Assembly: GCA_964457085.1 (NCBI GenBank)
Contig: CAYWDM010000003.1
Location: forward strand, 128,514-192,513
Reading direction: 5' to 3'
DNA from: an uncultured Pseudomonadales bacterium
GTDB taxonomy: Bacteria; Patescibacteriota; Microgenomatia; UBA1400; PJMF01
Length of the DNA stretch: 64,000 nucleotides
Program-made: the position numbers and the translations under genes
The notes under the pieces: model-generated
What the model was told of the DNA's origin: nothing
Database searches by the model: none
The model's input: only the letters and a program-made list of their open reading frames with translations
Part shown: piece after piece, positions 1-64,000 of the stretch
Numbering within the stretch: position 1 is the stretch's first letter
Layout of the letters: each line of letters starts with the position of its first letter

Positions 1-839
1 CACCTCCACCAAATGATCCAAGTGAATATTCTGGGATTGTGATTTCAAAAATCATTCCAGTGTAGTAATCGAGTCCGCGTGCTAGGTTGGAACTGAATTG
101 TAGCCGGTCAGCCGGAACTCCAAGAGCTTGTGCAAGCTTGAGAATGTTTTGGAGATTTTCAGATGGTTTGGCGATCGCAAGGGCACTGAGTGCAGCTCTA
201 GCTGATTTTTCATCAAGTCCTTTGCTAATCAATTCCGAAACAACTTCGTCGACTGTTTGCTTGTCGAGCTTATCAATTGATTGGATAAGTGACATCACAC
301 TCACTTTTTCGGTAGCAAATGGGGTGAGTGTGGAGAATAGAACTTGGCGGTCATTAACTTTTAAAATAACAGTGGTGAAACCAACTTCTTGGAAGCTAGC
401 ATAGGCACAGGCTAAGATTTCTGCGTCTGCGATCGCATCAGTTGAGCCGAGCACGTCAATGTCACACTGGGTAAATTCACGGAATCGACCCTTTTGAGGT
501 TTATCAGCTCGGAAAACATTTTGAATCTGGTAACGTCGAAAGTATTTTGGCAAATCGCTTTGATATTGTGCCAGCACTCTTGCAGTAGGAACTGTTTGAT
601 CGTAGCGTAACCCAACTTGACGGTCGCCTTTATCACTGAAGGTATACACTAATTTGTCTGCCTCAGCTCCGTATTTGCCTAGAAGTAGCGAGGCATATTC
701 AAGTGTTGGGGTTTCGAGTGGCTCGAAACCAAATCGCCGAAAAGTTGATTTAATTTTTTCAGAGAGCAAATCTCGAAGTCGTTTTTCAGCTGGCAGGAAG
801 TCGCGAAAGCCCTTAAGTGTTTGTAAATTAGTTGCCATA
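1..839 (-). CDS. hisS: Histidyl-tRNA synthetase, N-terminal about 279 aa; the 3' end of the gene runs off the window start
   Basis: Reverse-complement translation from the ATG at 839-837 reads MATNLQTLKGFRDFLPAEK... and contains the class II motif 2 region RFREFTQCDIDVLG. It is open to the window edge. The six-frame track lists no complete ORF here because there is no stop inside the window. Confidence 0.85.
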
Positions 840-933
840 TAAGCCTTTATTTTGCAGTTTTGTCTTGACTGTATTATGCCATTAAATGGTATAAAATAGG
901 GAACCGAGTCGGCTCGACTAGCCGGCAAAAAAT

Positions 934-1004
934 GGGCTAATAGTATAACGGTAGTACGCAGCATTCGCATTGCTGATGTCCGGGTTCAATTCCCGGTTGG
1001 TCCA
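934..1004 (+). tRNA. tRNA-Ala (anticodon CGC)
   Basis: Cloverleaf found by eye: 7-bp acceptor stem GGGCTAA/TTGGTCC with a G3:U70 pair (the Ala identity element). Anticodon stem CAGCA/TGCTG with loop TTCGCAT gives anticodon CGC. T-arm CCGGG-TTCAATT-CCCGG. Discriminator A; CCA not encoded. Confidence 0.7.
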
Positions 1005-1036
1005 CAAATAAACAATAGTTGTTACAATCATTTTTT

Positions 1037-1657
1037 ATGACTTCAAAAACCCCAGTTCGTTTTATTTATTTTGATGTTGGTGGCGTGCTATTGGCTTTTT
1101 ATCACATTCGTTTTGACATGCCAAAAGAGTGGGGAATTGATCCAAACGAATATGCTGAAGTTTTGACAGCAATTGAACCTGACCGAGCAACTGGCAAGAT
1201 TACTGATGCAGATGCAGAGCGGATACTGACTGCAAAATTTGGTGACAAAATTCCTAAAGGGTATTTGGCAAGTGCTCAATTTGTGGAGCGATTTCGGCCC
1301 ATTAAGCCAATGCATGACATGGTTGTACAGTTGAGTAAAAAATATCGAATTGGTTTACTCACTAATGTCAGCGAGCAGGTCTGGAATCGGGGACATGGAG
1401 ACTTTGCACATATTTACCCAGCGGTAGAGTTTGACCAGATCGTTGCCTCATATCGAGAAAAAGTGGCCAAACCTGACCCAGAAATTTATCGACGGGCAAT
1501 CGAAAGAACTGGCTTGCCAGCCAATCAGATTTGCTTTGTGGATGATTTGCAAGAAAATCTAGATGTTGCAGCACAATTGGGGATGGTGACGGTACTCTCC
1601 GTGCCCGACGATATCGCAATCACTGTCAATCAACTTCAAGAAATGTTTCTTGACTAA
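1037..1657 (+). CDS. HAD-superfamily hydrolase (subfamily IA-like)
   Basis: N-terminal FDVGGVL (DxG-type nucleophile motif), a LLTN region, KPDPEIY and FVDD motifs. The track ORF 1019 begins at a TTG; the first ATG is at 1037. Confidence 0.75.
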   Translation: MTSKTPVRFIYFDVGGVLLAFYHIRFDMPKEWGIDPNEYAEVLTAIEPDRATGKITDADAERILTAKFGDKIPKGYLASAQFVERFRPIKPMHDMVVQLSKKYRIGLLTNVSEQVWNRGHGDFAHIYPAVEFDQIVASYREKVAKPDPEIYRRAIERTGLPANQICFVDDLQENLDVAAQLGMVTVLSVPDDIAITVNQLQEMFLD

Positions 1658-1685
1658 GTGCTGTAAATTGTGAGCAAAATGCTTA

Positions 1686-2204
1686 CTATAACTCCAGCAC
1701 CCATTCCAGTTCATCATCATATTCACCTTGCCATTTAACACTTTTTGGTCGTCGACCCCAGTTTTTGAAACCAAGTGCCTGGTAAAAAGCTGCACCTTGA
1801 ATATTCTTTGCATTACAACCGACGAAAAGTTGCTCGATTACGGTCTGTGCTCGCAATAATTCAGTCGCATAGGTAATCAGTTGCTGGGCTAGTTTTTGAC
1901 GCCTGAAATCCTTGGCAATATATAAATTATAGAGAAAAGCTAAGTGATGTTGCTTTGGTAAGTATGAGCCGCCGAGTTGGATGTACCCAACTAACTGCTG
2001 GTCAATAAATACACCATGGTAGCCAAAAACAGGGGGATATACGGCAGCTTTAAGTTCATACTCATAAGAAATCAAGCTTTTTTTCTGCTCAGTTGCTACT
2101 GTAGATAAAAAACTTTCAGGATTGACCGTCAAAGCTTCAAGTCTTAGTGTTTGGTAGTGTTTAGCATCAGAAGTATCGAGTTGTCTGAAGGTGATGTTAC
2201 TCAT
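1686..2204 (-). CDS. GNAT-family N-acetyltransferase
   Basis: 172-aa ORF with an acetyl-CoA-binding-like segment (QLGGSYLPKQHHLAFLYNLYIAKDFRRQKLAQQL...). Its start overlaps the stop of the upstream peptidase gene by 4 bp. Confidence 0.7.
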   Translation of the reverse strand: MSNITFRQLDTSDAKHYQTLRLEALTVNPESFLSTVATEQKKSLISYEYELKAAVYPPVFGYHGVFIDQQLVGYIQLGGSYLPKQHHLAFLYNLYIAKDFRRQKLAQQLITYATELLRAQTVIEQLFVGCNAKNIQGAAFYQALGFKNWGRRPKSVKWQGEYDDELEWVLEL

Positions 2205-3298
2205 GTTTTTTGTTCTGTGGTAATCAGTAGCCCATTTGCAGTAACTAGTACAGTATTTTCAAAACGATAACCAAACTCTCCAGTGAGATACACACCTGGC
2301 TCGATGGTTATCGTCATTCCAGGCAGTAACGGTTGATAGTTTCGACTTGATACAGATGGTGGCTCATGAATTTCGAGACCCAACCCATGTCCGGTGGTAT
2401 GGATAAATTTTTCGCCAAATCCGGATTGTGAAATACTAGTGCGCACCGCCTGATCAATGTTTGAGGCAGTGAGTGGTTTTGTTTTGAGATCAAGTTCACT
2501 GAGAAGGGTGATTCCTGCTGTATATGCTTTTTGTACCGCAGTTGCTACAGTTTGAAACTGTTCACTGGGTAGATTGCCATGCCACCAAGTGCGAGTGAAG
2601 TCTGAGCAATAAGACTGCAGTTTAGCTCCGAAGTCAAGTAAAATCGTTGTTTCAGCTTCAAGTATTTGATCTGTGGGTTGATGATGGGGTAATGCTGAAT
2701 TGCTGCCAAAGGCAACAATCGTTGGGAAGGCTGGAGTCGCACCTGCTGCTCGCAGTGTTTGGTCGAGCAGGTTAGCTACCTCAATCTCAGTCATACCTGT
2801 TTTAATTTGATTTTTAATATTAGTAAAAGTGGCTGTGGTGATAGTGCTAGCAGCAATAATACATTGCTGCTCGAGTTCATCTTTGATTGAGCGTTGCTCC
2901 CAAATTACTTTTCGATCCAGATCAATACTGAATAATTTGGTGGCGTCTGCGAAGAGCAGACGGTGCTCTTGCACCGAAAGGTCGCTACCATCGATCGCTA
3001 CATTTGTTAGTTCCTGAAGTTTGATCCAGGCTAACACATCTAGTATGCCGTTCATTGGTTGTGCAGCACAGGGAACCGATGTGGGTAATGGTGAAAAACT
3101 AGCATACCAAAGCATTACTCTCTCTGGTGTTACCATTAGAAAAGCCTCGCGTTCTTCGGCCAGCAAAAAGCCAAATCCAGTGTAGTAAAAAATATCTGAG
3201 GGTCTGGAAATCAACCAATTGGGGCAATCTTGTGTCGAGAGCAAAGATTGAAGGGCAGTAAGGCGGTGAGAGCAAACAGTAGCGGCAACTGTTGGCAT
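2201..3298 (-). CDS. M24-family Xaa-Pro aminopeptidase/dipeptidase
   Basis: 365 aa with the pita-bread metal-binding motifs HGLGLEIHEPP and the EPG..., TVLVT C-terminus. Confidence 0.8.
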   Translation of the reverse strand: MPTVAATVCSHRLTALQSLLSTQDCPNWLISRPSDIFYYTGFGFLLAEEREAFLMVTPERVMLWYASFSPLPTSVPCAAQPMNGILDVLAWIKLQELTNVAIDGSDLSVQEHRLLFADATKLFSIDLDRKVIWEQRSIKDELEQQCIIAASTITTATFTNIKNQIKTGMTEIEVANLLDQTLRAAGATPAFPTIVAFGSNSALPHHQPTDQILEAETTILLDFGAKLQSYCSDFTRTWWHGNLPSEQFQTVATAVQKAYTAGITLLSELDLKTKPLTASNIDQAVRTSISQSGFGEKFIHTTGHGLGLEIHEPPSVSSRNYQPLLPGMTITIEPGVYLTGEFGYRFENTVLVTANGLLITTEQKT

Positions 3299-3301
3299 AT
3301 A

Positions 3302-4117
3302 TTAGTTTTTAGTTGCTTTGCTTGTCGGCTCGATTTTAGTAAATGGTGCTAGTGCTTTTAGCTCTAGTACTCTTGAGTTATCTTCGCCCTGAATGGCGAT
3401 CAACAGAACTTGCACATTGGCTGAAAAATTACTGCTTGTTACTTTTTGATTAGTGGAGTCGAAAAATTGTGTATTCTTATCTAGTATCAAAACACTTTCT
3501 TCACCACTTTTACGCGATTTAAATGTAAGACTTGCTTTCTTAATGTCTACTATAGTGCCCAGTTGAACAATACTAGTTTTAGGGCGAGGTGAGGTTGCAA
3601 GAAACTCGACCGATTCAGCGATGAATGCGTCATCTTTGGTAGCTCCAACAACAACTGTCCAATCACCGACCGAGACTTTGTCAGCAGTGATGGCTTTGCC
3701 TGCTTTAAACATTTCAACACCTTGGTCAACAGGGATAACTTGAGTACCAGATTTGGTGCGAAGTGTGATTGCACCCTCACGAATATTCTTTATTTCACCA
3801 ATAAATCCTCGACGACGACTGCCAATTTCTTGCAGTCTAGCTTTAACCTTTTCTTTGTTTTGCTCAACAACTTTGTCAATCATTTTTTTAAGATTTTGGT
3901 TGACAGTTGCGGTTTTGTTGTTGTCTAGTTCGTCTGGGACTGGTGTTGTCGTAGGTGTAATTTTGGTTGTAGCCGATTTAGTTGGGGTAGGAGTGATCTT
4001 AGGAGTAACGGTTTTTGTCGGCGTAATGGTAACTGCACTTGCCGTTGCTGTGCTCAAAATAAGTATCAGCGAGGCAAATGCCAATGTAAGAATGCGTTTT
4101 GGTTGGTTATTATTCAT
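3302..4117 (-). CDS. Secreted hypothetical protein with Thr/Pro-rich linker
   Basis: N-terminal signal peptide (LTLAFASLILILSTATASA), then TPTKTVTPKITPTPTKS repeats, then a globular domain. Its start is 2 nt from the stop of the upstream gene. Confidence 0.55.
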   Translation of the reverse strand: MNNNQPKRILTLAFASLILILSTATASAVTITPTKTVTPKITPTPTKSATTKITPTTTPVPDELDNNKTATVNQNLKKMIDKVVEQNKEKVKARLQEIGSRRRGFIGEIKNIREGAITLRTKSGTQVIPVDQGVEMFKAGKAITADKVSVGDWTVVVGATKDDAFIAESVEFLATSPRPKTSIVQLGTIVDIKKASLTFKSRKSGEESVLILDKNTQFFDSTNQKVTSSNFSANVQVLLIAIQGEDNSRVLELKALAPFTKIEPTSKATKN

Positions 4118-4119
4118 AA

Positions 4120-4674
4120 TTATGGTTTGTTGGTCGGTGTTGGGGTAGGTACTTTAGTTGATTTTTTAGTTGGGGTAGGAGTGATCTTTGAGTTTTTACT
4201 CGGAGTAGGAGTGGCAGTTTCAGCTGAATCTGAAGCTTCAATAGTTTTTTCACTTTCAGGTCTAACAATGACAGTTCGCTCTTCTACAGTAGTATCTCCA
4301 TTCTCGTCTAAGGCAGTAATGATAATAATGTGAGGACCTTCAGATAGTTTGATTGATTTATCAAATTTATTTGTAGTTGTATCAACTTCAAGTATTGATG
4401 GTGTGTCGTCAACGAAGACGACTATGAAATTGCCCGCATTGACGCTACCACTGATCTTGATGTCACCTGACTCTATTACTAATTCATCTTCTGGTGAGGT
4501 GACAACTAGTTTGCTACTCGTAGATTCCTCAGCACTTGAAGTGGCTTGAGCAATCTCGTCTTTTTTGGTGACGTTTTCCTCAGTCGTAGCGATTTTGGCA
4601 CTGTAAAATCCATAGGTAATTACGAGTCCCAATATCAGACCGATTAAAATAGAGATAATGATCTCTTTACGCAT
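4120..4674 (-). CDS. Membrane-anchored surface protein with C-terminal TPTPTK repeats
   Basis: N-terminal TM helix (IIISILIGLILGLVITYGF), an acidic extracytoplasmic domain, and a C-terminal TPTPSKNSKITPTPTKKSTKVPTPTPT tail. It shares an approximately 17-bp DNA repeat (GGGGTAGGAGTGATCTT) with the next gene. Confidence 0.55.
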   Translation of the reverse strand: MRKEIIISILIGLILGLVITYGFYSAKIATTEENVTKKDEIAQATSSAEESTSSKLVVTSPEDELVIESGDIKISGSVNAGNFIVVFVDDTPSILEVDTTTNKFDKSIKLSEGPHIIIITALDENGDTTVEERTVIVRPESEKTIEASDSAETATPTPSKNSKITPTPTKKSTKVPTPTPTNKP

Positions 4675-4709
4675 AATGCTATTATAAGGTATAACGCTTC
4701 GGAGGATCT

Positions 4710-5369
4710 ATGATTATAACCTATCACGGCCATTCATGTTTTAAACTCAAAGGAAAGAGGGGCACAGTTGTCACCGATCCATTTGATAGCTATGTAGGCT
4801 TTAGTCTACCAGCCATGAATGCTGACATCATTACCGTATCTCATCAGCATAAAGATCACAATGCAATTGGCAAGGTTAAAGGCACTGATGCACATAGCTC
4901 ACCTTTTATCATTGATGCACCAGGTGAATATGAAGTCGGTGGCATCTCAGTTTTTGGCGATCGTTTTTATCATGACAATAGTAAAGGTGTGGAGAGAGGC
5001 GAAAGTATTGCTTTCACCATTTTGCTGGATGATTTAAAAATCTGTCACTTGGGTGATCTTGGTCATCAACTCAGTGATGATCAGGTCGCACGAATTGGTG
5101 TGGTTGATGTGTTATTTGTACCAGTTGGTGGCACTTTCACTCTCAACCCTGAACAAGCGATGCAGGTGGTTAGAACCATTGACCCAAGTATTGTGATTCC
5201 AATGCACTATCGATTACCAGAACATGATGAAAAAGTCTTTGGCGATCTCAAGACACTCGAGGATTTTGCTAAGGAGTATGGTGCCAATCCAGTTCCTGAA
5301 GCTAAATTACTGGTTGAAAAAGAACGATTGCCAGAAGAAATGCAGTTGTCAATTTTGAGTCGAATTTAA
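4710..5369 (+). CDS. Metallo-beta-lactamase-fold hydrolase (UPF0173-like)
   Basis: HQHKDH metal-binding motif, later H and D ligands, 219 aa. A GGAGG Shine-Dalgarno sits upstream. Confidence 0.75.
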   Translation: MIITYHGHSCFKLKGKRGTVVTDPFDSYVGFSLPAMNADIITVSHQHKDHNAIGKVKGTDAHSSPFIIDAPGEYEVGGISVFGDRFYHDNSKGVERGESIAFTILLDDLKICHLGDLGHQLSDDQVARIGVVDVLFVPVGGTFTLNPEQAMQVVRTIDPSIVIPMHYRLPEHDEKVFGDLKTLEDFAKEYGANPVPEAKLLVEKERLPEEMQLSILSRI

Positions 5370-5389
5370 TTAACAGGCCTCAATTTATC

Positions 5390-6706
5390 ATGAGCGAACA
5401 CTACAACCCAAAACTACCTCCGCATGACATGGACGCGGAGCGTAGTGTGTTAGCTGCGGCTCTGATTGATCCTGAAGCCATGATCAAGGCGACTGAATTA
5501 TTGCGGCCAGAGAGTTTTTACGCACGAGCCCATCAAGAGATTTTCGAGGCAATGACTATTCTCTTTGAACAGCGTGAGCCAATAGATGTGGTGACTTTGA
5601 CAAATCAGTTGAAAAAGATGAAGAAACTGTCTGTAGTTGGTGGTGCAAGTGCACTGTCACAGCTCTCGACAATTGTTTCAACCTCAGCAAATGTTGGCCA
5701 CTACGCAGGCTTGGTTCGAGAATATTTTGTCAAAAGACAGCTGATTAGTTTGTCAGCTGAGATGAGTGACATGGCATTTGATGATGGTAAGAATATTAAA
5801 GATGTTTTGGACTTGGCAGAGCAGAAAGTGTTGGGGATTTCTCAGTTACACAACACCAAAGCCTTTATTCCAATTAAAAATACCTTGGTAGAGAGCTTTG
5901 ACCGTCTTGATGAGTTGCAGCGTTCTGGAAGTGATTTACGTGGTGTGCCCACTGGATTTCAAGATGTCGACGCAATGTTGGCAGGATTGCAGAAATCTAA
6001 TTTAATTATTTTGGCTGCACGTCCAGGTATGGGAAAGACTGCATTTGCAATTAACATCGCACAAAATGTGGCGGTGTTGGCAAAGAAGAAAGTTGGCGTA
6101 TTTTCACTAGAAATGAGTAGAGAAGAGTTGGTTGACCGGTTGTTGGTGGCACAGGCAGATATTGATGCTTGGAAACTTAAAACTGGCCGACTCGATCAAC
6201 AAGACTTTTTGAAACTTTCGGATGCGATGGGGGTTTTGGCAGAGGCACAGTTATTTATTGACGATACTCCAGGATTATCTATCTACGACATGCGAACTAA
6301 AGCTCGCCGGTTGATGACAGAGCAACACATTGATTTGCTGATAGTTGACTATTTGCAGTTAGCTCAAGGCAAAACAAAAGACAATCGTGTGCAGGAAGTG
6401 GCAGAGATTTCTCAGGGTTTGAAAAACATTGCTCGTGAGTTGAAGATTCCGGTAATTGCCTTGTCTCAGCTCTCTCGTGCCATTGAACAGCGTGGCGAAA
6501 AATCGCCGCAGCTATCAGATCTTCGTGAGTCAGGTTCTATTGAACAGGATGCTGACGTAGTGATGTTCTTATATCGTAAAGATGATGACATTCGTGAAGC
6601 AGTCTCACTTAAGATTGCTAAACACCGTAATGGGGCACTTGGTGAAGTTGAGCTCTATTTCCGTGGTGATCGCGTACGTTTCTACGGTATGGAAAAGAGA
6701 CTATAA
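5390..6706 (+). CDS. dnaB: Replicative DNA helicase DnaB
   Basis: 438 aa. The N-terminal domain starts near ERSVLAAAL. Walker A ARPGMGKTAF, with the DnaB H2-H4 motifs (LIVDYLQL, SQLSR). Confidence 0.95.
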   Translation: MSEHYNPKLPPHDMDAERSVLAAALIDPEAMIKATELLRPESFYARAHQEIFEAMTILFEQREPIDVVTLTNQLKKMKKLSVVGGASALSQLSTIVSTSANVGHYAGLVREYFVKRQLISLSAEMSDMAFDDGKNIKDVLDLAEQKVLGISQLHNTKAFIPIKNTLVESFDRLDELQRSGSDLRGVPTGFQDVDAMLAGLQKSNLIILAARPGMGKTAFAINIAQNVAVLAKKKVGVFSLEMSREELVDRLLVAQADIDAWKLKTGRLDQQDFLKLSDAMGVLAEAQLFIDDTPGLSIYDMRTKARRLMTEQHIDLLIVDYLQLAQGKTKDNRVQEVAEISQGLKNIARELKIPVIALSQLSRAIEQRGEKSPQLSDLRESGSIEQDADVVMFLYRKDDDIREAVSLKIAKHRNGALGEVELYFRGDRVRFYGMEKRL

Positions 6707-6744
6707 GGTGGGTGTTTACTAAGCCGTGATATTTTTTTGACAAG

Positions 6745-6981
6745 TTAACTTTTTGGCATGTAGCCAAAAAGTAAGTAAATGAGACCTCCAGTAACTACGG
6801 TGAACATCAGAAAAAAGCCTAAGTTTGCCTTCAATTTAAGTGAAGAGGTCTCGGCATCTGGGTTATCCATGCTGACGATAATCACCACAGAGATCACTAA
6901 CCAGATTATGCCTCGGACCACAACTGACCAAATACTGTCCACAGCAAATGCTTTAATAATAAGCTCACGCAGAATTTCCAT
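6745..6981 (-). CDS. Small two-TM membrane protein (hypothetical)
   Basis: 78 aa with two hydrophobic helices. It is more protein-like than the overlapping plus-strand ORF. Confidence 0.35.
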   Translation of the reverse strand: MEILRELIIKAFAVDSIWSVVVRGIIWLVISVVIIVSMDNPDAETSSLKLKANLGFFLMFTVVTGGLIYLLFGYMPKS

Positions 6982-7162
6982 GATGTCTTACTATGCCGAA
7001 ATTTAGTTGAAAACGCAAGCAACCACCCTTGTGTAGCGGTGATGCAACTATGATGTATTGGGTCAAACTATAGTAAGTAAATGACAACAGTATTCTTTTC
7101 ATTGTTGCAGAGTGTTGAGGTGGTATTAGCAATAGTTTTGCGTTAGAATACCAATCGTGTCA

Positions 7163-7248
7163 GCCGCGGTGGCGGAATTGGTAGACGCGTAGGTCTCAAA
7201 AACCTATGAGACTTAAATCTCGTGTGGGTTCGATTCCCACCCGCGGCA
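7163..7248 (+). tRNA. tRNA-Leu (anticodon CAA)
   Basis: Acceptor stem GCCGCGG/CCGCGGC, D-arm, anticodon stem TAGGT/ACCTA with loop CTCAAAA giving anticodon CAA. The long variable arm is typical of Leu. T-arm GGGTTCGATTCCC. Discriminator A. Confidence 0.8.
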
Positions 7249-7373
7249 CACTTCGGACTTTTGTCTACCAAAAAACTATTTCAGATTTTTTTCAAGCGAA
7301 TGGCTTCATATCTCATGGAGTTGCTGCCGTTGTCCAGTGACAAGCCCCTGTGTAATGTGTTACCACTAAAGTA

Positions 7374-8876
7374 ATGTCCAATTCATTGGCACAAAAACAG
7401 GTGGTCGTGATCGGAGCTGGTGTCGGAGGTTTGGCAACAGCAGCATTGTTGGCGAAACAAGGGGCGAGAGTCTTGGTATTTGAGAAAAACTCCAGTTTAG
7501 GTGGCAGAGTTAGTGTGACTAAGTCACAAGGCTTTACTTTTGAGATGGGTCCCTCATGGTATTTATTACCAAGCATTCTGGAGGATTTTTTTACTCAATT
7601 TGGCCATAAATCGAGCGATTTCTATCGTCTTGCTCGACTAAAAGAGCGAGCACAGATCTTTTTTGATGACCAAAGTTTTATTGTGCCACAGGCTCAGAAT
7701 GACTTAGAATCATTGTTTGAGAATTGGGAACAAAACGGCGGGGTAAAGTTGAGACAGTTGCTTGGAAAATCTGCAAGAATGCTGCAGATTTTGAAAAAAA
7801 GTATTTTTCAAAGCACATTTGATCAAAGAACTGATTACTTCAAACTTGAAACTGCAAAAGCATTATGGCAATTACAGCTGATTACCAATCAATTTCAGAC
7901 ATGGTCTCAGCTTGTAAACTCGCATTTTAGTTCAGCACAGTCACGCCAACTACTCAATCAGTTATTTTTACCAATTGGAAAGAGCTCCCAGGAAATCCCA
8001 GTGATGTATGGGGCATTATTGGCAGCCCAGTTTCGTGAGTTGCAGCTATATCCAATGGGAGGATTCGGTGAAGTAATTAGGGGTATAGCACAAGTTGGTT
8101 GGGAACAAGGAGTTGCAACCCAGACAGGCGAGGTAGAACAAATCGTGGTTAAGAACGATTGTGTGAGTGGTGTTACTGTCGGCGGAGAATTTGTTCCAGC
8201 TGACGTGGTAGTGGCAAATACAGACTTTGGATATTTACAGTCAGAATTATTGCCAAGTGGCTGGAGAGACGAACGGTTTTCTGATTGGCAATCAAAAAAA
8301 CATACACAAAGTGTAATTCAGATTTGCTTAGGATTGAAAAAGAAATTGCCGCTACTGAAACACCATAATTTTTTCATTACAGATAGTCGACAGACAAATA
8401 TACTCTGGGGAGATATAAATCTGGAAACATCAGCAACCATGTATTGTGTGGTACCAAGTCAATCTGACTGGCAAGTTGCACCAACAGGGGGAGAAAATCT
8501 TCGCATCATCTTGCCAATTTCATCGCAGATTTCCGATACGGCTGCACTGCGCCAAAAAATTGCCACTCAAGTGATTCAACAGTTTGAAAAGAAACTACAG
8601 ACGACCATATCTGATTCAATAGCATATATCCGAGTTGTGGCCAACCAACAATCAACAGTTCAATTCAACTCGACACCAGCATCAATGGGCGGTCTAGCAC
8701 TGACATTTGATCAAATGCTGTGGAAACGACCGTCACAGTCAAGTAAGTTGAGAGGATTATTTACCGTTGGTCACTCACTGCATCCCGGAGCTGGCATTCC
8801 TTTAGTGTTGAGTGGGGCTAGTCAGTGTGCCACAAAGGTAATCGCCGATTTGAATTTGAGAAGCGAGAGAAATTGA
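7374..8876 (+). CDS. FAD/NAD(P)-binding oxidoreductase (phytoene desaturase / amine oxidase family)
   Basis: N-terminal Rossmann dinucleotide-binding motif VVVIGAGVGGLATAALLAKQGARVLVFEKNSSLGGR. 500 aa. Confidence 0.7.
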   Translation: MSNSLAQKQVVVIGAGVGGLATAALLAKQGARVLVFEKNSSLGGRVSVTKSQGFTFEMGPSWYLLPSILEDFFTQFGHKSSDFYRLARLKERAQIFFDDQSFIVPQAQNDLESLFENWEQNGGVKLRQLLGKSARMLQILKKSIFQSTFDQRTDYFKLETAKALWQLQLITNQFQTWSQLVNSHFSSAQSRQLLNQLFLPIGKSSQEIPVMYGALLAAQFRELQLYPMGGFGEVIRGIAQVGWEQGVATQTGEVEQIVVKNDCVSGVTVGGEFVPADVVVANTDFGYLQSELLPSGWRDERFSDWQSKKHTQSVIQICLGLKKKLPLLKHHNFFITDSRQTNILWGDINLETSATMYCVVPSQSDWQVAPTGGENLRIILPISSQISDTAALRQKIATQVIQQFEKKLQTTISDSIAYIRVVANQQSTVQFNSTPASMGGLALTFDQMLWKRPSQSSKLRGLFTVGHSLHPGAGIPLVLSGASQCATKVIADLNLRSERN

Positions 8877-9071
8877 TAGTTATAAGATTTTCTTATCTGG
8901 AGATTTTAAAAAATTACACTTTGCGAAAATATAACAAAAGGTATCATTGCATATAAGAATTATGTTGAGCAAACACTGTCACCTGTAATATAACTGAGTT
9001 TTATTGGTAGAGTAGGCAACTGCAAAAAAACAAAAACAGTTAAGTTGTCTGAAAATGATAAGATAAGCAAT

Positions 9072-9857
9072 ATGTGGCCAACTTTATTTACCATCGGGCA
9101 TTTTAGTTTACAAACGAGTAGCTTGTTCTCAGTAATCGCTTTTGTACTCAGTGGCTTTATTTTTTGGCGTAAGAGTAGAGAAGAACACTATTCTGAGTCA
9201 CAGGCTTTCGATGGATTTTTGTTATCGGTGATTTTTGGTTTTATCATTGGTCGTTTGGGGTACATTGGTTTGCATTGGTCTTCTTTTGGTTGGGATTTCT
9301 TTAGATGGAGTAATTTTGTCGCATTTCCTGGGACTCAGTTTGTGATTGGAATGATCGCTTCTGGTTGGTATCTAGCAAGGTTTGCTGGTCAGAAAAAATG
9401 GGATACATATGAAGTGCTTGATTTTTGGGTGATTGCCAGTGCTTTGGGAGCAGCAATTAGATATTTGGGGAGTTTCTTTGAAGGGAGCATGTACGGTTTA
9501 CCCACAAACATGCCTTGGGGGTTTATTTTTACTCAAACGCAGGAAAAAGTACATCCAACGCAACTATATTTGAGCGTGATGATGTTTGTTTTATTCTATT
9601 ATTTGTCTCAAGTTGAATATCAATATCGGACCTTTGAGTGGTACCGATATGGTAAAAAAACCGCACAAACTGGTTTCTTATTGGCTTCGTTTATTTTATT
9701 TTATTCATTGATGGGAGTGGTGACTTCATTTGTCAGGTTGCCAGAGTTTGTGGTTTCGGGAGTTGCCTTAGATCTCTGGTTATATCTAATTGGTTCAATT
9801 GTTGGCGGTAGTATGCTCTGGGTTCGATCTGGTCGACAATTATTGTGGTGGAAATGA
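9072..9857 (+). CDS. lgt: Prolipoprotein diacylglyceryl transferase-like membrane protein
   Basis: Polytopic membrane protein with Lgt-like motifs (IGRLGY..., GLPTNMPWGFIF, HPTQLY). It sits immediately upstream of, and overlapping, lspA. The first ATG is at 9072; the track ORF starts at a TTG. Confidence 0.6.
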   Translation: MWPTLFTIGHFSLQTSSLFSVIAFVLSGFIFWRKSREEHYSESQAFDGFLLSVIFGFIIGRLGYIGLHWSSFGWDFFRWSNFVAFPGTQFVIGMIASGWYLARFAGQKKWDTYEVLDFWVIASALGAAIRYLGSFFEGSMYGLPTNMPWGFIFTQTQEKVHPTQLYLSVMMFVLFYYLSQVEYQYRTFEWYRYGKKTAQTGFLLASFILFYSLMGVVTSFVRLPEFVVSGVALDLWLYLIGSIVGGSMLWVRSGRQLLWWK

Positions 9858-10258
9858 AGCGTTTTTACTGGCAGATACTTATTTGTTTATTGCTGCTTTT
9901 TGATCAGTTGAGCAAATATTGGGCAATGTCAAATTCTCAGCAGATTCTGAATAGTGGAGTTTCATTTGGACTTGGTGGTGAAACTGGGGTGTTGCCGCTG
10001 GTTGCATCAGGAATACTATTAATTTGTTTAGGTTGGTATTGGGTGCACTCGGGGAGATCAAATGCATTATTGTTGATTATGGCTGGAGGAGTTAGCAATT
10101 TGCTGGATAGAATCTGGTATGGTGCTGTAATTGATTGGATGGGTATACCAGGTACAGAACTGAGGAATAATTGTGCAGATTATATGATTGCGGTCGGGGT
10201 ACTTTGGCTAGTTGCACAAGTAATTATTGATCAAGTTTCAGTTAAAAAAAATTCGTGA
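9854..10258 (+). CDS. lspA: Lipoprotein signal peptidase II
   Basis: The LspA conserved boxes are present: FDQLSKYWA...NSGVSFGLG, AGGVSNLLDRIWYGAVIDW, and NNCADYMI (the FNxAD box). ATGA overlap with lgt. Confidence 0.85.
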   Translation: MKRFYWQILICLLLLFDQLSKYWAMSNSQQILNSGVSFGLGGETGVLPLVASGILLICLGWYWVHSGRSNALLLIMAGGVSNLLDRIWYGAVIDWMGIPGTELRNNCADYMIAVGVLWLVAQVIIDQVSVKKNS

Positions 10259-10297
10259 TAAGTCAGTACAGTGCTTGGCATTGTACAATACCACCAG

Positions 10298-11182
10298 ATG
10301 TCAAAAATTTCCCCAAAAATTCTACATGAAGACACCGACATTATAGTCATACACAAACCAAGTGGTATGGTGGTTAATGAGGCACAATCAAATCAAGTAC
10401 CCACAATTCAAACTTGGGTCACTGAATATTTACAAACAACTGCACAATTACAAAAACCTGATTGGCAACAATTTGTACCCAGTGACTTTGATGCCACTTA
10501 TGGTTCACCAGAAGATATTTGGCAAGAAAGACAGGGAATCGTTCATCGACTCGATAAAGATACTAGTGGAGTGTTGATCTTAGCCAAGCATCCTGGTGCA
10601 TTAGTCGAGTTACTTCGTCAGTTTCGTTCAAGGGAAGTTAAAAAAACATATACATGTTTGGTTCATGGTGGCATGTCCTTAGCCAAGGGCTTGATTAATG
10701 CTCCCATACATCGTGCTCAGCGTGATCGACGCAAGTTTGCAGTCGATGCCTCTGGCAGACAAGCTGTGACACTATATGAAACTCTAGGGCGATATGAACA
10801 GTTGCGGTGTTTAAGTAAGCAAACACAGGAAGAACCAGCCGACAACTCAGTTTTAGAGGAAGATGACTTATCAGAAGAATCACAGAGAATTCTCAGAAAG
10901 AACCATGATACCTACTTGCAGGGCTTCAGCTTGTTGTCTTGTCAACCAAAAACAGGACGAACCCATCAAATTCGTGTCCACCTAGCACATTTACATCATC
11001 CAGTTGTTGGCGATCAAGTGTATGCGGGAAGACAAAGATGCCAACTTGATGCACTCTGGTGCCCCAGACAGTTCTTGCATGCTAGAGAATTAAAAATAAC
11101 GCATCCACGAACGCATGAAAGTATGACTTTCACGGCTGAGTTGCCAGCAGATCTGACAAAAGTATTGCGACAATTGGTATAG
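10298..11182 (+). CDS. RluA-family pseudouridine synthase (RluD/RluC-like)
   Basis: Catalytic motif HRLDKDTSGVLILAK, and C-terminal TGRTHQIRVHLAHLHHPVVGD. Contains an acidic insert. The first ATG is at 10298. Confidence 0.85.
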   Translation: MSKISPKILHEDTDIIVIHKPSGMVVNEAQSNQVPTIQTWVTEYLQTTAQLQKPDWQQFVPSDFDATYGSPEDIWQERQGIVHRLDKDTSGVLILAKHPGALVELLRQFRSREVKKTYTCLVHGGMSLAKGLINAPIHRAQRDRRKFAVDASGRQAVTLYETLGRYEQLRCLSKQTQEEPADNSVLEEDDLSEESQRILRKNHDTYLQGFSLLSCQPKTGRTHQIRVHLAHLHHPVVGDQVYAGRQRCQLDALWCPRQFLHARELKITHPRTHESMTFTAELPADLTKVLRQLV

Positions 11183-11198
11183 TTTTCTATACTAGCTC

Positions 11199-11855
11199 AT
11201 GATGAGCCTCTCCACAGTTGCCCCAAATAATTCAAATTTAGTTACTTCGGAATTTCCCACAGTTCAGTTCGAAGGAGATAGCACTACATATGTATCTCCC
11301 TCATGGAACCAATTAAGTGGGTTGGCATTTACTGTGGCCACTGCGATTCTTAACCGTGATTTACACTTTGATAGCATTGTTACCCTCGCCAAAGGTGGCT
11401 GGCCAATGACACGTACATTAGTTGATTTTTTGAGTGTTGGCCAAGTTGCGAGTATCGGGGTCAAATTCTATGCAGGTATTAAGGAACGGCTAAAACAACC
11501 TGAGATTTACCAAGATATTCCCGTTTCTGTGTCTGGAGAATCAGTACTATTATTTGATGATGTGGCTGACACCGGGGAATCACTGAAATTTGTGATGGAT
11601 TATCTGGGGGATCGAGGCGTTTCTCGAGTGACTACGGCCTCATTATTTTATAAACCACATTCCATTGTGAAACCAGATTTTTTTGGAGCAGAGGTCACTG
11701 GTTGGATAGTGTTTCCCTATGAATTGGTTGAAACACTGCGAGTTTTAAATCGAAAATGGCGAGATGCTGGACTGGATCAGTCACAAATTATTGCTCGGTT
11801 TACCAAACTGGGGTTCCAGGCCGATCAAGTAAATTGGTATATTTCTAGATTTTAG
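11199..11855 (+). CDS. Type I phosphoribosyltransferase family protein
   Basis: PRPP-binding motif VLLFDDVADTGESL. Confidence 0.7.
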   Translation: MMSLSTVAPNNSNLVTSEFPTVQFEGDSTTYVSPSWNQLSGLAFTVATAILNRDLHFDSIVTLAKGGWPMTRTLVDFLSVGQVASIGVKFYAGIKERLKQPEIYQDIPVSVSGESVLLFDDVADTGESLKFVMDYLGDRGVSRVTTASLFYKPHSIVKPDFFGAEVTGWIVFPYELVETLRVLNRKWRDAGLDQSQIIARFTKLGFQADQVNWYISRF

Positions 11856-11955
11856 GTCATATAAACATGCTGTTAAACATGCTGTTGCGTTATGCGTAGC
11901 GGTTATGTATAATTTTCAACTAAGTTAGTACAAGAATTGTAGCGAAGACACCTCG

Positions 11956-13068
11956 ATGTTTTCGCTCCCAAGCAACGATTCCCTGAGGGGATGGATACCA
12001 AGCGAGCGCAGACGTCGGGGTTTTTTTTATAACAATATGGCATTAACACCTGATCAAGAGCAACGTCACACCATGGGAACATGGCTGGCAGAGCGTGCTC
12101 AGAGGTTTGGATCAGATCTAGGTACGGACAAACAACCAAATCAGCAATCAGTGGATAGCTGTATCCCCATACAAATCTCAAGCAATTTCCGCAAATTGGT
12201 GAAGCGAGCAGATCAAAATCGCAGAGACGAGTTGCTTAGGGCATTCGCTGGTCTTGATGCCGCAGTACTAGCCAGTACCAGTAGAAAGAAAATTGCTGGA
12301 TTAGAAAAATTATTGGTTGCTCTGATTGGTGACCAGGGTAATGGTTTTTTGGCCTCAGCAGTGATGGCAGATGAGGAAATCACCTCAAAATCAGTGATGA
12401 AAGTTGCGAATCAAAAGGCACGAGCCGCGTATTGTAATCACATTGAGCAGACTGGCCAGGCAGTTGACAATCGTATCCTTGAGTTGATTCGGATTTTTCA
12501 AGAGGTCCATGCAGTAGATGAGCATATCTACCAAGAGATTAAAGAGTTTATGCCTAAAGGAATGGCTTTTTTGGGTGCTGATGTTAATTTTTGGACGGTT
12601 AACCCTGACGGTAGCTGGCAACAACAACACAAGCTTGAGCGGCTAAATCGAGAACTAACTGACAGTGAATTTTTACAATTCGCCGAGAAACTAAAAGCAT
12701 ATTATTGTCATCCAGAATTAAAAGAAGTGCGAGTACTTTGGGATATTGGAGTTGTGGCATTAAATGGCGGTTTGCATGAATTTCATGATCAAATTGAGGT
12801 AGTAGCGGAGCCAATTGATGAATATCTATTCTGGCAATATATGCTCGAGGCAAAAGATACCAAACAGTTGTACACCTATAATCCACATTTTGCTTTGATC
12901 GAGTGTTTAATGGCACAAGGAAAAATCAAAACACTTGCAACGCTCTCGAATGAAGAGCGAAAACTAGGTTTAAAGATGGAAAATAAACGCTTTACGCCAT
13001 GTGATGCCGACTTGCAGGTTGTACAAACAGCAGTTAGTGGCAACCGACCACCACGTATTCCGGATTAA
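11956..13068 (+). CDS. Hypothetical protein (start uncertain; 12037 is possible)
   Basis: Long ORF with coding-like composition. No motif I recognise. Confidence 0.45.
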   Translation: MFSLPSNDSLRGWIPSERRRRGFFYNNMALTPDQEQRHTMGTWLAERAQRFGSDLGTDKQPNQQSVDSCIPIQISSNFRKLVKRADQNRRDELLRAFAGLDAAVLASTSRKKIAGLEKLLVALIGDQGNGFLASAVMADEEITSKSVMKVANQKARAAYCNHIEQTGQAVDNRILELIRIFQEVHAVDEHIYQEIKEFMPKGMAFLGADVNFWTVNPDGSWQQQHKLERLNRELTDSEFLQFAEKLKAYYCHPELKEVRVLWDIGVVALNGGLHEFHDQIEVVAEPIDEYLFWQYMLEAKDTKQLYTYNPHFALIECLMAQGKIKTLATLSNEERKLGLKMENKRFTPCDADLQVVQTAVSGNRPPRIPD

Positions 13069-13147
13069 CCGCAAATTGCATTTGCTTGTGGTAGAGTAGG
13101 AGGCAGACATATTTTTTTACATGATAGGTCTTGTAAAGGAGCTTTCA

Positions 13148-14560
13148 ATGTCAGCAGTTAAAAACAAGAATTACATCGTCAACGCTAAACAGGCTGATGC
13201 TGTCACGGATCCTCAAATCAGTGAATTAGTTGAGGCAGAAACACAACGCCAAATCGATAAAATTGGGTTGATTCCTTCTGAAAATAATAGTTCTCCCGAA
13301 GTTTTATCTGTTTTATCAAGCAGTCTTTCTAGTAAATATGCCGAAGGGTATCCTGAGCGAAGATACTATGAAGGCAACCAGTATATTGATCAAATTGAGA
13401 CCTTGGCACAGCAGCGAATCATGACACTTTTCAATGATGGACCAGCAGCACAGTCTGGTGATGATAGTGGCGAGGTAGTTCATGTGAATGTGCAGCCGTA
13501 TTCTGGATCGCCTGCAAATAGTGCTGTGCAGTTTGCATTGCTGCAACCAGGAGACACGTTGATGGGCTTAGCACTATCTTCTGGTGGCCATCTAACCCAT
13601 GGTCAGCCGAAAGTAACTTTTTCGGGTAAATATTTTAAATCCGTATCTTACGGTTTGGGGAAAGATGATCGAATTGATTTTGATCAGCTGCGACAACTAG
13701 CACTGCAGGAAAAACCAAAGCTGATTATTGCTGGTACTACTGCGTATCCTTTCACACTTGATTTTAAAAAGTTTAGAGCCATTGCTGACGAAGTTGGGGC
13801 ATGGCTGTTAGCTGATATTTCTCACATTACTGGATTGGTGGTAGCTGGAGAACATCCTTCACCAGTGCCCTATGCTGATATCATCATGTCTACGACTCAC
13901 AAGACTTTTCGTGGTCCAAGAGGGGCAATGTTGCTAATTACCAAGCATGGTTTAGACCGCGATCCCAAGCTCGCAGATAAAATCGATAAAGCAGTATTTC
14001 CTGGACTACAAGGTGGACCACACAATGCTACTACTGCCGGCATTGCAATTGCTGCATTAGAAGCACAAGATCCTTCATTTAAAGAATACGCTGTCCAAAT
14101 CTGCAAAAATGCCCAAGCTTTGGCCAAGGCTTTGCAGGCAGGTGGACTCAAGTTAGTTGGTGATGGCACAGACAACCATTTACTATTGGTTGATTTGACC
14201 AAAACCCATGGAATTGGTTTTGGCACACAAGCAGCTTTTGCACTGGATGTGGCAGGTATTTATGCCAATCGCAATACCATTCCACATGAACCATGTTCGC
14301 CATTTTATCCTAGTGGTTTGCGCCTCGGGACACCACTGGTAACTACTCGTGGTATGAAAGAAGCACAAATGGAGCAAATTGCTGCTTGGATTGTTGAGGC
14401 TATTAATTGTGTCAAAGAGTGGCAGCTACCAACTGACAAAAAAGCCTATGGTGAATTTGTGGAGCGATTTAGAGAACACGCCAAAGCTGACCTGCAGCTA
14501 AAATTCATCGCCACGCAGGTAGCTAAAATGGCACGACAATATCCACTGTTTGCACAGTAG
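13148..14560 (+). CDS. glyA: Serine hydroxymethyltransferase
   Basis: ELIPSENNSSPEV..., the PLP-lysine region TTHKTFRGPRGAMLL, and GLRLGTPLVTTRG. An AAGGAG RBS is 6 nt upstream of the ATG at 13148. Confidence 0.95.
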   Translation: MSAVKNKNYIVNAKQADAVTDPQISELVEAETQRQIDKIGLIPSENNSSPEVLSVLSSSLSSKYAEGYPERRYYEGNQYIDQIETLAQQRIMTLFNDGPAAQSGDDSGEVVHVNVQPYSGSPANSAVQFALLQPGDTLMGLALSSGGHLTHGQPKVTFSGKYFKSVSYGLGKDDRIDFDQLRQLALQEKPKLIIAGTTAYPFTLDFKKFRAIADEVGAWLLADISHITGLVVAGEHPSPVPYADIIMSTTHKTFRGPRGAMLLITKHGLDRDPKLADKIDKAVFPGLQGGPHNATTAGIAIAALEAQDPSFKEYAVQICKNAQALAKALQAGGLKLVGDGTDNHLLLVDLTKTHGIGFGTQAAFALDVAGIYANRNTIPHEPCSPFYPSGLRLGTPLVTTRGMKEAQMEQIAAWIVEAINCVKEWQLPTDKKAYGEFVERFREHAKADLQLKFIATQVAKMARQYPLFAQ

Positions 14561-14572
14561 AAAGTTTTGAGT

Positions 14573-15511
14573 ATGGTCGCAACCAAACAACCTCGAATTG
14601 GAGCTCATCTCTCTACAAGTGGTGGCATTGATAAAGCTGTGGAGCAAGCAGAACTTATCGGTGCTAATTGTTTACAGGTTTTTTCTGGTTCACCACGAAT
14701 GTGGCGACGGACATCACTGGAAAAAATTGATACTAAAAAATTGTTTGCTAAACAAGTCGAATGTGACGTCACCCCAATTTTTACTCATGCGTTGTATTTG
14801 GTTAACTTAGCTTCTGACAATCCAGAAATTTTAGCGAACTCAGTAATGACTCTGAAACACGATTTGTCGTTTGACGCACACATCAAAGGTGCGGGTGTAG
14901 TTGTGCATGTGGGCAGTCATCAAGGTCGTGGATTTCTAGCAATGCGCGATCAAATCGCCACTCAAATTGCGAACATTTTAGCTAACACTCCCAGCGAATC
15001 GAGGTTTTTAATCGAAAATTCCGCCGGTCAAAACGGCAAAATTGCGAGCGATTTGCATGAGATTTCTTGGTTAATTGAACAGCTAAAATCACCCAGAGTC
15101 GGCTGGTGTCTAGATAGTTGTCATGCTTTTGCCGCAGGTTACGCGTTCTCAAATAATTCATCTGTATATCAATCAAAAGAACCAAAAGAGAGTAATTTAT
15201 TTTCAGACTCAAACGGCTCAGATGTTAGACAATTTCCAGTACTACAAACGCAGATCAAAGAGTTACATTTAGACGAAACTCTGAGCGTGATTCATGTTAA
15301 TGACAGCCGTGATCCGTTTGCATCGGGAAGAGATCGCCATGACAATATTGGTTTGGGCACTATTCCAACGGGCGAACTGGAGTTATTGGTAAACGACCAA
15401 TTATTTACTGGTATTCCATTAATAACTGAGGTCCCCGGAATCACTGGCGAGGGTCCTGATGCTGCAAATATCGCTCGGATCAAAGAGCTGGTAAAATACT
15501 CTGGTGAGTAA
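14573..15511 (+). CDS. nfo: Endonuclease IV (AP endonuclease family 2), carrying an insertion of about 22 aa
   Basis: IGAHLSTSGGIDKA...QVF, CLDSCHAFAAGY, HVNDS..RDRHDNIG. A low-complexity insert sits between the GY motif and the HxND motif. Confidence 0.85.
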   Translation: MVATKQPRIGAHLSTSGGIDKAVEQAELIGANCLQVFSGSPRMWRRTSLEKIDTKKLFAKQVECDVTPIFTHALYLVNLASDNPEILANSVMTLKHDLSFDAHIKGAGVVVHVGSHQGRGFLAMRDQIATQIANILANTPSESRFLIENSAGQNGKIASDLHEISWLIEQLKSPRVGWCLDSCHAFAAGYAFSNNSSVYQSKEPKESNLFSDSNGSDVRQFPVLQTQIKELHLDETLSVIHVNDSRDPFASGRDRHDNIGLGTIPTGELELLVNDQLFTGIPLITEVPGITGEGPDAANIARIKELVKYSGE

Positions 15512-16442
15512 TCCAATTATTTTTGATGGCAACGCTACAGCACAGGCTCGAGAACAGGAGCTATTAGTCTTGTCAGCTCAACTGCGGGCTCAAGGCATCC
15601 AGTCAAAAATCGCGGCCATTTTGTTTCGTGAAGATAAAGGTAGCGTTCTCTATACAGGACTTAAAAGGGATGCTGCGGCCAGACTTGGTATCCAGTATGA
15701 GGTTTATGAATTTTCTTTGACCGCCAGTCCCGACGAAGCAGTTTCTCAAATTCTCAAACTCAATGAAGACAAATTAGTAACTGGTATTATCGTCCAAAAA
15801 CCATGGCAAAAAACTTGGATTTTAAACCAAAAGCAACTTGCTAGTGAAAACCATGCTGAAGCTTTTGCACAGTGGTGGCAGCAATTGGTGGGGGCAGTAG
15901 CACCCAGCAAAGATGTAGATGGACTAACTCCCAGCACCCTAGAATTGATAGCGAAAAACGAGTGGCAAGCTGCTGGTCGAGTTTTGCCTGCAACCTGCCA
16001 GGCAGTAATATCGATAATAGATGCATATAGCAATCTTTTTTCACTACAAAAAACAGCAGAGCGGGGTAGTGCACCAGTAGCAATCATTGGTCGTTCAGAC
16101 CTATTGGGTACGCCTTTATTTTGGGTGTTAAAACATCGTGGTTGCGACGTAAAATTGCTTGGTAAGAAAGAATTTAAACAGGGGATAGAGCAAAAAAAAT
16201 TTTTACATGGATTTGGAACAATAATTAGTGCAACTGGTGTTAGTAAGCTGATTACTGGTGAACTATTAGACGATGGTGTTTGTGTGGTGGACGTGGGTGA
16301 GCCTAAGGGCGATGTTGATTTTGAATCAGTCAAAACTAAGGCCAAATTCATCACACCAGTTCCCGGTGGCGTTGGCCCAATGACGGTTTCTTGTTTGATG
16401 GAGAACTGTCTAAAGTTGTGTCAAATTAAGCGCGATAAATAA
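15504..16442 (+). CDS. folD: Methylenetetrahydrofolate dehydrogenase / methenyl-THF cyclohydrolase
   Basis: N-terminus IIFDGN aligns to the FolD IIDGK motif. C-terminal PVPGGVGPMTV. GTG start overlapping the nfo stop. Adjacent to glyA, forming a one-carbon cluster. Confidence 0.85.
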   Translation: MSNPIIFDGNATAQAREQELLVLSAQLRAQGIQSKIAAILFREDKGSVLYTGLKRDAAARLGIQYEVYEFSLTASPDEAVSQILKLNEDKLVTGIIVQKPWQKTWILNQKQLASENHAEAFAQWWQQLVGAVAPSKDVDGLTPSTLELIAKNEWQAAGRVLPATCQAVISIIDAYSNLFSLQKTAERGSAPVAIIGRSDLLGTPLFWVLKHRGCDVKLLGKKEFKQGIEQKKFLHGFGTIISATGVSKLITGELLDDGVCVVDVGEPKGDVDFESVKTKAKFITPVPGGVGPMTVSCLMENCLKLCQIKRDK

Positions 16443-16472
16443 TTGAGCTATTAGCCAGCTCTTTGATGTAGA

Positions 16473-16934
16473 ATGTTTGATATGACGGAAAATGAATCTA
16501 CGGTTTCAGCAATTATTGGTGGATTGAAGGCTGGTCTTAAGGATGTGAGTGGCATCCACACATTTTCTCAAGAACGTGATCGTGGCGAATCTAGATTTAA
16601 AGCTGCAATTTTAGGTGCTTTTGAATATCTATGTCCTTGTCTTGCAAATTTGGACAAGACAAAGGATAGCTATCCAAAGGACATGCAACAATGGTTGACT
16701 CTTTCTGCAGTCCTCATGGATTTTAGTAACTTGTTTAGTGCAGCTATGGTTACATTGCTTGAGGCAAATGCAGTTTCAAGTGCAAGTGTGATGGAAATTA
16801 TTATGATTGGAATGGCAAATAAAATGACATCCAACCTTGTGCTTAGAGGCCAACGCGAATCCTTTGAGAATTTATCAGATTTAGATAAGAGTGTAATTGC
16901 TAGCCATAATCAAGCTGATTCTGCTAATTCTTAG
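16473..16934 (+). CDS. Hypothetical protein
   Basis: 153-aa ORF with coding-like composition; no recognisable motif. Confidence 0.4.
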   Translation: MFDMTENESTVSAIIGGLKAGLKDVSGIHTFSQERDRGESRFKAAILGAFEYLCPCLANLDKTKDSYPKDMQQWLTLSAVLMDFSNLFSAAMVTLLEANAVSSASVMEIIMIGMANKMTSNLVLRGQRESFENLSDLDKSVIASHNQADSANS

Positions 16935-16962
16935 CAAACTATCTTAGTGAAGGATTTAATCT

Positions 16963-17316
16963 ATGAATCAGTCAAGTGATATTTTGTTACAACAAGTTTT
17001 TGATGGTGTCGAAATTTCTGATGAAGAGTTAGGTCAATTGCAAGGCATGCTGGTTATTAGTCAAACCAAAACCGCAGTTGAGTTACTGCTCGGATTATCC
17101 TCAAACCACACAGAATTGTTGACTAGTATCGCCACACTTTTAAAAAAATACCATGAAGATTTGTCTGTAGATCAACAACAACAGTATGAAACAGCTATGA
17201 CTAGGCAAGCGGCCAACTCGATAGCCGAGATAGTTAAAATTATTCAGCCACACCTTCAAGCAAGCGAAGTTGAAATTGTTCAAAAAAACTTAGCCGTGAT
17301 TTTGTCCGAAAAATAG
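16963..17316 (+). CDS. Hypothetical protein
   Basis: 117-aa ORF; helical, acidic. Confidence 0.4.
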   Translation: MNQSSDILLQQVFDGVEISDEELGQLQGMLVISQTKTAVELLLGLSSNHTELLTSIATLLKKYHEDLSVDQQQQYETAMTRQAANSIAEIVKIIQPHLQASEVEIVQKNLAVILSEK

Positions 17317-17490
17317 AGATGTGCATTGAACTCCAATAGATATGGAATGCCACTACTGCTCTAGCGTCTCTCAAGTGATGATGCTATACTACCGCCCTTA
17401 TACAAATTTGTGTGGGTAGTGGTTTCACTCGTCCTGACTCAAAACCGCCCCACCATTCTGCAGCAGACTGCAGATAAACAAGGACACAAA

Positions 17491-18207
17491 ATGCTAGATC
17501 TCACTAATCTACCAAAAAAAGCTCCTGAATATGATTTAGCCGACCTTCTTGAGGCTGGTTGCCATTTTGGTCACCAAAAGCGCAAGTGGCATCCAAAGAT
17601 GAAACCTTTCATCTATATGGAAAAAGATGGCGTTCATATTTTTGATTTGGCCAAGACCGCTTCACAGCTGCAGGTTGCTTATGATTTTGCCTACCAATTA
17701 GGTAAAGAGGGCAAAACCATGGTTTTCGTTGGTACCAAACGCCAAACTCGTGAAGTTGTTAAAGATGCTGCTACTAAAGCAGGTATCTTGAGCATTTCTT
17801 CCAGATGGTTGGGTGGTTTATTAACCAATTGGGATCAAGTTCGCTTGTCGATCAACCGCATGACTTTCATTGAAGATGGCTTGAAGAATGACAAATTCAA
17901 AGGCTATACCAAATACGAGCGTGGTCAGATTGAAAAAGAACTCGGTCGTTTGGCTCGTTTCTTTGAAGGTATCCGAGCACTTAAGACCAAGCCAGATTGT
18001 TTGTTCATCTTAGATCCAGTCAAGGAAAAGAATGCCTTGGCAGAAGCTGTTAAAATGGGTGTACCAGTCATCGCTTTAGCTGACTCAAATGCCGATCCTA
18101 CTGAAATCGATGTGGCAATTCCAGCTAATGATGACGCAGTACGCAGTGTCACCTTTATCGTTGATCAGGTTGCAGCTGGATACATGGCTGGTCGAGACAG
18201 TAAATAA
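17491..18207 (+). CDS. rpsB: 30S ribosomal protein S2
   Basis: LLEAGCHFGHQKRKWHPKMKPFIY...GVHIFDL. AAGGA RBS before the ATG at 17491. Confidence 0.95.
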   Translation: MLDLTNLPKKAPEYDLADLLEAGCHFGHQKRKWHPKMKPFIYMEKDGVHIFDLAKTASQLQVAYDFAYQLGKEGKTMVFVGTKRQTREVVKDAATKAGILSISSRWLGGLLTNWDQVRLSINRMTFIEDGLKNDKFKGYTKYERGQIEKELGRLARFFEGIRALKTKPDCLFILDPVKEKNALAEAVKMGVPVIALADSNADPTEIDVAIPANDDAVRSVTFIVDQVAAGYMAGRDSK

Positions 18208-18272
18208 TTTTATTGATTTGCATCAAGCCATGCAGGCTGATGCACTCAAAAAAAAACTAACTAAAGGAAATA

Positions 18273-18731
18273 ATGGCAATTACAACAGAAGACGTCAAAA
18301 AACTACGTGAGACCACAGGTGCTCGCATCATGGACTGCAAAAAAGCTTTAGAAGAAGCCAATGGTGATTTCGCTCAGGCTGTGAAGCTTGTCGAGGCCAA
18401 AGGTATGGCTCGTGCCGAAAAAAATCTCGACCGTGAGACCAAAGCTGGCTTCATCGCTAATTATGTGCACATGACTGGCATGACCGCAGCTTTAGTAGAA
18501 GTCGTTTGTGAGACAGATTTTGTAGCCAAGAATCAAGAATATCGTGATCTCGCTCGCGAGGTCGCAATGCAAGTGGTGGCTATGAATCCAGAGTCAGTTT
18601 CAGAATTATTGGAGCAGGAGTTTATTAAAGATCCAAGTAAAACCATTGGTGAGATGCTTAAAGCACTCAGTGGCAAAATTGGTGAGAAAATGGAAATTCG
18701 CCGATTTGTTCGATATGAACTTGGTGCTTAA
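18273..18731 (+). CDS. tsf: Elongation factor Ts (short, 152-aa form)
   Basis: N-terminal UBA-like EF-Ts motif (LRETTGARIMDCKKALEEANGDFAQAVKLVEAKG), and TDFVAKN. It follows rpsB, the conserved rpsB-tsf synteny. Confidence 0.9.
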   Translation: MAITTEDVKKLRETTGARIMDCKKALEEANGDFAQAVKLVEAKGMARAEKNLDRETKAGFIANYVHMTGMTAALVEVVCETDFVAKNQEYRDLAREVAMQVVAMNPESVSELLEQEFIKDPSKTIGEMLKALSGKIGEKMEIRRFVRYELGA

Positions 18732-18753
18732 AAATTGACTAGATTTTGAAATG

Positions 18754-18781
18754 AAAAACCCGCCGAAAGGCGGGTTTTTGG
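18754..18781. terminator. Bidirectional intrinsic terminator between tsf and convergent queA
   Basis: An A-run, then the hairpin CCCGCC-GAAA-GGCGGG, then TTTTT. Confidence 0.7.
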
Positions 18782-18830
18782 TATTGTAGATTGCTCGTTA
18801 ATCAGCTTACATGTTTGAAGAAATTAGCTA

Positions 18831-19922
18831 CTAGCTAATCAACATCCCATCCCCAAAACTGTAGAATCTGTATCCGCTTTCAATGGCGTGCTGATACGCT
18901 TTTCCCAGATGTGAACTCTTGAAATTCTTAAATTCACTTTGGGTATTTGGTTGACTCATGAATGCTGAGACCATCATCAATAAACTAGATTTTGGCAAGT
19001 GAAAATTAGTGATCAAACCATCAATAATTCTGAATTGATAGGGTGGGTAAATATACATTTGGGTTTCACCTTCGCCAGCCCGCAACAGTCCAGTTTTCTG
19101 ATCTGTGCAGCTTTCTAAAACTCGGGTGCTGGTAGTACCAACGGCAATAATTTTTCGACCTTGCAGTTTAGCTGTGTTAATTGCTGTTGCTGTTGTTTCC
19201 GACAAACTAAACCATTCTTTGTGCAGATGGTGTTTAGTAATATCTTCAGTTTTAACTGGCAAAAAAGTCCCCAGTCCCACATGCAGTGTCAGTTCTAAAA
19301 TCTCAATACCTTTTTCCAATAAACGAGATTCAAGTTCGGGAGTGAAGTGGAGGCCTGCGGTTGGAGCGGCAGCTGAGCCAGCAATTTTTGCATAGAGTGT
19401 TTGATACAACTCACGAAGCTTTAGCTCATCACCGCCATCCCAGTGGATATATGGAGGGATGGGAGTTTTACCGAGCTCATATAACGCAGCAAAAAGGGCT
19501 TCTTTACCGAGGTTAAAAGTCATCTCTCGGGTGTAATCGGTAACAGCCGAACAGACGGCAGATAAATCGCCCTGAGACCCAAATGATATTTTTTGATCCA
19601 GTTTAAGCCCCGGTTTGGTCAAACATTCCCAGGTTTCTGTTCCAGTGGCAGTGATGCCAATGCGACGGGTGAGTAGCACCTCCACCAAACCGCCAGATTC
19701 TTTATGTCCAAAAATTCGTGCTGGAATGACTTTGGTGTTATTGCGAACCAATACGGAATTGCTCGGCAACAATTGATCAAGTTCGTAGAAATGGTGATCG
19801 GCCAAATTACCTGTCTGACGATCAATAGACAGTAGATGGCTATGGTCTCTTGGCTCTGCAGGTTTCTGAGCGATACTTGATTGGGGTAGGTGGTAATCAA
19901 AGTCAGTTATGGTCAGTTGCAT
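18831..19922 (-). CDS. queA: S-adenosylmethionine:tRNA ribosyltransferase-isomerase
   Basis: MQLTITDFDYHLPQSSIAQKPAEPRDHSHLL is a QueA N-terminus. The start is taken at the internal Met (19922), not at the upstream extension. Confidence 0.9.
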   Translation of the reverse strand: MQLTITDFDYHLPQSSIAQKPAEPRDHSHLLSIDRQTGNLADHHFYELDQLLPSNSVLVRNNTKVIPARIFGHKESGGLVEVLLTRRIGITATGTETWECLTKPGLKLDQKISFGSQGDLSAVCSAVTDYTREMTFNLGKEALFAALYELGKTPIPPYIHWDGGDELKLRELYQTLYAKIAGSAAAPTAGLHFTPELESRLLEKGIEILELTLHVGLGTFLPVKTEDITKHHLHKEWFSLSETTATAINTAKLQGRKIIAVGTTSTRVLESCTDQKTGLLRAGEGETQMYIYPPYQFRIIDGLITNFHLPKSSLLMMVSAFMSQPNTQSEFKNFKSSHLGKAYQHAIESGYRFYSFGDGMLIS

Positions 19923-19927
19923 TGGAG

Positions 19928-20998
19928 ATGGTTCGCAAAGCTCGTATACTAATGCGTATGCGCGATTATAACGCTCGCAAATCTTCTCGTCAGCCAAATA
20001 CACAGCATCGGCCAACACACTCGCACCAACGTCACTATGATAGATCTAGGGGTGCTCAGACTGGTTGGTTTAATTCGTTGGCTGCCAATCCACTAGCAGT
20101 TTTTTTTCAAAGAATATTTGTTGGAGTATTGATTGTTGGAGTTGCCATAGTTGCAGCACTGTTAGTGCTGTGGTTGTTACGTGCCAACATTCACCAGCTG
20201 CATCCAATGAAGCAGGCAGTGACATTGGTATTTCTAGATCCAGCAGCCGGGAATACTTCAGATTTGTTGGTTGTTCAGTTGGCAGCAGAATCTAAAAAAG
20301 TATTGATATATAGCGTAAAATACCAATCAGAAACACAACTATTTAGTGGATATGGAATGTATCCACTGGCTTCAATTTATCCATTATTAAAAATTGAGCG
20401 AAAATCAGACCATTATATTCGAGCGACGCTCAGTGCTGTTTTGGGAGTGATGGTTGATCGAATCATTCCGGTTCCAAACATGGCCAGTTTATTTTCCTCT
20501 GAGACCTTGGAAAAACAGCCACAAGTAGTAATGACAAAGCTGTTGCGGCCATTTTGGTTTAGATCGCTCCCTGGAGTGGGGATACTTGAGAAGTTTCAAT
20601 GGCTTTCATACCTCGAGCAACTTAATCTGGTTTGGGTGGCTACAGCTCAAAGAGATGTTTTTACTGAGGGTTTTCGATTTGAGTCAAAATACCACGAGCT
20701 AAACAATTGTTCTGTGGCCGTAGTAAACACAACCATTGTGAAGGGGCTTGCACGGCGAATCAGCAATGTATTAGATGGCAGTGGATTGAGTGTAATTAGA
20801 ACCGCTGCGGAGCAATTACTTGAGTCAGAGAGTGTAGTTGTCTATGATCCAGCATATCCCAACTGTATGCCGTTGGTGCCGTATATTGAACAGTCACTCC
20901 CGAGTCATAAAGCACCGTATGCTGATCAGTCGGCAGCAAATCGCTTTAGAGCCAATATCGTGGTGATACTCGGCCAAGATTTAACAAACAGCAAATGA
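19928..20998 (+). CDS. LytR-CpsA-Psr (LCP) family membrane-anchored protein, with a C-terminal LytR_C-like domain
   Basis: N-terminal TM (VFFQRIFVGVLIVGVAIVAALLVLWLL). LCP-like core (VTLVFLDPAAGNTSDLLVV...). C-terminal NCSVAVVNTTIVKGLARRISNVLDGSGLSVI resembles a LytR_C domain. Start uncertain; it lies very close to the divergent queA start. Confidence 0.5.
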   Translation: MVRKARILMRMRDYNARKSSRQPNTQHRPTHSHQRHYDRSRGAQTGWFNSLAANPLAVFFQRIFVGVLIVGVAIVAALLVLWLLRANIHQLHPMKQAVTLVFLDPAAGNTSDLLVVQLAAESKKVLIYSVKYQSETQLFSGYGMYPLASIYPLLKIERKSDHYIRATLSAVLGVMVDRIIPVPNMASLFSSETLEKQPQVVMTKLLRPFWFRSLPGVGILEKFQWLSYLEQLNLVWVATAQRDVFTEGFRFESKYHELNNCSVAVVNTTIVKGLARRISNVLDGSGLSVIRTAAEQLLESESVVVYDPAYPNCMPLVPYIEQSLPSHKAPYADQSAANRFRANIVVILGQDLTNSK

Positions 20999-21035
20999 CT
21001 ATAAGCGAGCCAGTTGGAGTAAACAGAGACCAACC

Positions 21036-21776
21036 TTAAGAATAATCTTCGATTTTTTCGAGAGCAGTTTCGATTGAAGGCACGTCACTATCTCCGTCGA
21101 CCATTTGAATTGGGATGTCGTCTTCAAGAATGAAGTCATCATTGAGCTGATTAAGGGCACTGAGTGATTGTTTGTTGACTGGAAATGACTGCAAATGAGC
21201 ATTTTTCTCACTAGTTTTAGTTTCCTTAATCAGGACTTTGCAGGTTTTCTCGGTACACGAGTGGACCACACAAGAATATTCATTACCGTTGGTGATTAGT
21301 TTTGATAGTCGAAATGAGATATCCTCTGGGAGTGAACCAATATGTGTACCATCATCAGTCTCGACACAGATAAAATGACTCTTAATAATCAATGCGCAGG
21401 CGTGACCAACAGAGAGTTTGGCTAAGATTTGTTTACTAGCCAATCGATGCAGATCAATAATCTTGGTTTTACCCGGCTCTTCAATGAAATAGTTGTCAGA
21501 AAAGGTCTGAATGGTGAGAACTTGATTACTGGTAATCTTTTTGAGGTGTTTGTTAGCGATGATGTTTGATTTATCAACCTCTAATACCTGTTTGAAAACT
21601 TTTTTTGCTTCATCGACTTTTTTGATTTGCAATAAAGACAGTCCTAGCCGGTTCATAGCGGAAATGTCACGACTGTCCTGTTCAAGAATGGCTTGATTTG
21701 CCTCGATTGCTTGCTGCCAATCTTGGTTTTTCGCGGCTGTAATTGCTGCTTGGCTGAGAACTGAGATTTTCTGCAT
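21036..21776 (-). CDS. TPR-repeat hypothetical protein
   Basis: N-terminal TPR-like helical repeats (AIEANQAILEQDSRDISAMNRLGLSLLQIKKVDEAKKVFKQVLEVD). Confidence 0.5.
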   Translation of the reverse strand: MQKISVLSQAAITAAKNQDWQQAIEANQAILEQDSRDISAMNRLGLSLLQIKKVDEAKKVFKQVLEVDKSNIIANKHLKKITSNQVLTIQTFSDNYFIEEPGKTKIIDLHRLASKQILAKLSVGHACALIIKSHFICVETDDGTHIGSLPEDISFRLSKLITNGNEYSCVVHSCTEKTCKVLIKETKTSEKNAHLQSFPVNKQSLSALNQLNDDFILEDDIPIQMVDGDSDVPSIETALEKIEDYS

Positions 21777-21973
21777 AGGCGCGTCAGAGACGGATAAAAA
21801 TGTCGCTACAGAATACTGTCAAATCAGGTACTTGTCAACTGAATATCTGTATTTGCCAGTGAATGAATAAAATTATAAAATAACGTTGATATATCAATAT
21901 AATTTTGCATATATACTCTATAGCAGATACACCATACATTGTAGTATGATTGGCAGGTGAGAGGACTTTAGCT

Positions 21974-22534
21974 ATGTCTGGACACAGTAAATGGAATAAC
22001 ATTAAGAATCGTAAGGCTGCAGTCGATGGTAAAAAATCTCGCATTTTTAGTCAATTGGCTAAAAATATCCGGATGGCGGTTAAAGAAGGTGAGTCCGGAG
22101 ATCCAAAGTTTAATCCATCACTGCGCTTGCTCTTGGAAAAGGCCAGAGAAGCTAACATGCCTAAGGAAAAAGTGCTCAAAGCCATTGATGTTGGACTTGG
22201 CAAGGGTGAAGGAGCTAATGCCCAGGAAGTGGTCTATGAGGGCTTTGGACCAGGTGGTGTGGGCATCATGGCGGTGGCCATGACTAATAATCTCAATCGC
22301 ACCGCGGGTGAGGTGCGAGCAATTTTTTCCAAAGCCGGTGGCTCGTTGGGTACTCCAGGTTGTGTCAGATACTTATTTACCAGGGGAGTTGGTAATGAAT
22401 TTGTGCTAATGATGCCGATGGTAGTCACTGATCCGCAGGTGCAATCACAGATGCAAAATTTAATTGACCAATTACACGAGCATGATGACATTGAGGATGT
22501 GTATTGTGTGGGTGAATGGGAAGGTAAGGAATAA
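21974..22534 (+). CDS. yebC: YebC/PmpR-family probable transcriptional regulator (shortened)
   Basis: MSGHSKWNNIKNRKAAVDGKKSRIFSQLAKNI is the DUF28/YebC N-terminus. Confidence 0.85.
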   Translation: MSGHSKWNNIKNRKAAVDGKKSRIFSQLAKNIRMAVKEGESGDPKFNPSLRLLLEKAREANMPKEKVLKAIDVGLGKGEGANAQEVVYEGFGPGGVGIMAVAMTNNLNRTAGEVRAIFSKAGGSLGTPGCVRYLFTRGVGNEFVLMMPMVVTDPQVQSQMQNLIDQLHEHDDIEDVYCVGEWEGKE

Positions 22535-22541
22535 TAGTTTT

Positions 22542-23309
22542 ATGAGAAGACGTGAGAAGTTTGTCATTAGTGCGGTGCTACTCAGTCTGGGGATGTTTGG
22601 ACTGCAGTATCTCAGTCTCGACTGGAGATACTTGGGTATTGGGCTTTTTATCGTGGCCACCTATTTTGCTTCTGCCTGGGCACTTCGAGAGGATTTGCAG
22701 CCACATGAATGGTTGACGATTTTGCCGTTTCCAGCTATGTACGCAGCAGCAGTCTCATTGTTTTATTTTTTATTACCATCAAATGTTATTAGCCAGTTGG
22801 CGATTCTTGGAGTGTTTGGGGTAGGCATGTACGCCTCATACTTAACTGCCAATATTTTTTCAGTAGCGAAGGGGAGAACAATTCAGTTGCTCTATGCGGC
22901 TCATGCAGTAAGTTTGTTTTTTAATCTACTTACCTCATTACTATTGACCAACACCGTACTGTCATTGCACTTGCCATGGTTCGGAAATGCCCTGATTGTA
23001 GGGGGCACACATTACCTAATCATCTTGATGTCGCTTTGGTCTGTGAAGCTCGAGAACCGAATTAGCAGAGAGGTCTTGGTTCTGACAATGTTTGTGTCGG
23101 TCATTTTAGCTCAATATACCGCACTTTTTTCTTTGCTCCCGATGGAGATCTGGCATAGCTCCTTGTATATCATGGCACTGTTATATATCTCCTTGAGTAT
23201 GTTGCACAATTTACTTAAAGGGAGACTATTCAGAAACACAGTACAAGAATTTTCGTTAGTTGCTGGCTTGTTAGCAGTGATGTTTGTGATTACTTTTCCT
23301 TGGAAATAA
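22542..23309 (+). CDS. Polytopic membrane protein (hypothetical)
   Basis: At least six predicted TM helices. Start at the first in-frame ATG after the yebC stop. Confidence 0.5.
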   Translation: MRRREKFVISAVLLSLGMFGLQYLSLDWRYLGIGLFIVATYFASAWALREDLQPHEWLTILPFPAMYAAAVSLFYFLLPSNVISQLAILGVFGVGMYASYLTANIFSVAKGRTIQLLYAAHAVSLFFNLLTSLLLTNTVLSLHLPWFGNALIVGGTHYLIILMSLWSVKLENRISREVLVLTMFVSVILAQYTALFSLLPMEIWHSSLYIMALLYISLSMLHNLLKGRLFRNTVQEFSLVAGLLAVMFVITFPWK

Positions 23310-24567
23310 TTTTTTCTGAATAATTTTTTGCTCATAACTCCATTTAAAAGGGGAATGAGCAAATTTTTTTTATCTCACCAGGTATAGGCAGGGAAGAGTG
23401 ATATAGTTTGATACAGTGTTGAAATGTGGATAACTTTGAAAGTTATAGGACGTGAAAAGACTAGTTAAGCCTGGATTGATATATTAAGTATTAGAAAAGT
23501 ATGGGTATCTGAACCAAAATTTACGACCAACCAGTTCCTCGAGTAGAGCGTGAAAACAGAAAAAACCCGAATAACCATCTAGCCTGGTGCAGTGATGATG
23601 CAAGAATAAATAACTCAAGATGTCTCAAGTAGTCAGAATATAGTCATTTTGAAGCTAATTGGAGAGAGGCTGATTACAGTGTTACTACCAGATACAGAAT
23701 GGTGTCAGTGATGAGGGTATGTACCGATTATTAATCCTATTTACGGAACAATGCATTTATGAGCTGTATCGACCAGTGCCGATACTTCTACTCTAGTTAA
23801 AAGAGAGGTTTTGCCCTGGTTTAATTATGTCGCACAATAATACTTTTGCGACATAGACCAAGAAATTTAAATCTGTGTTTGTAATTGCTCGCTAGTTAGT
23901 TTGTTGACTTTGTTGTGTCATATATTGTTCCTACCAGGCTTGTAGATTGTTTCCCTACTACTTGGCTTTCATCGTTTACTCTGGCAGATGTGTTTTTTGA
24001 TTTTATTTTAGTCTGGAAATATATAAATTATTCCGCTTCATCAAGTAATTGTTCAATTATCCAGTCTAAATGATGACCAAGTCATCAGCTTAGAGATAAA
24101 AAGCCCGTTTTGAGGGTTTGAGGGGGTTCTGATCTGGTAGAAGGGGTTATTTTCACTGAATGACTGTCAAATTTATTGGTTTACGACGTTCTTTACTATA
24201 AAAACACAAGGTTTTCTATTCTATTTGTGGTTTGTTATAGAAAAACACGTTTTTTTAATTTTTAGCCTGGAGACTAATGAAAAAACAATGCGTCCTTTTT
24301 AATATATGAAGAGCTTGAAGCATTAGTATTTTTTAGTCTTGATCAAAATGCAAATATGATTGATCAATAGCCATTTAAATTGGTGCCTAAATATTAGCAG
24401 TAACTGGTGTCTTCTGCCAATGTCTCATAGTATTGTTTGATTTGGTTGTCTGCATCCAATATGTCGCTGAGGTGCTTGCAATATGTAAGTGTGTTATTGG
24501 TTACATTTGCTTAGATGGGGGAGGCATGTTGCCATCTGATTTGGTGAAACTGTGATAGGCTTACTAT

Positions 24568-25506
24568 ATGGCGATCTCTACTCTACCAGCTGTTGCGATG
24601 ATCGATTTTCTCGAGGCAATTGAGGTTGAGAGAAATCTAAGTCGACTCACAATTCGCAATTATGGCCATTATTTGCGCAGATTCAATGACTGGTTTATTA
24701 AGCAAGGATACACTGATCTCAAACAATTGGACCGTGATGTGATGCGTAAGTACCGAATTTTCTTAGCACGGTATGTAGATGACCAAGCAAGAATGCTGTC
24801 GAAGAAAACTCAAAGCTATCACGTGATTGCCATGCGTTCTTGGTTGAAATGGTTGGTTAAAAATGACGCTGCAGTACTTGCTCCTGAGAAAGTTGACCTT
24901 CCCAAGGCGGAGTCAACTCCAATGAAGTTTATGATGGCGGATAAAATTGAGCGCTTGCTGAGTCAACCTCTGAGCTCTACCCCACCAGGCTTACGTGATA
25001 AGGCAATGCTTGAGGTACTCTTTTCTACAGGGTTGCGGGTGAGTGAGCTTGTAGGTATGAATCGAGACCAGATTGATCTCGATAGGCGAGAGTTTGGGGT
25101 GATAGGCAAAGGGCGTCGACCTAGAGTGGTGTTTTTGAGTGAACGTGCTCATTTATGGTTGTCTCGTTGGCTAAACAGTCGAGAGGATAATTGGCGGCCA
25201 GTTTTTGTAAATTTCTCTGGTAAAAAATGTGATCCCTATGCCGATGGCGAAGAAAAACGGCTTTCCACACGTAGTGTTCAGCGAATGGTTGATACATATT
25301 GCCGGAAGGCAAAATTGCCTATTAAGCTCAGTCCGCATGGCATAAGACACAGCTTTGCAACTGATCTTTTAGCGAATGGTGCGGGGCTTCGCGATGTTCA
25401 AGAAATGCTGGGTCATAAAAACATCGCAACCACTCAAATCTATACACACGTTACCCGTCCACAATTAAAAAAGGCCTATGATTCATTCCATACTAAGCTT
25501 GAATGA
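24568..25506 (+). CDS. Tyrosine recombinase, XerC/XerD family
   Basis: Catalytic-domain motifs RDKAMLEVLFSTGLRVSELVGM (box I, Arg), GKGRRPRVVFL (K), HGIRHSFATDLLANGAGLRDVQEMLGHKNIATTQIYTHV (H-R-H...Y). Confidence 0.9.
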   Translation: MAISTLPAVAMIDFLEAIEVERNLSRLTIRNYGHYLRRFNDWFIKQGYTDLKQLDRDVMRKYRIFLARYVDDQARMLSKKTQSYHVIAMRSWLKWLVKNDAAVLAPEKVDLPKAESTPMKFMMADKIERLLSQPLSSTPPGLRDKAMLEVLFSTGLRVSELVGMNRDQIDLDRREFGVIGKGRRPRVVFLSERAHLWLSRWLNSREDNWRPVFVNFSGKKCDPYADGEEKRLSTRSVQRMVDTYCRKAKLPIKLSPHGIRHSFATDLLANGAGLRDVQEMLGHKNIATTQIYTHVTRPQLKKAYDSFHTKLE

Positions 25507-25775
25507 TGCTTAGCAATCACTGAGCTTGATTGATATATTTTGTTTGCTTAGTCACCATTTTGATTGCAATTGATGATGGTATTAGAATTAGCAGTCGCTT
25601 CTCTACTCTGCTAATTCTGAAGTAGGATTATTCAGGTTGATATGTCAATCTAAATAACATTCAATAGTTCAATTTTTTAGAAAATTGTAAAAATATAGAT
25701 ATTGGTTGCTATGCTACTAGCCAGTATGCAGGCGGTTGATTATAATCGTCAGCCGTTGGTAGAATACCAATTGTT

Positions 25776-25849
25776 GGGCCGATAGCTCAGTTGGCTAGAG
25801 CGCCTGCATGGCATGCAGGAGGTCAGGGGTTCGAGCCCCCTCCGGTCCA
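25776..25849 (+). tRNA. tRNA-Ala (anticodon GGC)
   Basis: Acceptor GGGCCGA with a G3:U70 pair. D-arm GCTC-AGTTGGCTA-GAGC. Anticodon stem CCTGC/GCAGG with loop ATGGCAT gives GGC. T-arm AGGGG-TTCGAGC-CCCCT. One A7:C66 mismatch. Confidence 0.8.
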
Positions 25850-25857
25850 CCTTACTT

Positions 25858-25890
25858 CCCCACCTTTATTTGGTGGGGTTTTTGTTTTTA
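25858..25890 (+). terminator. Intrinsic terminator after tRNA-Ala(GGC)
   Basis: CCCCACC-TTTATTT-GGTGGGG followed by TTTTTGTTTTT. Confidence 0.65.
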
Positions 25891-26117
25891 ATTTGAATCT
25901 CATCAGATTCTTGAAATGCGTAAAGCGATACCTTTACATCAAGCTTTAGATGATCCACCAATCCTTTTTGCTATTTTGTTGTTTGTCTGTTATACTGCCG
26001 TTCTTCGGTTTGAAAAGGTGAGCTTTCCCCTTAATGTGATTCTTTCCAGAAGGTTTGTTAGAAATAACGACAACGTGCCGCTTGCGAAAGCGCGAGCAGC
26101 CTTGTTGGAAAGAGTAT

Positions 26118-27329
26118 ATGTTATACGCTCACAGCGGACGTTTTCGTCCGTCATCTTCATTTGGTTCTAGAGGTCCAAATCGCCGCCGATCTGATCGGGG
26201 TCATGCTGGATTTCGCTCGAACTCAACACCTATTGCAGCTAGTCGCTATGTCAACCAAGCTGCCGAGTTGATCGAAGGCCCAAAGGCTGTTATCACCCAT
26301 CAATTCACTGATTTTGGTCTAGATGAAAGAATTGTTGCCAACGTAGTCAGACATGGATATGGCGAACCAACTCCAATTCAAGACCAGATAATTCCTTTAA
26401 TGCTGACTGGGAAAGATGTGGTTGGTATTGCTAATACAGGTACAGGTAAAACTGCAGCTTTCTTATTACCATTACTGCACAAGGTATTGAATGATAACAA
26501 ACAAGGGGTCTTGATCGTGGTGCCTACTCGAGAGTTGGCAGCCCAAATTCGAGATGAATTGACTCATTTCGCTCAAGATCTTCCAGTAAGTATGTGTCTG
26601 TGCGTAGGCGGCGTTGGTATTCAACCCCAAATCAGCAAAGTCTCGCATAATCCACATTTTGTGATTGGTACTCCAGGTCGAATCAAAGACTTAGTTAATA
26701 GAGGAGCTTTAAAAACTGCCTCATACACTAACGTCGTACTTGATGAAGTCGACCGGATGCTGGACATAGGATTTGTGCATGATATTCGTTTCTTAATTGA
26801 TCGATTGCCAGCTGTGCGTCAATCTGGTTTCTTTAGTGCAACCATGACCAACCAAGTGAAGCCAATCATGCAGTCATTTCTAGACAATCCAGTGACGGTA
26901 AGTGTTGAAACTGCTCGGACTAGTGCACACATCCATCAAGATGTAGTTCGCATTGCTCCAGGCCAGAACAAAGCTGAAGTCTTGCATGACTTGTTGATTC
27001 AAGAAGAATTCAGTCGAGTGATTGTGTTTGGTAGAACCAAGCATGGCATCAACAAACTCGAAATGATGCTGTCTGGTAGAGGGTTACGCGTTTGTGCTAT
27101 TCATGGCAACAAATCTCAAAATGCTAGACAACAGGCTTTGCAGCAATTCAAACGAGGATTTGCCCAAGCTCTACTGGCCACCGATGTGGCAGCTAGAGGT
27201 ATCGACATTGATGGTGTAACTCATGTCATTAACTATGACGAGCCAAACTGTTATGACGATTACGTCCATCGTATTGGTCGAACCGGTCGAGCTGGCAAAA
27301 CCGGCAAAGCTTTAACTTTCGTCGGCTAA
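26118..27329 (+). CDS. DEAD-box ATP-dependent RNA helicase with an Arg/Gly-rich N-terminal tail
   Basis: Q motif plus motif I (GYGEPTPIQDQ...ANTGTGKTAAF). Motif II is DEVD. SAT motif. Motif VI HRIGRTGRAG. Start uncertain (26055 TTG or 26118 ATG). Confidence 0.9.
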   Translation: MLYAHSGRFRPSSSFGSRGPNRRRSDRGHAGFRSNSTPIAASRYVNQAAELIEGPKAVITHQFTDFGLDERIVANVVRHGYGEPTPIQDQIIPLMLTGKDVVGIANTGTGKTAAFLLPLLHKVLNDNKQGVLIVVPTRELAAQIRDELTHFAQDLPVSMCLCVGGVGIQPQISKVSHNPHFVIGTPGRIKDLVNRGALKTASYTNVVLDEVDRMLDIGFVHDIRFLIDRLPAVRQSGFFSATMTNQVKPIMQSFLDNPVTVSVETARTSAHIHQDVVRIAPGQNKAEVLHDLLIQEEFSRVIVFGRTKHGINKLEMMLSGRGLRVCAIHGNKSQNARQQALQQFKRGFAQALLATDVAARGIDIDGVTHVINYDEPNCYDDYVHRIGRTGRAGKTGKALTFVG

Positions 27330-27358
27330 TTGACAATAACAAGCAATATTGATATATT
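27330..27358 (+). promoter_or_regulatory. Cassette-1 sigma70-type promoter, immediately after the helicase stop codon
   Basis: TTGACA at 27330-27335 (-35), then a 17-nt spacer, then TATATT at 27353-27358 (-10). Confidence 0.55.
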
Positions 27359-27567
27359 ATAGGATGTACTGTTGCCTGCTGGGTGTTTCTCAACTTGGCG
27401 ACTGTACAAACTTTTAGGCACGTTAACAGGAAAAAGGAAGAGAAAAAGTGGTGGTCGAACTGAGCGACTGACTGGTTTTAAACCAGATCGGATGCTGAGT
27501 TTGACCACCACACAAAGGCTGTGTAGCCTGTGGTGTAATTTTTTTTACAGCCCGGAGGGCATAAAGC

Positions 27568-27783
27568 ATGGCAAACGTAAAAGTTGCAGAAGCAAAAGAT
27601 CGACTCGTTGAGGTTAAAAGGAAAGAGGACATCGTCCCGATCCTGGAAAAACTTGACAGCGATCTGGATAGATTTACTGCGTTGGATTTAGCGGTTAGTT
27701 TTGCTGAGTCCAATCTCGAAGAAACCGCTCCGATTCAAGAATGGCTCAAGTTTTATCGAGACATTTATCGCGGGCAAAAATAA
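27568..27783 (+). CDS. Small protein, 71 aa (cassette 1), hypothetical
   Basis: GGAGG SD 9 nt upstream of the ATG. Helical, charged protein (MANVKVAEAKDRLVEVKRKEDIV...). Preceded by an approximately 200-nt structured leader. Confidence 0.55.
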   Translation: MANVKVAEAKDRLVEVKRKEDIVPILEKLDSDLDRFTALDLAVSFAESNLEETAPIQEWLKFYRDIYRGQK

Positions 27784-27815
27784 CGTATTTTCTCTCTCCT
27801 CCTCCAGTTTCGTGC

Positions 27816-27866
27816 CAGGCCCCGCTCTCAACAAGTGGGGCTTGTCATTTTCAAACACCTTTTTTG
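27816..27866 (+). terminator. Cassette-1 intrinsic terminator
   Basis: Roughly 10-bp stem (CAGGCCCCGC ... GTGGGGCTTG), followed by the conserved tail CTTGTCATTTTCAAACACCTTTTTTG. Confidence 0.55.
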
Positions 27867-27872
27867 AGTATC

Positions 27873-27901
27873 TTGACCAAATAACCAATGATTGATATAT
27901 T
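27873..27901 (+). promoter_or_regulatory. Cassette-2 sigma70-type promoter
   Basis: TTGACC, then a 17-nt spacer, then TATATT. Near-identical to the cassette 1 and 3 promoters, including the TATATTAT(G/A)GG start region. Confidence 0.55.
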
Positions 27902-28094
27902 ATGGGCTGTCATATTGCCACTTAGAATTATTTCTATCAAGGCGATTTGGCAAATAGAATCGGCACGTTAATAGTTGAAATGATTAGAGTCACTTAAAGT
28001 GGTGGTTGGCAAAGCTGTTTATTTTGACAGTTTTGCCAACCACCACTAGCCCGTAAGGCTTGAGGTGAGAATTTTTTCTCAGGAGAACATGGTT

Positions 28095-28310
28095 ATGAAC
28101 TTCACAGAAGTCACAGAGCATTTAGCGATTTGCGATGACAAAAGTCGCGCCCAGAAGTTGCTGGAATATCTGGATGCAACTCGTCATAAGGAAGCACTGC
28201 TGGAAGCTCGGCGTCTCGCCGGGCAGACAGTAGGCGTTAGTCTTCAAGGAGGCGAAAAGCATCCTCGAATGGTTATGCTCCAGGAGATGATTAACAAGCT
28301 CACCGAGTGA
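28095..28310 (+). CDS. Small protein, 71 aa (cassette 2), hypothetical
   Basis: AGGAG SD 9 nt upstream of the ATG at 28095; the in-frame ATG at 28089 has only 3-nt spacing. The track ORF 28065 starts at a GTG. Confidence 0.55.
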   Translation: MNFTEVTEHLAICDDKSRAQKLLEYLDATRHKEALLEARRLAGQTVGVSLQGGEKHPRMVMLQEMINKLTE

Positions 28311-28333
28311 CCTATATTTTGACCCAACGTGCC

Positions 28334-28383
28334 AAGCCCTTCCCCTAATCCGGAAGGGCTTGTCATTTCTAAATACTTTTTTT
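28334..28383 (+). terminator. Cassette-2 intrinsic terminator
   Basis: 10-bp perfect stem AAGCCCTTCC / GGAAGGGCTT, then the conserved tail TGTCATTTCTAAATACTTTTTTTTG. Confidence 0.65.
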
Positions 28384-28405
28384 GCATAAATACAAAAAAA
28401 CTTTC

Positions 28406-28433
28406 TTGACTTGTCTGGTAAAGATGATATATT
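28406..28433 (+). promoter_or_regulatory. Cassette-3 sigma70-type promoter
   Basis: TTGACT, then a 16-nt spacer, then TATATT, then ATGGG. Confidence 0.55.
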
Positions 28434-28619
28434 ATGGGTCGTGATGAGCTGCTTGGATGACTTTGGCTGTCTATAGCGGCGAAATCGCATGTACGTTAAC
28501 AGAGGAAGAAGAAATGAAGTGGTAATCGAGTGAAATCTTCATTGAAGTTGGAGGTTTAATTTGATTACCACTTTTCAGCGTGAGAGGTGGGTCAAAATTC
28601 TTAGCAAGAGAGGTGTTTC

Positions 28620-28817
28620 ATGCCAGCAGTTTATGATCGATATACTGTTCGATGGCTGTTGATTTATGCAGCCAATACCGTGGAAATAAGTACCGCCTTT
28701 AAAGACAATAAAGTGCCTGAGGCAGACCAGCGTGGTCTGCTTGAAGAGGCTTTGGCCGATGACGCGGTCAAACCTGGGTCGAAATCGGCTGAGTTGCTTG
28801 GTTCACTGCTCACATAG
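28620..28817 (+). CDS. Small protein, 65 aa (cassette 3), hypothetical
   Basis: GAGAGG SD 6 nt upstream of the ATG. The leader carries the same ACGTTAACAG box and a GTGGTAATC/GATTACCAC helix. Confidence 0.5.
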   Translation: MPAVYDRYTVRWLLIYAANTVEISTAFKDNKVPEADQRGLLEEALADDAVKPGSKSAELLGSLLT

Positions 28818-28893
28818 TCATCTTTTCCTCCTTAACGTTGGGCCCTCTTCTTTGCGGAAGGGGGCTCAACTACTTTTAGGACCTTTTTTAACC

Positions 28894-28922
28894 AAAAAAC
28901 CCGTCATTGCTGGCGGGTTTTT
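28894..28922. terminator. Bidirectional intrinsic terminator shared by cassette 3 and convergent gyrA
   Basis: AAAAAA, then CCCGTCA-TTGC-TGGCGGG, then TTTTT. A second hairpin at 28839-28866 lies upstream. Confidence 0.65.
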
Positions 28923-28940
28923 CAATTACAAAACTAAAAA

Positions 28941-31796
28941 CTATTTTTTCTCTTCTCCGATTTCTTCTTTTTCGACTAAGGCTACAGCCACAACACAGTC
29001 GGTCTCTTTGAGTTTCATCAAAATCACGCCTTGTGTTGGTCGAGTTAGTAGTGGTACTGAGCTTCCTTTCAAAGGCAATTTGATGGTGGTGCCTTCTTTG
29101 GTGCTGATAACTACGTTTTCGTCGAGAGGTCCAATGAGCTTGGCAGCGGCAATTTTACCAGTGCGTGAGGTGACTTCTGCAACTTTAACGCCAAGACCAG
29201 ATCGTTTTTGTACTGGGTATTGGCTGAGCAAGGTTTTCTTGCCGAGACCGTTTTCAGTGACGATCAGCAACGGGGTCTTGTTGAGAATAGCTGGGTCTTC
29301 TGGGAACGCTTCTACGCCGATGACATAGTCGCTGGCTCGCAAAGTGATGCCACGGACACCTTTGGTGTCACGTTGAGAAGACTTGACCTCAACCTCGCTA
29401 AAGCGGATTGATTTACCTTCGTATGAAATCAACATAATGTTGTCTTCACCAGAGGTAATTTTGCCCCAGACCAACTCATCTTCCTTATTAAGTGAAATAG
29501 CGACGATGCCGTTTTGGCGAATATTGTCGTAAAGCTTGACTGCAGTTTTCTTAACTAATCCCTGGCGGGTGGCCAAGGTGATGTATTTGGTAGCATCGCC
29601 AATTTCGTCGAAAACGATGATTGATTGGGCTCGCTCCTCGGCTTTTAGGTTGAGCAAATTAACGATAGCAGTTCCCTTGGCTTGGCGACTGGCATCTGGC
29701 ATTTCGTGTGCCTTCATCCGGAAAACACGACCTTGGTTGGTAAAGATTAGTAAAGTGTCGTGAGTGGTACAGCTGACCAAGCACTTAAGCATGTCCTCGT
29801 GCTTCATCGAGAGACCCATGGCACCTTTGCCACCTCTGGATTGTGAGCGGAATGAGCCTGGGCTCATACGTTTTACATAGCCACTCTCAGTGAGTGTGAT
29901 CACAGTTGCTTCATCAGCAACCAGATCTTCTTCACTAAATTCATCAACCTTGCCTTTGACTAATTTAGTCTTGCGAGCATCGCCATACAAACCGATGAGT
30001 TCATTGGTTTCACTGACAACTACATCGAGAATTTCTTGTGGGTGACTCAAGAGTTTAATTAATTTACCGATTGTTTCTTGAATGGCTTTATATTCATCCT
30101 CAATCTTCTGACGCTCGAGAGCAGCTAGTCGTTTGAGTTGCATTTCAAGGATGGCAGTTGATTGAATGTCGCTGAGACCAAACTTAGCCATCAGTGCGTT
30201 ATGAGCTGTCTCAGTGTCTGGAGAGCGTCTAATGGTATCAATTACGTCATCTAGATTTTTAAGTGCAATGAGTAATCCCTCTAGGATATGAGCCCGATCT
30301 CTGGACTCAGAGAGCTCATATTGACTTCTTTTCACAATCACTAGCTGGCGATGGACAATATATTCCTTGAGCACTTGGCGGATGTTCATCAGCTGAGGAG
30401 TACCCTCACTGTTGAGTGCCACCATGTTTAAGGAAAAAGTAGTCTGGAGATCAGTGTACTTGAATAATTTATTGAGAATGACTTTTGGCTTGGCATCGCG
30501 CTTCAACTCGATGGTCATCTGCATACCTTTACGGTCAGAGTCATCTCTAAGACTGCGAATACCAACGATTTTTTTATCGCGTACTAGATCAGCAATCTTC
30601 ATTAATAATTTGGCTTTGTTGACTTGATATGGGAGTTCAGTAATTACAATCTTGAAGCTGCCCTTTTCACCTTCTTCAATCGAGGCTTTACCACGAATTA
30701 AGATTCGACCCTTACCAGTTTGGTAGGCCTGCTTGATGGTGGCAAAATCGTAGATAATGGCTGCAGTTGGGAAATCTGGACCTTTAACATATTCCATGAT
30801 TTCTTCGACAGTGGTCTCGGAATTGAATTCTCCGGCCAGCATTTTTGGATCTGCATGCAAGAGTGTTTCGACTTCAGTACTGGTTGAAAGTGCGATTTCT
30901 GAGGGTGCAGAGGCAGTTGTGGCTTTGGCTGCCAGTGAATCGACAGCTTTTTTGTTAGCAGTGGCTGACTCTCCCTCGGTTTGAATCGAGGTGGCGGTGC
31001 CAGCTTTGATCATGGCGATGACCGCATTACTCACCTCAGTGAGATTATGTGGTGGAATTTTGGTAGCCATACCAACGGCAATGCCTTCAGAACCCATGAG
31101 TAACAGATTTGGCAATCTGGTGGGAAGCACTAATGGTTCTTTGATGGAGCCATCGAAGTTATCCCCCATCGGTACAGTGTTTTTATTGAGATCGGCAAGT
31201 AATTCTTGGGAAATCTTAGCTAACCGAGCCTCGGTGTAACGCATAGCAGCTGGGCTATCGCCATCGATAGAACCAAAGTTTCCTTGGCCATCAATCAGTG
31301 GATATCGCATGCTAAATGACTGTGCAAGTCTAACTAATGCCATGTAGACAGAGGAATCACCATGGGGGTGATAGCGACCGAGCACATCACCGACAATACG
31401 GGCTGATTTTTTATATGAACCACTGTGGTGAATGCCACTTTTAAACATTGAGAACAAGATGCGACGATGCACTGGCTTGAGTCCATCACGAACATCTGGT
31501 AGTGCACGAGCTACGATGACGCTCATGGCGTAGTCAAGATAACTCTTCTCCATTTCATCTACGATCGACATGTGTTTAAACTTGCCAAACCTGGTCTCTT
31601 CAATGGTGCCGATCAATGAGGCTGCTGCCTCGGCAGCTAGTTCTTGTTCGGAAACGGATTGATTTTCAGGAGTAAGCTCCACGACAGCAGCTTCAGCTGC
31701 TAGTTCATCAGCGGTGAGATCTGCTGACTCAACCTCATCGATTTCCTCGACTTCGGCTACTTCGTTTTCGTTATCTGGACGATCTTGATCTGTCAT
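28941..31796 (-). CDS. gyrA: DNA gyrase subunit A (951 aa, with an Ala/Ser/Thr-rich insertion of about 55-60 aa)
   Basis: Active-site region AMRYTEARL (Tyr). N-terminal acidic extension. C-terminal beta-pinwheel repeats. The insertion lies between [16 protein letters not shown] and [10 protein letters not shown]. Confidence 0.97.
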
Positions 31797-31859
31797 ACGT
31801 GCAATTCATGTACCAGGCATTCGACTAATAGTGCCGAATGCCTGGCTATTTTTTATTTC

Positions 31860-32363
31860 TTAGTCTGTCATTTCCTCAAAACGCTTAATACTTGCCTCGA
31901 GTACTTTGGTGGCTTCAGTTGCATCTCTCCAATCTTTGAGTTTCACAAATTTGCCTTGTTCAAGGTCTTTGTAATGCTCGAAGAAATGTCGAATCTGGCG
32001 TTTTTTAGCCTCTGGAATATCAGAGAGGCTACTCCATTCACCGCAGAATGGATCGATTTTTGCCTTGGCTGGAACGCAGAGAATTTTATGATCTACACCC
32101 TCTTCATCTTCCATCTCGAGCATACCGATGATTTTGCATTTAATTACTACTCCTGGAATCATTGGTTCAGAGGTGAACACCAATGCATCAAGTGCATCGC
32201 CGTCTTCACCATGTGTGCCTTCAATCAAACCGTAGTTGATTGGATATGCCATGACGGTAGGCATAAAGCGATCAACAGTAAGCTCTCCTGTTTCTTCGTC
32301 GAGCTCGTATTTAACTCGTGAACCTTCTGGAATCTCTATAAAAACCTTTAAATCGTCTGACAT
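31860..32363 (-). CDS. ppa: Family I inorganic pyrophosphatase
   Basis: DGDALDALVF...MEDEEGVDHKIL is a PPase signature. 167 aa. Confidence 0.95.
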   Translation of the reverse strand: MSDDLKVFIEIPEGSRVKYELDEETGELTVDRFMPTVMAYPINYGLIEGTHGEDGDALDALVFTSEPMIPGVVIKCKIIGMLEMEDEEGVDHKILCVPAKAKIDPFCGEWSSLSDIPEAKKRQIRHFFEHYKDLEQGKFVKLKDWRDATEATKVLEASIKRFEEMTD

Positions 32364-32469
32364 TTGTATCCTTTCTTTATATTTACAGATATTTAGATTA
32401 TCTTTTGATTATTTTGATCTATTTTTATACTATTGTTCATCTTTAGATTATCTTTGATGAAGATAATCT

Positions 32470-34491
<2,022 letters not shown>

Positions 34492-34667
34492 TTATTTCGA
34501 TTGATATGTTATTGGTTGATTTGCTAGTCTTTTGTGGCTCAGAGCGTGTTGAGTTGAGTCTTTTACGTCTTTTTTAGACTAAAAGCAGCTCGGACATCAA
34601 AAAACACAATCCAAGACCTCTTTTGTACCACGAAGCAATCAAAAATGAAAGGCTGGAATAGTCAGAA

Positions 34668-35399
34668 TCATGTCTGGTGCGTCAACTGATTATGAAAGCT
34701 AAAAAGCCAATGTTCTAAGGCAAGTGCGAGATTGGCATTTTGCGAAAGATTTTGCCAGCATTTTAGAGTGCATTTAAGTAATTGTGCTTGGATTGAAGTG
34801 GGAGTCTTCTCCTGACTCAGTTTTTTTAGGCAGTGATGTACTAGATTAATTGCCTCAGTACGATCTTTGTATTTGGCTGCCAGTGAGACCAATTCGCCAA
34901 ATGAAGTGGCAGGGTTTGAAATGGTAGCTAAAAATGTGTCTACATCGGAATCAACTTGACTTGGCTGTTTTAGGGCAGTTGATTGAAAAAAATGTTGCTG
35001 ACAACGTGAGTGAATTGTGCCAAGCAAAGTAGTACTGTTGGTAACTGCCAAGACGATACTGACATTTTTGGGAGGTTCTTCAAGAGTTTTGAGCAATACG
35101 TTCTGTGCGTTTTCACCAATATGGTCAGCAGCTAATAGCACCCAGATGGTGGGTTGTGTCATGCCCCCATAACCTCCAAGCGAGACGATCTCTCGAGCGT
35201 CATCTACAGTTAGGCCACTGAGTGATTCTCCAAACCATGAAATAGCGGGTGAAGTAATCTGCGAATCCGAGCTGTTTTGAATCTGAGTGGCTAGTGTGGC
35301 GGTGATATAGCTTAAAACTTCCGATCTCCACTCATGTATGTCGGGTGTGGCTGATTGAAAGGCAATGTTGAGGATGATTGGAATGTGATGCATAAACAC
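34668..35399 (-). CDS. holB: DNA polymerase III clamp-loader delta-prime-like subunit (no P-loop)
   Basis: LLKTLEEPP (box VII) and TIHSRCQ (sensor-1 SRC) motifs. It lies downstream of gyrB on the same strand. Confidence 0.7.
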   Translation of the reverse strand: MFMHHIPIILNIAFQSATPDIHEWRSEVLSYITATLATQIQNSSDSQITSPAISWFGESLSGLTVDDAREIVSLGGYGGMTQPTIWVLLAADHIGENAQNVLLKTLEEPPKNVSIVLAVTNSTTLLGTIHSRCQQHFFQSTALKQPSQVDSDVDTFLATISNPATSFGELVSLAAKYKDRTEAINLVHHCLKKLSQEKTPTSIQAQLLKCTLKCWQNLSQNANLALALEHWLFSFHNQLTHQT

Positions 35400-35541
35400 T
35401 GATTTATTTCAGTAGTAGACAGTTTGATTGCGTCTGTACACAAACCCGTCGCTCTGCTGCTTTTATTGCGATGGCCGCTATGGCATTATAAACATATGAG
35501 CGAGAGAAGGACCCTCTGATTTTGGGTGTTCTTCTGATGGT

Positions 35542-38500
35542 ATGAGCGAGCCTGTCCAAAACAACCAGTCTGCCCCAGCTGGCACTGATCCTGCTGTTGC
35601 TGCATCTGATGCAGTAGCTATGGCAGATGCAGCAGTGTCGGAAGCTGATTTATCCGCGGCTCTTGCTGAGGTCGATAAAATGGATGCCACTACTTCAGAT
35701 GGAAGTGATGTGGTGAATTCGCTGTCGGTTGATTCTGCTATTGAAGCAACCATCCCCTCTGACTCAGGTGAAATTGAAGCTGTGGCCAATAGTGCTGCAG
35801 AGCAGTTATCCAATGAATCCGTGCCCAACCAAGATCAACTCGATGCAATCGCCAATCAGGTAGAACAAACAGTCTTTGGAGAGGCAGAGTCGACATCTTC
35901 GAATCAAACTGTTAATAGTGAAATTACGCCAACTATTTCAGGTGTTGTTGTTGCCCAACCAACTATCTCGCCAGCTCCAGTTTCACCAGCGATGGTGCCA
36001 CGTCAAGTAACTCCTGCCCCCGTAGCAGTTGCATTTCAAGCGACTCCTGTTGCCGCTATTGCACCAACAGTGCCACCTCAGATTCAAAATTTGTCCAACC
36101 AAGCACCTCAAATGCCACCAGGTTATCCGCAGCAAGGTGGCTTTGCACCCACATCCAATCAAAATACCAGCTTTAGTTCCCAGATGGCTCCATCTCTCGC
36201 TCAACCTCAGATGGGATATCAGAACAATGCTGGTATGGGGATGCAGCAGCCTAACACTGGACAAATGAATGGTGGATATGGTGCAGCACCAGGACAGCAA
36301 GGTGGTGGCCAAAGCTTTGCACAGCAAATGCCAATGTACCAAAATGGCCAATATCAAAATCAGAATGGTCAATTTGGTGCTCAATCACCAAATCAAGGAC
36401 AGTTTTTGCCTCAAATGCAAAATTTGCCCAACCAAGCATCTCAAATGCCACCAGGATATCCGCTGCAAGGTGGCTTTGCACCCACATCCAATCAAATGTC
36501 TGGCCAGCCCAACCAAACTGGTGGCCAAAGCTTCACACAGCAAATGCCACCAGGTTATCCACAACAGAGTTTTGTTGGCAGTGCTCCCCCACCATCACCC
36601 CAGATGCAAAGCCAGCCAGTTGCTCCACAAGCATTAGTTCCGGGGACCATTATTTCTGGTCCAGGAGCGTCAATTGCGTCCGCAGTGCCGAATGTTAATA
36701 CGGCTAGTCCAACACCACCTGCACCAGCTCCAGCTACTCCAGCTCCAGCCGAGAATCCAGCTGTTACTCCGCCAGCAACTCCTGCTCCCATTATTTCGAG
36801 CGGTGGATTTAAGACATATAGCAGTTTAGTAGATGTCTTGGCTGAGATGCAGTTGTTGACACCCGAGCAACTCAATCAACTGAAGCAAGAATTATTGACG
36901 ACCGGCCGAAGTTATGATGATTTGTTGATTGAGAAAAAGTGGTTGTCCGAAGAAAGTCTCACCAAAGCCAAAGCAAAACTCAACAATTTACCGTTTATTA
37001 CAATTGGAGAGACAGGTATCTCACCAGAAGCATTAAGCAAGCTTGACGAGAGCGTGGCACATCGCTATGGCATCTTGCCATTTGCAATCGACAAAGTGGA
37101 ACGTAAGTTGTCTGTGGCCATGAAGAATCCACTGGATATCCAGGCTGTTGGATTTGTAGAGCAGAAAACAGGGTTTAAGTTAGCCATTTACTACGCCAGT
37201 CCGACTGAAATCGAGCGCATCATTGTAGAGCGATACGCTCAGAATTTATCTTCAGAGGTAAATGAGGCACTCAAAGATACGGATCAGTCAAAGGCTAGGC
37301 ACAAAGAGCAAACCGAACAACTCAACAACTTTGGTGGAGTCATTCGCGACGCACCAATTAATCGAATTGTAGAAACTATTTTAGAATTTGCCGTTAAATC
37401 TCGTGCCTCTGATATTCACATTGAGCCACTGCCAAATAAAGTGCGGGTTCGGTACCGCATTGACGGTATCTTGGTAGAAAAATTAATTCTACCTAGAAGT
37501 GTGATTGATGCGGTAGTGTCTCGTATTAAGATTTTGGGCAACATGAAGATTGACGAACGACGGATTCCTCAGGATGGTCGTTTTAGTTACAACAATGATG
37601 AAAAGAATGTAGATCTGCGTGTATCTACAATTCCTACAGTTCATGGTGAGAAGATCAACTTGCGGTTACTCGAGAAGAATCTCAATGTTCCCACAATGGA
37701 ACAATTAGGCTTGGAAGGTTTGTCTTTGGCAAACGTTAAAGAAGCCATTAAGGTGCCGCACGGTATCATCCTAATTTCAGGTCCAACTGGATCAGGTAAG
37801 ACCACTACTTTGTATTCCTTGATTCATATACTGAATACGCCAAAAGTGAACATCGTGACCTTGGAAGATCCTGTTGAGTACCAGATGCTTGGCGTTAACC
37901 AAGTTCAGATTAATCCAAAAGCAGGTTTGACCTTTTCAACGGGGCTGCGTGCGTTCTTGCGGCAAGATCCAAATATTATCATGGTTGGAGAAATGCGTGA
38001 CCGCGAAACTACTGAGTTGGCAATCCAAGCGTCACTTACTGGTCACTTAGTGTTTTCCACTATTCATACTTCTTCAGCTGCTACTGCTCTACCCCGTATG
38101 ATAGATATGGGTGCTGAGAATTTCTTAATTGCATCATCAGTTACTCTAATCATGGCACAGCGTGTGGTGCGTAAAATTAACCCTGCCTATTTAGAGGAAT
38201 ATGTTCCTGAGCCAGCTGTGGTAGCGGACATTTCAAAGGTTTTGGGAGTACATTTTGATAACTGGCTAATGCAACATGGAAAAACACCTCAAACAGTTAC
38301 TTTGTTCAGACCAAGTGCAAATCGCCCGGAAAATGAACCAGAGTATCTTGGTCGTATGGCTATTTATGAGGTGTTACGGATGACTGAAGTAATTGGTCGA
38401 ATGGTGCTGCAAAATCGACCTGCAAGCGAGATTGAACAGGAAGCATTGCGAAATGGTATGTTGCTCATGAAGCAGGATGGATATCTTAAGGCACTTAATG

Positions 38501-38544
38501 GACTTACAACTATCGAAGAAATATTACGTGTGGCAGATGTTTAA
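35542..38544 (+). CDS. pilB: Type IV pilus assembly ATPase PilB/GspE family, with a low-complexity N-terminal extension of about 430 aa
   Basis: C-terminal Walker A GPTGSGKTTT, Asp box, His box. GSPII_N-like domain (LTPEQLNQLKQELLTTGRSYDDLLI...). Residues 1-430 are A/Q/P/G/N-rich with internal repeats. Confidence 0.9.
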   Translation: MSEPVQNNQSAPAGTDPAVAASDAVAMADAAVSEADLSAALAEVDKMDATTSDGSDVVNSLSVDSAIEATIPSDSGEIEAVANSAAEQLSNESVPNQDQLDAIANQVEQTVFGEAESTSSNQTVNSEITPTISGVVVAQPTISPAPVSPAMVPRQVTPAPVAVAFQATPVAAIAPTVPPQIQNLSNQAPQMPPGYPQQGGFAPTSNQNTSFSSQMAPSLAQPQMGYQNNAGMGMQQPNTGQMNGGYGAAPGQQGGGQSFAQQMPMYQNGQYQNQNGQFGAQSPNQGQFLPQMQNLPNQASQMPPGYPLQGGFAPTSNQMSGQPNQTGGQSFTQQMPPGYPQQSFVGSAPPPSPQMQSQPVAPQALVPGTIISGPGASIASAVPNVNTASPTPPAPAPATPAPAENPAVTPPATPAPIISSGGFKTYSSLVDVLAEMQLLTPEQLNQLKQELLTTGRSYDDLLIEKKWLSEESLTKAKAKLNNLPFITIGETGISPEALSKLDESVAHRYGILPFAIDKVERKLSVAMKNPLDIQAVGFVEQKTGFKLAIYYASPTEIERIIVERYAQNLSSEVNEALKDTDQSKARHKEQTEQLNNFGGVIRDAPINRIVETILEFAVKSRASDIHIEPLPNKVRVRYRIDGILVEKLILPRSVIDAVVSRIKILGNMKIDERRIPQDGRFSYNNDEKNVDLRVSTIPTVHGEKINLRLLEKNLNVPTMEQLGLEGLSLANVKEAIKVPHGIILISGPTGSGKTTTLYSLIHILNTPKVNIVTLEDPVEYQMLGVNQVQINPKAGLTFSTGLRAFLRQDPNIIMVGEMRDRETTELAIQASLTGHLVFSTIHTSSAATALPRMIDMGAENFLIASSVTLIMAQRVVRKINPAYLEEYVPEPAVVADISKVLGVHFDNWLMQHGKTPQTVTLFRPSANRPENEPEYLGRMAIYEVLRMTEVIGRMVLQNRPASEIEQEALRNGMLLMKQDGYLKALNGLTTIEEILRVADV
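36088..36560 (+). repeat. Intragenic tandem duplication inside the pilB N-terminal extension
   Basis: 76-bp units at 36088-36163 and 36421-36496 differ at only 4 positions. The sub-repeat GGTGGCCAAAGCTT(T/C)(G/A)CACAGCAAATGCCA occurs at 36304 and 36520. CAAATGCCACCAGG(T/A)TATCC occurs three times. Confidence 0.6.
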
Positions 38545-38555
38545 ATGAGGAACAT

Positions 38556-39617
38556 ATGACAATTTTTGATGTACTTGAACTACTGATTAGCCAAAAGGGC
38601 TCAGACGTGCATTTGGCAGTTGGTCATGCTCCAGTACTGCGTGTTGATGGTGAGTTGCGAAGTCTTGAAGGTGCTCCAGCACTAACTGCCGAGGCAGTGG
38701 AAATGTTGGTTAAACCGCTGATGTCTCAAGAGCAGCAGACTCTATTTAAAAAGAATCGTGAGATTGATTTTGGATATCAATATGGTGAGGCTGGCCGCTT
38801 TCGTATCAATGTGTATCATTCACTAAATAACATGGCCGCAGCACTGCGGTTGATTCCTCCAAAAATCCTTACCATTTCTGATCTGGGATTACCAGATGTT
38901 TTCAATCAGTTCACACAGTTCAATCAAGGTTTGATTTTGCTCACAGGTCCAACTGGTGAAGGTAAGTCTACTACTCTAGCAGCACTTATCAATGAAATAA
39001 ATCGAATTCGAGCAGATCATATTTTAACGATCGAAGATCCTGTCGAGTTTGTGCATAAGCCAATTAAGTCTTTTATTTCACAGCGAGAATTGAATCAAGA
39101 TACAAACGACTGGACTGTGGCACTAAAGTCTGCACTTCGTGAAGATCCTAATGTTGTTCTGGTTGGAGAAATGCGCGATTACGAGACGATAGCGGCAACA
39201 TTGACTGTGGCGGAGACTGGGCATTTGGTGATGGCTACACTTCACACAAGTACAGCAGCACAAACAATTGATCGTATCATTGATGTTTTTCCTGGTACCC
39301 AACAAGGCCAGATACGTCAGCAATTAGCAGCCACAATTAAAGTAGTGGTATCTCAGCGTTTAGTACCAAAAATTGGGGGTGGCCGAGTTGCAGCTTTTGA
39401 AATCATGATTGTGAACGATGCAATTCGCAATTTAATCCGTGAACAGAAAACATTTCAAATCGATAACGTGATTCAAACAGCTGCAGAATCTGGAATGTTT
39501 TTGATTGAAACATACTTGCTGGATTTAGTTGGTCGAGGGGTGATCACCAGAGAAACAGCTATAGCTAGTGCTTTTCGACCTAGGGAACTTCAGCGTATGA
39601 TGGGTATTGGAAAATAG
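38556..39617 (+). CDS. pilT: Type IV pilus retraction ATPase PilT
   Basis: 353 aa. Walker A GPTGEGKSTT. HILTIEDPVEF. PilT-type C-terminus AIRNLIRE. Confidence 0.9.
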   Translation: MTIFDVLELLISQKGSDVHLAVGHAPVLRVDGELRSLEGAPALTAEAVEMLVKPLMSQEQQTLFKKNREIDFGYQYGEAGRFRINVYHSLNNMAAALRLIPPKILTISDLGLPDVFNQFTQFNQGLILLTGPTGEGKSTTLAALINEINRIRADHILTIEDPVEFVHKPIKSFISQRELNQDTNDWTVALKSALREDPNVVLVGEMRDYETIAATLTVAETGHLVMATLHTSTAAQTIDRIIDVFPGTQQGQIRQQLAATIKVVVSQRLVPKIGGGRVAAFEIMIVNDAIRNLIREQKTFQIDNVIQTAAESGMFLIETYLLDLVGRGVITRETAIASAFRPRELQRMMGIGK

Positions 39618-39626
39618 GATTTTAAT

Positions 39627-40832
39627 ATGCCGATTTTTGAGTACGTTGCTCGCAATTCTCATCAAGAAAAAGTCACCGGTAAAGTTGAGTCAAAAGGTGT
39701 AGCTCAAGCCGTGACCATGCTCACCTCTCGTGGTTTATTTGTAATTCGAGTTAAGCCATACAACGAGGGATCAATTGAGTTTATTAACAAAATGCTCAAT
39801 CGAATTGGATTCGTGGAGATCGTGACCTTTACTCGTCAGATGGCTACCATGATTACTGCGGGGTTATCACTTTCCAAAGCATTGTCGATTCTTGAACAAC
39901 AAACAAATCCTGAAATGGGCAAAATGGTGAGTACATTGCTTAAAGATGTAGAGACAGGAAGTACTTTTTCCAGTTCATTAGTTAAATATCCCAAAGAATT
40001 CAGTCGTGTATATATTCAGCTAGTAAAAGCTGGTGAGTTAGGTGGTGTTTTGGATAAAGTACTAGAGCGGTTGGCCATTAACCTAGAAAAAGAAAAAGAG
40101 TTTCAATCAAAGACAAAAGGTGCCTTAATTTATCCTATTATCGTTATGTCGGCGATGGGTGTAGTGGCTACCATCATGATGATTTTTGTGGTGCCAAAAT
40201 TGACGAGTATGTACAAAGATTTTGGTGCCAAAATGCCTACTCCTACTTTGGTATTGATGTCGATGTCTGATTTTATGGTCAATAATTGGTGGGTAGTGGC
40301 AATTATTGGTGTGATTGCGTATTTGTCGTTTCAAAAATGGCATAAGACACGCAACGGCCAGATTCAATTTGATAAATTTGTGTTTAAACTGCCTGTTTTC
40401 GGTGATTTGAAGAAAAAGATTGTAATTACTGACTTTGCACGCACATTAGCATTGTTGCTCAGCACAGGCGTTTCCTTGTTGGAGGCAATGGATATCGTGG
40501 CTGAAGCTGCAGATAGTTTGATTTACCGTGAAGCATTTCAGGATGCCTCAAAGATGGTGGAAAAAGGAGACAGTTTGTCTCAGGCCATTGCTAAATATGG
40601 TGATATTTTTCCGCCAATTCTCAACCAAATGATTGCTGTGGGTGAAGAAACCGGTAAGCTTGACGATGTTTTGCAAAAACTATCAGTATTTTTTGAAGCT
40701 GAAACAGAGCAAGCAGTTAAGAATATGACCACCGCAATGGAGCCAATGATCATGGTAGTTTTAGGTCTTGGTGTCGGTCTCTTGGTGGTGGCAGTGATTT
40801 TGCCGATCTATAGCTTGACTAGCTCGTTTTAA
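39627..40832 (+). CDS. pilC: Type IV pilus inner-membrane platform protein PilC / GspF family
   Basis: 401 aa with two T2SSF repeats (GLSLSKAL..., GVSLLEAMDIV...) and three TM segments. Confidence 0.9.
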   Translation: MPIFEYVARNSHQEKVTGKVESKGVAQAVTMLTSRGLFVIRVKPYNEGSIEFINKMLNRIGFVEIVTFTRQMATMITAGLSLSKALSILEQQTNPEMGKMVSTLLKDVETGSTFSSSLVKYPKEFSRVYIQLVKAGELGGVLDKVLERLAINLEKEKEFQSKTKGALIYPIIVMSAMGVVATIMMIFVVPKLTSMYKDFGAKMPTPTLVLMSMSDFMVNNWWVVAIIGVIAYLSFQKWHKTRNGQIQFDKFVFKLPVFGDLKKKIVITDFARTLALLLSTGVSLLEAMDIVAEAADSLIYREAFQDASKMVEKGDSLSQAIAKYGDIFPPILNQMIAVGEETGKLDDVLQKLSVFFEAETEQAVKNMTTAMEPMIMVVLGLGVGLLVVAVILPIYSLTSSF

Positions 40833-40884
40833 TTGATGTATTCTGAACTGTAAGTAGTAGCACTCATACGTGGAACGTATATAT

Positions 40885-41538
40885 ATGACAAAGCCTCGCC
40901 CGTCTTTCATCCAGAGTCTTGGTTTTACCATGATCGAGCTCTTGATTGTTATTAGTATCTTGGGTTTTCTAGCTGTTGCTGTGTTAGCGGCTATTAATCC
41001 AATTGAGCAAATTAATCGTGGTAAAGACACTGGAAGTCGCTCAGATGCTGAGCAGCTACTGTCATCAATTGACCGATATTACGCTTCGAATGGGTACTAT
41101 CCTTGGACGATTGGTCCAACCGATGTGCAAACTGGTACTAGTGCAGCTGGTAATGCAGCCGCAGGTTCTGGTGTACAAGTACTTTTTAACACAACTGTGA
41201 ATCCATTAGATGAAACAGGTTGCTCATGGGCAGCTAAACTCACCTCTGGAGATGCTTTAGTAGCAGGTTGTAATGGTGCAAATGAGTTGAAGGCTACCTT
41301 CACCACTCGTGTAATGCATCCAACAAACTACAACACATTACAGGTCTATAACCGAGGTAATCAGGGAGACAGTACCTATATCTGTTTCCAGCCTAAGTCA
41401 AAGCAGTTCTTAGATGACGCAAAGAATCGATGTGTGGATGCAGCAGGAAGCGGTTTCCCAGCTGATATTGCCATCGGTGCGGCACTGTGTGTCGATGCGG
41501 TGACAACTGGCACTGACGTCTGGAGCTGCTTACCATAA
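40885..41538 (+). CDS. Type IV (major) pilin candidate
   Basis: Prepilin leader ending ...SLG, then FTMIELLIVISILGFLAV with Glu at +5. Located directly after pilC and before pilD. C-terminal Cys pairs. Confidence 0.8.
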   Translation: MTKPRPSFIQSLGFTMIELLIVISILGFLAVAVLAAINPIEQINRGKDTGSRSDAEQLLSSIDRYYASNGYYPWTIGPTDVQTGTSAAGNAAAGSGVQVLFNTTVNPLDETGCSWAAKLTSGDALVAGCNGANELKATFTTRVMHPTNYNTLQVYNRGNQGDSTYICFQPKSKQFLDDAKNRCVDAAGSGFPADIAIGAALCVDAVTTGTDVWSCLP

Positions 41539-41553
41539 AGGTAAGATACAGCC

Positions 41554-42369
41554 GTGTTGTTTGTCTCATATTTGTTAGTTGGCTTCGCCCTGTTCTACTT
41601 TGGTGCGATAATAGGCAGTTTCGTAAATGTCTTTATCTACCGAACAGTACAGGGCGAAGATTGGGTAAATGGCAGATCTCGTTGTGAAGTCTGCCACCGT
41701 AAAATTCATTGGTACGATAATTTTCCGATACTTTCTTATTTGGTTTTAAATGGCAAATGTCGCTATTGCCACACTGGCATTTCGCCAATTCATCCTATTG
41801 TTGAGGGACTGATGGGCAGCCTGTTTGTTTGGTGGTATTTTATTGGCACTTTATTTTTTAGGTTAACTGAACAGCCTTACTCTGCGATACAACCTGCCTT
41901 TTGGTTGTTGGTTGGCATATTGTTGTTGGTGATTTGTGTAGCAGATTTACTGTATCTAATAATTCCTGATACTGCAGTGATATCACTGATGGTTTTGACA
42001 CTTACCTACCGGATAAGCTTAGCTGTTGGTGGCCAGATGCAGTGGCGAGATTTCGGCATGATGCTGGTTGGAATGGTAGGTCTTGTTGGTTTCTTCCTTT
42101 TTCTCTACTTTGTGACCAAGAAAAAAGGTTTTGGACTGGGTGATGTCAAACTTGCAGTGCCGCTTGCTTTGTTACTTGGGTGGCCAAAAATTGTGGTGGG
42201 CATATTTGCTGCATTTATATTTGGAGCACTCGTTGGTGGCGTACTATTATGGAAGAAACTAAGAACATTAAATAATGTATTGCCCTTTGCACCTTTTTTA
42301 GTAATCGGAGCATTGTTTTCACTGTTGTTCGGAGAGCAGATTTGGCAAATGTATTTCAGTCTGCTTTAA
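41554..42369 (+). CDS. pilD: Prepilin peptidase (A24 family)
   Basis: N-terminal CxxC...CxxC zinc motif (CEVCHRKIHWYDNFPILSYLVLNGKCRYCH). Catalytic GLGDVKL. Confidence 0.9.
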   Translation: MLFVSYLLVGFALFYFGAIIGSFVNVFIYRTVQGEDWVNGRSRCEVCHRKIHWYDNFPILSYLVLNGKCRYCHTGISPIHPIVEGLMGSLFVWWYFIGTLFFRLTEQPYSAIQPAFWLLVGILLLVICVADLLYLIIPDTAVISLMVLTLTYRISLAVGGQMQWRDFGMMLVGMVGLVGFFLFLYFVTKKKGFGLGDVKLAVPLALLLGWPKIVVGIFAAFIFGALVGGVLLWKKLRTLNNVLPFAPFLVIGALFSLLFGEQIWQMYFSLL

Positions 42370-42442
42370 TCAATAGTATGGATTGTGTGACTAAAAACAT
42401 CGTCAATGCTGTTTTGAGATCACATGATGCTGATAGCTGCCT

Positions 42443-43456
42443 ATGAGAATTCTAAAAGCACTATTTTTTTCCTTTGTAATCTTGTTGGTGACACTTATTG
42501 TTGTGGTGTATGGGGCTCGTGAAGTTTTGCTAATCGGCTCAACTTGGCTCATTTCTAGCCGATACAATCAAGTAGTGCAGTCAGTTGCTGCTGGTGATCA
42601 CAGACAAGAATGCATGAAACTTGGAGTGTTTGGAGGTGAAGCGTTCCCCCAACTTCGTTTCGTATCTAGCACCGAGTACTATGCCGAAGCAGTGTGCGGC
42701 ACATTGAGTGAGAGTGCATTAGTCATCACAAAATACAAACTGTGGCCACTGGTAACAAAGACCACTGGAGACTCTGGATTAACTGATCAAAAGAAACAAG
42801 CGGTGGTGGCATTGGAAGTTCTAGGACGAGTTGCCTCAGTAGAACAAGACGAATTTGGGAATACACACACCGTTTGGAGAAAAGGTAAGCTCATCTCGAC
42901 TGGTGCTGGACCAGTGACTAATTGTGGTGGATATGGCACAACCTGTTGTATTGAAGGTGAAGAGCAAGGCATTGGAGATCAGATTAAGGGTGCTCTAGAT
43001 TGTCCCAAAACTTGTTATGTTGCCTGTTATAGTCGGCCTGTAATCTTGGCGTTTAACTCTAACCCGTTTTATGACTATGAGAGCCGAATTTTGACTGTTA
43101 AGCGTGGTCAGACGATTGATTTTAGTTATGTGATTAGTGAATCACAACGCGATGTATTTGCTGATGCTCGTTTGAAGGAAAACACCGATCCACTTGCTAT
43201 TTTATTGTCGTTATCCAAACAACTTTTAAATACCAAAAAAATTGAGGCTGAAAAAGAGGCACTGAGGCAAGTGACACTTGATTTTGGCGATGGTGAAACC
43301 ACGACTTTAAGTAAGCTGCAAGATACCGGAAGCCACAGCTATACCTGTGCTCGAGAGCTTTGCAGATACACTGCAAATTTGTCAGCAAAAAATTACTATG
43401 GTGCCCAGACATTAGCTGGATATCTCAGCACGATCACTATTAATGTGGTACCGTAA
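42443..43456 (+). CDS. Membrane-anchored Cys-containing hypothetical protein within the pilus operon
   Basis: N-terminal TM anchor plus an extracytoplasmic domain with conserved Cys (CGGYGTTCCIEG, CPKTCYVACY). Confidence 0.5.
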   Translation: MRILKALFFSFVILLVTLIVVVYGAREVLLIGSTWLISSRYNQVVQSVAAGDHRQECMKLGVFGGEAFPQLRFVSSTEYYAEAVCGTLSESALVITKYKLWPLVTKTTGDSGLTDQKKQAVVALEVLGRVASVEQDEFGNTHTVWRKGKLISTGAGPVTNCGGYGTTCCIEGEEQGIGDQIKGALDCPKTCYVACYSRPVILAFNSNPFYDYESRILTVKRGQTIDFSYVISESQRDVFADARLKENTDPLAILLSLSKQLLNTKKIEAEKEALRQVTLDFGDGETTTLSKLQDTGSHSYTCARELCRYTANLSAKNYYGAQTLAGYLSTITINVVP

Positions 43457-43464
43457 AGGAAGCT

Positions 43465-43944
43465 ATGTTTGTACACACTCCCCTATTTCAACAACAAAGA
43501 CGACGGAAACAATTTGGTTTTAGTTTGTTAGAACTTTTAGTGGTTGTTTCTATTATTGGAATTTTGATTGCAATTGCTGCTGCTGCTTATTCCACAGCAC
43601 AGAAAAAAGGTCGTGATGCCAAACGTCGTGGAGATGTGGCTGCGATGCAAAAAGCCTTTGAACAATATAATGCAGCAAATAATGGTGCATATGACAGTGT
43701 GGGCACTAATTGTAGTGGTATGGTAAGTCTATCTGGTTCTGATTTTCTACCAGGCGGTTTGCCAGTTGATTCAAAAGGAAACCCCTATACCTGTTTCAAT
43801 ACAAGCTCTACTTACTGCATCTGCTCAACCGTACTTGAGGGTGGTGGTGGTAACACGCTCGCATTGCCAACCGATGCTGATTGTGCCGGAATTGGGGCTC
43901 CCGCAGCAGTAAATACGTATTTTTGTACCAAAAATTTGCAATAG
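43465..43944 (+). CDS. Type IV pilin-like protein
   Basis: Prepilin motif ...KQFG, then FSLLELLVVVSIIGIL. Confidence 0.75.
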   Translation: MFVHTPLFQQQRRRKQFGFSLLELLVVVSIIGILIAIAAAAYSTAQKKGRDAKRRGDVAAMQKAFEQYNAANNGAYDSVGTNCSGMVSLSGSDFLPGGLPVDSKGNPYTCFNTSSTYCICSTVLEGGGGNTLALPTDADCAGIGAPAAVNTYFCTKNLQ

Positions 43945-43947
43945 CAT

Positions 43948-44376
43948 ATGCTAAAAATAATGCAGAATTTACAATTAAAAACTCGTAGACGTCAGGGTGG
44001 TTTTTCAATGATTGAGCTGTTGGTGGTGGCGACGTTAATAATCATTTTGACCATGATTGGACTGGTGAGTTATAGCAAGACATTGGTGAATAGTCGTAAT
44101 GCACGTCGCAAAGCTGATTTAGAGGTGATGCGACAAGCACTCGTTTTATATAAACTTGATAATGGTCGCTATCCTAATCAACAAGGTGTCCATGCTGAAG
44201 CAGTGACCATCGGCAGCAGCTATCTGCAAACCGCACCGCTAGATCCAAAAAATGATGCTACTTATTTTTATCAATACGATGGGACAGGAACTTGCACAGT
44301 AGCTGGCTGTACCACCTTCACTTTAACTGCAAGGCTAGAATCAAGTGCAACCGTGTACTCAGTAAATAATCCATAA
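43948..44376 (+). CDS. Type IV pilin-like protein (PulG-like)
   Basis: Prepilin motif ...RQGG, then FSMIELLVVATLI. Confidence 0.75.
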   Translation: MLKIMQNLQLKTRRRQGGFSMIELLVVATLIIILTMIGLVSYSKTLVNSRNARRKADLEVMRQALVLYKLDNGRYPNQQGVHAEAVTIGSSYLQTAPLDPKNDATYFYQYDGTGTCTVAGCTTFTLTARLESSATVYSVNNP

Positions 44377-44384
44377 AGTATCGT

Positions 44385-44927
44385 ATGGAACAGCACTACT
44401 TAACGAACTGGAGGTCTGTTCATAATTCAAAAAGTGGTTTTACTTTGATTGAAATGTTAGTTGTCGTAGCAATCGCAACTCTATTTGTTGGTGGCGGTTT
44501 AGCGGGATTCATGAGTTTTAACTCACGCCAAAAAGCTATAAATGGAGCCAAAGAATTGGAGCAGATAATTAAAATTGCAGAAACAAAAACTCAATCAGGA
44601 GTGGTCGGCGTTTGTAATCAACTTGAGGCATATGAAATCACTTTTGACACGGCCGTTGATCCTGTGATTGTTTCGCTACAAGAGGTGTGTGCCACTGGCG
44701 AGGTAGTAACTCCTGTTGCAACAGAATATCCCCTGTCCCAGGGAGTTTCGATGTCGTTTAGTCCTGCCACCACGTATATTCGTTTTAAAATCTTAAGCGG
44801 GGGGCTGCTGTTTAGCAGTGGTGCCAGCAGCATTCAAGCACAATTTGAAGATGCAAATAACCCAGGTCAAGTATATGCAGTTACCATTTCCGAAGGAGGC
44901 GATGTCAGTGAAGGCGATTGGCTCTAA
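44385..44927 (+). CDS. Type IV pilin-like protein
   Basis: Prepilin motif ...SKSG, then FTLIEMLVVVAIATLF. Confidence 0.75.
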   Translation: MEQHYLTNWRSVHNSKSGFTLIEMLVVVAIATLFVGGGLAGFMSFNSRQKAINGAKELEQIIKIAETKTQSGVVGVCNQLEAYEITFDTAVDPVIVSLQEVCATGEVVTPVATEYPLSQGVSMSFSPATTYIRFKILSGGLLFSSGASSIQAQFEDANNPGQVYAVTISEGGDVSEGDWL

Positions 44928-45405
44928 ATTTCATCGAGGAACTTTCTTCCACTCTCAATTGGGGTTTGGAATCATGGAGGTGGTCATCTCGATTGGTATT
45001 GTCGGTTTAATTTTGACCGCAATTTCTAGTGGTCTGATTTTTTCACTTAAAACTAATGCAGAAACCAAGTTTCGAGGTATTGCACTGAGTAAAAATCAAG
45101 AAGTTTTTGAAGTTATTCGTCGGGAACGCGTGATCAGAGGTTGGGATAGTTTTTTACAACTATACGGTGGGGGTGTTGCCGGGACATATACTTATTGTCT
45201 TAATTCCGCAAATATACTGGATCACGCCAATTTCCCTCCTGCAGCTGCCGCCTGTGTTGATACGGTTGATTGGGAAGGAAATGACTACATTCGTGAGCTA
45301 GTAGTTGATACAACCACTGTTGGCCAAATCGGTTTTACCTCGACGGTATACTGGCAGGGTCGTGACAAGCAAATTCAGCTCTCACAGACACTCAAGAGTT
45401 GGTAA
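44902..45405 (+). CDS. Minor pilin-like protein (start uncertain; overlaps the previous gene)
   Basis: ...HSQLG then FGIMEVVISIGIVGLILT. Prepilin-like, with Glu at +5. Confidence 0.45.
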   Translation: MSVKAIGSKFHRGTFFHSQLGFGIMEVVISIGIVGLILTAISSGLIFSLKTNAETKFRGIALSKNQEVFEVIRRERVIRGWDSFLQLYGGGVAGTYTYCLNSANILDHANFPPAAAACVDTVDWEGNDYIRELVVDTTTVGQIGFTSTVYWQGRDKQIQLSQTLKSW

Positions 45406-45465
45406 TAACCAGAAGCAGTAAACATCCCAAAAATGGTTGACACACTTACCTACGGGAAGACTTTA

Positions 45466-46020
45466 TTACAGATTTTGGTTTCTCACTGAAACACCAGAAC
45501 GGAACTCACGGATGATGGTTTCTGAGTCGTTACCAGCACCTTCTCCTCGTTTCAGTTTGAAGTAAATCTCAACGTAATTTTGTTTGTTTTCACCCTCATA
45601 GCAGTTGAAGGTGATGGTGTTAGCAGGATCTAATGCCATTGAATCCGAACTGAGATAGTAAATTTTTCCGGTTGTGGTCGAAGTTGAAGCAATTCGACCA
45701 TTATCTGCTCCAAGTATAGTGATGCCGCCATCGCCATTTTCGAGCTCAAGTCCAGAGATGATGCCAGCCACACAGGTGGTGTTGATTTTACGAGCATTAC
45801 GAATAATAAAACTCATTCGATCGATTGCTCGCTCTCCCTCACTCTTGGCTTTTTGCTCAAAGTTGGATTTAGCTGAACTTATCACAAATGACATAAAAAA
45901 ACTTGAGACAGTGGTCAAAAGTATAACTGAGATTGTGGTTACAACCAACAACTCAATTAGGGTAAACCCAGATTGATTCGAGTATTCAGAGAACCTACTT
46001 TGTGAGACATGCTGACGCAT
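45466..46020 (-). CDS. Type IV pilin / pseudopilin-like protein
   Basis: ...NQSG then FTLIELLVVTTISVILLT. Last gene of a minus-strand operon with the Cys-rich adhesin candidate. Confidence 0.7.
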   Translation of the reverse strand: MRQHVSQSRFSEYSNQSGFTLIELLVVTTISVILLTTVSSFFMSFVISSAKSNFEQKAKSEGERAIDRMSFIIRNARKINTTCVAGIISGLELENGDGGITILGADNGRIASTSTTTGKIYYLSSDSMALDPANTITFNCYEGENKQNYVEIYFKLKRGEGAGNDSETIIREFRSGVSVRNQNL

Positions 46021-46034
46021 TTTTGGTACGTCCT

Positions 46035-47894
46035 TTATCGCTGTGGTGCTATCTCTTTCCAGTTATATTGTGCAGTCTTCATCTCGGTTGGATAGTTGTC
46101 AACGAAATCAGGCCTGAAAATGAAGACCTCTGAGGGGCTGACACTATTCATGGTTTTGCCGAGTAAGCCATCGTCATAGTTACGTAGTAGGTTAATACCA
46201 TTCCCAGTAGCTGCACTATCAAGTGCAACAAAGGTGCCTGATCCAATAAACTTACGATCAATGGTTGCGACATTGCTGTCACTGTTGATAGTGATTTGTC
46301 CATCAGCAACGAACACCCCTTCTAGATTAGCGGTTACATTACTTGGAGTGACGGTATTGCTGTTGTGTCCTACTGCAGCGTCAATGATGATGTTGTTTCG
46401 AACAACGAACATCAGGAAACCACCATTGGCAACTGAAGTAAGCTTCGAGGCATCTAGAGCACTACTATTGGAAAATTGTAGACTGCCGGGAATAAAGACG
46501 ATGACCTTTTTGTCAGCAGGGATGCTGAGTGGTATTGCAGCATCTGCTTTGTCGATGACTAAGTTTCCAGCGTTATACAAATAGAGACCAGTGACGCCAG
46601 CAGCCTGAGCTGTGATCTTGGAGTTAAGATCTGTCAGACTACTTGTAGTGATGAGCTGACGGCTGACATTACCATAGAAGAAATCATAGTTTTCAGCACT
46701 GGGAGCGACACCAATGGCATAGGCTCCAAGAGAGGTTGTTCGACTTGTTGCCGAGTGTACGTATGCATCACTGTCATCCTTAGTAGTTTTGACCGTACCG
46801 GTGTTGCCTACTGCGATGAATCCGCCATAGTTAGAGTTGGTAGCCGCAGTGATGACGCCACTCTCACAGTTGGGATCAGTGTCACAGGTAGCGACTGGAA
46901 CCTTTGACTTAACTTCATAGCGAGCGTAAATATTGCCGCCAACAGTCTGCCACCATGGATCAGCTAAGTTGTTTTCTTTAACAAAGAAGCTAACGGTGTC
47001 ATCAGCAGTGATACCACTATATTCACATAGATAGTCTTGACCAGCGGTTAATGGACAACCACAAGTGTATGCCACTGCTTGACCTGGAGCTGGGGTTGGG
47101 AGGGCTAAGCGGACACGATAATCTGTTGCTCCTTTAACAAGGTTGGTAACGATGGTGAAGGTGGAACCAAGAATGGTGCCTGGGGAGATAACTCCACTAC
47201 TATCTTTAGTGGCACTCACCGCTGCATTAGCAACAATTTGTGGAGTTGGTGCCAGTCCGATACGAGTACACATACCCCCAATGGCTTGGATAGTGCCATC
47301 ATCATTGTCGTAGTAAATGTTGCCAACAATCACAGGTGTGGGAGTTGGAGTTGGTGTGTTGGTTGGTGTGGGCGTAGGAGTATTTGTTGGTGTCGGTGTG
47401 TTGGTTGGCGTAGATGTGGGAGTGCTTGTTGGAGGAATAGGTGTTGGGCTGGCACCAATTGGAGGATCACCAGTTGGATTTGGTGGTGTAGTTGGGCCGA
47501 CTCCATCCCAAGCACAGTTAAGGGTGGCGGTGCCTCGATTCGTTTCACACGTAGTCATAAAAAGCACACAGTTGCAGAGATTTCCAGAGTAGATAAGGGT
47601 ACTGCATGTTCCAGAACAACTTTCATCACTTTGCGTGCAGTTGCATACACTCTCATATGTCCCCTGACAGGTAGCGGATGGAACAGTACATGAACAGTTA
47701 CCAGGACCACAGTCGCAGCTCTCATTTGAGACACCGGTCGTGGCACAGTAACCCGCACCTTCTCCCCATCTACCGCAATCAGAAATCTGATTGCCACCGG
47801 GAGATCCAGCAACGCAATCTGCACTTACAGTAGAAGTGGCTACGACAAAAAAAACTGCTGCAATAAAAAAAGTTTTGTAAGAGTTAATGGACAT
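46035..47894 (-). CDS. Large secreted Cys-rich protein with Pro/Thr repeat linker (candidate pilus-associated adhesin)
   Basis: Signal peptide, then an N-terminal domain of about 100 aa with about 20 Cys, then a (PT)n/TPTN linker, then about 430 aa of beta-rich domain. Co-oriented with, and 14 bp from, the pilin-like gene. Confidence 0.6.
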   Translation of the reverse strand: MSINSYKTFFIAAVFFVVATSTVSADCVAGSPGGNQISDCGRWGEGAGYCATTGVSNESCDCGPGNCSCTVPSATCQGTYESVCNCTQSDESCSGTCSTLIYSGNLCNCVLFMTTCETNRGTATLNCAWDGVGPTTPPNPTGDPPIGASPTPIPPTSTPTSTPTNTPTPTNTPTPTPTNTPTPTPTPVIVGNIYYDNDDGTIQAIGGMCTRIGLAPTPQIVANAAVSATKDSSGVISPGTILGSTFTIVTNLVKGATDYRVRLALPTPAPGQAVAYTCGCPLTAGQDYLCEYSGITADDTVSFFVKENNLADPWWQTVGGNIYARYEVKSKVPVATCDTDPNCESGVITAATNSNYGGFIAVGNTGTVKTTKDDSDAYVHSATSRTTSLGAYAIGVAPSAENYDFFYGNVSRQLITTSSLTDLNSKITAQAAGVTGLYLYNAGNLVIDKADAAIPLSIPADKKVIVFIPGSLQFSNSSALDASKLTSVANGGFLMFVVRNNIIIDAAVGHNSNTVTPSNVTANLEGVFVADGQITINSDSNVATIDRKFIGSGTFVALDSAATGNGINLLRNYDDGLLGKTMNSVSPSEVFIFRPDFVDNYPTEMKTAQYNWKEIAPQR

Positions 47895-47896
47895 AT

Positions 47897-48520
47897 CTAT
47901 TTATAAGTGAGTAATGTAAAGCTAGCTGCCAAGAAAATCGGTTTGCCTGATGTCATTTTTGGTAGGTCTTTAGGATCCTCGCTTTCAGCAAAGCGTGCCG
48001 GCCACTCAGTGCCAAAACTTTGATTGATTTTCTGGAAAAATTTTGAGGTTTTAATATCCTCGGGGTTGTAATTGCTTGTTTCTGCATATAACTGTACTGC
48101 AGGATCTTCTCTATCAAGAACCTTTGAAATAAGTTTGTCTATGTAGCTGTCACCAGGTAGTTCTATAGCACTTACCACAGTGTTAATTACTAGAAATTGG
48201 CGCAACTCTTGGTTGTACAGTGCTAATGGAACCTGTACTGTCTCGATGGTGCCGTCTTTTTTGCGATACACACAAGATGTTTTTCGCACCATAACCAGCC
48301 CGTTTTCGAGTTCTTCAAAGGTATTTTCAATTTGAGTAGATGCAAGTCGACACTCTAGATAGTAGCTCTGTATTTTATTGGCTAATCTAATTGCTGGTTT
48401 CTCTGAAATTGAAGGGGCAATGTTCTCGAGTCGGCGCTTTTTTATTACTCGTGTGAGTAAAATCATGCCTACAATAGCGAGTACTGCTAGAACTAAAAAC
48501 AAGAGTATATTTTTCTTCAC
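47897..48520 (-). CDS. Membrane-anchored hypothetical protein (paralog of the C-terminal domain of the next gene)
   Basis: N-terminal TM (ILLFLVLAVLAIVGMILL). The C-terminal region aligns with the 48596-49783 product (CVYRKKDGTIETVQVPLALYNQELRQF versus CFFVDAAGKTQTVTMPLAFYNRDTNQF). Confidence 0.5.
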   Translation of the reverse strand: MKKNILLFLVLAVLAIVGMILLTRVIKKRRLENIAPSISEKPAIRLANKIQSYYLECRLASTQIENTFEELENGLVMVRKTSCVYRKKDGTIETVQVPLALYNQELRQFLVINTVVSAIELPGDSYIDKLISKVLDREDPAVQLYAETSNYNPEDIKTSKFFQKINQSFGTEWPARFAESEDPKDLPKMTSGKPIFLAASFTLLTYK

Positions 48521-48595
48521 AAATCTAGTGTACAGTTCTTGTTGAGAATCTACAAGTAAGCTATTTGGTGCTTAGTGCTTATTTTTGAATCAAAT

Positions 48596-49783
48596 TTATT
48601 CACCTCTTTTAAAGTCAGCATATGCGGGGATGACGAAGTTCTCGGCATTTGGCTTATCTGGGAATTCGTCTACAACACCCTGATCGTAATAAATGTCACT
48701 TGGAGTTCCAAATGAGTCGACCGCGGCTTGCATAAATGCTTTGTCGTATTCACTACCACCTTTTGTTTTACCCATACCAAACTGCATGATTAGATATTTA
48801 CCAGTTGGGCTTATTTTACTCAGTAGCCCTCTTAGTTGGCCATCGATAAATGCATCAGTTGGTTTGCCCTCAGATGGGGCGGCTTGGGCCATGATACGGA
48901 ATTGATTGGTATCTCTATTATAGAATGCCAACGGCATGGTAACAGTTTGTGTTTTGCCAGCTGCGTCAACAAAAAAACAGTCTGCTACTCTGAGAATGTC
49001 AAGATTGGCAAATTGAAAGTTGACAGTTCTAACGCTATCCAGTTCGACGGCACAATATGTTCCCCGTCTTTCATTTTTATTTACGATTTTTGTGGGGAAT
49101 TGTTGTTCACTTCCACTCGATGCAACTATTCCCTCTAGGTATGCCGGGTCAATTACAATTTCTGGGATCGCAGTTGGTGGCACCTCTGTTGGTGGTATCT
49201 CAGTTGGTGATATTGGCGTCCAAGACAGTGTGGGAGTGGGAACATCTTGGGTACCATTAGCTATGTCAGTTCCAGCTTGTCCCGTTGCAGTAGCAGCAGC
49301 TTCTGTATTACTAAATGCTTTGGCAGGAGGTGCCCCGCATGCAGACACAACCATTGAAAAACAAACTAGCAGAGTCAGGATTGTCAGTAGCTTGTTCCCT
49401 GAAAATTCAAAGCGATTGGGATGTTTTAATTTAAACTTAATTTTATCAAAAATAGCAGCAACGACTTGATTTATGTCAATGCTTTCAACAGTGGCGGGAG
49501 TGATTTCTCTTTCAAGAGCTGCAACAAATAGTTCTTCATCTTCGTTCATGCCAAGCTTTTCGGCTTGCAATTCAACCCAAGCACGCACCACTGCAGTTTG
49601 GTCACCGATAAAAGCTCTTGCTTTTTCCACCAACGCTCTACCCTGTTCTTGGATACTGCCACTCATCTCTGCGATTTTTGCAGCAAATCGTGACTTTTCG
49701 TTTGTTTCTGACATGTTTTTTGTTTGTGTCCACACATATTTTGATGGACAATTACTGTGGATTTTATCACTAAATATAACCAA
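48596..49783 (-). CDS. Bitopic membrane protein with an approximately 130-aa cytoplasmic N-terminal domain and an extracytoplasmic paralogous domain
   Basis: Internal TM (LLTILTLLVCFSMVVSA). C-terminal 150 aa homologous to the preceding gene product. Confidence 0.5.
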   Translation of the reverse strand: MVIFSDKIHSNCPSKYVWTQTKNMSETNEKSRFAAKIAEMSGSIQEQGRALVEKARAFIGDQTAVVRAWVELQAEKLGMNEDEELFVAALEREITPATVESIDINQVVAAIFDKIKFKLKHPNRFEFSGNKLLTILTLLVCFSMVVSACGAPPAKAFSNTEAAATATGQAGTDIANGTQDVPTPTLSWTPISPTEIPPTEVPPTAIPEIVIDPAYLEGIVASSGSEQQFPTKIVNKNERRGTYCAVELDSVRTVNFQFANLDILRVADCFFVDAAGKTQTVTMPLAFYNRDTNQFRIMAQAAPSEGKPTDAFIDGQLRGLLSKISPTGKYLIMQFGMGKTKGGSEYDKAFMQAAVDSFGTPSDIYYDQGVVDEFPDKPNAENFVIPAYADFKRGE

Positions 49784-49987
49784 TGCAAATAACTATAAGC
49801 CTAAATATGTATCCGTTACACATCGTCTGTTAATCTGGTAACTGAGTTTTTTTGATTTTTTCTTGATCCCATTTGATAGTCCTATAGTTATTAGAAAAAA
49901 ACAACAGTGGCAATAGCAGATGCACAACTCAGTGGCAAAGCAATTGGGAGTTATGGCAGCTGTTGTTAAAGAGCCTTATAATTTGTG

Positions 49988-50016
49988 TTGAGTTTTGACC
50001 CCCACTACGCTACAAT
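49988..50016 (+). promoter_or_regulatory. Candidate promoter for rpmF-nusB
   Basis: TTGAGT, then a 17-nt spacer, then TACAAT. Confidence 0.3.
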
Positions 50017-50054
50017 CGTCAAGTTATTAGCCTTCATTTATATAAAGGATCGCC

Positions 50055-50213
50055 ATGGGTGCACTACCAAAGAATAAAATCACACGAGCTGAGCGCGGCA
50101 AAAGACGTCGAGGAAACACCAAAAGTGTCACTCAAGATGTTAAAGTTGTCAAAGTAGCTCCATACAAACAAGGTTTGGTGTCTGCTATTTTGAAGAGCGT
50201 TGGTTTGGCATAA
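50055..50213 (+). CDS. rpmF: Candidate 50S ribosomal protein L32 (52 aa); not in the ORF track (under 60 aa)
   Basis: AAAGGA RBS. The N-terminus MGALPKNKITRAERGKRRRGN fits the L32 pattern M-A-V-P-K-R-x-T-S-K-x-R-x-K-R-R. Basic, 52 aa. Confidence 0.5.
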   Translation: MGALPKNKITRAERGKRRRGNTKSVTQDVKVVKVAPYKQGLVSAILKSVGLA

Positions 50214-50255
50214 TTTGTCAGCCGACGGTTTACATCACTCCACCTACAGTATTTA

Positions 50256-50738
50256 ATGAGTTCTATGTCTGATAATTCAGGATCAGTAAATGTGTTGACC
50301 AGTCAGCAACCAGTGGTTGATGATGAGTTGGTGCAAACTGAGGTTGATCCCAGACATCTCAAACGTGCCGCCTTGATGCAGGCGTTGTTCGCTGCCACTT
50401 TTGCAGGCCCTGATGAACAAGCAATTGAAGATGAGGAGTTGCAGCAAAAAGTACATACTATTTTTGAACAGTTGCCCACAATTGACGCCAAAATCAAGGA
50501 ACATGCCCCTGAGCGACCGCTCAGCGAGGTTAATCAAGTTGATTTGGCAATTCTCCGCTTGACAGTTTTCGAGGCGGAGCATAAAAAGACACCTATAAAG
50601 GTCTTGATTAACGAAGCAGTCGAGCTTGCCAAGCAATATGGCACAGAAAGCTCGCCTAAATTCGTCAATGGAGTCCTTGGTAAATTATTGGTATTAACTG
50701 AGGAAGAACATGTCGGTTCCAGCGAAACAACAACTTAA
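50256..50738 (+). CDS. nusB: Transcription antitermination factor NusB
   Basis: [14 protein letters not shown]..., [11 protein letters not shown]..., [33 protein letters not shown] is a NusB signature. Confidence 0.8.
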
Positions 50739-50991
50739 GTCACTCGAGCAACTTCGAAATTTATTGGCCGATATTACCGGCAATGAACTTGATGAAATTC
50801 ACCCCCAATCAAATTTGGAGGATGATCTCGGTATTAATCTAGCAGACGAGTTTCCTCGCCTACTCTCTCAAGTTAACACTGAGTTTGAGATTGAGCTTGA
50901 ACTAGATGCGGTGAAAGATGAAATGGAAGTAGCCGGTGAAACTGTGGCCGAATTAGCCAAATTAATTGACGATGAGAGTGAGCTTGGATAA
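50710..50991 (+). CDS. Small acidic ACP-like protein lacking the phosphopantetheine-attachment Ser (start uncertain)
   Basis: [13 protein letters not shown] aligns to the ACP motif DLGADSLDTVEL with Ser replaced by Leu. Located immediately upstream of rnc, as acpP is in Firmicutes. Confidence 0.4.
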
Positions 50992-51017
50992 GCATACGAC
51001 ACTTGCGTAAGATATTT

Positions 51018-51695
51018 ATGGCGTTACCAACTTTTAAAAATTCTCAACTGCTTATAACTGCCTTATCTCATCGCAGTTCTCTAAACGAAAAAACTGCTTC
51101 TGGAACTACCGCTTTGGAATCAAATGAGCGATTGGAGTTTTTAGGTGATGCAGTACTTGAATTGGCTGTTACCGAGTATCTGTTCGCCATGTTTCCCGCG
51201 GAGCCTGAAGGTAAATTAACTGCCTATCGCAGTGCTTTGGTGAAAACCACCACACTTGCCGAGTTATCAAAAGAATTAAAGCTAGGTGATCAGATGTATA
51301 TGAGCAAGGGTGAGGAAGCTACTGGCGGTCGTAAAAATGAGAGTTTATTGGCCGACACTTTTGAAGCAGTGCTCGGAGCTTTGTATCTAGATCAAGGATA
51401 TGCTGTGGCAGTTGAGTTTCTGACTGCTAATTTATATCCCAAATTTGCCGATATTTTAGAGAACAAGCTATATAAAGATCACAAAAGTCTACTGCAGGAA
51501 GTAGTTCAGGCCAAAGGCTTACCTACTCCAGCATATGAGGTGGTAAAAGAGGTTGGTCCAGATCATGATAAGGAGTTTACAGTAGTAGTTAAAGTAGCCG
51601 AGATCGTCAAGGGTACTGGTGCGGGTAAGAATAAACAACAAGCCCAACAACAAGCAGCACTGGCAGCTTTGAAGGAATTTGGCGAATTATCTTGA
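51018..51695 (+). CDS. rnc: Ribonuclease III
   Basis: RNase III signature ERLEFLGDAVLELAVTEYLF, and a C-terminal dsRBD. Confidence 0.95.
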   Translation: MALPTFKNSQLLITALSHRSSLNEKTASGTTALESNERLEFLGDAVLELAVTEYLFAMFPAEPEGKLTAYRSALVKTTTLAELSKELKLGDQMYMSKGEEATGGRKNESLLADTFEAVLGALYLDQGYAVAVEFLTANLYPKFADILENKLYKDHKSLLQEVVQAKGLPTPAYEVVKEVGPDHDKEFTVVVKVAEIVKGTGAGKNKQQAQQQAALAALKEFGELS

Positions 51696-51727
51696 TAAAT
51701 CATTAGAAGCAAGATACAATCCCCCCT

Positions 51728-52123
51728 ATGTTGAAAATCAAATTAGCTCGTTTTGGTAAAAAGAAACAACCCGCCTATCGAATAGTGGTTAATGAGGCCA
51801 AATCCAAGCGCGACGGTCAATACGTTGCTATGGTTGGTCGTTATGCCCCTACCGAGAGTCCCAAGATTCTCGAGGTCGATATGCCAGCTTATGAAGCATG
51901 GTTGAAAAAAGGTGCTCAGCCCACCGAGACAGTGGCTAGTTTAGTCACTCGCTTAAAATCAGGAAATCCATTCCCACCAAAGAAATCAAAGCCAAACAAA
52001 AAGGCTATGATTCGTGCAGCTGCCGAGGCTGAAGCAAAAGCTGCTGAAGTAGTTGCTCCAGCAGAGCCAGTAGTCGCCGAGGTTGCAGCTGTGGAATCAG
52101 CTGAAACTGAAGTAACTGCTTAA
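51728..52123 (+). CDS. rpsP: 30S ribosomal protein S16, with an Ala/Glu-rich C-terminal extension
   Basis: MLKIKLARFGKKKQPAYRIVVNEAKSKRDGQYVAMVGRYAP. Confidence 0.9.
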   Translation: MLKIKLARFGKKKQPAYRIVVNEAKSKRDGQYVAMVGRYAPTESPKILEVDMPAYEAWLKKGAQPTETVASLVTRLKSGNPFPPKKSKPNKKAMIRAAAEAEAKAAEVVAPAEPVVAEVAAVESAETEVTA

Positions 52124-52155
52124 TCTTGTATCCAAAAGTACATAGGGATTAAACG

Positions 52156-52467
52156 ATGAAAAACCTTCTCGAGTTTTTACTGAATCATTTAGTAGATCAT
52201 CCAGAATCAGTGGTAGTCGAAGAGATTACCGATGAAGAAGGTAAACTGTATCGTTTTAAAGTTCATCCAGAAGATATTGGTCGAGTGATTGGTAAACAGG
52301 GCAAGATCATCAAAGCTCTCCGTAAAATTGCCCAAATTCGCCTAGTACATGATGGTGAATGGGCACATATTGTCTTAGATAGTGACGACAGCGATAACTC
52401 AGTGAGTGAGACAGCTCAAATGCCTGAGGTCGGTGATGGTGCAGTGATTGAAGACAAAGTAGCTTAA
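52156..52467 (+). CDS. KH-domain RNA-binding protein (UPF0109/YlqC-like)
   Basis: GRVIGKQGKIIKALRKIAQI is a KH GXXG motif. It follows rpsP, as in the rpsP-KH-rimM synteny. Confidence 0.85.
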   Translation: MKNLLEFLLNHLVDHPESVVVEEITDEEGKLYRFKVHPEDIGRVIGKQGKIIKALRKIAQIRLVHDGEWAHIVLDSDDSDNSVSETAQMPEVGDGAVIEDKVA

Positions 52468-52576
52468 TTCTTGAGAGAAACTTTTTATATAGCACTTACA
52501 AACAGAACGCGTTTGTATTGTTTTGTGGTGCCTAATTATCTCGGAAAATACTCGTACTAGATTGGCTTAGTAGTAG

Positions 52577-53353
52577 TTACTCACTTGGAATTCTCTCAAT
52601 TGAAAATGGATCAGATAGTCCCCCACCCTCAACATCATTTTGAGGCTCTGGTTCAGCAATGGTAAAACCTTGAATGGTTTGGAATATTTCTTTTTCTCGT
52701 TGTGAGATCTTTGGCAAGTTAGAGCCTAAGGTGGTTTTAATCTGCTGTGTAAAGTAGTGTGTTTGTAGTGTTAGTTGAGCAGTGGTGAGTATGACACCGG
52801 ATTGTTTTGAGGTGTTTTGGCTCAATGCAATTTTTGTGATGGTAGTGATGGGTGAGATTTGTTCAATCAAAACCATGAAGTCTTGGATGTTATTTAATTG
52901 ACCAATGACTGTGATAGTAATCTCGATGCTGTCGAAGTTAACTGATTGTTGTCTTGCAGTTTGTTTGAGTTGAGCACTCGAGGTGGCAATCTCTCCAGGA
53001 TTAATCTGTAGCTCTGCAACCGCGACTTCTGAGATGGCGGCCACTGAATTAATTCCTGTCATTAGTTCTAGTAATGGCTTTTTTGAAGGTAAGATGGCAT
53101 CAATCTTGTCTGATTGAGCAAATTCTGGCGATAATTTAATTTGCTCTAGTTCCTTATATTTTCCAGTAATTTTATCCAATTCTTGTTGTTCTTTAGCGAG
53201 TTTTGCATTTGCTGTCTTGATGGTATTTATCTGTGGAATAATTGCTAAAATTAAAATTAATAAGCTGCCAAAAAATATTGCTATAGCCATCAGAAGTTGC
53301 TTACGAGTGAAGACAAATAATCGCCAGTAAAGTTCGTTATTTTTATTTGGCAT
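52577..53353 (-). CDS. PilO-like bitopic pilus assembly protein
   Basis: N-terminal TM, a coiled-coil and a periplasmic domain. Last gene of the pilM-pilN-pilO-like operon. Confidence 0.45.
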   Translation of the reverse strand: MPNKNNELYWRLFVFTRKQLLMAIAIFFGSLLILILAIIPQINTIKTANAKLAKEQQELDKITGKYKELEQIKLSPEFAQSDKIDAILPSKKPLLELMTGINSVAAISEVAVAELQINPGEIATSSAQLKQTARQQSVNFDSIEITITVIGQLNNIQDFMVLIEQISPITTITKIALSQNTSKQSGVILTTAQLTLQTHYFTQQIKTTLGSNLPKISQREKEIFQTIQGFTIAEPEPQNDVEGGGLSDPFSIERIPSE

Positions 53354-53933
53354 TAGTCCCAGTCTTGCTGTCAGATGCGCTGTTTCCAGTTTGCTTTTTT
53401 AATTCAACTGTTAGCTTCATTGCATAGTTGCCAACTTCTGTCCGCCGAATATTGCTTCTATTTAGTGATGAAAAATTTGTTTTCACTTCATCAGAGTCAA
53501 GTTTTTCGACTAGTTTTTCAAGTTGAAAAATACTAGTGCTATCTACTGTGAGCGACAGAATTTGAGCATCACCATCATAGTTAACGCCACCAATAAAGCC
53601 AGAATCAGTGAATAAATTGCTTAGATAGTTAATTGCTTGCTGCTTGTTGTTGCGTTTCTCAAAAATCTCAGCAATGGTTTTTAATTTATTGCTAAACAGT
53701 AGGTATTGGGCCTCTACTGTTTGGTTGGTCATGATTGATTGTTTGGTTTCGTTCTGTTTTTTTACCACACCTTTCAGTGTTGAGCTTAGGTAAATGTTAA
53801 AACCAATTAAAGCAAGCAAGGTTATAACAGTGACGCCAAACACAATTAGTGCAATCAAAAATAGTCGACGATCGTAGACTATGTTTTTCTGGTAAATGCC
53901 TCCTCGTTTTCCGAGAAAGTTAATGCTCTGCAC
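53343..53933 (-). CDS. PilN-like fimbrial assembly protein
   Basis: MQSINFLGKRGG... N-terminus followed by a TM. This matches the conserved PilN INLLP-like start. Confidence 0.5.
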   Translation of the reverse strand: MQSINFLGKRGGIYQKNIVYDRRLFLIALIVFGVTVITLLALIGFNIYLSSTLKGVVKKQNETKQSIMTNQTVEAQYLLFSNKLKTIAEIFEKRNNKQQAINYLSNLFTDSGFIGGVNYDGDAQILSLTVDSTSIFQLEKLVEKLDSDEVKTNFSSLNRSNIRRTEVGNYAMKLTVELKKQTGNSASDSKTGTNAK

Positions 53934-53934
53934 G

Positions 53935-54942
53935 CTACAGCTCCCTCATCAGTAACCCCATACAAATGGTAAAAGCCTGACGATTGGTGGTGGGTATTTC
54001 ACCCTTAATATCGTAGAAAGGATCCGCAAGTAAGACTTCAGCATTAAGTTTTTCGGTGAGATATTGTGTCAATCCAGGAAGTTGAGAAGTGCCACCAGAC
54101 AGCACAATTCTTCGCACATCTCCATTTGGATTCTCGCTTTGAAAGTAACGGATGGATTTGCTGATCTCGCCCACCAGACTATCAATTGCTGGAAGCAGTG
54201 CTTGGCGGACTTTACCCTCAAACTGAGTGCCGTCCAAACCATACTGCCGTTTATATTGCTCTGCTTGCTCTGGGTCGAGACCAATTTCTTGCTCGAGTGC
54301 TTTGCTCAGTGCCTTGCCGCCGAGTGGATTTGTAAAGACAAAACCCAATTCTGCTTGGTCAACAACACCCAGATCTGTGGTGCTGGCACCAAGGTTAGCG
54401 ACTAATGTTGGCGGTTCTGTGGTAGCAAGATCAAGTGATCTAATAACTGAGAAAATTTGTGTTTCGAGTAATACAGGTTCAACGCCAATGCCGAGAAACA
54501 TATTGGTAAATCGTTCAACTACGGTTTTTCGAGCACCTACCAACAGCACCTTCATCGGTTTCTGTTTATCGGTTTTTGCAGGACGAAATAGCACTTGGTA
54601 CTGCAGTGCAAGCTCTTCTTTGGGAATTGGAATATATTGCTCAGCTTGCCACTCAATTGCAGATGCTAGTTCTGCGTCAGTCAAAGGTGGAATTGAGATT
54701 ACTTTGCTGGAAATAGCAGACTCTGGCAAGCTCAGACGGATGTTGGTCCGAGGAAGCTTATTATCATTGATGATCGAGAAAATGACTTCACCAAGTTTGG
54801 TAGCTTGTTCATCATCATTTGGCAACGAAAAACCGAGGTCATTTGGAGCCTCGACTACTCGAGAGATGGTTGGTTTTTTGGCACTTACTCCGCTGACGAG
54901 TTTTAAGCTGTATGCACCAATGTCGATAGCTAGGGCAGGCAT
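53935..54942 (-). CDS. pilM: Type IV pilus assembly protein PilM (actin-like ATPase)
   Basis: ALAIDIGAYSLKLV (phosphate-1), VANLGASTTDLGVV, and LSGGTSQLPGL are actin/HSP70-fold motifs typical of PilM. Confidence 0.85.
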   Translation of the reverse strand: MPALAIDIGAYSLKLVSGVSAKKPTISRVVEAPNDLGFSLPNDDEQATKLGEVIFSIINDNKLPRTNIRLSLPESAISSKVISIPPLTDAELASAIEWQAEQYIPIPKEELALQYQVLFRPAKTDKQKPMKVLLVGARKTVVERFTNMFLGIGVEPVLLETQIFSVIRSLDLATTEPPTLVANLGASTTDLGVVDQAELGFVFTNPLGGKALSKALEQEIGLDPEQAEQYKRQYGLDGTQFEGKVRQALLPAIDSLVGEISKSIRYFQSENPNGDVRRIVLSGGTSQLPGLTQYLTEKLNAEVLLADPFYDIKGEIPTTNRQAFTICMGLLMREL

Positions 54943-54962
54943 ATCTATGTTTTTTTTGTTAA

Positions 54963-55769
54963 TTACTTTGTGATCGATGATCCGCTGTATAAGGTGTAGT
55001 CCATGAATGATGGTGGCGTGGATAGCGTGCGTCTAACTTCAATGGCTTTGGCTTGACTCACGCCAGTAACATCTTGTGCTTTGGAAGTAACAGTAAATTG
55101 AGCTCTATTGATGGACGGACCCTCAGCCATAATATCTGTACTGTTGAACAGTGGTTCTATACGAACAAAATAGTCGTTTGCTTGTAAACTCAGCTGATAT
55201 TTAAACTTATAGGGACTGTCTCCAACAACTGTGCTGGCGTAGTTAAAGTTTTTACCGCTGCTACAACCTTCTGATTCAGGTCCTTTCACCGCCTCAAAGC
55301 GACTTGTGATGTTTCCTAGCCCATCTTGGTTGTAAATGGAAATAATTAAAGCAGCTGGATTTTGTGAACAGGGTACAAATGACCAGTTGATATCAATTGG
55401 AGCTGTTGAGTTAACTGACAATTCAGCAGCTGAACTTTGATCAAGGTGTGTTTTTAGGATGTTATCTTGTGAAATTTGTAGATTTACGCTAGCGTTTGGA
55501 TCGGTAATGTCTTGGTTGGCAACGGCAGACAACTCAACTTGGTTTTGCTCAAGACTTTGGATGTCAGCCAGTGCTTTTTCCACACCAGTTTCCGCAGCTC
55601 CAAAAATCTTAGCAGATTCTTCTTGCTGTGCAGTAATTTCAGCTTGTTGTGAGGTTCGAACCATTAATGACAGACCAATAGTCAGTACTACCACAGAAAG
55701 CAAGACTACGATTAAGCCAGCCTGACCAGACTGAGAATGAACTTGAGAACGAAGATAATTGCTAGTCAT
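54963..55769 (-). CDS. PilX-N-like putative minor pilin / pilus assembly protein
   Basis: N-terminus SGQAGLIVVLLSVVVLTIGLSLMVRTSQQAEITAQQEESAKIFGAAETGVEKALADI resembles a PilX_N domain. First gene of the operon with pilMNO. Confidence 0.45.
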   Translation of the reverse strand: MTSNYLRSQVHSQSGQAGLIVVLLSVVVLTIGLSLMVRTSQQAEITAQQEESAKIFGAAETGVEKALADIQSLEQNQVELSAVANQDITDPNASVNLQISQDNILKTHLDQSSAAELSVNSTAPIDINWSFVPCSQNPAALIISIYNQDGLGNITSRFEAVKGPESEGCSSGKNFNYASTVVGDSPYKFKYQLSLQANDYFVRIEPLFNSTDIMAEGPSINRAQFTVTSKAQDVTGVSQAKAIEVRRTLSTPPSFMDYTLYSGSSITK

Positions 55770-55879
55770 GAATCCATGATAAAGGAAAAACTTGGATTAG
55801 TAAATCTGTCTATATTATATGAACACTCACCGGGGTCGTGGGTGAAAAAATTGCCGATCAATTGTAGTGAAGACTTGTA

Positions 55880-57928
55880 TCAATTGTGGAGGATTTTTGT
55901 GTCTTCATCTCCCCAATCAATGAGGGGAACCCAGGTATTTGGTTGTACTGCATCTATTTTGTCAGACATAGTTTTTGCCTGTTGTATCAGTTCAAAATTC
56001 GTCCAAGAAGCAAAGCGCAACTCATCAAGTCCATGTTGAGTAGTGCCAAAAATATCGCCCGCTCCACGTCTTTTTAAATCGAGTTCAGCTAATTTAATAC
56101 CACTATGTTCTTTAGTGAATACAGTTAGGCGAGTTTTTGTTTCAGCTTGTTTGCTTGAACTGAATAATAAACAGTAACTTTTTTGCCCTGCCCGTCCTAC
56201 TCTACCTCGTAATTGATGTAGGCTGGCTAATCCAAAACGCTCAGCTGCTTCAATAATCATGATATCGGCTGCAGGAATATCGACTCCAACCTCAACAATT
56301 GGGGTGGTAACCAGTAGCCGAATTTTATTGGCAAATAAGTCAGCAATGATTTGATCTTTTTCTGTGGGTTTTAGCCTACTATGAAGTAGTGACATCGTAA
56401 TGTCTGGTTTATTGGCAAATTGTTGTTGTAGTGTGGCGAATGTCTCGGTAGCTGCCGCGACATTTTCCAGTGATTGCGTGGCTGACGGATCAATAAAGGG
56501 ACAAACCACTAATGCCTGACCAGGTCTGTCAGGATTTGCGAACAACTCTTTGCTCATCCAATCTAAGGCACCGGTTCGTTTCGACTCAGGCACATACCAA
56601 GTAGTAACTGGCTGTCTGCCCTCTGGCAATTGTTCAATTGTTGATAGTGATAGATGCGAGAAAATCGTGAGCATCAAACTTCTGGGAATGGGTGTAGCAG
56701 TCATAGTGAGAATATGTGCGTTGTGTGCGGCTGCGGTCAATTTGTTGGAAACTGAACTCTCGACAGCATCTGTCACTCCAAGAGATCGCTGTTTGACTCC
56801 AAAACGATGTTGCTCATCGTAGACAATTAGTCCTGGTTTAATGTCAACAAGTTTATTGATGACGCTGTGAGTACCGATAAAGAGTGTTGGTGACAGTGTC
56901 TGTAAATCGAGAGAACTTTTTGCTTTGGTGGTAAGACTGGTGATTAATTTGATTGGGATATGTGGAAATTGAGTACTGAGTCGATCGGCATGTTGTTTAG
57001 CTAGAATTTGGGTGGGTGCGGCGATAACGCTATGTTGTCCAGCCAAAACCATTTGCACACAAGCAAGTGCGGCCACAATGGTTTTCCCTGATCCTACATC
57101 GCCAACAAGCAATCGATTCATTGGTTGGTTGGAAGTTAAATCTGTGACGATTTCGGCGAGTGACTTTTCTTGATCAGCGGTAAGTGTGTAGGGTAAGTTG
57201 GTGGGAATAATCGGCAGAGTTGGCTTAATAGCAATGGCATTCTGTCGCTGTTTCCAATAGTTTTTTAATTGTTTGGATTTATGAATCAATGCTAAAAGTT
57301 CTTCGAGTGCCAGCCGTTCTCTCGCCAGTATTAATGACTCACTGTCATCTGGGAAATGTAATTGTTGAATTGCTTGGATAATATCGGTCAACTCAGTGAT
57401 TTGGGCAGCTGATGGCTCGAGATTTGAGATAACGCTTTTGAGAATTCGTCTCAGACTCCCCTGTTTGATAGCAAGTGTCGAGGAATAAACCGGCACCAGT
57501 CTCCCGGTGTGAATAGTATCGGTTTTGACTGCCTCTACAGTGGCCTGAGTCAAAACTCCACGGTTTGAGATTTTGCCGGAAAAGTAAAAATCTTTTTCTT
57601 CATCGAGGGTGTGCTTGATATAGCGATTATTAAACCAAAAAGCCTTGAGCTGACCAGAATCATCGGTGAGCGTGGCTGAAGTGATCCGCCGACCAGTTTT
57701 GTAAAATTCATTCACTTTGCTAATTTGTGCCTGGATAGTCACAAATTGCTTAGGATCGTTGAGTGCAATGGCCTGCTCAATATTTAGTTTGCTACTTCGG
57801 TCTTCATAACGAAGAGGTAGTGTTAACAATAAATCTTTAACAGTGATAATTCCTTGCTTAGCACACAACTCGACAGTTGCTTTTCCCACCCCATGAATTG
57901 CTCGAAGTGGATCAGTAAGCTGGTACAT
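55880..57928 (-). CDS. recG: ATP-dependent DNA helicase RecG
   Basis: Wedge/OB N-terminal domain. Helicase motif I LVGDVGSGKTIVA. DEQH motif. Motif VI QLRGRVGRAGQKSYC. Confidence 0.9.
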   Translation of the reverse strand: MYQLTDPLRAIHGVGKATVELCAKQGIITVKDLLLTLPLRYEDRSSKLNIEQAIALNDPKQFVTIQAQISKVNEFYKTGRRITSATLTDDSGQLKAFWFNNRYIKHTLDEEKDFYFSGKISNRGVLTQATVEAVKTDTIHTGRLVPVYSSTLAIKQGSLRRILKSVISNLEPSAAQITELTDIIQAIQQLHFPDDSESLILARERLALEELLALIHKSKQLKNYWKQRQNAIAIKPTLPIIPTNLPYTLTADQEKSLAEIVTDLTSNQPMNRLLVGDVGSGKTIVAALACVQMVLAGQHSVIAAPTQILAKQHADRLSTQFPHIPIKLITSLTTKAKSSLDLQTLSPTLFIGTHSVINKLVDIKPGLIVYDEQHRFGVKQRSLGVTDAVESSVSNKLTAAAHNAHILTMTATPIPRSLMLTIFSHLSLSTIEQLPEGRQPVTTWYVPESKRTGALDWMSKELFANPDRPGQALVVCPFIDPSATQSLENVAAATETFATLQQQFANKPDITMSLLHSRLKPTEKDQIIADLFANKIRLLVTTPIVEVGVDIPAADIMIIEAAERFGLASLHQLRGRVGRAGQKSYCLLFSSSKQAETKTRLTVFTKEHSGIKLAELDLKRRGAGDIFGTTQHGLDELRFASWTNFELIQQAKTMSDKIDAVQPNTWVPLIDWGDEDTKILHN

Positions 57929-58036
57929 AGAGCTAGAACAATAATGCTGTGGCTAGACTGCCAACAAGCATTGAGGCTATTGCGATGATAGCGAAAATTC
58001 GCAGCAATAACTGGCGTTGTTTTTTGGTCATATTTC

Positions 58037-59239
58037 CTATTTTTTGATAACAGAAAAATAAGTACGTTTACCCACTTTAATTACTTGGCCATCAGCTATC
58101 TCAATTGGTTCTGGTGAGTTAGTTAGTGCGGTGCCTTGTGGTACTAAGCTTACAGCTTTTTGATCGAGTAGTCGACGGATATCACTATTACTTGTTTGAG
58201 ACATGCCCATTTTTACCAATTCAACAGCTGAGATTGCAGTATCTGGCAATTGATATACAGAAATGTCGGTCGGCAGTGCTTTTTCTTGAACAGTTCGTTG
58301 GAAGTTGGCTGCGGCCACATCAGCAGCTGTTGTGGAGTGTAGCTGACTAGTAATGGTGTGAGCCAATCGTTTTTTGTATTGCATGGGATTTTCACCACTG
58401 GTCATGGCTGTTGCCATTTGTTCAATTTCCTCGAGAGCAACATCAGTAAGCAGGGTAAAGTATTCAACGATCACACTATCGCTAATGCTCATCAGTTTGC
58501 CGTACATATCAGTAGCATTTTCGTTGAGGGCAATAAAGTTGTTGTAACTTTTGCTCATCTTGCGGCCATCAGTGCCATTAATGATTGGTGTAGTGAGTAC
58601 CCATTTTTCGTGGTTATTGTAGACGTGTTGCAGTTCACGACCCATCATCATGTTAAAGGTTTGGTCGGTGCCACCAATTTCCAGATCCACATTCATAGCA
58701 ACCGAGTCGTAACCTTGAAGTAACGGATACATGATTTCATGGCCGAAGATTGGCAAGCCATTTTTAAGACGGTCTTGAAACATATCACGCTCAATTAGTT
58801 GCTGAATCGTGGTTTTGGCCATCAACTTAACGATATCCACAAAGTTGAGTTTGTCGAGCCAGTCGCCGTTGCGGCGAATCTCAATCATTGAAAAATCAAG
58901 CACTTTGCTTGCCTGTTCTTTCCAGGTAACAAAATTAGCATCAATTTCACTGTCAGTTAATGTTGGACGAGTAGAATCACGGCCGGTGGGATCCCCGATT
59001 CGCACAGTACCATTGCCAATGAGCAAGATTACTTTATGACCAAGAGTGGCAAATTGTTGTAGTTTTCGTAGGGCAACCGAGTGCCCTAGATGTAGCAATG
59101 ATCCGGTTGGATCAATGCCTAGATATACGGTTATGGGTCGTTCGCTGAGCAATTGAGCCAGTGAGTCTCTCTTGGGAAGTATCTCTGCAACACTACGGTG
59201 CAAAATTTGGTGAATGGCTTGAGGATCGGTGTTTTGCAT
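58037..59239 (-). CDS. tyrS: Tyrosyl-tRNA synthetase
   Basis: HIGH-type motif (LHLGHSVAL), KMSKS, and a C-terminal S4 domain. Confidence 0.95.
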   Translation of the reverse strand: MQNTDPQAIHQILHRSVAEILPKRDSLAQLLSERPITVYLGIDPTGSLLHLGHSVALRKLQQFATLGHKVILLIGNGTVRIGDPTGRDSTRPTLTDSEIDANFVTWKEQASKVLDFSMIEIRRNGDWLDKLNFVDIVKLMAKTTIQQLIERDMFQDRLKNGLPIFGHEIMYPLLQGYDSVAMNVDLEIGGTDQTFNMMMGRELQHVYNNHEKWVLTTPIINGTDGRKMSKSYNNFIALNENATDMYGKLMSISDSVIVEYFTLLTDVALEEIEQMATAMTSGENPMQYKKRLAHTITSQLHSTTAADVAAANFQRTVQEKALPTDISVYQLPDTAISAVELVKMGMSQTSNSDIRRLLDQKAVSLVPQGTALTNSPEPIEIADGQVIKVGKRTYFSVIKK

Positions 59240-59313
59240 GACACAGCAATTGTATCATCGCTTAATCTGGCAAAACTAATTAAAAAGCGAATAGATGATA
59301 ATAACGTCTCAAA

Positions 59314-60585
59314 CTAAACTTTCTCCGTTAATAATTTTGAAACTGCCGCTACATCTTGGGAAATTTGTTTGGTTAAGTCTTCTTTTTTAGAGAACAGAAT
59401 CACCTCTCTGAGTCTAGCTTCAATAGTGACAGTGATTGGGATCTGATTCTCAATTAAGTTTGTGGGTATGCTGTCGGTATCCAGCAAGAAAATCTCAATG
59501 GTTGGAACAGGTTTGTCAAAAGTCGGGATAGGACCGAAGTGTAGAGCTCCCTTGTAGCGATGACCAGCAATTTGAACGTGAGCTGCATAAATACCATGTG
59601 CCAGATTAAGGTTAGCGGGTATTTCGAGATTTAGAGTTGGGAAACCCATTTTTTTACCTCTGCCATCCCCTTTTTGTTGTCTTGAGACAAATTTGACGAC
59701 TAATAGCTGTTGGTTATGCTTGGCTATTTGCCAAGCAGAAAATAATAAGGCTGCCGCGGCCAAGTACTGCGTAGTGTTCAAACTGGTGTGGTACATTTTG
59801 GCATCGATAATCACAGCCAGAACTGGAAAAAATAACTCCAAGATTGTTGCAGTCGTAGCATTAGTTCGTTTTAGTCCTTGGTAGTAGATGGCCAAGGCGA
59901 CCATTCCAGTTGAGAACGCGATAATAAATAAGTTAAGTACTTGAGTAAAATTGATGGCGGTGAGTGCTTGTTGTGAGGGGAAAAACAGTAGCGCAACTAG
60001 ACCAATGGCGGTGGTCAATAGAAAACGAAGTGCGGTGGTGGCATTGGCAGGCAGTCGTAGTAATAACCACCTAGAAAAAACAGTAGAAGTGCCCCAAGCT
60101 GCAGCAGCACCCAGCGCCATTAACGCTGCTAGGTTGGTATTGCCAGCAATGGCGATTTTTCCACTGGGGAAAGTCATAAAAAATCCAGCTAGCAAGGCAA
60201 TGGCTGACCAAACAAGCTGTGATTTATTAACTTTTTCTCGAAGAATTATGGTGGCGGTGGCAAAGACAAAAATAGGCTGTAGTTTTTGCAATAGAAATAC
60301 AATGCTCATGGGAATAAATTGAACTTGTAGTAAGGCCGCAGTGAATAGTACGGTGCCAACCAAACCACTGAGCAGTGAAACTAGCCCAACCATTCCCCAC
60401 TCTTTTGTGGTGAGTTTGGTCAAGACATGTCTGAATTGCCAAAGTATTGGCAATAACAGGACTAACCCAATTGCGTGTTCAGCAGTCACAATTGTGAGTG
60501 GCGGCAAACTATAGAGGTTGCGACGAAGTAAGCCGTCAAGTGCCCAGAGTATTGCTGCAATGATGATGAGAAGTGGTCCAAACAT
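59314..60585 (-). CDS. Fusion protein: EamA/DMT-family 10-TM transporter (N-terminal) plus riboflavin kinase domain (C-terminal about 130 aa)
   Basis: The N-terminal 290 aa is polytopic DMT-like. The C-terminus GRGKKMGFPTLNL...GIYAAHV...GALHFGPIPTF...IEIFLLD...REVILFSKKEDLTKQISQD matches the RibF flavokinase domain (GFPTAN, GVYA, NIG.RPT, E.HLLD). Confidence 0.75.
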   Translation of the reverse strand: MFGPLLIIIAAILWALDGLLRRNLYSLPPLTIVTAEHAIGLVLLLPILWQFRHVLTKLTTKEWGMVGLVSLLSGLVGTVLFTAALLQVQFIPMSIVFLLQKLQPIFVFATATIILREKVNKSQLVWSAIALLAGFFMTFPSGKIAIAGNTNLAALMALGAAAAWGTSTVFSRWLLLRLPANATTALRFLLTTAIGLVALLFFPSQQALTAINFTQVLNLFIIAFSTGMVALAIYYQGLKRTNATTATILELFFPVLAVIIDAKMYHTSLNTTQYLAAAALLFSAWQIAKHNQQLLVVKFVSRQQKGDGRGKKMGFPTLNLEIPANLNLAHGIYAAHVQIAGHRYKGALHFGPIPTFDKPVPTIEIFLLDTDSIPTNLIENQIPITVTIEARLREVILFSKKEDLTKQISQDVAAVSKLLTEKV

Positions 60586-60724
60586 AGTGGCGAAGTATAT
60601 CTTGCAGCTTATGGGGTGACTGTAACAAATACTACTAATTTTTGGTGTGATTTATTGACTGACTTTTTATATTATAGAGGTATTTCTAGTTCATGAGTGG
60701 TCATCCTCTGTTACAATTGTGACA

Positions 60725-63490
60725 ATGCAACAAGTTTGGCAGCGGTGGCGATTCAGCTTAGAAGCCTGGACAGGGTTATTATTACACCGAGTGCAAAGTC
60801 TTGGATTGTTTGCAAAACAGGCACATATGTTTAAGCAATTAACCCGATCACGTAGAGCACTGTCTCAAGAAGAACGTAAGCTTCAGACCATGCGGCTGGT
60901 GCGATGGCTGGCACTCGGATTTGTGTTCTTAGTCATTTTGGGAATCATTAGCTTTTTTGGCTTATTTGCTTGGTACTCTCGTGATTTGCCTAAGCCTGGA
61001 CAAGTAGTGCGTCGTGAAGGATTCAGTACCAAGATTTATGATCGCAAAGGGGCATTACTCTATGACTTGTTTGATACAGAGCGACGTAACCCTATTCTGA
61101 TTAAAGATGTCCCAGAAAATCTCAAACATGCGACTGTGGCAATTGAAGACAAAGATTTTTACAAGCACAGCGGTTTTGATTATCTAACACTGCTTCGAAT
61201 TCCTTATAACGTCATTGCAAAACAGCGTGTAGTTGGTGGTTCAACATTAACGCAACAGCTGGTTAAAAATGTCTTGCTGACGAGCGATCGTACGATCTCA
61301 CGCAAATTTAAGGAATTGGTGTTGGCAGTTCAGCTTGAGCGAACTTTTACTAAAGATCAAATTTTAGAGATGTATCTAAATGAAGCCCCATATGGCGGTA
61401 CTGCTTGGGGTGTGGGCACAGCATCTGAAGTCTATTTCAATAAAAAAGTTCAGGATTTGAACTTGATTGAGTCAGCTGTTTTGGCAGGTTTGCCACAACG
61501 TCCCAGCGTCTATTCCCCATACGCAGGCAAGCAAGATGAAAATGGTGACGCCTATTGGAAAGTCCGTGGTCGAGGCGTACTAATGCAGATGCGTAAAAAT
61601 AATTACTTGGATGAAGCGGGCTACGAACAAGCAATGAAGGATATCGAAAATCTAACCTTTCAACGCGCTAATTCTGACTTGCAGGCTCCCCACTTCGTTT
61701 TTTATGTTCGAGAGGTGTTGGAAAAAATGTACGGCGAAACACTTGTCGAAAAAGGTGGCTTGTCTGTCACCACTTCACTAGATTTGGAAATGCAACATGA
61801 GTCAGAGCGAATCGTGATGGAGGAAATTGAGAAAGTTAAAGATTTAAATATTACTAATGGCTCGGTGATGGTGACTGATCCACGAACTGGTGAGATTTTG
61901 GCAATGGTGGGAAGTAAGGACTATTTTGATCAGACCATCGACGGACAATTTAACGTGGCAGTTAATGGACTGAGACAACCTGGATCATCAATTAAACCAA
62001 TCACTTATTTGGGAATGTTTAGACGTGGATACACACCTGCAAGTATGCTGGCTGATGTGCCTACCAAATTTACTCCAGAAGAAAAAGACAAGCCATACGA
62101 ACCAAAAAACTATGACGGCAAGTTTCGTGGAGCCGTGAATTTGCGCAATAGTCTCGGCAGTTCACTGAATATCCCAGCGGTTAAATCACTCGCTATCGTA
62201 GGTGTAGATAACTTTTTGAAGTTGGCCTATGAAATGGGATTCCCAACCCTCGAGCCAACTGAAGACAACATGAAGCGATTCGGCTTGGCCGTTACCTTGG
62301 GTGGTGCTGAGGTGCATTTGATCGATACTGTGTCGGCATATAGTGCGTTTGCCAACGGTGGATTAAAGGTCTCCCCAATTTCAGTACTCAAAGTGGCAGA
62401 TAAAGACGGCAAGGTACTGTTTGAACAAAAAAATGTGGCTGGTCAGCGGGTAATGAGTCCTGAAGAGTCATTTTTAATTAATAGCGTGTTATCTGACAAC
62501 AATGCTCGGTTAATGGCATTTGGTGTCAATTCACTGCTCAATACGGGCAAACCAATAGCAGTTAAAACTGGAACAACTAACGATCAGAAAGATAACTGGA
62601 CTGTGGGTTGGAGCCAAGAAATCATGGTTGGTACTTGGGTGGGTAATAGCAATAACACACCAATGAAAAAAGTTGCTTCAGGTATTACCGGTGCTTCCCC
62701 GATTTGGCGTCGGATCATCATGATGGCTTTGGAAAAAGGGTATAAAGCTCCCGAGTGGAAAGTACCTGATGGTATTGAACAACTTGAACTGGATACCATC
62801 AGTGGCTACACCAAACACGATGATTTTCCTTCAAAAAATGAGTATGTAGTCAAAGGATCAGCACTGACTGGACCAGATCCAATTCACACCAAGCTAAAGA
62901 TGTGTCGAGGTGAAAACAAACTCGCAACTGAAGCTCGAATTGCTGCTGGTGACTACGATGAGCGTGAATCAATCGTGCTTAAAGAAAATGATCCAGTTAG
63001 TAAAGACGGTGTTAATCGTTGGCAACTGGGAATTGATGGCTGGGTTGGCGGTCAAGAAGACAGTCGCTATAAAGTGCCAACTGAGTTTTGTGGCAGTAGC
63101 AGCGATGTGTTTGTGAGATTAAACAGACCTGAAAATCAAAAGAGTTATGGCGAAGAAGAGATTGAAGTTCAAATTGAATCAGACAGTGGCGATGGCATCG
63201 AAAAGATTGAGCTATGGGCGGATGGCAGTCTGCGCGAAACCATCACTAGCCGTTCATATACTGGCAAAATCAAACTATCTCCAGGTCAACATGAGCTATT
63301 TGCCAAGGCCCGGTCACGAGGCGGTAAAGATGCTCAGAGTGGCACAGTGTTCATCGGTACTGGTGGTCAGGATTGGAAGAAGCCGGAGCCAACTGCGGTG
63401 CCTCAACCCACTAATACTCCAGTGCCTACAGTAACTCCAACACCAACAGCAGGTGCATTACCAACACTGACCCCCACACCTTCTATTTAG
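60725..63490 (+). CDS. Class A penicillin-binding protein (PBP1A-type transglycosylase/transpeptidase), with a C-terminal Pro/Thr-rich extension
   Basis: GT51 motifs EDKDFYKHSGFD and GGSTLTQQLVKN. TP motifs SSIKP (SxxK), SLN, KTGTTND. Start uncertain (60725, 60827 or 60890). Confidence 0.9.
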   Translation: MQQVWQRWRFSLEAWTGLLLHRVQSLGLFAKQAHMFKQLTRSRRALSQEERKLQTMRLVRWLALGFVFLVILGIISFFGLFAWYSRDLPKPGQVVRREGFSTKIYDRKGALLYDLFDTERRNPILIKDVPENLKHATVAIEDKDFYKHSGFDYLTLLRIPYNVIAKQRVVGGSTLTQQLVKNVLLTSDRTISRKFKELVLAVQLERTFTKDQILEMYLNEAPYGGTAWGVGTASEVYFNKKVQDLNLIESAVLAGLPQRPSVYSPYAGKQDENGDAYWKVRGRGVLMQMRKNNYLDEAGYEQAMKDIENLTFQRANSDLQAPHFVFYVREVLEKMYGETLVEKGGLSVTTSLDLEMQHESERIVMEEIEKVKDLNITNGSVMVTDPRTGEILAMVGSKDYFDQTIDGQFNVAVNGLRQPGSSIKPITYLGMFRRGYTPASMLADVPTKFTPEEKDKPYEPKNYDGKFRGAVNLRNSLGSSLNIPAVKSLAIVGVDNFLKLAYEMGFPTLEPTEDNMKRFGLAVTLGGAEVHLIDTVSAYSAFANGGLKVSPISVLKVADKDGKVLFEQKNVAGQRVMSPEESFLINSVLSDNNARLMAFGVNSLLNTGKPIAVKTGTTNDQKDNWTVGWSQEIMVGTWVGNSNNTPMKKVASGITGASPIWRRIIMMALEKGYKAPEWKVPDGIEQLELDTISGYTKHDDFPSKNEYVVKGSALTGPDPIHTKLKMCRGENKLATEARIAAGDYDERESIVLKENDPVSKDGVNRWQLGIDGWVGGQEDSRYKVPTEFCGSSSDVFVRLNRPENQKSYGEEEIEVQIESDSGDGIEKIELWADGSLRETITSRSYTGKIKLSPGQHELFAKARSRGGKDAQSGTVFIGTGGQDWKKPEPTAVPQPTNTPVPTVTPTPTAGALPTLTPTPSI

Positions 63491-64000
63491 TCGTGATATT
63501 TTTGAAAGCAATTAGCTTGACTTAAGCCAATCAGCAGTGCTGTGGCAAAAATTCCTGGAGGTTGAGAAATTAAAAAGTGATCGAGTGCAGCTGCAGGTAG
63601 TAACAGCAGCCACCATAGTTCTTGCCGTGTGGTTTTTGAGGACTTGTTTGTCACCATAGCGCCACTAACGAGTGCCACTAACCCCAGCACACCAATCTCA
63701 CTGAGCAACAGCCAAAAAGCATTGTGTACTGGTTGGACAAATCGAACTATTTCAGTGCTAGTGCGATAGTTTTGTAGTTGAATGGTGCTCTGATTGACGC
63801 CAGTTCCAAACCAAAAATTTTGACGAATTAACTCAGTAGTAGCTAGAAAAAGTTCATTACGTCGTTGCCAGGAAAAAGTATCTGTGTGCTTTGGTAAATA
63901 GTTGCTGAGTGTCAGCAAAAATATCGGCATGATAATGGCTGCCAACACTCCAATAACCATAATAATTGCAAAAATTTTAGGTTTAACTTTAATTTTTCTC
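63487..64000 (-). CDS. O-antigen ligase (Wzy_C)-like membrane protein, C-terminal part; the gene continues beyond the window end
   Basis: NQSTIQ...VHNAFWLLLSEIGVLGL resembles the Wzy_C core. The ORF stays open upstream of the annotated Met, out to position 64000. Confidence 0.55.
   Translation of the reverse strand, partial: RKIKVKPKIFAIIMVIGVLAAIIMPIFLLTLSNYLPKHTDTFSWQRRNELFLATTELIRQNFWFGTGVNQSTIQLQNYRTSTEIVRFVQPVHNAFWLLLSEIGVLGLVALVSGAMVTNKSSKTTRQELWWLLLLPAAALDHFLISQPPGIFATALLIGLSQANCFQKYHD

Follow-up and report, generated by a model that had tools for sequence, protein, structure and literature searches.

Intramolecular pairing of the 5′ UTR with the 3′ UTR in bacterial mRNAs has been described in a small number of single-gene cases, namely hbs, icaR and type I toxin mRNAs; among the toxin mRNAs, hok carries a fold-back lock, tac/fbi. 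In the hbs mRNA of Bacillus subtilis, a 14-bp interaction of the 5′ and 3′ UTRs controls the access of RNase Y and J1 (PMC5737220). In icaR of Staphylococcus aureus, an anti-Shine-Dalgarno (anti-SD) motif in the 3′ UTR, UCCCCUG, pairs with the SD region in the 5′ UTR (PMC3868564). The aapA1 message is a type I toxin mRNA with a fold-back lock (PMC5416894, PMC6733600), in which translation is hindered by the fold of the full-length RNA and the message becomes active upon 3′ processing (PMC5416894). Two further systems resemble parts of the locus described here: STAB-SD, an SD-like sequence in the 5′ UTR that stabilises the cry3A mRNA of Bacillus thuringiensis (PMC4113751), and the integron or chromosomal cassette arrays and replacement genomic islands (PMC4033161), where variable small ORFs of unknown function are interspersed with non-coding elements that are conserved, and the content is exchanged between close relatives.

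The locus lies in a 64-kb stretch of DNA, which was analysed as a whole and is called the window in the following. Between the DEAD-box helicase gene and gyrA, three tandem units occupy positions 27330-28925 of the plus strand, and each has a near-consensus promoter, a structured leader, an SD, an ORF of 65-71 aa and a GC-rich terminator hairpin. This organisation had been proposed in a preliminary description of the window, and it was borne out by separate checks of promoters, ORFs, folds and terminators. The features are as follows (P1 and P2, leader hairpins; MFE, minimum free energy fold):

27330-27358, plus strand: unit 1 promoter, TTGACA, N17, TG-n-TATATT, 11/12 consensus matches
27365-27408, plus strand: unit 1 P1, 5′-proximal hairpin (MFE; type-A consensus structure with compensatory changes)
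27417-27446, plus strand: unit 1 5′ arm, box 1 GGCACGTTAAC and a purine, SD-like run (MFE pairing)
27448-27511, plus strand: unit 1 P2, long near-perfect hairpin (MFE; covariation)
27554-27783, plus strand: unit 1 SD GGAGGG (27554-27559) and ORF1 (27568-27783, 71 aa, pI 4.9)
27788-27816, plus strand: unit 1 3′ arm, pyrimidine run UUUUCUCUCUCCUCCUCC ... CGUGCC, abutting the terminator (MFE pairing, duplex test)
27816-27850, plus strand: unit 1 terminator hairpin (27816-27844) and interrupted U tract, CTTGTCATTTTC (terminator scan)
27873-27901, plus strand: unit 2 promoter, TTGACC, N17, TATATT with TG
27908-27951, plus strand: unit 2 P1 (MFE; type-A consensus)
27962-27995, plus strand: unit 2 5′ arm, box 1 GGCACGTTAAT and a run that is not purine-rich, AGUUGAAAUGAUUAGAGUCAC (MFE pairing)
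27998-28047, plus strand: unit 2 P2, about 22 bp (MFE; type-A consensus)
28082-28310, plus strand: unit 2 SD GGAG (28082-28085) and ORF2 (28095-28310, 71 aa)
28305-28333, plus strand: unit 2 3′ arm, GUGACCUAUAUUUUGACCCAACGUGCC, overlapping the last codons and stop of ORF2 (MFE pairing)
28333-28368, plus strand: unit 2 terminator hairpin (28333-28362) and tail (terminator scan)
28406-28433, plus strand: unit 3 promoter, TTGACT, N16, TATATT with TG
28441-28488, plus strand: unit 3 P1, type B shape (MFE; type-B consensus)
28495-28517, plus strand: unit 3 5′ arm, ACGTTAAC and purine run AGAGGAAGAAGAAAUGA (MFE pairing; type B covariation)
28516-28574, plus strand: unit 3 P2 (MFE; type-B consensus)
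28606-28817, plus strand: unit 3 SD AGAGAGG and ORF3 (28620-28817, 65 aa)
28821-28836, plus strand: unit 3 3′ arm, CAUCUUUUCCUCCUUAACGU (MFE pairing, duplex test, type B alignment)
28837-28870, plus strand: unit 3 terminator hairpin (terminator scan)
28893-28922, no strand assigned: second hairpin after unit 3, AAAAAACCCGTCATTGCTGGCGGGTTTTTC, outside the repeated unit; the only Rfam look-alikes are terminator-like sRNA and leader hits

The near-identical promoters reported at 27330, 27873 and 28406 were recovered with 10-11 of 12 consensus matches (TTGACA, TTGACC or TTGACT, N16-17, TATATT, with TG upstream), and the -35 element of unit 1 is overlapped by the helicase stop codon. All occurrences of the sequence GATATATTATRGG in the 64-kb window, three in number, fall within the units; the boxes YACGTTAAYAG and AAGTGGTRRTYG are likewise confined to the three units, and neither the rest of the window nor 498 kb of DNA has a further copy. 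Units 1 and 2 have promoter and tail sequence in common. The terminator tail that had been called conserved is a property of these two units and not of unit 3, which has another tail followed by the hairpin at 28893-28922.

The anticipated leaders of about 200 nt measure 207, 191 and 184 nt in units 1, 2 and 3, counted from the inferred start at RGG, and they fold better than shuffled sequences with z of -6.2, -8.0 and -3.3, respectively. In unit 1, P1 begins about 4 nt past the inferred transcript start (27361-27363, AGG). Compensatory changes occur at 21 of 52 pairs of P1 and P2 in type A leaders and at 14 of 48 in type B leaders; these counts are few because the sample is small and phylogenetically narrow, comprising 13 complete units and one partial unit from 6 close genomes. 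The plus-strand fold is 16-55 kcal/mol better than that of the minus strand, with about twice as many G·U pairs. At the gathering threshold, Rfam returned three tRNAs only from the whole window; in E-value mode, 27200-29000 gave sub-threshold hairpin or terminator look-alikes, the best of which reached 31 bits where the gathering score is 55.

As expected, each unit encodes one small protein behind an SD, of 71, 71 and 65 aa. Judged from sequence, the ORFs are real genes. The SD and a length of 64-71 aa are retained in 15/15 ORFs, substitutions fall 5/4/22 on the three codon positions in one pair of orthologues (L8a and L57a), and dN/dS is 0.31 and 0.30 compared with 0.05 for the helicase. The products are acidic and hydrophilic (pI 4.4-6.3, GRAVY -0.47 to +0.08) and lack any transmembrane-like stretch (Kyte-Doolittle maximum over 19 residues, 0.36-0.95). 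ORF1 is an orphan, matching only itself among 5.8e9 proteins, and ORF2 and ORF3 gave self matches only in large protein databases. The proteins had been said to belong to no recognised family, and this held: no match to the profile libraries (Pfam, NCBIfam, PHROGs, PADLOC) had an E below about 0.02, those to PDB sequence profiles had E of 0.19 or higher, and the best Foldseek match to the PDB had E 0.48 with a query model of pLDDT 71. The AF2 models of ORF2 and ORF3 show four helices each, at low confidence (pLDDT 71 and 65). The coding content had also been called unrelated. Pairwise BLASTP indeed finds no similarity among the three proteins; however, ORF2 falls into family A, which is found again in relatives (P of 2e-6 to 2e-4 by hmmsearch; for ORF2, 2.4e-4 with the a1 profile and 7.7e-4 with the a2 profile), ORF3 falls into family B with the motif VPxxDxxxLLEEAL (P 1e-7 to 1e-9), and all products are acidic and 64-71 aa long. 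No significant similarity links family A to family B, or ORF1 to either.

In every unit, leader box 1 (GCRCGTTAAYA) and the run next to it have their complement in the 3′ UTR, in the stretch from the stop codon to the terminator. A leader/3′-UTR helix of 15-30 bp, spanning about 340-390 nt, is predicted in the MFE of 7/7 whole units folded, a kind of prediction that is unreliable for long-range pairs in 450-nt RNAs when used alone. Complementary arms, with compensatory changes among them, are present in 13/13 complete units of the 6 related metagenome contigs. For SIGNIFICANCE, the arm-arm duplex has -17 to -30 kcal/mol and z of -2.6 to -6.7 (7 units), and 0/500 shuffles matched it in 6 of the 7. 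In unit 1, nucleotides 57-86 pair with 428-456 (-29.4 kcal/mol, z -5.7, 0/500 shuffles). In unit 3, 60-77 pair with 386-401 (z -2.6, 4/500 shuffles). In unit 2, 59-92 pair with 402-430 (-24.2 kcal/mol, z -5.6), and the 5′ arm finds a far better partner in its own 3′ arm than in that of any other unit, which means that both arms changed together. Unit 2 has neither the purine nor the pyrimidine run, yet it keeps 24 pairs; thus the pairing, rather than SD mimicry, appears to be the conserved trait. The type B core helix has 95.7% of cells paired compared with 18-41% in slid controls; it contains two double changes from G-C to A-U and a single G·U. In the contig L056, GAGACAAAAG pairs with CUUUGUCUC, and in L055 and L056 CAUUAA pairs with UUAAUG; in both, the helix encloses two ORFs and the 3′ arm lies 3′ of the second, so the pairing closes the whole transcript. 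On these models, the units carry complementary 5′ and 3′ UTR segments maintained by selection, as do mRNAs of the hbs/icaR type. When the 3′ arm was deleted in silico, the predicted accessibility of box 1 and its run rose from 0.26 to 0.58 and that of the SD/AUG was unchanged (0.43 vs 0.44).

For Patescibacteria, RNA decay of the Gram-positive type is plausible. With hbs, the units have in common a monocistronic small-protein message, a highly structured 5′ UTR and a long-range helix joining the two UTRs, of 14 bp in hbs and of a predicted 15-30 bp in the units, which concerns nuclease access rather than the SD in hbs and would do so here. They differ in showing no sequence or structural homology to hbs, in a helix that abuts the terminator and is joined by a 5′-terminal hairpin and a 50-64-nt hairpin, and in a chassis, predicted as yet, that is repeated in tandem with differing ORFs. 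As with icaR, the pairing would create a potential RNase III substrate; however, icaR engages its functional SD and blocks translation, whereas the units have as target an upstream SD-like run, some 100-130 nt ahead of the real SD. Predicted access to the real SD is unaffected, and in one unit all SD-like character is missing. STAB-SD offers another parallel, as an SD-like purine sequence far upstream of the start codon that does not initiate the main ORF. STAB-SD is proposed to bind the 30S subunit, whereas the run in the units is predicted to be occupied by an anti-SD mimic of the 3′ UTR and is dispensable in unit 2.

The preliminary description had proposed a search of related genomes for the scaffold with different ORFs, and such cases were found among the 13 complete units of the 6 contigs. 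The locus sits at the same chromosomal site in 6/6 genomes, and one scaffold carries one or two ORFs. The five relatives are roughly equidistant (helicase nucleotide identity 81-87%), with leader identities of 75-86% for unit a and 64-82% for unit b, and protein identities of 26-89% for ORF-a and 23-72% for ORF-b. In unit a orthologues, leader, ORF and 3′ UTR are 86%, 57% and 82% identical; similarity drops sharply at the start codon or the last base of P2 and then again at the stop codon. The claim that non-coding DNA is better conserved than coding DNA is clearly right only for orthologous units of related genomes; among the three units of the window, overall leader identity (55-58%) does not exceed ORF identity (50-56%), and short boxes and secondary structure are what is conserved. 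Sequence comparison supports the view that the coding content behaves like a cassette on a conserved, selected non-coding frame, and diverged paralogs from tandem duplication would be the simpler origin of the ORFs. Of the cassette platform that had been suggested, the conserved frame, the exchanged content and the one- or two-ORF versions stand; site-specific cassette machinery and attC-like sites were not found at the locus.

We propose, as the probable explanation, that the units are mRNAs for small proteins, monocistronic or sometimes bicistronic, with an end-lock for stability or processing, in a recombination-prone locus. Each unit would be transcribed independently and encode a protein that is small, acidic, lineage-specific and probably helical; from a strong sigma-70-type promoter, a transcript of some 450-490 nt would be made, or one of some 630-680 nt where two ORFs are present. 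From the 5′ end, the predicted chassis consists of P1 at the extreme end, the single-stranded box 1 with its mostly SD-like purine run, P2, the SD and ORF(s), the 3′ UTR and the abutting GC-rich terminator hairpin. The 3′ UTR, with a mostly anti-SD-like pyrimidine run and the complement of box 1, would pair back to the leader, looping off the coding region in a helix contiguous with the terminator stem. Together with P1, this end-lock may yield either a message that is long-lived and resists nucleases or a defined stalk for processing; it would hide the SD-like run once transcription is complete and probably does not block the real ribosome-binding site directly. The locus would have arisen by tandem duplication and would now be a hot spot of recombination, where exchangeable ORF alleles lie between conserved segments of the chassis and homologous recombination in these flanks may effect the exchange. 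Promoters, terminators, conserved and covarying structure, 5′-3′ complementarity, the coding status of the ORFs and their mosaic evolution are shown by the sequences; the role in stability or processing, the mechanism of exchange and any protein function are proposals, and the reason for the chassis is a matter of conjecture.

Four other readings, and one more that is already disfavoured, bear on the same evidence. First, it is possible, though we hold it doubtful, that the locus is an undescribed system of a Patescibacteria lineage, in which an RNA chassis receives exchangeable inserts coding for conflict-related small acidic proteins. Promoter, 5′ hairpin, end-lock, long hairpin and terminator would form a fixed chromosomal dock, hypervariable alleles would be swapped in by homologous recombination, and the RNA elements would double as homology arms. 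The inserts might, for example, provide immunity, counter effectors, or act as inhibitors in an episymbiotic lifestyle. Conflict-related inserts would explain the ancient allele classes, the purifying selection and the shuffling among equidistant genomes.

Second, translational control in the manner of icaR, or a ribosome-dependent switch, is unlikely. Here the anti-SD-like run of the 3′ UTR, or the SD-like leader run together with a mini-uORF, would gate the true ribosome-binding site, for example by allowing a co-transcriptional pulse of translation that is shut off once the 3′ arm is made. The icaR precedent (PMC3868564) gives this reading its form, and the mimics are widespread: CUCCUCC- or UCUCC-type anti-SD mimics occur in 11/13 3′ arms, and GAGGAG/GAGGAAG- or related purine-type SD mimics in 12/13 leader arms, the exceptions being unit 2, which lacks both runs, and unit b of L056, which lacks the mimic in the 3′ arm only. 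In addition, type A leaders hold the SD inside a helix, with the 5′-terminal GGG paired to the SD-adjacent CCC in 6/7, and most units have an AUG or GUG with a frame of 3-7 codons at the base of P2. However, these mini-uORFs are conserved among units neither in length nor in sequence, the helix of unit 2 persists with no SD or anti-SD character, and the 3′ arm has no effect on the predicted accessibility of the true SD. The alternative pairing of the P2 3′ strand with the downstream GUGG segment is no better than in shuffles or non-cognate pairs in most units, except L7b (0/300 shuffles) and L56a (3/300).

Third, and less likely still, the units could resemble type I toxin-antitoxin loci, in which the 5′-3′ fold-back keeps the mRNA of a harmful protein inert, 3′ processing activates it and an antisense RNA counters it. 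The layout is shared with hok and aapA1, for which the full-length fold of aapA1 is the precedent (PMC5416894): small-ORF mRNAs of about 400-500 nt, strong promoters, leaders of about 200 nt, a full-length transcript locked by a 5′-3′ interaction, and tandem, strain-variable loci of narrow distribution. The toxins of that class are small and usually hydrophobic or membrane-active, whereas the products here are hydrophilic, acidic and, at 64-71 aa, longer than typical type I toxins. The predicted interaction also leaves the real SD outside the lock, so an SD-sequestering lock is not what is seen. A consensus promoter scan of the minus strand, which a non-consensus promoter or a trans-encoded RNA would escape, found no antisense promoter in the window units and two weak, non-conserved ones in L007. 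Purifying selection on a retained allele fits a toxin but gives no argument for one.

Fourth, we regard it as very improbable that the inverted repeats are recombination sites at the DNA level (an inverton, an integron-like cassette, or a MITE or IS remnant) and the RNA pairing is incidental. The arms form a DNA inverted repeat; the long-range helix has 0-3 G·U pairs and should be equally stable on the minus strand, so the helix alone leaves a DNA-level role possible. ORF content is exchanged among relatives at sharp boundaries, and a tyrosine recombinase (24568-25506) lies 2 kb upstream of the units. This enzyme, however, is of the XerC/D type (XerC 245 bits, XerD 230) and not an integron integrase (98 bits, cut-off 265), and a tRNA gene and the helicase gene intervene. 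No attC-like pair RYYYAAC...GTTRRRY exists on either strand of 27330-28925, box 1 reading GTTAACA and so breaking GTTRRRY. An integron array, whose cassettes are mostly promoterless, was rejected for want of attC and IntI; here, every unit brings a promoter and a terminator of its own, and the exchange boundaries are compatible with homologous recombination within flanks that are conserved, at one fixed chromosomal site between the helicase gene and gyrA. The possibility of a known repeat or IS remnant, raised at the outset, was checked as well: there is no transposase, no dispersed copy in either the window or 498 kb of DNA, and no blastn match to phage and plasmid collections. None of the 6 genomes has an inverted unit, the mosaic boundaries lie at the ATG or P2 end and at the stop codon rather than at the repeat arms, and the remaining fold of the unit is specific to the plus strand.

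An ordinary recent tandem duplication, with conservation due to the youth of the copies and a functionless structure, is scarcely credible: the units are adjacent and of the same architecture, and units 1 and 2 are alike in promoter and tail, but the copies are old, with leaders 55-58% identical, the same as the ORFs, yet with every helix kept by compensatory changes, and orthologous leaders (75-86%) are conserved at the level of a housekeeping gene (helicase, 81-87% of nucleotides); synonymous sites differ at 54%.

To our knowledge, post-transcriptional regulation in Patescibacteria (CPR) is poorly explored, and nothing comparable was found in the literature on CPR/Saccharibacteria RNAs, small proteins and variable loci. 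Under the end-lock reading that we favour, 5′-3′ pairing would be a conserved, covarying and repeated design principle, which persists across paralogs with no recognisable coding relation and across one- and two-ORF versions. The locus, whose distribution so far is very narrow (6 close genomes), may thus be a clean natural test bed for end-lock function. A constrained frame with mosaic, allele-swapped inserts is the signature usual at conflict loci, and it points to small acidic proteins that may matter in episymbiont biology. The 5′-3′ complementarity, the organising feature of the units, was absent from the preliminary description. At the downstream border, the hairpin at 28893-28922 looks like a bidirectional terminator common to unit 3 and the convergent gyrA, and the same element is present 3′ of unit b in L057.

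The three window units lie head-to-tail on the plus strand (27330-28925). They are flanked on one side by a DEAD-box helicase gene's stop codon and on the other by the 3' end of gyrA, which is convergent with them.

26055/26118-27329: DEAD-box helicase gene
27330, 27873 and 28406, plus strand: promoters of units 1, 2 and 3, TTGAC(A/C/T), N16-17, with TG before TATATT
27568-27783, 28095-28310 and 28620-28817, plus strand: ORF1, ORF2 and ORF3, the small-protein genes of units 1, 2 and 3, each with an SD
27816-27844, 28333-28362 and 28837-28870, plus strand: terminators, each a GC-rich hairpin plus an interrupted U tract
28941-31796, minus strand: gyrA, convergent with the units

The preliminary description of this layout (promoter, leader, SD, ORF and terminator, three times over) is accurate with two corrections, since the parts of each unit were located, the shared motifs are unit-specific and the leaders fold beyond shuffles. 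The promoters match the consensus at 10-11 of 12 positions, and a consensus promoter scan of the region found 7 promoter-like sites against 2.2 expected. Counted from the conserved RGG after TATATTAT, the leaders of units 1, 2 and 3 are 207, 191 and 184 nt long, with folding z scores of -6.2, -8.0 and -3.3 against shuffled controls. The motifs GATATATTATRGG, YACGTTAAYAG and AAGTGGTRRTYG are confined to the three units, with essentially none elsewhere within the 64 kb. The conserved tail said to follow each terminator is present in units 1 and 2, but not in unit 3. Higher conservation of noncoding than of coding sequence, also claimed, does not hold among the window paralogs, whose leaders are 55-58% and ORFs 50-56% identical; their conservation is restricted to boxes and structure.

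The central feature of the units is a predicted long-range helix joining the two ends of the transcript. Box 1 (GCRCRTTAAYA) and the run that follows it, together the 5' arm, are complementary to the stretch of 3' UTR that separates the stop codon from the terminator hairpin (the 3' arm). In most cases the run is rich in purines and resembles an SD, as in AGAGGAAGAAG or AAGAGGAGAAAA, with matching 3' UTRs such as UUUCUCCUCC...UUAACGC or ...ACGUGCC. All of the first seven whole units folded have this helix in their MFE structure, with 15-30 pairs and a span of about 340-390 nt; the arm-arm duplexes reach -17 to -30 kcal/mol (z -2.6 to -6.7 in seven units), and in 6 of the 7, none of 500 shuffles was as good. 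Window unit 2 forms 24 arm pairs despite having neither a purine nor a pyrimidine run, and no other 3' arm pairs with its 5' arm nearly as well as its own does (-24.2 versus -18.9 or weaker). Covariation is also seen. In the 7-9-bp core helix of the type B leaders (those of window unit 3 and of the relatives' second unit), 95.7% of cells are paired, versus 18-41% when one side is slid; there are two double changes from G-C to A-U and one G.U, and the observed score was reached by 8 of 500 shuffles. In L055 and L056, two related metagenome contigs, CGUUAA has become CAUUAA jointly with a change of UUAACG to UUAAUG, and in L056 GAGACAAAAG faces CUUUGUCUC in the arm pairing. The second unit of these two contigs (L055 5795-6422, L056 5877-6550) is bicistronic: one promoter-leader frame carries two family-B ORFs, of 64 aa and 66 or 67 aa, which overlap or are spaced by 10 nt. 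No 3' arm or terminator occurs until after the second ORF; thus, the predicted pairing closes the transcript and not the individual gene. Because no gap separates the 3' arm from the terminator stem, the long-range and terminator helices are contiguous and may stack.

The rest of the leader is also structured. P1, a 5'-terminal hairpin, begins about 4 nt past the presumed transcript start, and P2, a long hairpin, lies just 3' of the 5' arm. Type A leaders, those of window units 1 and 2 and of the first unit of five relatives, also have a short P3; their RNAalifold consensus holds 52 pairs, 21 with compensatory changes, and that of type B holds 48 pairs, 14 with such changes. In 6 of 7 leaders, the type A consensus fold pairs the 5'-terminal GGG with a CCC that adjoins the SD on its 5' side (in the window, 27904-27906 with 28076-28080; columns 1-3 with 205-207 of alignment A9). 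This GGG is invariant and part of the conserved TATATTATGGG, and the modelled pairing may explain why the bases past the -10 are so strongly conserved. Whole units fold 16-55 kcal/mol better as the plus strand than as the minus strand, with about twice the G.U pairs, from which we argue that the structure exists at the RNA level on the plus strand; taken by itself, the long-range helix contains few G.U pairs and does not tell the strands apart. The units are best described as bacterial mRNAs with a 5'/3'-UTR interaction under selection.

We propose the following role. The units combine a hairpin at the 5' terminus, a predicted 5'-3' helix that adjoins the terminator without a gap and, usually, an SD-like run well ahead of the real SD. 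Together these resemble features by which Gram-positive mRNAs are shielded from decay by 5' exonucleases and endonucleases. In B. subtilis, a 14-bp interaction of the 5' UTR with the 3' UTR of hbs mRNA modulates cleavage by RNase Y (PMC5737220), and the STAB-SD element of cry3A is a precedent for mRNA protection (PMC4113751). Considering this likeness and these precedents, we favour an end-lock that would make an abundant small protein's mRNA either long-lived or precisely processed. Confidence is limited by the narrow distribution.

Two rival roles were weighed. First, the 3' arm could block translation directly, as in icaR (PMC3868564). This is less likely, since the real SD lies outside the 5'-3' helix, unit 2 retains the helix without SD or anti-SD character, and in silico deletion of the 3' arm leaves SD/AUG accessibility unchanged (0.43 versus 0.44), so that the accessibility prediction does not support SD masking; the same deletion does unmask the leader arm (0.26 to 0.58). 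Second, a toxin lock of the hok/aapA1 type (PMC5416894) has its layout in common with the units but fails on toxin type and SD involvement and probably on antisense RNA: the ORF products are hydrophilic and acidic and thus not typical type I toxins, and consensus promoter scans found no consistent minus-strand promoter for an antisense RNA. The units matched no Rfam family at gathering or permissive thresholds and are not a T-box, riboswitch or known leader. The suspicion that the scaffold is a known repeat is rejected for integron, IS and MITE alike, as there is no attC-like site, no similar phage or plasmid DNA and no further copy in 498 kb; a tyrosine recombinase 2 kb upstream of the units scores as XerC/D and not as an integron integrase.

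Two further leader elements lie at and beyond P2.

27441-27465, 27975-27995 and 28512-28523: short frames with AUG or GUG at the P2 base, at the same position in relatives
27531-27553, 28064-28078 and 28587-28600: in the stretch from P2 to the SD, a GUGG-type segment with an A/U-rich run (AAUUUUUU) after it; relatives likewise

In most units, an AUG or GUG stands at or near the base of P2, 5-14 nt past the SD-like purine run, and opens a frame of 3-7 codons (MKW*, MQK*, MSRWLV*, MIRVT*), or about 38 codons in the second unit of L008. Neither the length nor the sequence of these uORFs is conserved, and they could be chance or a ribosome-loading device. Pairing of the 3' strand of P2 with GUGG...AAUUUUUU, as a switch, attenuator or SD release, looked persuasive on inspection but was no better than in shuffles or non-cognate pairs, apart from L7b (the second unit of L007; 0 of 300 shuffles) and L56a (the first unit of L056; 3 of 300); because it otherwise fails these controls, we do not rely on it.

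ORF1, ORF2 and ORF3 each found only themselves as a genuine match in large protein collections; the search was therefore extended outward through the neighbouring helicase. By its best named homologs, the organism belongs to Patescibacteria and probably to Saccharimonadia. Six contigs share the arrangement, with units placed from the helicase gene to gyrA: L007, L008, L055, L056 and L057 with two units each and L009 with a single partial unit, while L058 holds only the start of one unit. Contigs carrying units have a helicase 78-82% identical to that of the window; the synteny walk found no units in contigs with a helicase 64-68% identical, and the units are limited to genomes with helicase identity of at least 78%. 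The sample comprises 13 complete units and 1 partial unit. Source assemblies of the organism are GCA_041445565.1 and SRR12261225, and the relatives are in SRR8925812, SRR24079477, SRR21707647 and JGI 3300076002. A mixed MAFFT alignment of both leader types gave no usable consensus, and an nhmmer profile (promoter, P1 and box 1) served for searching; over 498 kb it found the known units only. The exact box 1 to P2 pattern had 5 matches in 185,579 species genomes, all chance; the exact -10 to box 1 pattern returned, from JGI metagenomes, L008's own contig and 3 chance matches inside unrelated ORFs; a looser pattern had 36 matches in viral contigs, none fitting the nhmmer profile. As the pattern scans yield chance matches and L008's own contig only, the element is either rare or fast-diverging outside its clade. 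It is real but, within the reach of these searches, confined to one narrow clade.

Five relatives carry the mosaic history of the locus. They are roughly equidistant, with 81-87% helicase nucleotide identity, and their leaders are 75-86% (unit a, the first unit) and 64-82% (unit b, the second) identical. Protein identity ranges from 26 to 89% for the unit-a ORF and from 23 to 72% for the unit-b ORF, a pattern discordant with the helicase. Here the noncoding sequence is indeed the better conserved: windowed identity in unit a steps sharply from 80-100% to 33-60% at the start codon and is back at 77-100% from near the stop codon on, and the 5' step of unit b falls exactly at the last base of P2. 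These steps indicate that the chassis, the conserved RNA frame around the ORFs, is strongly constrained and sometimes freshly exchanged. L007 1990-2235 and L055 5694-5940 (alignment A8) share about 245 nt at about 96% identity, covering the unit-a terminator and the unit-b promoter, P1, box 1 and P2, and are unrelated past P2; their helicase genes are 84% identical. Such a stretch suggests that the chassis was recently recombined or gene-converted. The inserts are old, discrete alleles that have been reshuffled, each under purifying selection, and the boundaries suggest homologous recombination in conserved RNA-coding flanks at a fixed locus. The idea of a cassette platform thus gains real support from the mosaicism of ORF and chassis, but the boundaries do not suggest site-specific capture; the observation in the preliminary description is confirmed and its interpretation partly supported. 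It is unusual that a repeated, covarying chassis is kept across coding inserts no longer recognisably related, and that it sits at a mosaic locus of a CPR lineage.

Coding-sequence evidence shows the small ORFs to be genes. All 15 ORFs retain an SD and encode 64-71 aa, and their products are hydrophilic and acidic; the seven analysed have a pI of 4.4-6.3 and lack any hydrophobic segment. The unit-a ORFs of L008 and L057 are a common allele (89% aa identity), whose 31 nucleotide differences are distributed 5/4/22 over codon positions 1, 2 and 3. The dN/dS is 0.31 for L7b versus L8b and 0.30, with dS saturated, for L7a versus L8a; that of the helicase is 0.05. The coding content had been called unrelated. 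Similarity among ORF1, ORF2 and ORF3 is indeed not significant by BLASTP or hhalign (best E 0.2), yet ORF2 and ORF3 fall in recurring families: local profile searches place ORF2 with L7a, L8a, L57a, L55a and L56a in family A (P 2e-6 to 2e-4) and ORF3 with the b and c ORFs in family B (P 1e-7 to 1e-9). Similarity is not significant between families A and B (local HMMs P 0.004-0.05; hhalign E 0.2), so that "unrelated" stays tenable for the three, nor between ORF1 and either family (local HMMs, P >0.01). The simplest history is tandem duplication with a common origin of the ORFs. The small proteins matched no family in Pfam, NCBIfam, PHROG or PADLOC and no sequence relative in the PDB. The sole non-self match of ORF3 in a 1.8-billion-protein library, P0124, is a His-tagged six-fold-repeat synthetic construct, a contaminant and not a homolog. 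Single-sequence AlphaFold models of ORF2 and ORF3 each have four helices with similar boundaries at low confidence (pLDDT 71 and 65), and the Foldseek fold search of the PDB was uninformative.

The surroundings of the units also vary. The helicase stop TAA (27327-27329) adjoins the unit 1 -35 directly in the window (TAATTGACA, 27327-27335), versus 60-300 nt from stop to first unit in relatives. The helicase gene has no downstream terminator in the window, and its transcription possibly reads through into unit 1. A DEAD-box RNA helicase gene beside the structured mRNAs is kept in 6 of 6 genomes, all close relatives. The helicase ORF can be extended upstream to a TTG at 26055, giving 424 aa where the call from 26118 has 403 aa. 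Its start is overlapped by an ORF of 84 aa (25916-26170), and a tRNA gene (25776-25849) lies just upstream of that ORF. L007 (2571-2837), L008 (3461-3730) and L056 (6587-6850) have an additional gene of about 87-89 aa on the minus strand, in the gap that separates the last unit from gyrA, with weak matches only (PADLOC PDC-S05, E 0.005; Pfam fvmX5, E 0.12). It is absent in the window and L057, and L055 has an unrelated 76-aa ORF in its place (6447-6677, minus strand); this differing gene content adds to the evidence for variability of the helicase-gyrA gap.

Follow-up and report, generated by a model that had tools for sequence, protein, structure and literature searches.

A conserved box in tandem small-protein mRNAs of a Patescibacteria lineage is predicted to pair with the 3'UTR of its own message

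In the processing stalks of rRNA and phage mRNAs, flanking sequences pair into a long duplex that is cut by RNase III. Functional pairing between the 5'UTR and the 3'UTR of a bacterial mRNA has been described for a handful of single genes (RNAIII, icaR and hbs), and was reviewed as not conserved even in close relatives (PMC7821165). In Bacillus subtilis hbs, a 14-bp 5'/3'-UTR pairing limits the cleavage by RNase Y (Braun, Durand and Condon 2017, PMC5737220), and this pairing is likewise reported not to be conserved in close relatives (PMC7821165). SD-like elements in the 5'UTR can also stabilise mRNA, as described for STAB-SD in B. thuringiensis cry3A (PMC4113751). Here, we analysed a window of 64,000 nt (the whole stretch of DNA under analysis) on contig CAYWDM010000003.1 of assembly GCA_964457085.1, which comes from an uncultured Pseudomonadales bacterium (GTDB Patescibacteriota; Microgenomatia; UBA1400; PJMF01).

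Three tandem units are located at 27330-28870, on the + strand like all features below, and have in common a strong promoter, the box ACGTTAAYAG, a purine tract and a long hairpin. The box is found exactly three times in the window (27420-27429, 27965-27974 and 28493-28502), and three copies were reached in none of 100 shuffles. The distance from the TG-extended -10 element (TATATT at 27353, 27896 and 28428) to the box is 60-64 nt, and among the sigma-70-like promoters of the region those of the three units rank highest. In unit 1, the promoter (27330..27358; TTGACA, a 17-nt spacer and TG-extended TATATT) agrees with 11 of 12 consensus positions with the TG present, and the transcript is predicted to start at about 27365. 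The promoter is kept in all units, with TTGACC and a 17-nt spacer in unit 2 (27873..27901) and TTGACT and a 16-nt spacer in unit 3 (28406..28433), each followed by TG-extended TATATT. A DEAD-box helicase gene (26118..27329) lies directly upstream; its stop codon overlaps the -35 element of unit 1, and no terminator stands in between. Transcript ends were deduced from matches to consensus promoters and terminators, by which each unit would be a self-contained transcription unit with an mRNA of about 440-490 nt and a protein of 63-73 aa.

Prediction, statistics and covariation together give good support to an architecture in which the box and the purine tract form the 5' arm of a long-range helix with the 3'UTR of their own unit. 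The 5' arm contains the box GGCACGTTAACAG and an SD-like purine tract in unit 1 (27417..27446), GGCACGTTAATAG and the diverged tract UUGAAAUGAUUAGAGUCAC in unit 2 (27962..27992), and reads ACGUUAACAGAGGAAGAAGA in unit 3 (28493..28512). The 3' arm, a CU-rich tract joined to UUAACG(U/C)GCC, is located in that same unit past the stop codon and ahead of the terminator. In unit 1 it runs from 4 nt past the stop codon to the terminator stem (27788..27816; UUUUCUCUCUCCUCCUCC...CGUGCC), in unit 2 it begins inside the stop codon and makes 3 G-U pairs (28308..28333; UGACCUAUAUUUUGACCCAACGUGCC), and in unit 3 it begins 3 nt past the stop codon (28821..28838; UCUUUUCCUCCUUAACGU). Terminator matches are a hairpin with a T-rich tail in unit 1 (27816..27853) and a hairpin with its tail in unit 2 (28333..28371) and unit 3 (28837..28880).

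A first-pass annotation of the window had proposed a conserved structured leader with compensatory change, and this is supported: the leader recurs at homologous loci in four other genomes (L004, L005, L015 and L016). In the minimum-free-energy folds, the 5'-3' helix is present in all 11 complete transcripts (3 units of the window and 8 of the four other genomes, five related genomes in all), with 15-27 pairs each. In order to compare, 289 random 470-nt segments of the window were folded; the mean number of end-to-end pairs is 0.6, and only 8 of 289 have at least 10. The box core pairs with the 3'UTR at an ensemble probability of 0.57-1.0. For the first seven units, in which the arms were delimited by hand, the arm duplexes reach -16.5 to -28.8 kcal/mol (z from -2.8 to -6.0 against composition-matched shuffles), while automatic delimitation in all 11 units gives z from -2.6 to -6.4 in ten and -0.6 in unit 3, where the 3' arm was clipped by 2 nt. 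An independent repeat finder also reported the unit 1 arms as an inverted repeat.

When arms were paired across units, the own 3' arm ranked first in 6 of 11 units and second in 2 more; the cognate arm is not the best partner in unit 3, L4B and L16A. The most diverged units have their own 3' arm as best partner by a large gap. For example, the own 3' arm gives -28.9 kcal/mol in unit 2 against -17.7 for the best non-cognate arm, and -29.0 against -14.0 in L015B. The box is invariant apart from compensatory changes, in which one position is A-U in 6 of 10 distinct rows and G-C in 4, and a second is G-C in 9 rows and A-U in one (L015B, CAUUAAC with GUUAAUG). Behind these figures are five genomes that are closely related, whose units represent roughly five or six independent lineages. 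The gap-free alignment of the box has just 70% of its cells paired, with covariation at no more than two or three positions. When the concatenated arms were aligned by MAFFT and folded by RNAalifold, the consensus was only 7 bp, because the arms differ in register and bulges.

Two hairpins, P1 and P2, act at the RNA level on the + strand: they are G-U-rich, stabler in sense and covarying. P1 is the 5'-terminal hairpin and begins 1-3 nt past the predicted start in unit 1 (27365..27408); that of unit 2 (27908..27952) was identified by its fold and A-type covariation, and that of unit 3 (28441..28488; B-type) by its fold and B-type covariation. Double changes are found in 9 of 18 P1 pairs in the A-type alignment and in 9 of 20 in the B-type alignment. 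P2 in unit 1 (27448..27511), which contains the helix of the first-pass annotation, adjoins the 5' arm directly; P2 of unit 2 (27997..28048) has 22 consecutive pairs, and P2 of unit 3 (28516..28574) was detected by its fold, by covariation and by an inverted-repeat finder. The boxes, purine runs, an AAGTGGT sequence and the helices listed in that annotation were all recovered at the same positions, and so was its central observation that pairing is kept while the helix sequences change: across 12 leaders, double changes affect 19 of the 22 base pairs of P2, with pairing kept in 93.5% of cells. As a control, sliding the 3' partners by 1-3 columns left 21-46% paired, and the observed values were reached in none of 500 shuffles. 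The helix had also been thought to enclose a smaller internal hairpin, but P2 runs nearly unbroken to its terminal loop and is one long hairpin, not a multi-branch fold. AAGTGGT is not conserved in relatives. The leader folds of the three units have z from -4.6 to -7.0. Summed over units, the P1 region reaches -171 kcal/mol in sense and -98 in antisense, and the region after the box, including P2, -400 and -284. No Rfam family matched the units even at E up to 10, with only sub-threshold miRNA hairpin models on P2.

The conservation of the box exceeds what its pairing demands, since P2 keeps its pairing with free sequence change, and the box sequence may be read by something besides the pairing partner. 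We take it to be conserved mainly as one strand of the long-range helix, possibly with an added sequence-specific reader.

The encoded proteins are small and dissimilar. ORF1 (27568..27783; 71 aa) is an orphan, with only itself found in 5.8 billion protein clusters. ORF2 (28095..28310; 71 aa) starts with the ATG at 28095, 8 nt upstream of which is the SD AGGAG, while the alternative ATG at 28089 would give 73 aa; it is a distant homologue of the A-type ORFs in L004 and L005. ORF3 (28620..28817; 65 aa) belongs to the ORF-B family, in which orthologues differ with a third-codon-position bias. A word-index search for ORF-B found only three known proteins, and an exhaustive profile search added two more, which led to the loci L015 and L016. 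The structure model of ORF-B predicts four helices (pLDDT 82.6), without a significant fold match in PDB. The small ORFs have no match in Pfam, NCBIfam or PHROG and are not cold-shock-domain proteins; they are predicted to be hydrophilic and helical. The cargo of the units consists of fast-evolving, lineage-restricted small helical proteins.

Conservation of the UTRs equals or exceeds that of the coding sequence: between unit A of L004 and L005, nucleotide identity is 83% in the leader, 81% in the 3'UTR and 51% in the CDS, with 84% in the helicase. After the box core, relatives read ACAAGAGG, ACAACAAA or ACAAAGAG. The helicase adjoins the units in 4 of 5 genomes; in L016 the order is integrase, tRNA, units and gyrA, and the helicase is absent. 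Searches further afield were negative. A strict motif scan of GTDB representative genomes gave no match, and a helicase-anchored scan gave only one 50%-identical, non-syntenic Dojkabacteria locus. Synteny no longer holds around the helicase homologues of L007-L009 (64-66% identity), and no copy was found there by the covariance model. A pattern scan of JGI metagenomes returned L005 again (as L011) and four chance matches only, and a scan of viral contigs gave nine chance matches, none of which was recognised by the covariance model. We also considered AACGTGCC in the helicase leader (26072) as a trans partner of the box, and it was taken as a chance match for it is not conserved in relatives.

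In unit 1, the region between P2 and the ORF (27512..27567; variable P3/P4, with a U-rich loop) contains the SD GGAGGG at 27554-27559, and its structure is not conserved across units. The first-pass annotation had described a hairpin that can occlude the SD; such a hairpin is strong (-18 to -25 kcal/mol) only in the A-type units of L004, L005 and L015, and weak or absent in most others. The mean probability of the SD being unpaired is 0.19-0.56 across units. The 3' arm binds the upstream tract at -13.5 to -28.8 kcal/mol and the true RBS at -7.4 to -12.4, and the ensemble probability of pairing between SD and 3'UTR is about 0 in 10 of 11 units. By thermodynamic prediction, RBS accessibility is 0.42 in full-length transcripts and 0.44 without the 3' arm, with no consistent direction. 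No switching of the true SD by the long-range helix is predicted. An upstream leader-peptide ORF after the SD-like tract was considered too and rejected, as its start, frame and length differ between units (MKW*, MQK*, a 39-aa read-through or none).

On balance, we lean towards a closed-loop mRNA similar to B. subtilis hbs, one that would probably govern mRNA stability. The RNA would open with the hairpin P1, and about 55-60 nt in, the box (G)GC(A/G)CGUUAAC and the SD-like purine tract would present the 5' arm. The 3' arm, an anti-SD-like CU-rich tract and then the box complement, would lie from 0-7 nt past the stop codon to the base of the terminator. The resulting panhandle of 15-27 bp would enclose P2, the ribosome-binding site and the whole ORF, with P1 and the terminator hairpin at its outer end and P2 at its inner end. 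Such closed, hairpin-capped ends would most likely shield the mRNA both from decay that depends on the 5' end and from 3' exonucleases. With the 3' arm beginning so close to the stop codon, a ribosome could not terminate without opening some of the helix, and mRNA stability would in this way be coupled to translation. The stabilising function is proposed purely by analogy. The long-range helix and P2 duplexes are plausible substrates of RNase III.

Other explanations were weighed against this closed loop. The first-pass annotation had read the box as a cold-box-like element and the leader as an RNA thermometer, or as helicase-dependent translational control tied to the DEAD-box helicase. We regard this as very unlikely, even though the leaders are unusually stable, so that a helicase could aid translation, the helicase is adjacent in most of the genomes with no terminator before unit 1, and A-type units of relatives mask the SD. 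The cold box TGACGTACAGA was confirmed in the E. coli MG1655 cspA leader, where it lies 143-153 nt upstream of the ATG, and it has no match with up to 2 mismatches in any of the three leaders; it can be aligned with our box only by inserting 2 nt, and relatives do not keep the 'CAGA' part. The box is located at about +55 to +60 of the predicted transcript, behind P1, and not at the 5' end. The link with the helicase amounts to synteny among close relatives, the helicase's own leader has no box, and L016 carries units without the helicase. The cargo is of another kind, SD masking is not common to all units, no thermometer family was matched in Rfam, and the conserved nucleotides of the box pair and covary with the 3'UTR of their own unit, which speaks against a cold-shock element. 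A latent mRNA of the hok/icaR type, in which the fold-back silences the message or marks it for RNase III until 3' trimming or another signal, and in which the proteins could be toxin-like or tightly dosed effectors, also seems improbable to us. It would fit the hok-like format of about 400-500 nt with a small ORF, a conserved 5'-3' fold-back and high predicted stability (PMC9841398, PMC5416894), the anti-SD-like 3' arm, as in icaR (PMC7821165), and the fast-evolving, lineage-restricted cargo. However, predicted RBS accessibility is unchanged without the 3' arm, the partner of this arm is the upstream purine tract and not the true SD, the proteins are hydrophilic and helical rather than hydrophobic type I toxins, and the minus strand within the units has no promoter-like site for an antitoxin RNA.

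The arms could also be DNA inverted repeats, serving as recombination sites that invert or exchange the ORF segment, perhaps through the Xer-like tyrosine recombinase about 2 kb upstream. With 6 G-U among 139 pairs the arms are nearly pure Watson-Crick, equally complementary and equally stable on both strands, so a strand test cannot separate an RNA helix from a DNA inverted repeat, and matched arm changes are expected of recombination core sites too. Moreover, the CDS of unit A differs sharply between L004 and L005 with conserved flanks, as in cassette replacement, and the recombinase gene is kept upstream in the window, L015 and L016. We nevertheless consider recombination sites unlikely, for all 11 units in the 5 assemblies share the promoter-proximal orientation, and the arms vary in length, bulges, internal loops and register, which RNA helices tolerate and recombinase sites generally do not. 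The arms are placed by transcript features (between P1 and P2, and between stop codon and terminator), unit 2 contains its three G-U pairs, the recombinase looks like an ordinary XerC/D-type enzyme, and nothing related was found in phage or plasmid collections. We find it no more credible that the box serves first of all as the site of a sequence-specific binder, for example the small proteins themselves in autoregulation, or else an RNase or RNA-binding protein, with the 3'UTR pairing secondary. The core (A/G)C(G/A)UUAAC is near-invariant across units with dissimilar ORFs while P2 drifts freely, and the UU of the box in unit 1 and L015A is unpaired yet conserved; on the other side, the small proteins yielded no candidate binding domain, and both changes inside the box are matched in the 3' arm.

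A wider reading, which we offer as rather doubtful, is that the 5'/3' UTRs form a co-evolving, portable 'closed-loop expression cassette' of a narrow Patescibacteria lineage that diversifies small helical proteins, the coding sequence being swapped or diversified between the arms. If so, it would be the first family-level, covariation-supported bacterial mRNA cyclisation module outside type I toxin mRNAs, and a latent-mRNA or cassette-exchange logic would be possible.

For the closed-loop mRNA itself, the same architecture is reused by 11 mRNAs in five genomes with matched arm changes. To our knowledge, almost nothing is known about post-transcriptional control in candidate-phyla bacteria. If confirmed, the units would offer a first look at it, a natural and evolutionarily validated model for end-to-end pairing of bacterial mRNA, and a compact 5'/3' UTR pair as a candidate portable stability module. 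The tempting cold-shock reading is corrected as unsupported, and the conserved closed-loop mRNA appears to be a fresh variation on known control of mRNA lifetime rather than a cold-shock signal.

Compared with known systems, the E. coli cold box (cspA/cspB/csdA leaders; 11-nt UGACGUACAGA) is similar in being a short box in a long 5'UTR with ACGU...ACAG. The 11-nt sequence, the location at the extreme 5' end of the leader and a cargo of cold-shock-domain proteins or helicase are all lacking in the units, whose box differs in transcript position and cargo and is a predicted helix strand with the 3'UTR. The conserved, marginally stable mask over SD or AUG that characterises RNA thermometers (ROSE, fourU, cspA) is also lacking. 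As in invertons, flanking inverted repeats are present; only one of the two orientations was seen in the 5 assemblies.

The mRNAs of hok/sok (tac/fbi) and H. pylori aapA1 resemble the units in that a conserved, family-wide 5'-3' pairing over a long distance closes an mRNA of about 400 nt that is very stable and has a small ORF (PMC9841398, PMC5416894), and a fold-back closing the full-length mRNA is predicted here too. In hok the fold-back governs SD masking, which is relieved by 3' trimming, and hydrophobic toxins and an antisense RNA are encoded, whereas the units have no predicted SD switch, hydrophobic peptide or antisense promoter. In icaR, a C/U-rich, anti-SD-like 3'UTR motif likewise pairs with the purine-rich 5'UTR of the same mRNA and makes a potential RNase III substrate (PMC7821165). 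There, however, the 3'UTR blocks initiation by pairing with the gene's real SD, while the predicted partner in the units is an SD-like tract that precedes the start codon by about 125-145 nt, and the real RBS pairs much less well. STAB-SD, too, is an SD-like purine sequence of the 5'UTR that does not serve in initiation and precedes the start codon by over 100 nt; it is proposed to bind the 3' end of 16S rRNA in the 30S subunit, whereas in the units a 16S-like CCUCC in the own 3'UTR would pair with the SD-like tract in cis.

Processing stalks likewise enclose RNA by a long duplex, and the RNA enclosed here is a small protein-coding message. The closest likeness in our preferred reading is hbs: a small-protein mRNA with a highly structured 5'UTR, cis 5'/3' pairing upstream of the RBS and an unmasked SD. 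The units too have 5'UTR-3'UTR complementarity beyond chance, with predicted pairing upstream of the RBS that does not sequester it. Stability of hbs is linked to translation, a link that we only infer for the present units. The hbs pairing comprises 14 bp in a single gene, whereas the predicted helix here has 15-27 bp, is shared by 2-3 paralogues within each genome, is conserved and covaries across the five genomes, and is directly flanked by a 5' hairpin, a long inner hairpin and a terminator.

Three tandem units of ~530 nt each (27330-28870) lie between a DEAD-box helicase gene (26118-27329, + strand) and the convergent gyrA gene (28941-31796, - strand). The promoter that opens each unit is close to consensus and carries a TG-extended -10; the three are the top sigma-70-like matches of the region. 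A leader of ~180-200 nt follows, then an SD with its small ORF (ORF1, 27568-27783, 71 aa; ORF2, 28095-28310, 71 or 73 aa; ORF3, 28620-28817, 65 aa; all on the + strand), and a GC-rich terminator hairpin closes the unit. The box ACGTTAAYAG near the leader start has exactly three matches in the 64-kb window (27420-27429, 27965-27974 and 28493-28502), a number reached in 0 of 100 shuffles, and the -10 block TGATATATTATRGG is found at these three sites only. The boxes, purine run, AAGTGGT and helix arms described in the first-pass annotation were all located in the units, and the leaders fold with z-scores of -4.6 to -7.0 against shuffles, which confirms what had been observed.

At the upstream border (27327-27335), the TAA that ends the helicase gene shares bases with TTGACA, the unit 1 -35 element, and no terminator separates the two; helicase read-through transcripts would include unit 1, whose 5'-terminal hairpin (P1) would then be internal. 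Past unit 3, a second hairpin (28892-28927) has T-runs on both flanks (AAAAAACCCGTCATTGCTGGCGGGTTTTT) and is probably a bidirectional terminator common to the unit 3 side and the convergent gyrA; it has a weak sub-threshold Rfam match to the rnk_pseudo leader (E 0.015). In the window, as in the related loci L015 and L016, the locus is preceded by a XerC/D-like tyrosine recombinase (24568-25506 in the window) and a tRNA (25776-25849; anticodon GGC read by eye, Ala). At the recombinase's position, L005 shows a partial ORF that carries no annotation, and the tRNA sequence is found immediately 5' of the helicase in L004, L005 and L006 too. Elsewhere in the window, 88-nt direct repeats (36076-36566; 93% identical, 333 nt apart, plus partial copies) lie within a 1000-aa ORF (35542-38544), which appears to encode a repeat-containing protein.

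Close homologues of the helicase (78-82% identity) carry the same architecture 3' of the helicase on their contigs (L004, L005 and L006), and searching exhaustively with an ORF3-family profile led to L015 and L016. Five genomes thus supply 11 complete units and one truncated unit, to which L006 adds a fragment. Where helicase identity falls to 64-66%, neither synteny nor the element is kept, and no further copies turned up when GTDB representatives, JGI metagenomes, IMG/VR, phages and plasmids were scanned; therefore, the element is restricted to a narrow lineage, which would belong to Patescibacteria/CPR judging from the names of the helicase homologues and the best GTDB match. Rfam at gathering thresholds returned three tRNAs and no other match, and at E up to 10 just sub-threshold miRNA-hairpin matches, on the long leader hairpin P2. 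The small proteins have no match in Pfam, NCBIfam or PHROG, and ORF1 is an orphan with no homologue among 5.8 billion protein clusters. A minus-strand ORF of 87-89 aa between the last unit and gyrA occurs in L004 (2571-2837), L005 (3461-3730) and L015 (4513-4776), and is absent in the window and L016.

The general proposal that the leaders are structured and conserved, with compensatory changes, is supported. The helix first described as long-range, with a smaller hairpin inside it, is a single, nearly continuous long hairpin, P2, with 22 consensus pairs, 19 of which show double changes across 12 leaders. In P2, 93.5% of cells are paired, vs 21-46% with slid partners, and the observed values were reached in 0 of 500 shuffles; on this comparison, P2, taken as the helix noticed earlier, is strongly supported. 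P1 begins 1-3 nt past the predicted start in all units, and within each subfamily it covaries (double changes in 9 of 20 and 9 of 18 pairs). Summed sense vs antisense energies are -171 vs -98 kcal/mol for P1 and -400 vs -284 kcal/mol for the post-box region that contains P2, both G-U-rich, and by folding prediction the two act as RNA, from the + strand. When box, tract and P2 are combined in a covariance model, it recovers the 12 leaders (+ strand, 65-74 bits), with no other match in the 137 kb that make up the window and related loci, nor in 106 kb of chance-match loci.

AAGTGGT is not kept among the relatives, and their boxes vary at the CAG end; every unit has the core (A/G)C(G/A)UUAAC with an SD-like purine tract behind it. 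Read from the 3' ends, the stop-to-terminator stretch of each unit (3' arm) is the reverse complement of the box and tract region (5' arm), a CU-rich tract (UUUCUCCUCC and similar) being followed by UUAACG(U/C)(GCC). The arms are paired in all 11 whole-transcript minimum-free-energy folds (15-27 pairs), while 8 of 289 random 470-nt window segments form at least 10 pairs at equivalent positions (mean 0.6), and the pairing probability between box core and 3'UTR is 0.57-1.0 in the folding ensemble. With hand-delimited arms, the duplexes of the first seven units reach -16.5 to -28.8 kcal/mol (z -2.8 to -6.0 against shuffled 3' arms); with automatic delimitation in 11 units, z is -2.6 to -6.4 in ten and -0.6 in unit 3, where clipping of the arm by two nucleotides accounts for the low value. 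The unit 1 arms were also called as an inverted repeat by an independent repeat finder. RNAalifold on a MAFFT alignment of the arms gave just 7 consensus pairs, register and bulges differing between units, and in a gap-free box alignment 70% of cells are paired and no more than two or three positions covary. Separately, 11 nt of the unit 2 3'UTR (28316-28326, ATTTTGACCCA) are perfectly complementary to 28588-28598 in the unit 3 leader, just 5' of the SD; the chance expectation in this 1.6-kb region is ~0.3, and this may be a coincidence or an inter-unit contact.

The box is almost invariant, and both changes observed in it have matching 3'-arm changes. At box position 0, six distinct rows have A-U and four have G-C, and in unit B of L015 the central CG becomes CA and the 3' arm reads UUAAUG, not UUAACG, forming a perfect 10-bp GCGCAUUAAC/GUUAAUGCGC. 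This unit (3795-4470) is bicistronic, with a 64-aa ORF of the ORF-B family, to which ORF3 belongs, and a 67-aa ORF 11 nt later; its 5'-3' helix spans ~570 nt and the box is still perfect over 10 bp. The purine tracts diverge among unit lineages and their partner 3' arms change along. For example, the unit 2 duplex has -28.9 kcal/mol with its own 3' arm vs -17.7 with the best foreign one, and that of L015 unit B -29.0 vs -14.0 kcal/mol. The cognate 3' arm ranked first for 6 of 11 units and second for 2 more.

The ORF3 family is truly coding by its codon-position bias, with 11, 9 and 22 orthologue differences at codon positions 1, 2 and 3. Its model has four helices (pLDDT 82.6) and no fold match in PDB. 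The small proteins evolve fast, ORF3 orthologues being 35-39% identical vs 82% for the helicase. Between unit A of L004 and L005, nucleotide identity is 83% in the leader, 81% in the 3'UTR and 51% in the coding part (helicase 84%); since UTR identity exceeds coding identity, the UTR pair is the conserved part of the unit, and the 3'-arm differences sit in an internal loop, sparing the paired blocks. These two ORFs (L004 1768-1980, L005 2650-2865) share 39% amino-acid identity between UTRs at the genomic-background level, a pattern that could come from diversifying selection or from the ORF having been replaced while its UTRs were conserved.

It is possible that the arms are DNA-level inverted repeats, serving as an inverton or in cassette exchange. 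They are almost purely Watson-Crick paired (6 G-U among 139 pairs) and the opposite strand is equally complementary, a comparison compatible with an inverted repeat as well as an RNA helix, and the unit A coding sequence looks swapped within conserved flanks; however, all 11 units have a single orientation, the bulges in the arms vary, and arm placement tracks transcript landmarks. A sequence-specific reader of the box is another possibility, of low probability. The RNA architecture is real and previously undescribed, its structure being well supported in silico.

The box had also been likened to the E. coli cold box, and the units to a helicase-dependent control module. The cold box, confirmed in the cspA leader, has no match at ≤2 mismatches in the three leaders, and the two boxes also differ in position, cargo and phylogenetic conservation. 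L016 (2130-4000) contains a recombinase, tRNA-Ala, two units directly after the tRNA, and gyrA, with the helicase gene absent, so that helicase adjacency is not obligatory, and the helicase's own leader lacks the box; this reading is not supported. The helicase 5' leader (25997-26117; counterparts at L004 163-288, L005 1017-1146, L015 1855-1984 and L006 155-283) has a 41-nt core (26008-26048, GGTTTGAAAAGGTGAGCTTTCCCCTTAATGTGATTCTTTC) 100% identical across five genomes, whose helicase coding sequences are just 73-84% identical. In the RNAalifold structure, GAUUCUUUCC is paired to GGAAAGAG, the SD region of the helicase immediately 5' of the ATG at 26118; such a long-range helix would mask the SD. 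This element has no Rfam match and is a candidate for helicase autoregulation or temperature sensing, and for autoregulation a better candidate than the box leaders.

In the folded mRNA, P1 is followed by a short linker, the 5' arm and the adjoining P2, then by a variable region, SD and ORF, and finally by the 3' arm and the adjoining terminator hairpin; thus both RNA ends are joined and hairpin-capped. Pairing of the 3' arm is much stronger with the SD-like tract upstream (-13.5 to -28.8 kcal/mol) than with the real RBS (-7.4 to -12.4 kcal/mol), and predicted RBS accessibility is unchanged by in-silico 3'-arm removal (0.42 vs 0.44 after it). The SD-occluding hairpin of the first-pass annotation is strong in the A-type units of relatives and not elsewhere. 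Therefore, as modelled, the long-range helix resembles neither a translational switch of the icaR or hok type nor a thermometer. A hok-like latent mRNA is possible but unlikely.

A hairpin-capped, closed mRNA might instead be shielded from end-dependent decay. Since the 3' arm begins 0-7 nt past the stop codon, terminating ribosomes would briefly open its inner half, a possible link between translation and stability, and both long duplexes are plausible RNase III sites. The computation supports the architecture alone, from which we infer a protective, stabilising role. Closest in logic is B. subtilis hbs, where RNase Y cleavage is limited by a 14-bp 5'/3'-UTR pairing located 5' of the RBS, and where translation and mRNA stability are linked (PMC5737220, PMC7821165). 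The STAB-SD concept, in which an untranslated SD-like element far 5' of the start stabilises the message (PMC4113751), is also close. The architecture, confined to a small CPR lineage, varies the known theme of 5'UTR-3'UTR interaction.

Follow-up and report, generated by a model that had tools for sequence, protein, structure and literature searches.

A four-gene region that terminates a type IV pilus (T4P) cluster, within a 64,000-nucleotide stretch of DNA (the window), is read here, with moderate confidence, as an accessory adhesin cassette attached to the pilus cluster of an ultrasmall (CPR) bacterium, with putative docking, adhesion and helper functions. The cassette probably serves to attach the pilus of the cell to a host; docking on the pilus, adhesion and the helper role are inferred, while gene content, homology, conserved synteny, modular architecture and domain conservation were observed. 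Host recognition and holding by CPR bacteria are known mainly from a few cultured Saccharibacteria. The analysis defines a large, unannotated protein family and links it to the type IV pilus by gene order.

Organization of the cassette and the pilus cluster

The cassette consists of four co-oriented ORFs on the minus strand, with gaps of 75, 2 and 14 nt in the ORF list, exactly matching the coordinates and 2-75-bp gaps described in an earlier sequence-only reading of this DNA. These encode a larger membrane-anchored protein (48596..49783, 395 aa, TTG start), its small membrane-anchored paralogue (47897..48520, 207 aa, GTG start), a Sec-secreted modular protein that is a candidate pilus-associated adhesin (46035..47894, 619 aa, ATG start), and a type IV minor pilin (45466..46020, 184 aa, ATG start). 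The length of 395 aa is the longest reading of the first gene, from TTG. Its true start is probably the in-frame ATG at 49714 (MSETNEK..., 372 aa), because a promoter-like site lies within the TTG extension and the closest positional homologue is 373 aa long. Scans for promoters and terminators gave no excess over shuffled sequence. The arrangement is not a chance one, for dozens of independent genomes show it again.

The paralogy proposed for the two membrane-anchored proteins is borne out by BLASTP (E = 2e-9, 27% identity over 118 aa), and the HMM of the 207-aa-type (g207) family covers residues 79-392 of the 395-aa protein (E = 1.6e-34). The 395-aa protein comprises an N-terminal cytoplasmic helical region of ~130 aa, a TM helix, a P/T-rich linker, and a C-terminal domain paralogous to the 207-aa protein. 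Its TM helix ends in a lipobox-like VSAC, ~130-150 residues from the N-terminus and with no canonical in-frame start nearer; a lipobox-like motif and PT linker are present in 16 of 18 positional homologues. The 207-aa protein contains a signal-anchor helix (residues ~5-24) and an extracytoplasmic domain of ~170 aa. Only 2 nt separate its stop codon from the start of the next gene, that of the 619-aa protein, and the two are probably translationally coupled. Iterative HMM searches recovered 32 g207 family members, all upstream of and adjoining genes of the 619-aa protein (g619) family, and a g207 member lies directly upstream of the g619 gene in 25 of 54 loci.

The last gene was correctly recognized as prepilin-type. 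The 184-aa protein carries a class III signal (NQSG followed, after the cleavage site, by FTLIELLVVTTISVILL), and passes both Pfam N_methyl (E = 6e-8, above the cut-off) and TIGR02532 (26.1 bits, cut-off 16.3). All 40 members of its family match as well, and the protein has two invariant Cys residues. A single-sequence structural model had a pLDDT of 48.7 and was confident only in the helix at residues 21-66, while matches of the family profile to PDB sequences were confined to N-terminal helices. The NCBIfam matches to HpsC, GspH and GspJ were all far below cut-off.

The distal position assigned to the cassette also held, since it ends a complete T4P cluster, with PilB/T/C/D, six pilins, PilMNO and a PilX_N-like protein around it. 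The core pilus operon (35542..43456, plus strand) encodes PilB, PilT, PilC, a 222-aa pilin, PilD, and a conserved 337-aa Cys-rich membrane protein. It is followed by four pilin genes convergent with the cassette (43465..45405, plus strand; 159, 142 and 180 aa, and an ORF listed as 195 aa), with GspG-, GspH- and PilV/GspI-like products. On the other side, nusB, rnc and rpsP stand between the cassette and the genes for PilO-like, PilN-like and PilM proteins and a 268-aa PilX_N-like (GspK-type) protein (52577..55769, minus strand). PilB, PilM and the PilO-like protein were called by direct scans of the window proteins; the PilT and PilC calls combine ORF translations with the Pfam families of homologues in a related locus, L001. 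The PilD ORF (41554-42369) was assigned by its position aligned across loci and by its L001 homologue, which has A24 prepilin peptidase Pfam families.

Architecture of the 619-aa protein

The signal peptide, P/T linker and beta-rich C-terminal part ascribed to the 619-aa protein were all confirmed by its sequence and an AlphaFold2 model. Its N-terminus is Sec-type (MSINSYKTFFIAAVFFVVATSTVSA followed by DC), with K7, a hydrophobic core and predicted cleavage between VSA and DC; it has no G/F/E5 motif. The structure prediction of the protein alone was confident across residues 180-609 (pLDDT 80-97).

The N-terminal module (residues 27-130; 47505..47816, minus strand) is variable, and is Cys-rich with CxC and CNC motifs as first described. 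The count of about 20 Cys residues and the CxxC motifs did not stand: there are 16 Cys and four CxC motifs (CDC, CSC and two CNC), and no CxxC. Pfam and NCBIfam scans of this module returned no known family or recognizable binding domain, and its AlphaFold2 confidence was low. It is followed by a P/T-rich linker (residues 131-189; 47328..47504, minus strand) with pLDDT below 50, and by a middle all-beta region (residues 190-306; 46977..47327, minus strand) with a conserved YxCxCP...CxY motif. The latter is probably an Ig-like sandwich; the sole weak Foldseek matches, the shaft pilin SpaA and Ole e 1, are similar to it in size.

The remainder is a conserved C-terminal domain (residues 307-619; 46038..46976, minus strand), which begins at PWWQ, extends to the C-terminus and defines the family. 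At E ≤ 1e-30 the family has 1129 representatives, and it comprises more than 1100 clusters at 50% identity. It belongs to no Pfam or NCBIfam family above threshold and has no solved homologue; Foldseek of the 619-aa protein against the PDB returned nothing at E ≤ 1e-3, and none of its top matches was a propeller. Sequence and fold searches with the C-terminal domain likewise found no likeness to a known tip adhesin, or to a solved or viral structure. Weak matches to Pfam DUF7305 (PF23981), around ...VVFVxGNLTIxD..., occur in 5 of 36 members (best E = 1.1e-5) and 3 of 51 members (best 1.2e-6). Membership in DUF7305 was rejected on the three matches with listed scores, which reach 12-17 bits against a gathering cut-off of 27 and span ~30-70 of 185 profile positions; the stronger matches are known by E-value. 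The Pfam scan gave no DUF7305 match for the window protein, and a literature search on DUF7305 found nothing.

Family members range from 205 to 1603 aa, and in 176 of 179 representatives the ~310-aa domain reaches to within 8 residues of the C-terminus. Their N-terminal parts are unlike one another. The majority are rich in Cys (median content of these regions, 5.6%), and different members carry CBM_4_9, F5/8-type-C with TSP1, VWA, Big_7 or NedA-like modules; the occurrence of lectin-type modules in relatives agrees with the proposed layout as a modular adhesin. A check for hypervariability had been suggested for the C-terminal domain, and the reverse was found: among the closest relatives the N-terminal Cys module is fast-evolving, with 34-37% identity, compared with 74-82% for the rest of the protein, including the C-terminal domain. 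Tandem duplicates and extra copies elsewhere have very different N-terminal modules.

The conserved C-terminal tail (residues 594-619; 46038..46115, minus strand; RPDFVDNYPTEMKTAQYNWKEIAPQR) follows the family pattern RPDF..N.P..[ML]K.....W[QR]E, with W612 conserved in 95% and E614 in 97% of the family. In the AlphaFold2 monomer, residues 610-619 are unstructured (pLDDT below 50). That W-x-E is conserved yet disordered is the behavior expected of a peptide that folds only on a partner.

Conservation of the gene neighborhood

The pairing of the large protein with the pilin proved strongly conserved from two synteny anchors. In ~40 of 48 species-level genomes with a g619 homologue, the next gene downstream encodes a relative of the 184-aa pilin; these genomes span protein identities of 25-75%. 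The g619-type gene there often overlaps the pilin gene or lies 0-20 nt away, and a pilB-pilT-pilC-pilA-pilD-minor-pilin cluster converges on the pair in the same gene order. The independent anchor was the 337-aa pilus-cluster protein, which gave 16 informative loci on metagenome contigs: the pilin was present in 16/16, and a g619 family gene in 12/16, adjacent to the pilin in 10 of those 12. Relatives that bear names belong to Pacebacteria, Beckwithbacteria, Microgenomatus, Microgenomates group and unresolved CPR (NCBI 'Paceibacterota' being a synonym of the whole phylum Minisyncoccota), and include no Saccharibacteria; the labels of the related genomes are of Microgenomates-type CPR, and the suggested Saccharibacteria setting is not supported.

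Three related lineages (L067, L069/70 and L071) have the full pilus cluster and the pilin, and lack the cassette beside the pilin. The pilin is a core component, retained by clusters that have no cassette next to it, and the cassette is therefore accessory rather than a fixed part of the pilus. These lineages also bear on the possibility that the 619-aa protein works without the pilus, as a surface adhesin or envelope protein held by its membrane-anchored neighbors or the cell wall and placed near the pilus genes only through co-regulation of surface functions. We consider this unlikely, although a g207-type protein accompanies the ~10 family members found at loci without a nearby pilin or pilus gene, and no family member has a pilin-type N-terminus, so that fusions offer no evidence for pilus incorporation. 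Against it, g619 lies immediately upstream of one pilin family in ~40 genomes, and the protein conserves an unstructured C-terminal peptide that needs a partner.

Proposed function

For the adhesin cassette, we propose that PilD would process the 184-aa protein, which would act as a core minor pilin of a tip or initiation complex. The 619-aa protein would be exported by Sec and then oxidized to a disulfide-rich form, built of a variable Cys-rich binding head, a P/T stalk, a beta-sandwich, and the conserved ~310-aa domain with its terminal peptide. This domain and tail may dock the protein on the minor-pilin tip complex, with the neighboring 184-aa pilin as the likeliest partner. The pilus, on extending, would expose the variable head to the host cell surface, and its retraction would draw the cells together. 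In a cell without an outer membrane, the two membrane-anchored paralogues may hold or chaperone the secreted protein until it is loaded.

A more specific version is offered tentatively. The C-terminal domain and W-x-E tail may form a CPR-specific dock, unrelated to PilY1, that mounts interchangeable host-binding heads (Cys-rich, lectin-type or VWA) on the tip of a monoderm pilus; the g207/g395 partner family would load it, and extra copies and tandem duplicates would supply alternative tips. A constant anchor with exchangeable heads, some of them lectin-like, is the architecture expected of a host-binding tip protein. If this version is true, the head would be one of the main determinants of host range among Microgenomates-type CPR bacteria. 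The family yields candidate host-range determinants and a docking motif open to test, and the gene immediately preceding the distal minor pilin can serve as a simple genomic marker for finding such determinants in metagenomes.

The large C-terminal domain could instead be an enzyme. TcpF of Vibrio cholerae and CofJ of ETEC are cargo or effectors exported or presented by pilus machinery, and the 619-aa protein, with its Sec signal, no pilin helix and a gene in the pilus locus, could be another, possibly acting on the host envelope rather than as an adhesin. The ~310-aa domain does have invariant polar residues (Q, D and R) and the RPD motif, and the carbohydrate-binding modules of some members are typical of glycan-active enzymes too. 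However, most invariant positions are structural (G, F, W and P), the domain is strictly C-terminal with a conserved terminal peptide, and no enzyme family was matched in Pfam, NCBIfam, PDB sequences or Foldseek, which makes a cargo role improbable. Least probable is a role mainly in priming pilus assembly, with an N-terminal region that binds nothing specific: it would fit a gene adjoining a core minor pilin and a C-terminal logic like the beta-strand licensing by PilC/PilY1 (PMC13533445), but three related lineages have the full pilus cluster with no cassette beside the pilin, and copies with very different N-terminal modules better fit exchangeable specificity.

Comparison with known systems

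The 619-aa protein had been likened to PilC/PilY1. Membership in that family was rejected, as the Pfam Neisseria_PilC/PilY1 domain gave no match at E ≤ 1 in the window protein and Foldseek gave no PDB match at E ≤ 1e-3; nor was the domain found at E ≤ 5 in 36 C-terminal domains or in 60 full-length relatives. Neither sequence nor a propeller or other solved fold links the two, but they are alike in several respects. Each is a large non-pilin protein that carries a Sec signal, and its gene adjoins a minor pilin gene (here 14 nt away). In each, the N-terminal region is variable, whereas the C-terminal region and the extreme C-terminus are conserved; in PilC/PilY1 the extreme C-terminal peptide is a beta-strand added to a PilK-type pilin (PMC13533445). 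They differ in that g619 lies upstream of a single pilin gene, whereas PilC/PilY1 follows pilV-W-X, and in that the organism here has no outer membrane or PilQ and some related pilus clusters do without the cassette. PilQ is missing from CPR bacteria, in which extracytoplasmic disulfide oxidoreductases are enriched (PMC6744442).

In the Saccharibacteria, PilX1 and PilX2 of Nanosynbacter lyticus TM7x are large non-PilD proteins of T4P loci that have been proposed as tip adhesins. Efficient host binding requires PilX2, and the ligand is suspected to be a glycan (PMC11623550). Like the 619-aa protein, these two come from CPR bacteria, exceed the other proteins of their T4P locus in size and have no PilD signal. 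By their descriptions, they are pilin-like lollipops with a jelly-roll or seven-bladed propeller, whereas the 619-aa protein has no N-terminal pilin helix and has a different, unannotated conserved domain.

MshQ of the MSHA pilus and CpaL/TadG of the Tad pilus resemble the 619-aa protein as large tip-associated proteins unrelated to PilY1. No sequence relation to them was detected, and CpaL has its own pilin-like domain, unlike the 619-aa family. PilC/PilY1 attaches to a minor pilin by adding a C-terminal beta-strand to it, and MshQ and CpaL are predicted to do likewise (PMC13533445). Since MshQ and CpaL are unrelated to PilY1, the tip role can be filled by different folds.

The cassette and its pilus locus

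The mechanical ORF list reproduced exactly the coordinates of the four minus-strand ORFs in the sequence-only reading, which encode proteins of 395 aa (48596-49783), 207 aa (47897-48520) and 619 aa (46035-47894) and a 184-aa pilin (45466-46020), with gaps of 75, 2 and 14 nt from the first gene to the last. The first two proteins are indeed paralogs (BLASTP E = 2e-9, 27% identity over 118 residues). The last gene is of the prepilin type, its product containing the motif NQSG/FTLIELLVV (slash, cleavage site) and scoring above threshold for Pfam N_methyl (E = 6e-8) and TIGR02532. The length of 395 aa is the longest-ORF reading, with a TTG start; an alternative in-frame ATG at 49714 gives 372 aa, and is more likely the true start, because the TTG extension contains a promoter-like site and the nearest positional homolog has 373 aa. 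Promoter and terminator scans across the region gave no more sites than in shuffled sequence, so that the assignment of the cassette genes to a putative operon follows solely from gene spacing and conserved order. An Rfam scan of the window revealed three tRNAs only, none of them within the cassette region.

As judged from gene content, the cassette is enclosed by a complete type IV pilus system. The plus-strand pilus operon upstream of the cassette encodes PilB (35542-38544), PilT, PilC, a 222-aa pilin and PilD. Between pilD and the minor pilins lies the gene of a conserved 337-aa Cys-rich membrane protein (42443-43456, plus strand), and four further pilin genes follow, convergent toward the cassette (43465-45405, plus strand). 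PilO-like, PilN-like, PilM and 268-aa PilX_N-like proteins are encoded on the minus strand (52577-55769). The pilus genes in the window include no secretin gene, in agreement with the published picture of CPR bacteria without secretin (PMC6744442).

The pilus genes are split (50256-52123, plus strand; 52577-55769, minus strand), with nusB, a small ACP-like gene, rnc and rpsP between the cassette and the pilO/pilN/pilM/PilX_N-like genes. This mixing with housekeeping genes is also conserved in related loci (L001, L006 and L007). PilB is 1000 aa long (1028 aa in the closest locus), with a T2SSE ATPase domain from residue ~603 and an MshEN domain at residues 482-567; its first ~480 residues form an extension of low complexity, enriched in Q, P, G and N. 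The 337-aa protein, which occupies this position in almost every related pilus cluster, contains an N-terminal TM helix, a DCPKSCY motif and ten invariant Cys residues, two of which form a CC pair; its C-terminus is weakly PKD-like. The ORF at 44818-45405 (plus strand), listed as 195 aa with a GTG start, shares 110 nt with the pilin gene before it and shows its pilin motif GFGIMEVV only from residue ~47; its real start is probably further downstream.

Family of the 619-aa protein

The layout described for the 619-aa protein was recovered: a Sec-type N-terminus (VSA/DC), a Cys-rich module (residues 27-130, referred to as the head) and, after a P/T linker (residues 131-189), a beta-rich remainder. 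The head contains CxC motifs (four) as described, but 16 Cys residues rather than about 20, and no CxxC motif.

A word-indexed search returned a mere handful of relatives, and profile searches enlarged the set. An exhaustive HMMER search covering 1.84 billion representatives gave 3513 proteins at E ≤ 0.001, 2816 at E ≤ 1e-10 and 1129 at E ≤ 1e-30. The family is defined by a conserved domain of ~310 aa, which starts at a PWWQ motif. In 176 of the 179 representatives (full lengths 205-1603 aa), it stops no more than 8 residues short of the C-terminus. It ends in a conserved tail, [YF]RPD[FL]xxNxPxx[ML]Kx5W[QR]E[VTI][NA], in which W is found in 95% and E in 97%. The N-terminal parts are diverse, with a median Cys content of 5.6% and a hydrophobic N-terminus in about two thirds. 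Neither a prepilin motif nor a fusion to a pilin N-terminus was found in 162 complete family sequences. Various members contain CBM_4_9, F5/8-type-C with thrombospondin type 1 repeats, VWA, Big_7 or NedA-like galactose-binding modules. Hypervariability had been anticipated in the C-terminal domain, and the opposite was found: the window protein and its closest relatives share 34-37% identity in the head and 74-82% in the rest, placing the variable part at the N-terminus.

Thrombospondin type 1 repeats (WSxCSxxCGGG) are typically found in animals and apicomplexans. CPR family members with such repeats beside an F5/8-type-C domain occur in L034 (3730-6423) and L038 (6618-8999), and the family protein P0078 is another. 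Pfam confirms the repeats in L034, and its precomputed annotation lists them for P0078; in L038 the motif can be seen in the sequence, and Pfam gave no match at E ≤ 0.01.

Searches of Pfam, NCBIfam and PDB sequences with the four cassette proteins and the family profiles gave only the pilin N-terminal motif above threshold. DUF7305 matched a few members weakly (those with listed scores being sub-threshold), and a literature search for DUF7305 found none. The only source name seen for family members was 'hypothetical protein'. The family thus matches nothing in Pfam or NCBIfam above threshold, and the literature searched contains no description of it.

Predicted structure

An AlphaFold2 model of the 619-aa protein, built from an alignment of 36 sequences, had a mean pLDDT of 72. 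Residues 180-609 were confident (80-97), and pLDDT was below 50 in the head, the linker and the last ten residues, including the conserved W612 and E614. Foldseek searches of PDB and BFVD gave no match at E ≤ 1e-3 and brought up no PilY1-type propeller; the likeness to PilY1/PilC first proposed was not supported. The sole weak matches were to Ig-like domains over ~130-160 columns (shaft pilin SpaA, Ole e 1), and most probably stem from the beta region in the middle of the protein (residues 190-306). The 184-aa pilin, folded alone without an alignment, gave a model too poor to use.

Conservation of gene order

When one genome per species was scanned, 48 loci with a family gene were found. Their labels were all CPR (Pacebacteria, Microgenomatus, Microgenomates group, and unresolved 'Paceibacterota', a synonym of the entire phylum and nothing narrower), plus several evidently wrong labels. 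No record title among the 48 names Saccharibacteria, and the link drawn to that group was not borne out. Among the contigs with this CPR-type pilus cluster, many bear the title 'uncultured Pseudomonadales bacterium' (L011, L014, L016, L020 and others), and one each that of 'TM6' and 'Chloroflexi'; the bins were apparently mislabelled.

A homolog of the 184-aa pilin immediately follows the family gene in about 40 of the 48 loci, and the order beyond it is that of the window: four convergent pilins, the 337-aa protein, PilD, a major-type pilin, PilC, PilT and PilB. About ten family members occur at loci without pilus genes, where a small protein with an N-terminal anchor is still encoded upstream. 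The pilin cleavage site has Ala at position -1 in some lineages (KA/FTLLEL); Ala instead of Gly (e.g. QKA/FTLLELL) occurs in L016, L019, L020, L025, L027, L030, L032, L033, L041 and L044. Tandem family genes precede the pilin in L006, L009, L011, L014, L015, L017, L028, L036, L065, L068 and L074. The second copies inspected (L006, L009, L017) are ~440-450 aa long, with the tail Trp substituted (FYLRELQP, FNIREVQP).

As an independent anchor, the 337-aa pilus-cluster protein (8-sequence alignment) was used to retrieve metagenome contigs, giving 16 informative loci. All 16 contain a 184-aa-type pilin, and 12 contain a family gene at the distal end, next to the pilin in 10 of the 12. In three distinct lineages (L067, L069/70, L071), the pilin adjoins the PilX_N-like gene and pilMNO, and the cassette is absent there. 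In these three lineages the pilus is kept and the family gene is missing beside the pilin, a point against the cassette as a fixed part of the pilus. From these 16 loci, the 184-aa protein is assigned as a core minor pilin, and the other three genes as an accessory insertion beside it.

Upstream membrane-anchored proteins

Plain BLASTP of the 395- and 207-aa proteins against all loci, including the closest, gave no match at 1e-4. Pairwise BLASTP among positional homologs and an iterative HMM search recovered the family, showing that the initial negative reflects fast divergence and not absence. The 32 members in the fetched loci each adjoin a 619-aa family gene on its upstream side. A member lies directly upstream of that gene in 25 of 54 loci, and both paralogs are present in five loci besides the window.

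The smaller paralog has an N-terminal signal-anchor. The larger has a TM helix closed by a lipobox-like [LVI][ASV][AGS]C and followed by a P/T linker (16 of 18 positional homologs), often preceded by 90-230 residues of N-terminal sequence. The larger paralogs may be either lipoproteins with an unusual cytoplasmic pre-domain, or products of genes with non-canonical start codons. The motif lies at 90-230 residues in the window protein (48596-49783, minus strand) and in L001, L007, L008, L011, L014, L017, L019, L020, L031, L039, L044 and L047; in L030, L033 and L043 it lies inside an ordinary N-terminal signal peptide. The paralogs in L008 (4893-6305, 6361-6945) share 50% identity over 133 residues, compared with 27% for the window pair, which suggests that the upstream pair underwent repeated duplication or gene conversion.

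Pam pili, the donor-strand-exchange filaments of CPR bacteria, have a conserved neighborhood of ATP synthase, a tail-fibre-like gene and transport genes (bioRxiv 10.64898/2026.03.03.709456). This differs from the context of the cassette, and on gene context alone Pam pili were set aside as the identity of the paralogs.

Proposed function and comparison with known systems

The best-supported reading is that the 619-aa protein may be a pilus-associated modular adhesin. Its constant C-terminal anchor would dock onto the minor-pilin tip complex, and pilus extension would present the stalk and the variable disulfide-rich head to the host. We infer docking because the domain is strictly C-terminal, the conserved tail is unstructured in the monomer model, adjacency to the minor pilin is conserved, and PilC/PilY1, MshQ and CpaL attach by a C-terminal strand added to a minor pilin (PMC13533445). 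The membrane-anchored paralogs may act as helpers for the secreted protein, given their exclusive, tightly spaced upstream position and no outer membrane to retain it. The protein may instead be a surface adhesin independent of the pilus, an effector or enzyme exported by it, or a pure priming factor.

For the proposed pilus-associated adhesin, a precedent exists in Saccharibacteria, where large non-PilD pilus-locus proteins have been proposed as tip adhesins, one of them required for efficient host binding (PMC11623550). This precedent supports the kind of function proposed, not homology. On an entirely computational basis, the family is large, CPR-specific and a source of testable candidates for host recognition. 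The PilY1 domain (by sequence) and propeller (by fold) that define PilC/PilY1 are missing from the 619-aa protein, which should therefore not be filed under that family; the cassette resembles PilC/PilY1-type tip adhesins in its proposed function.
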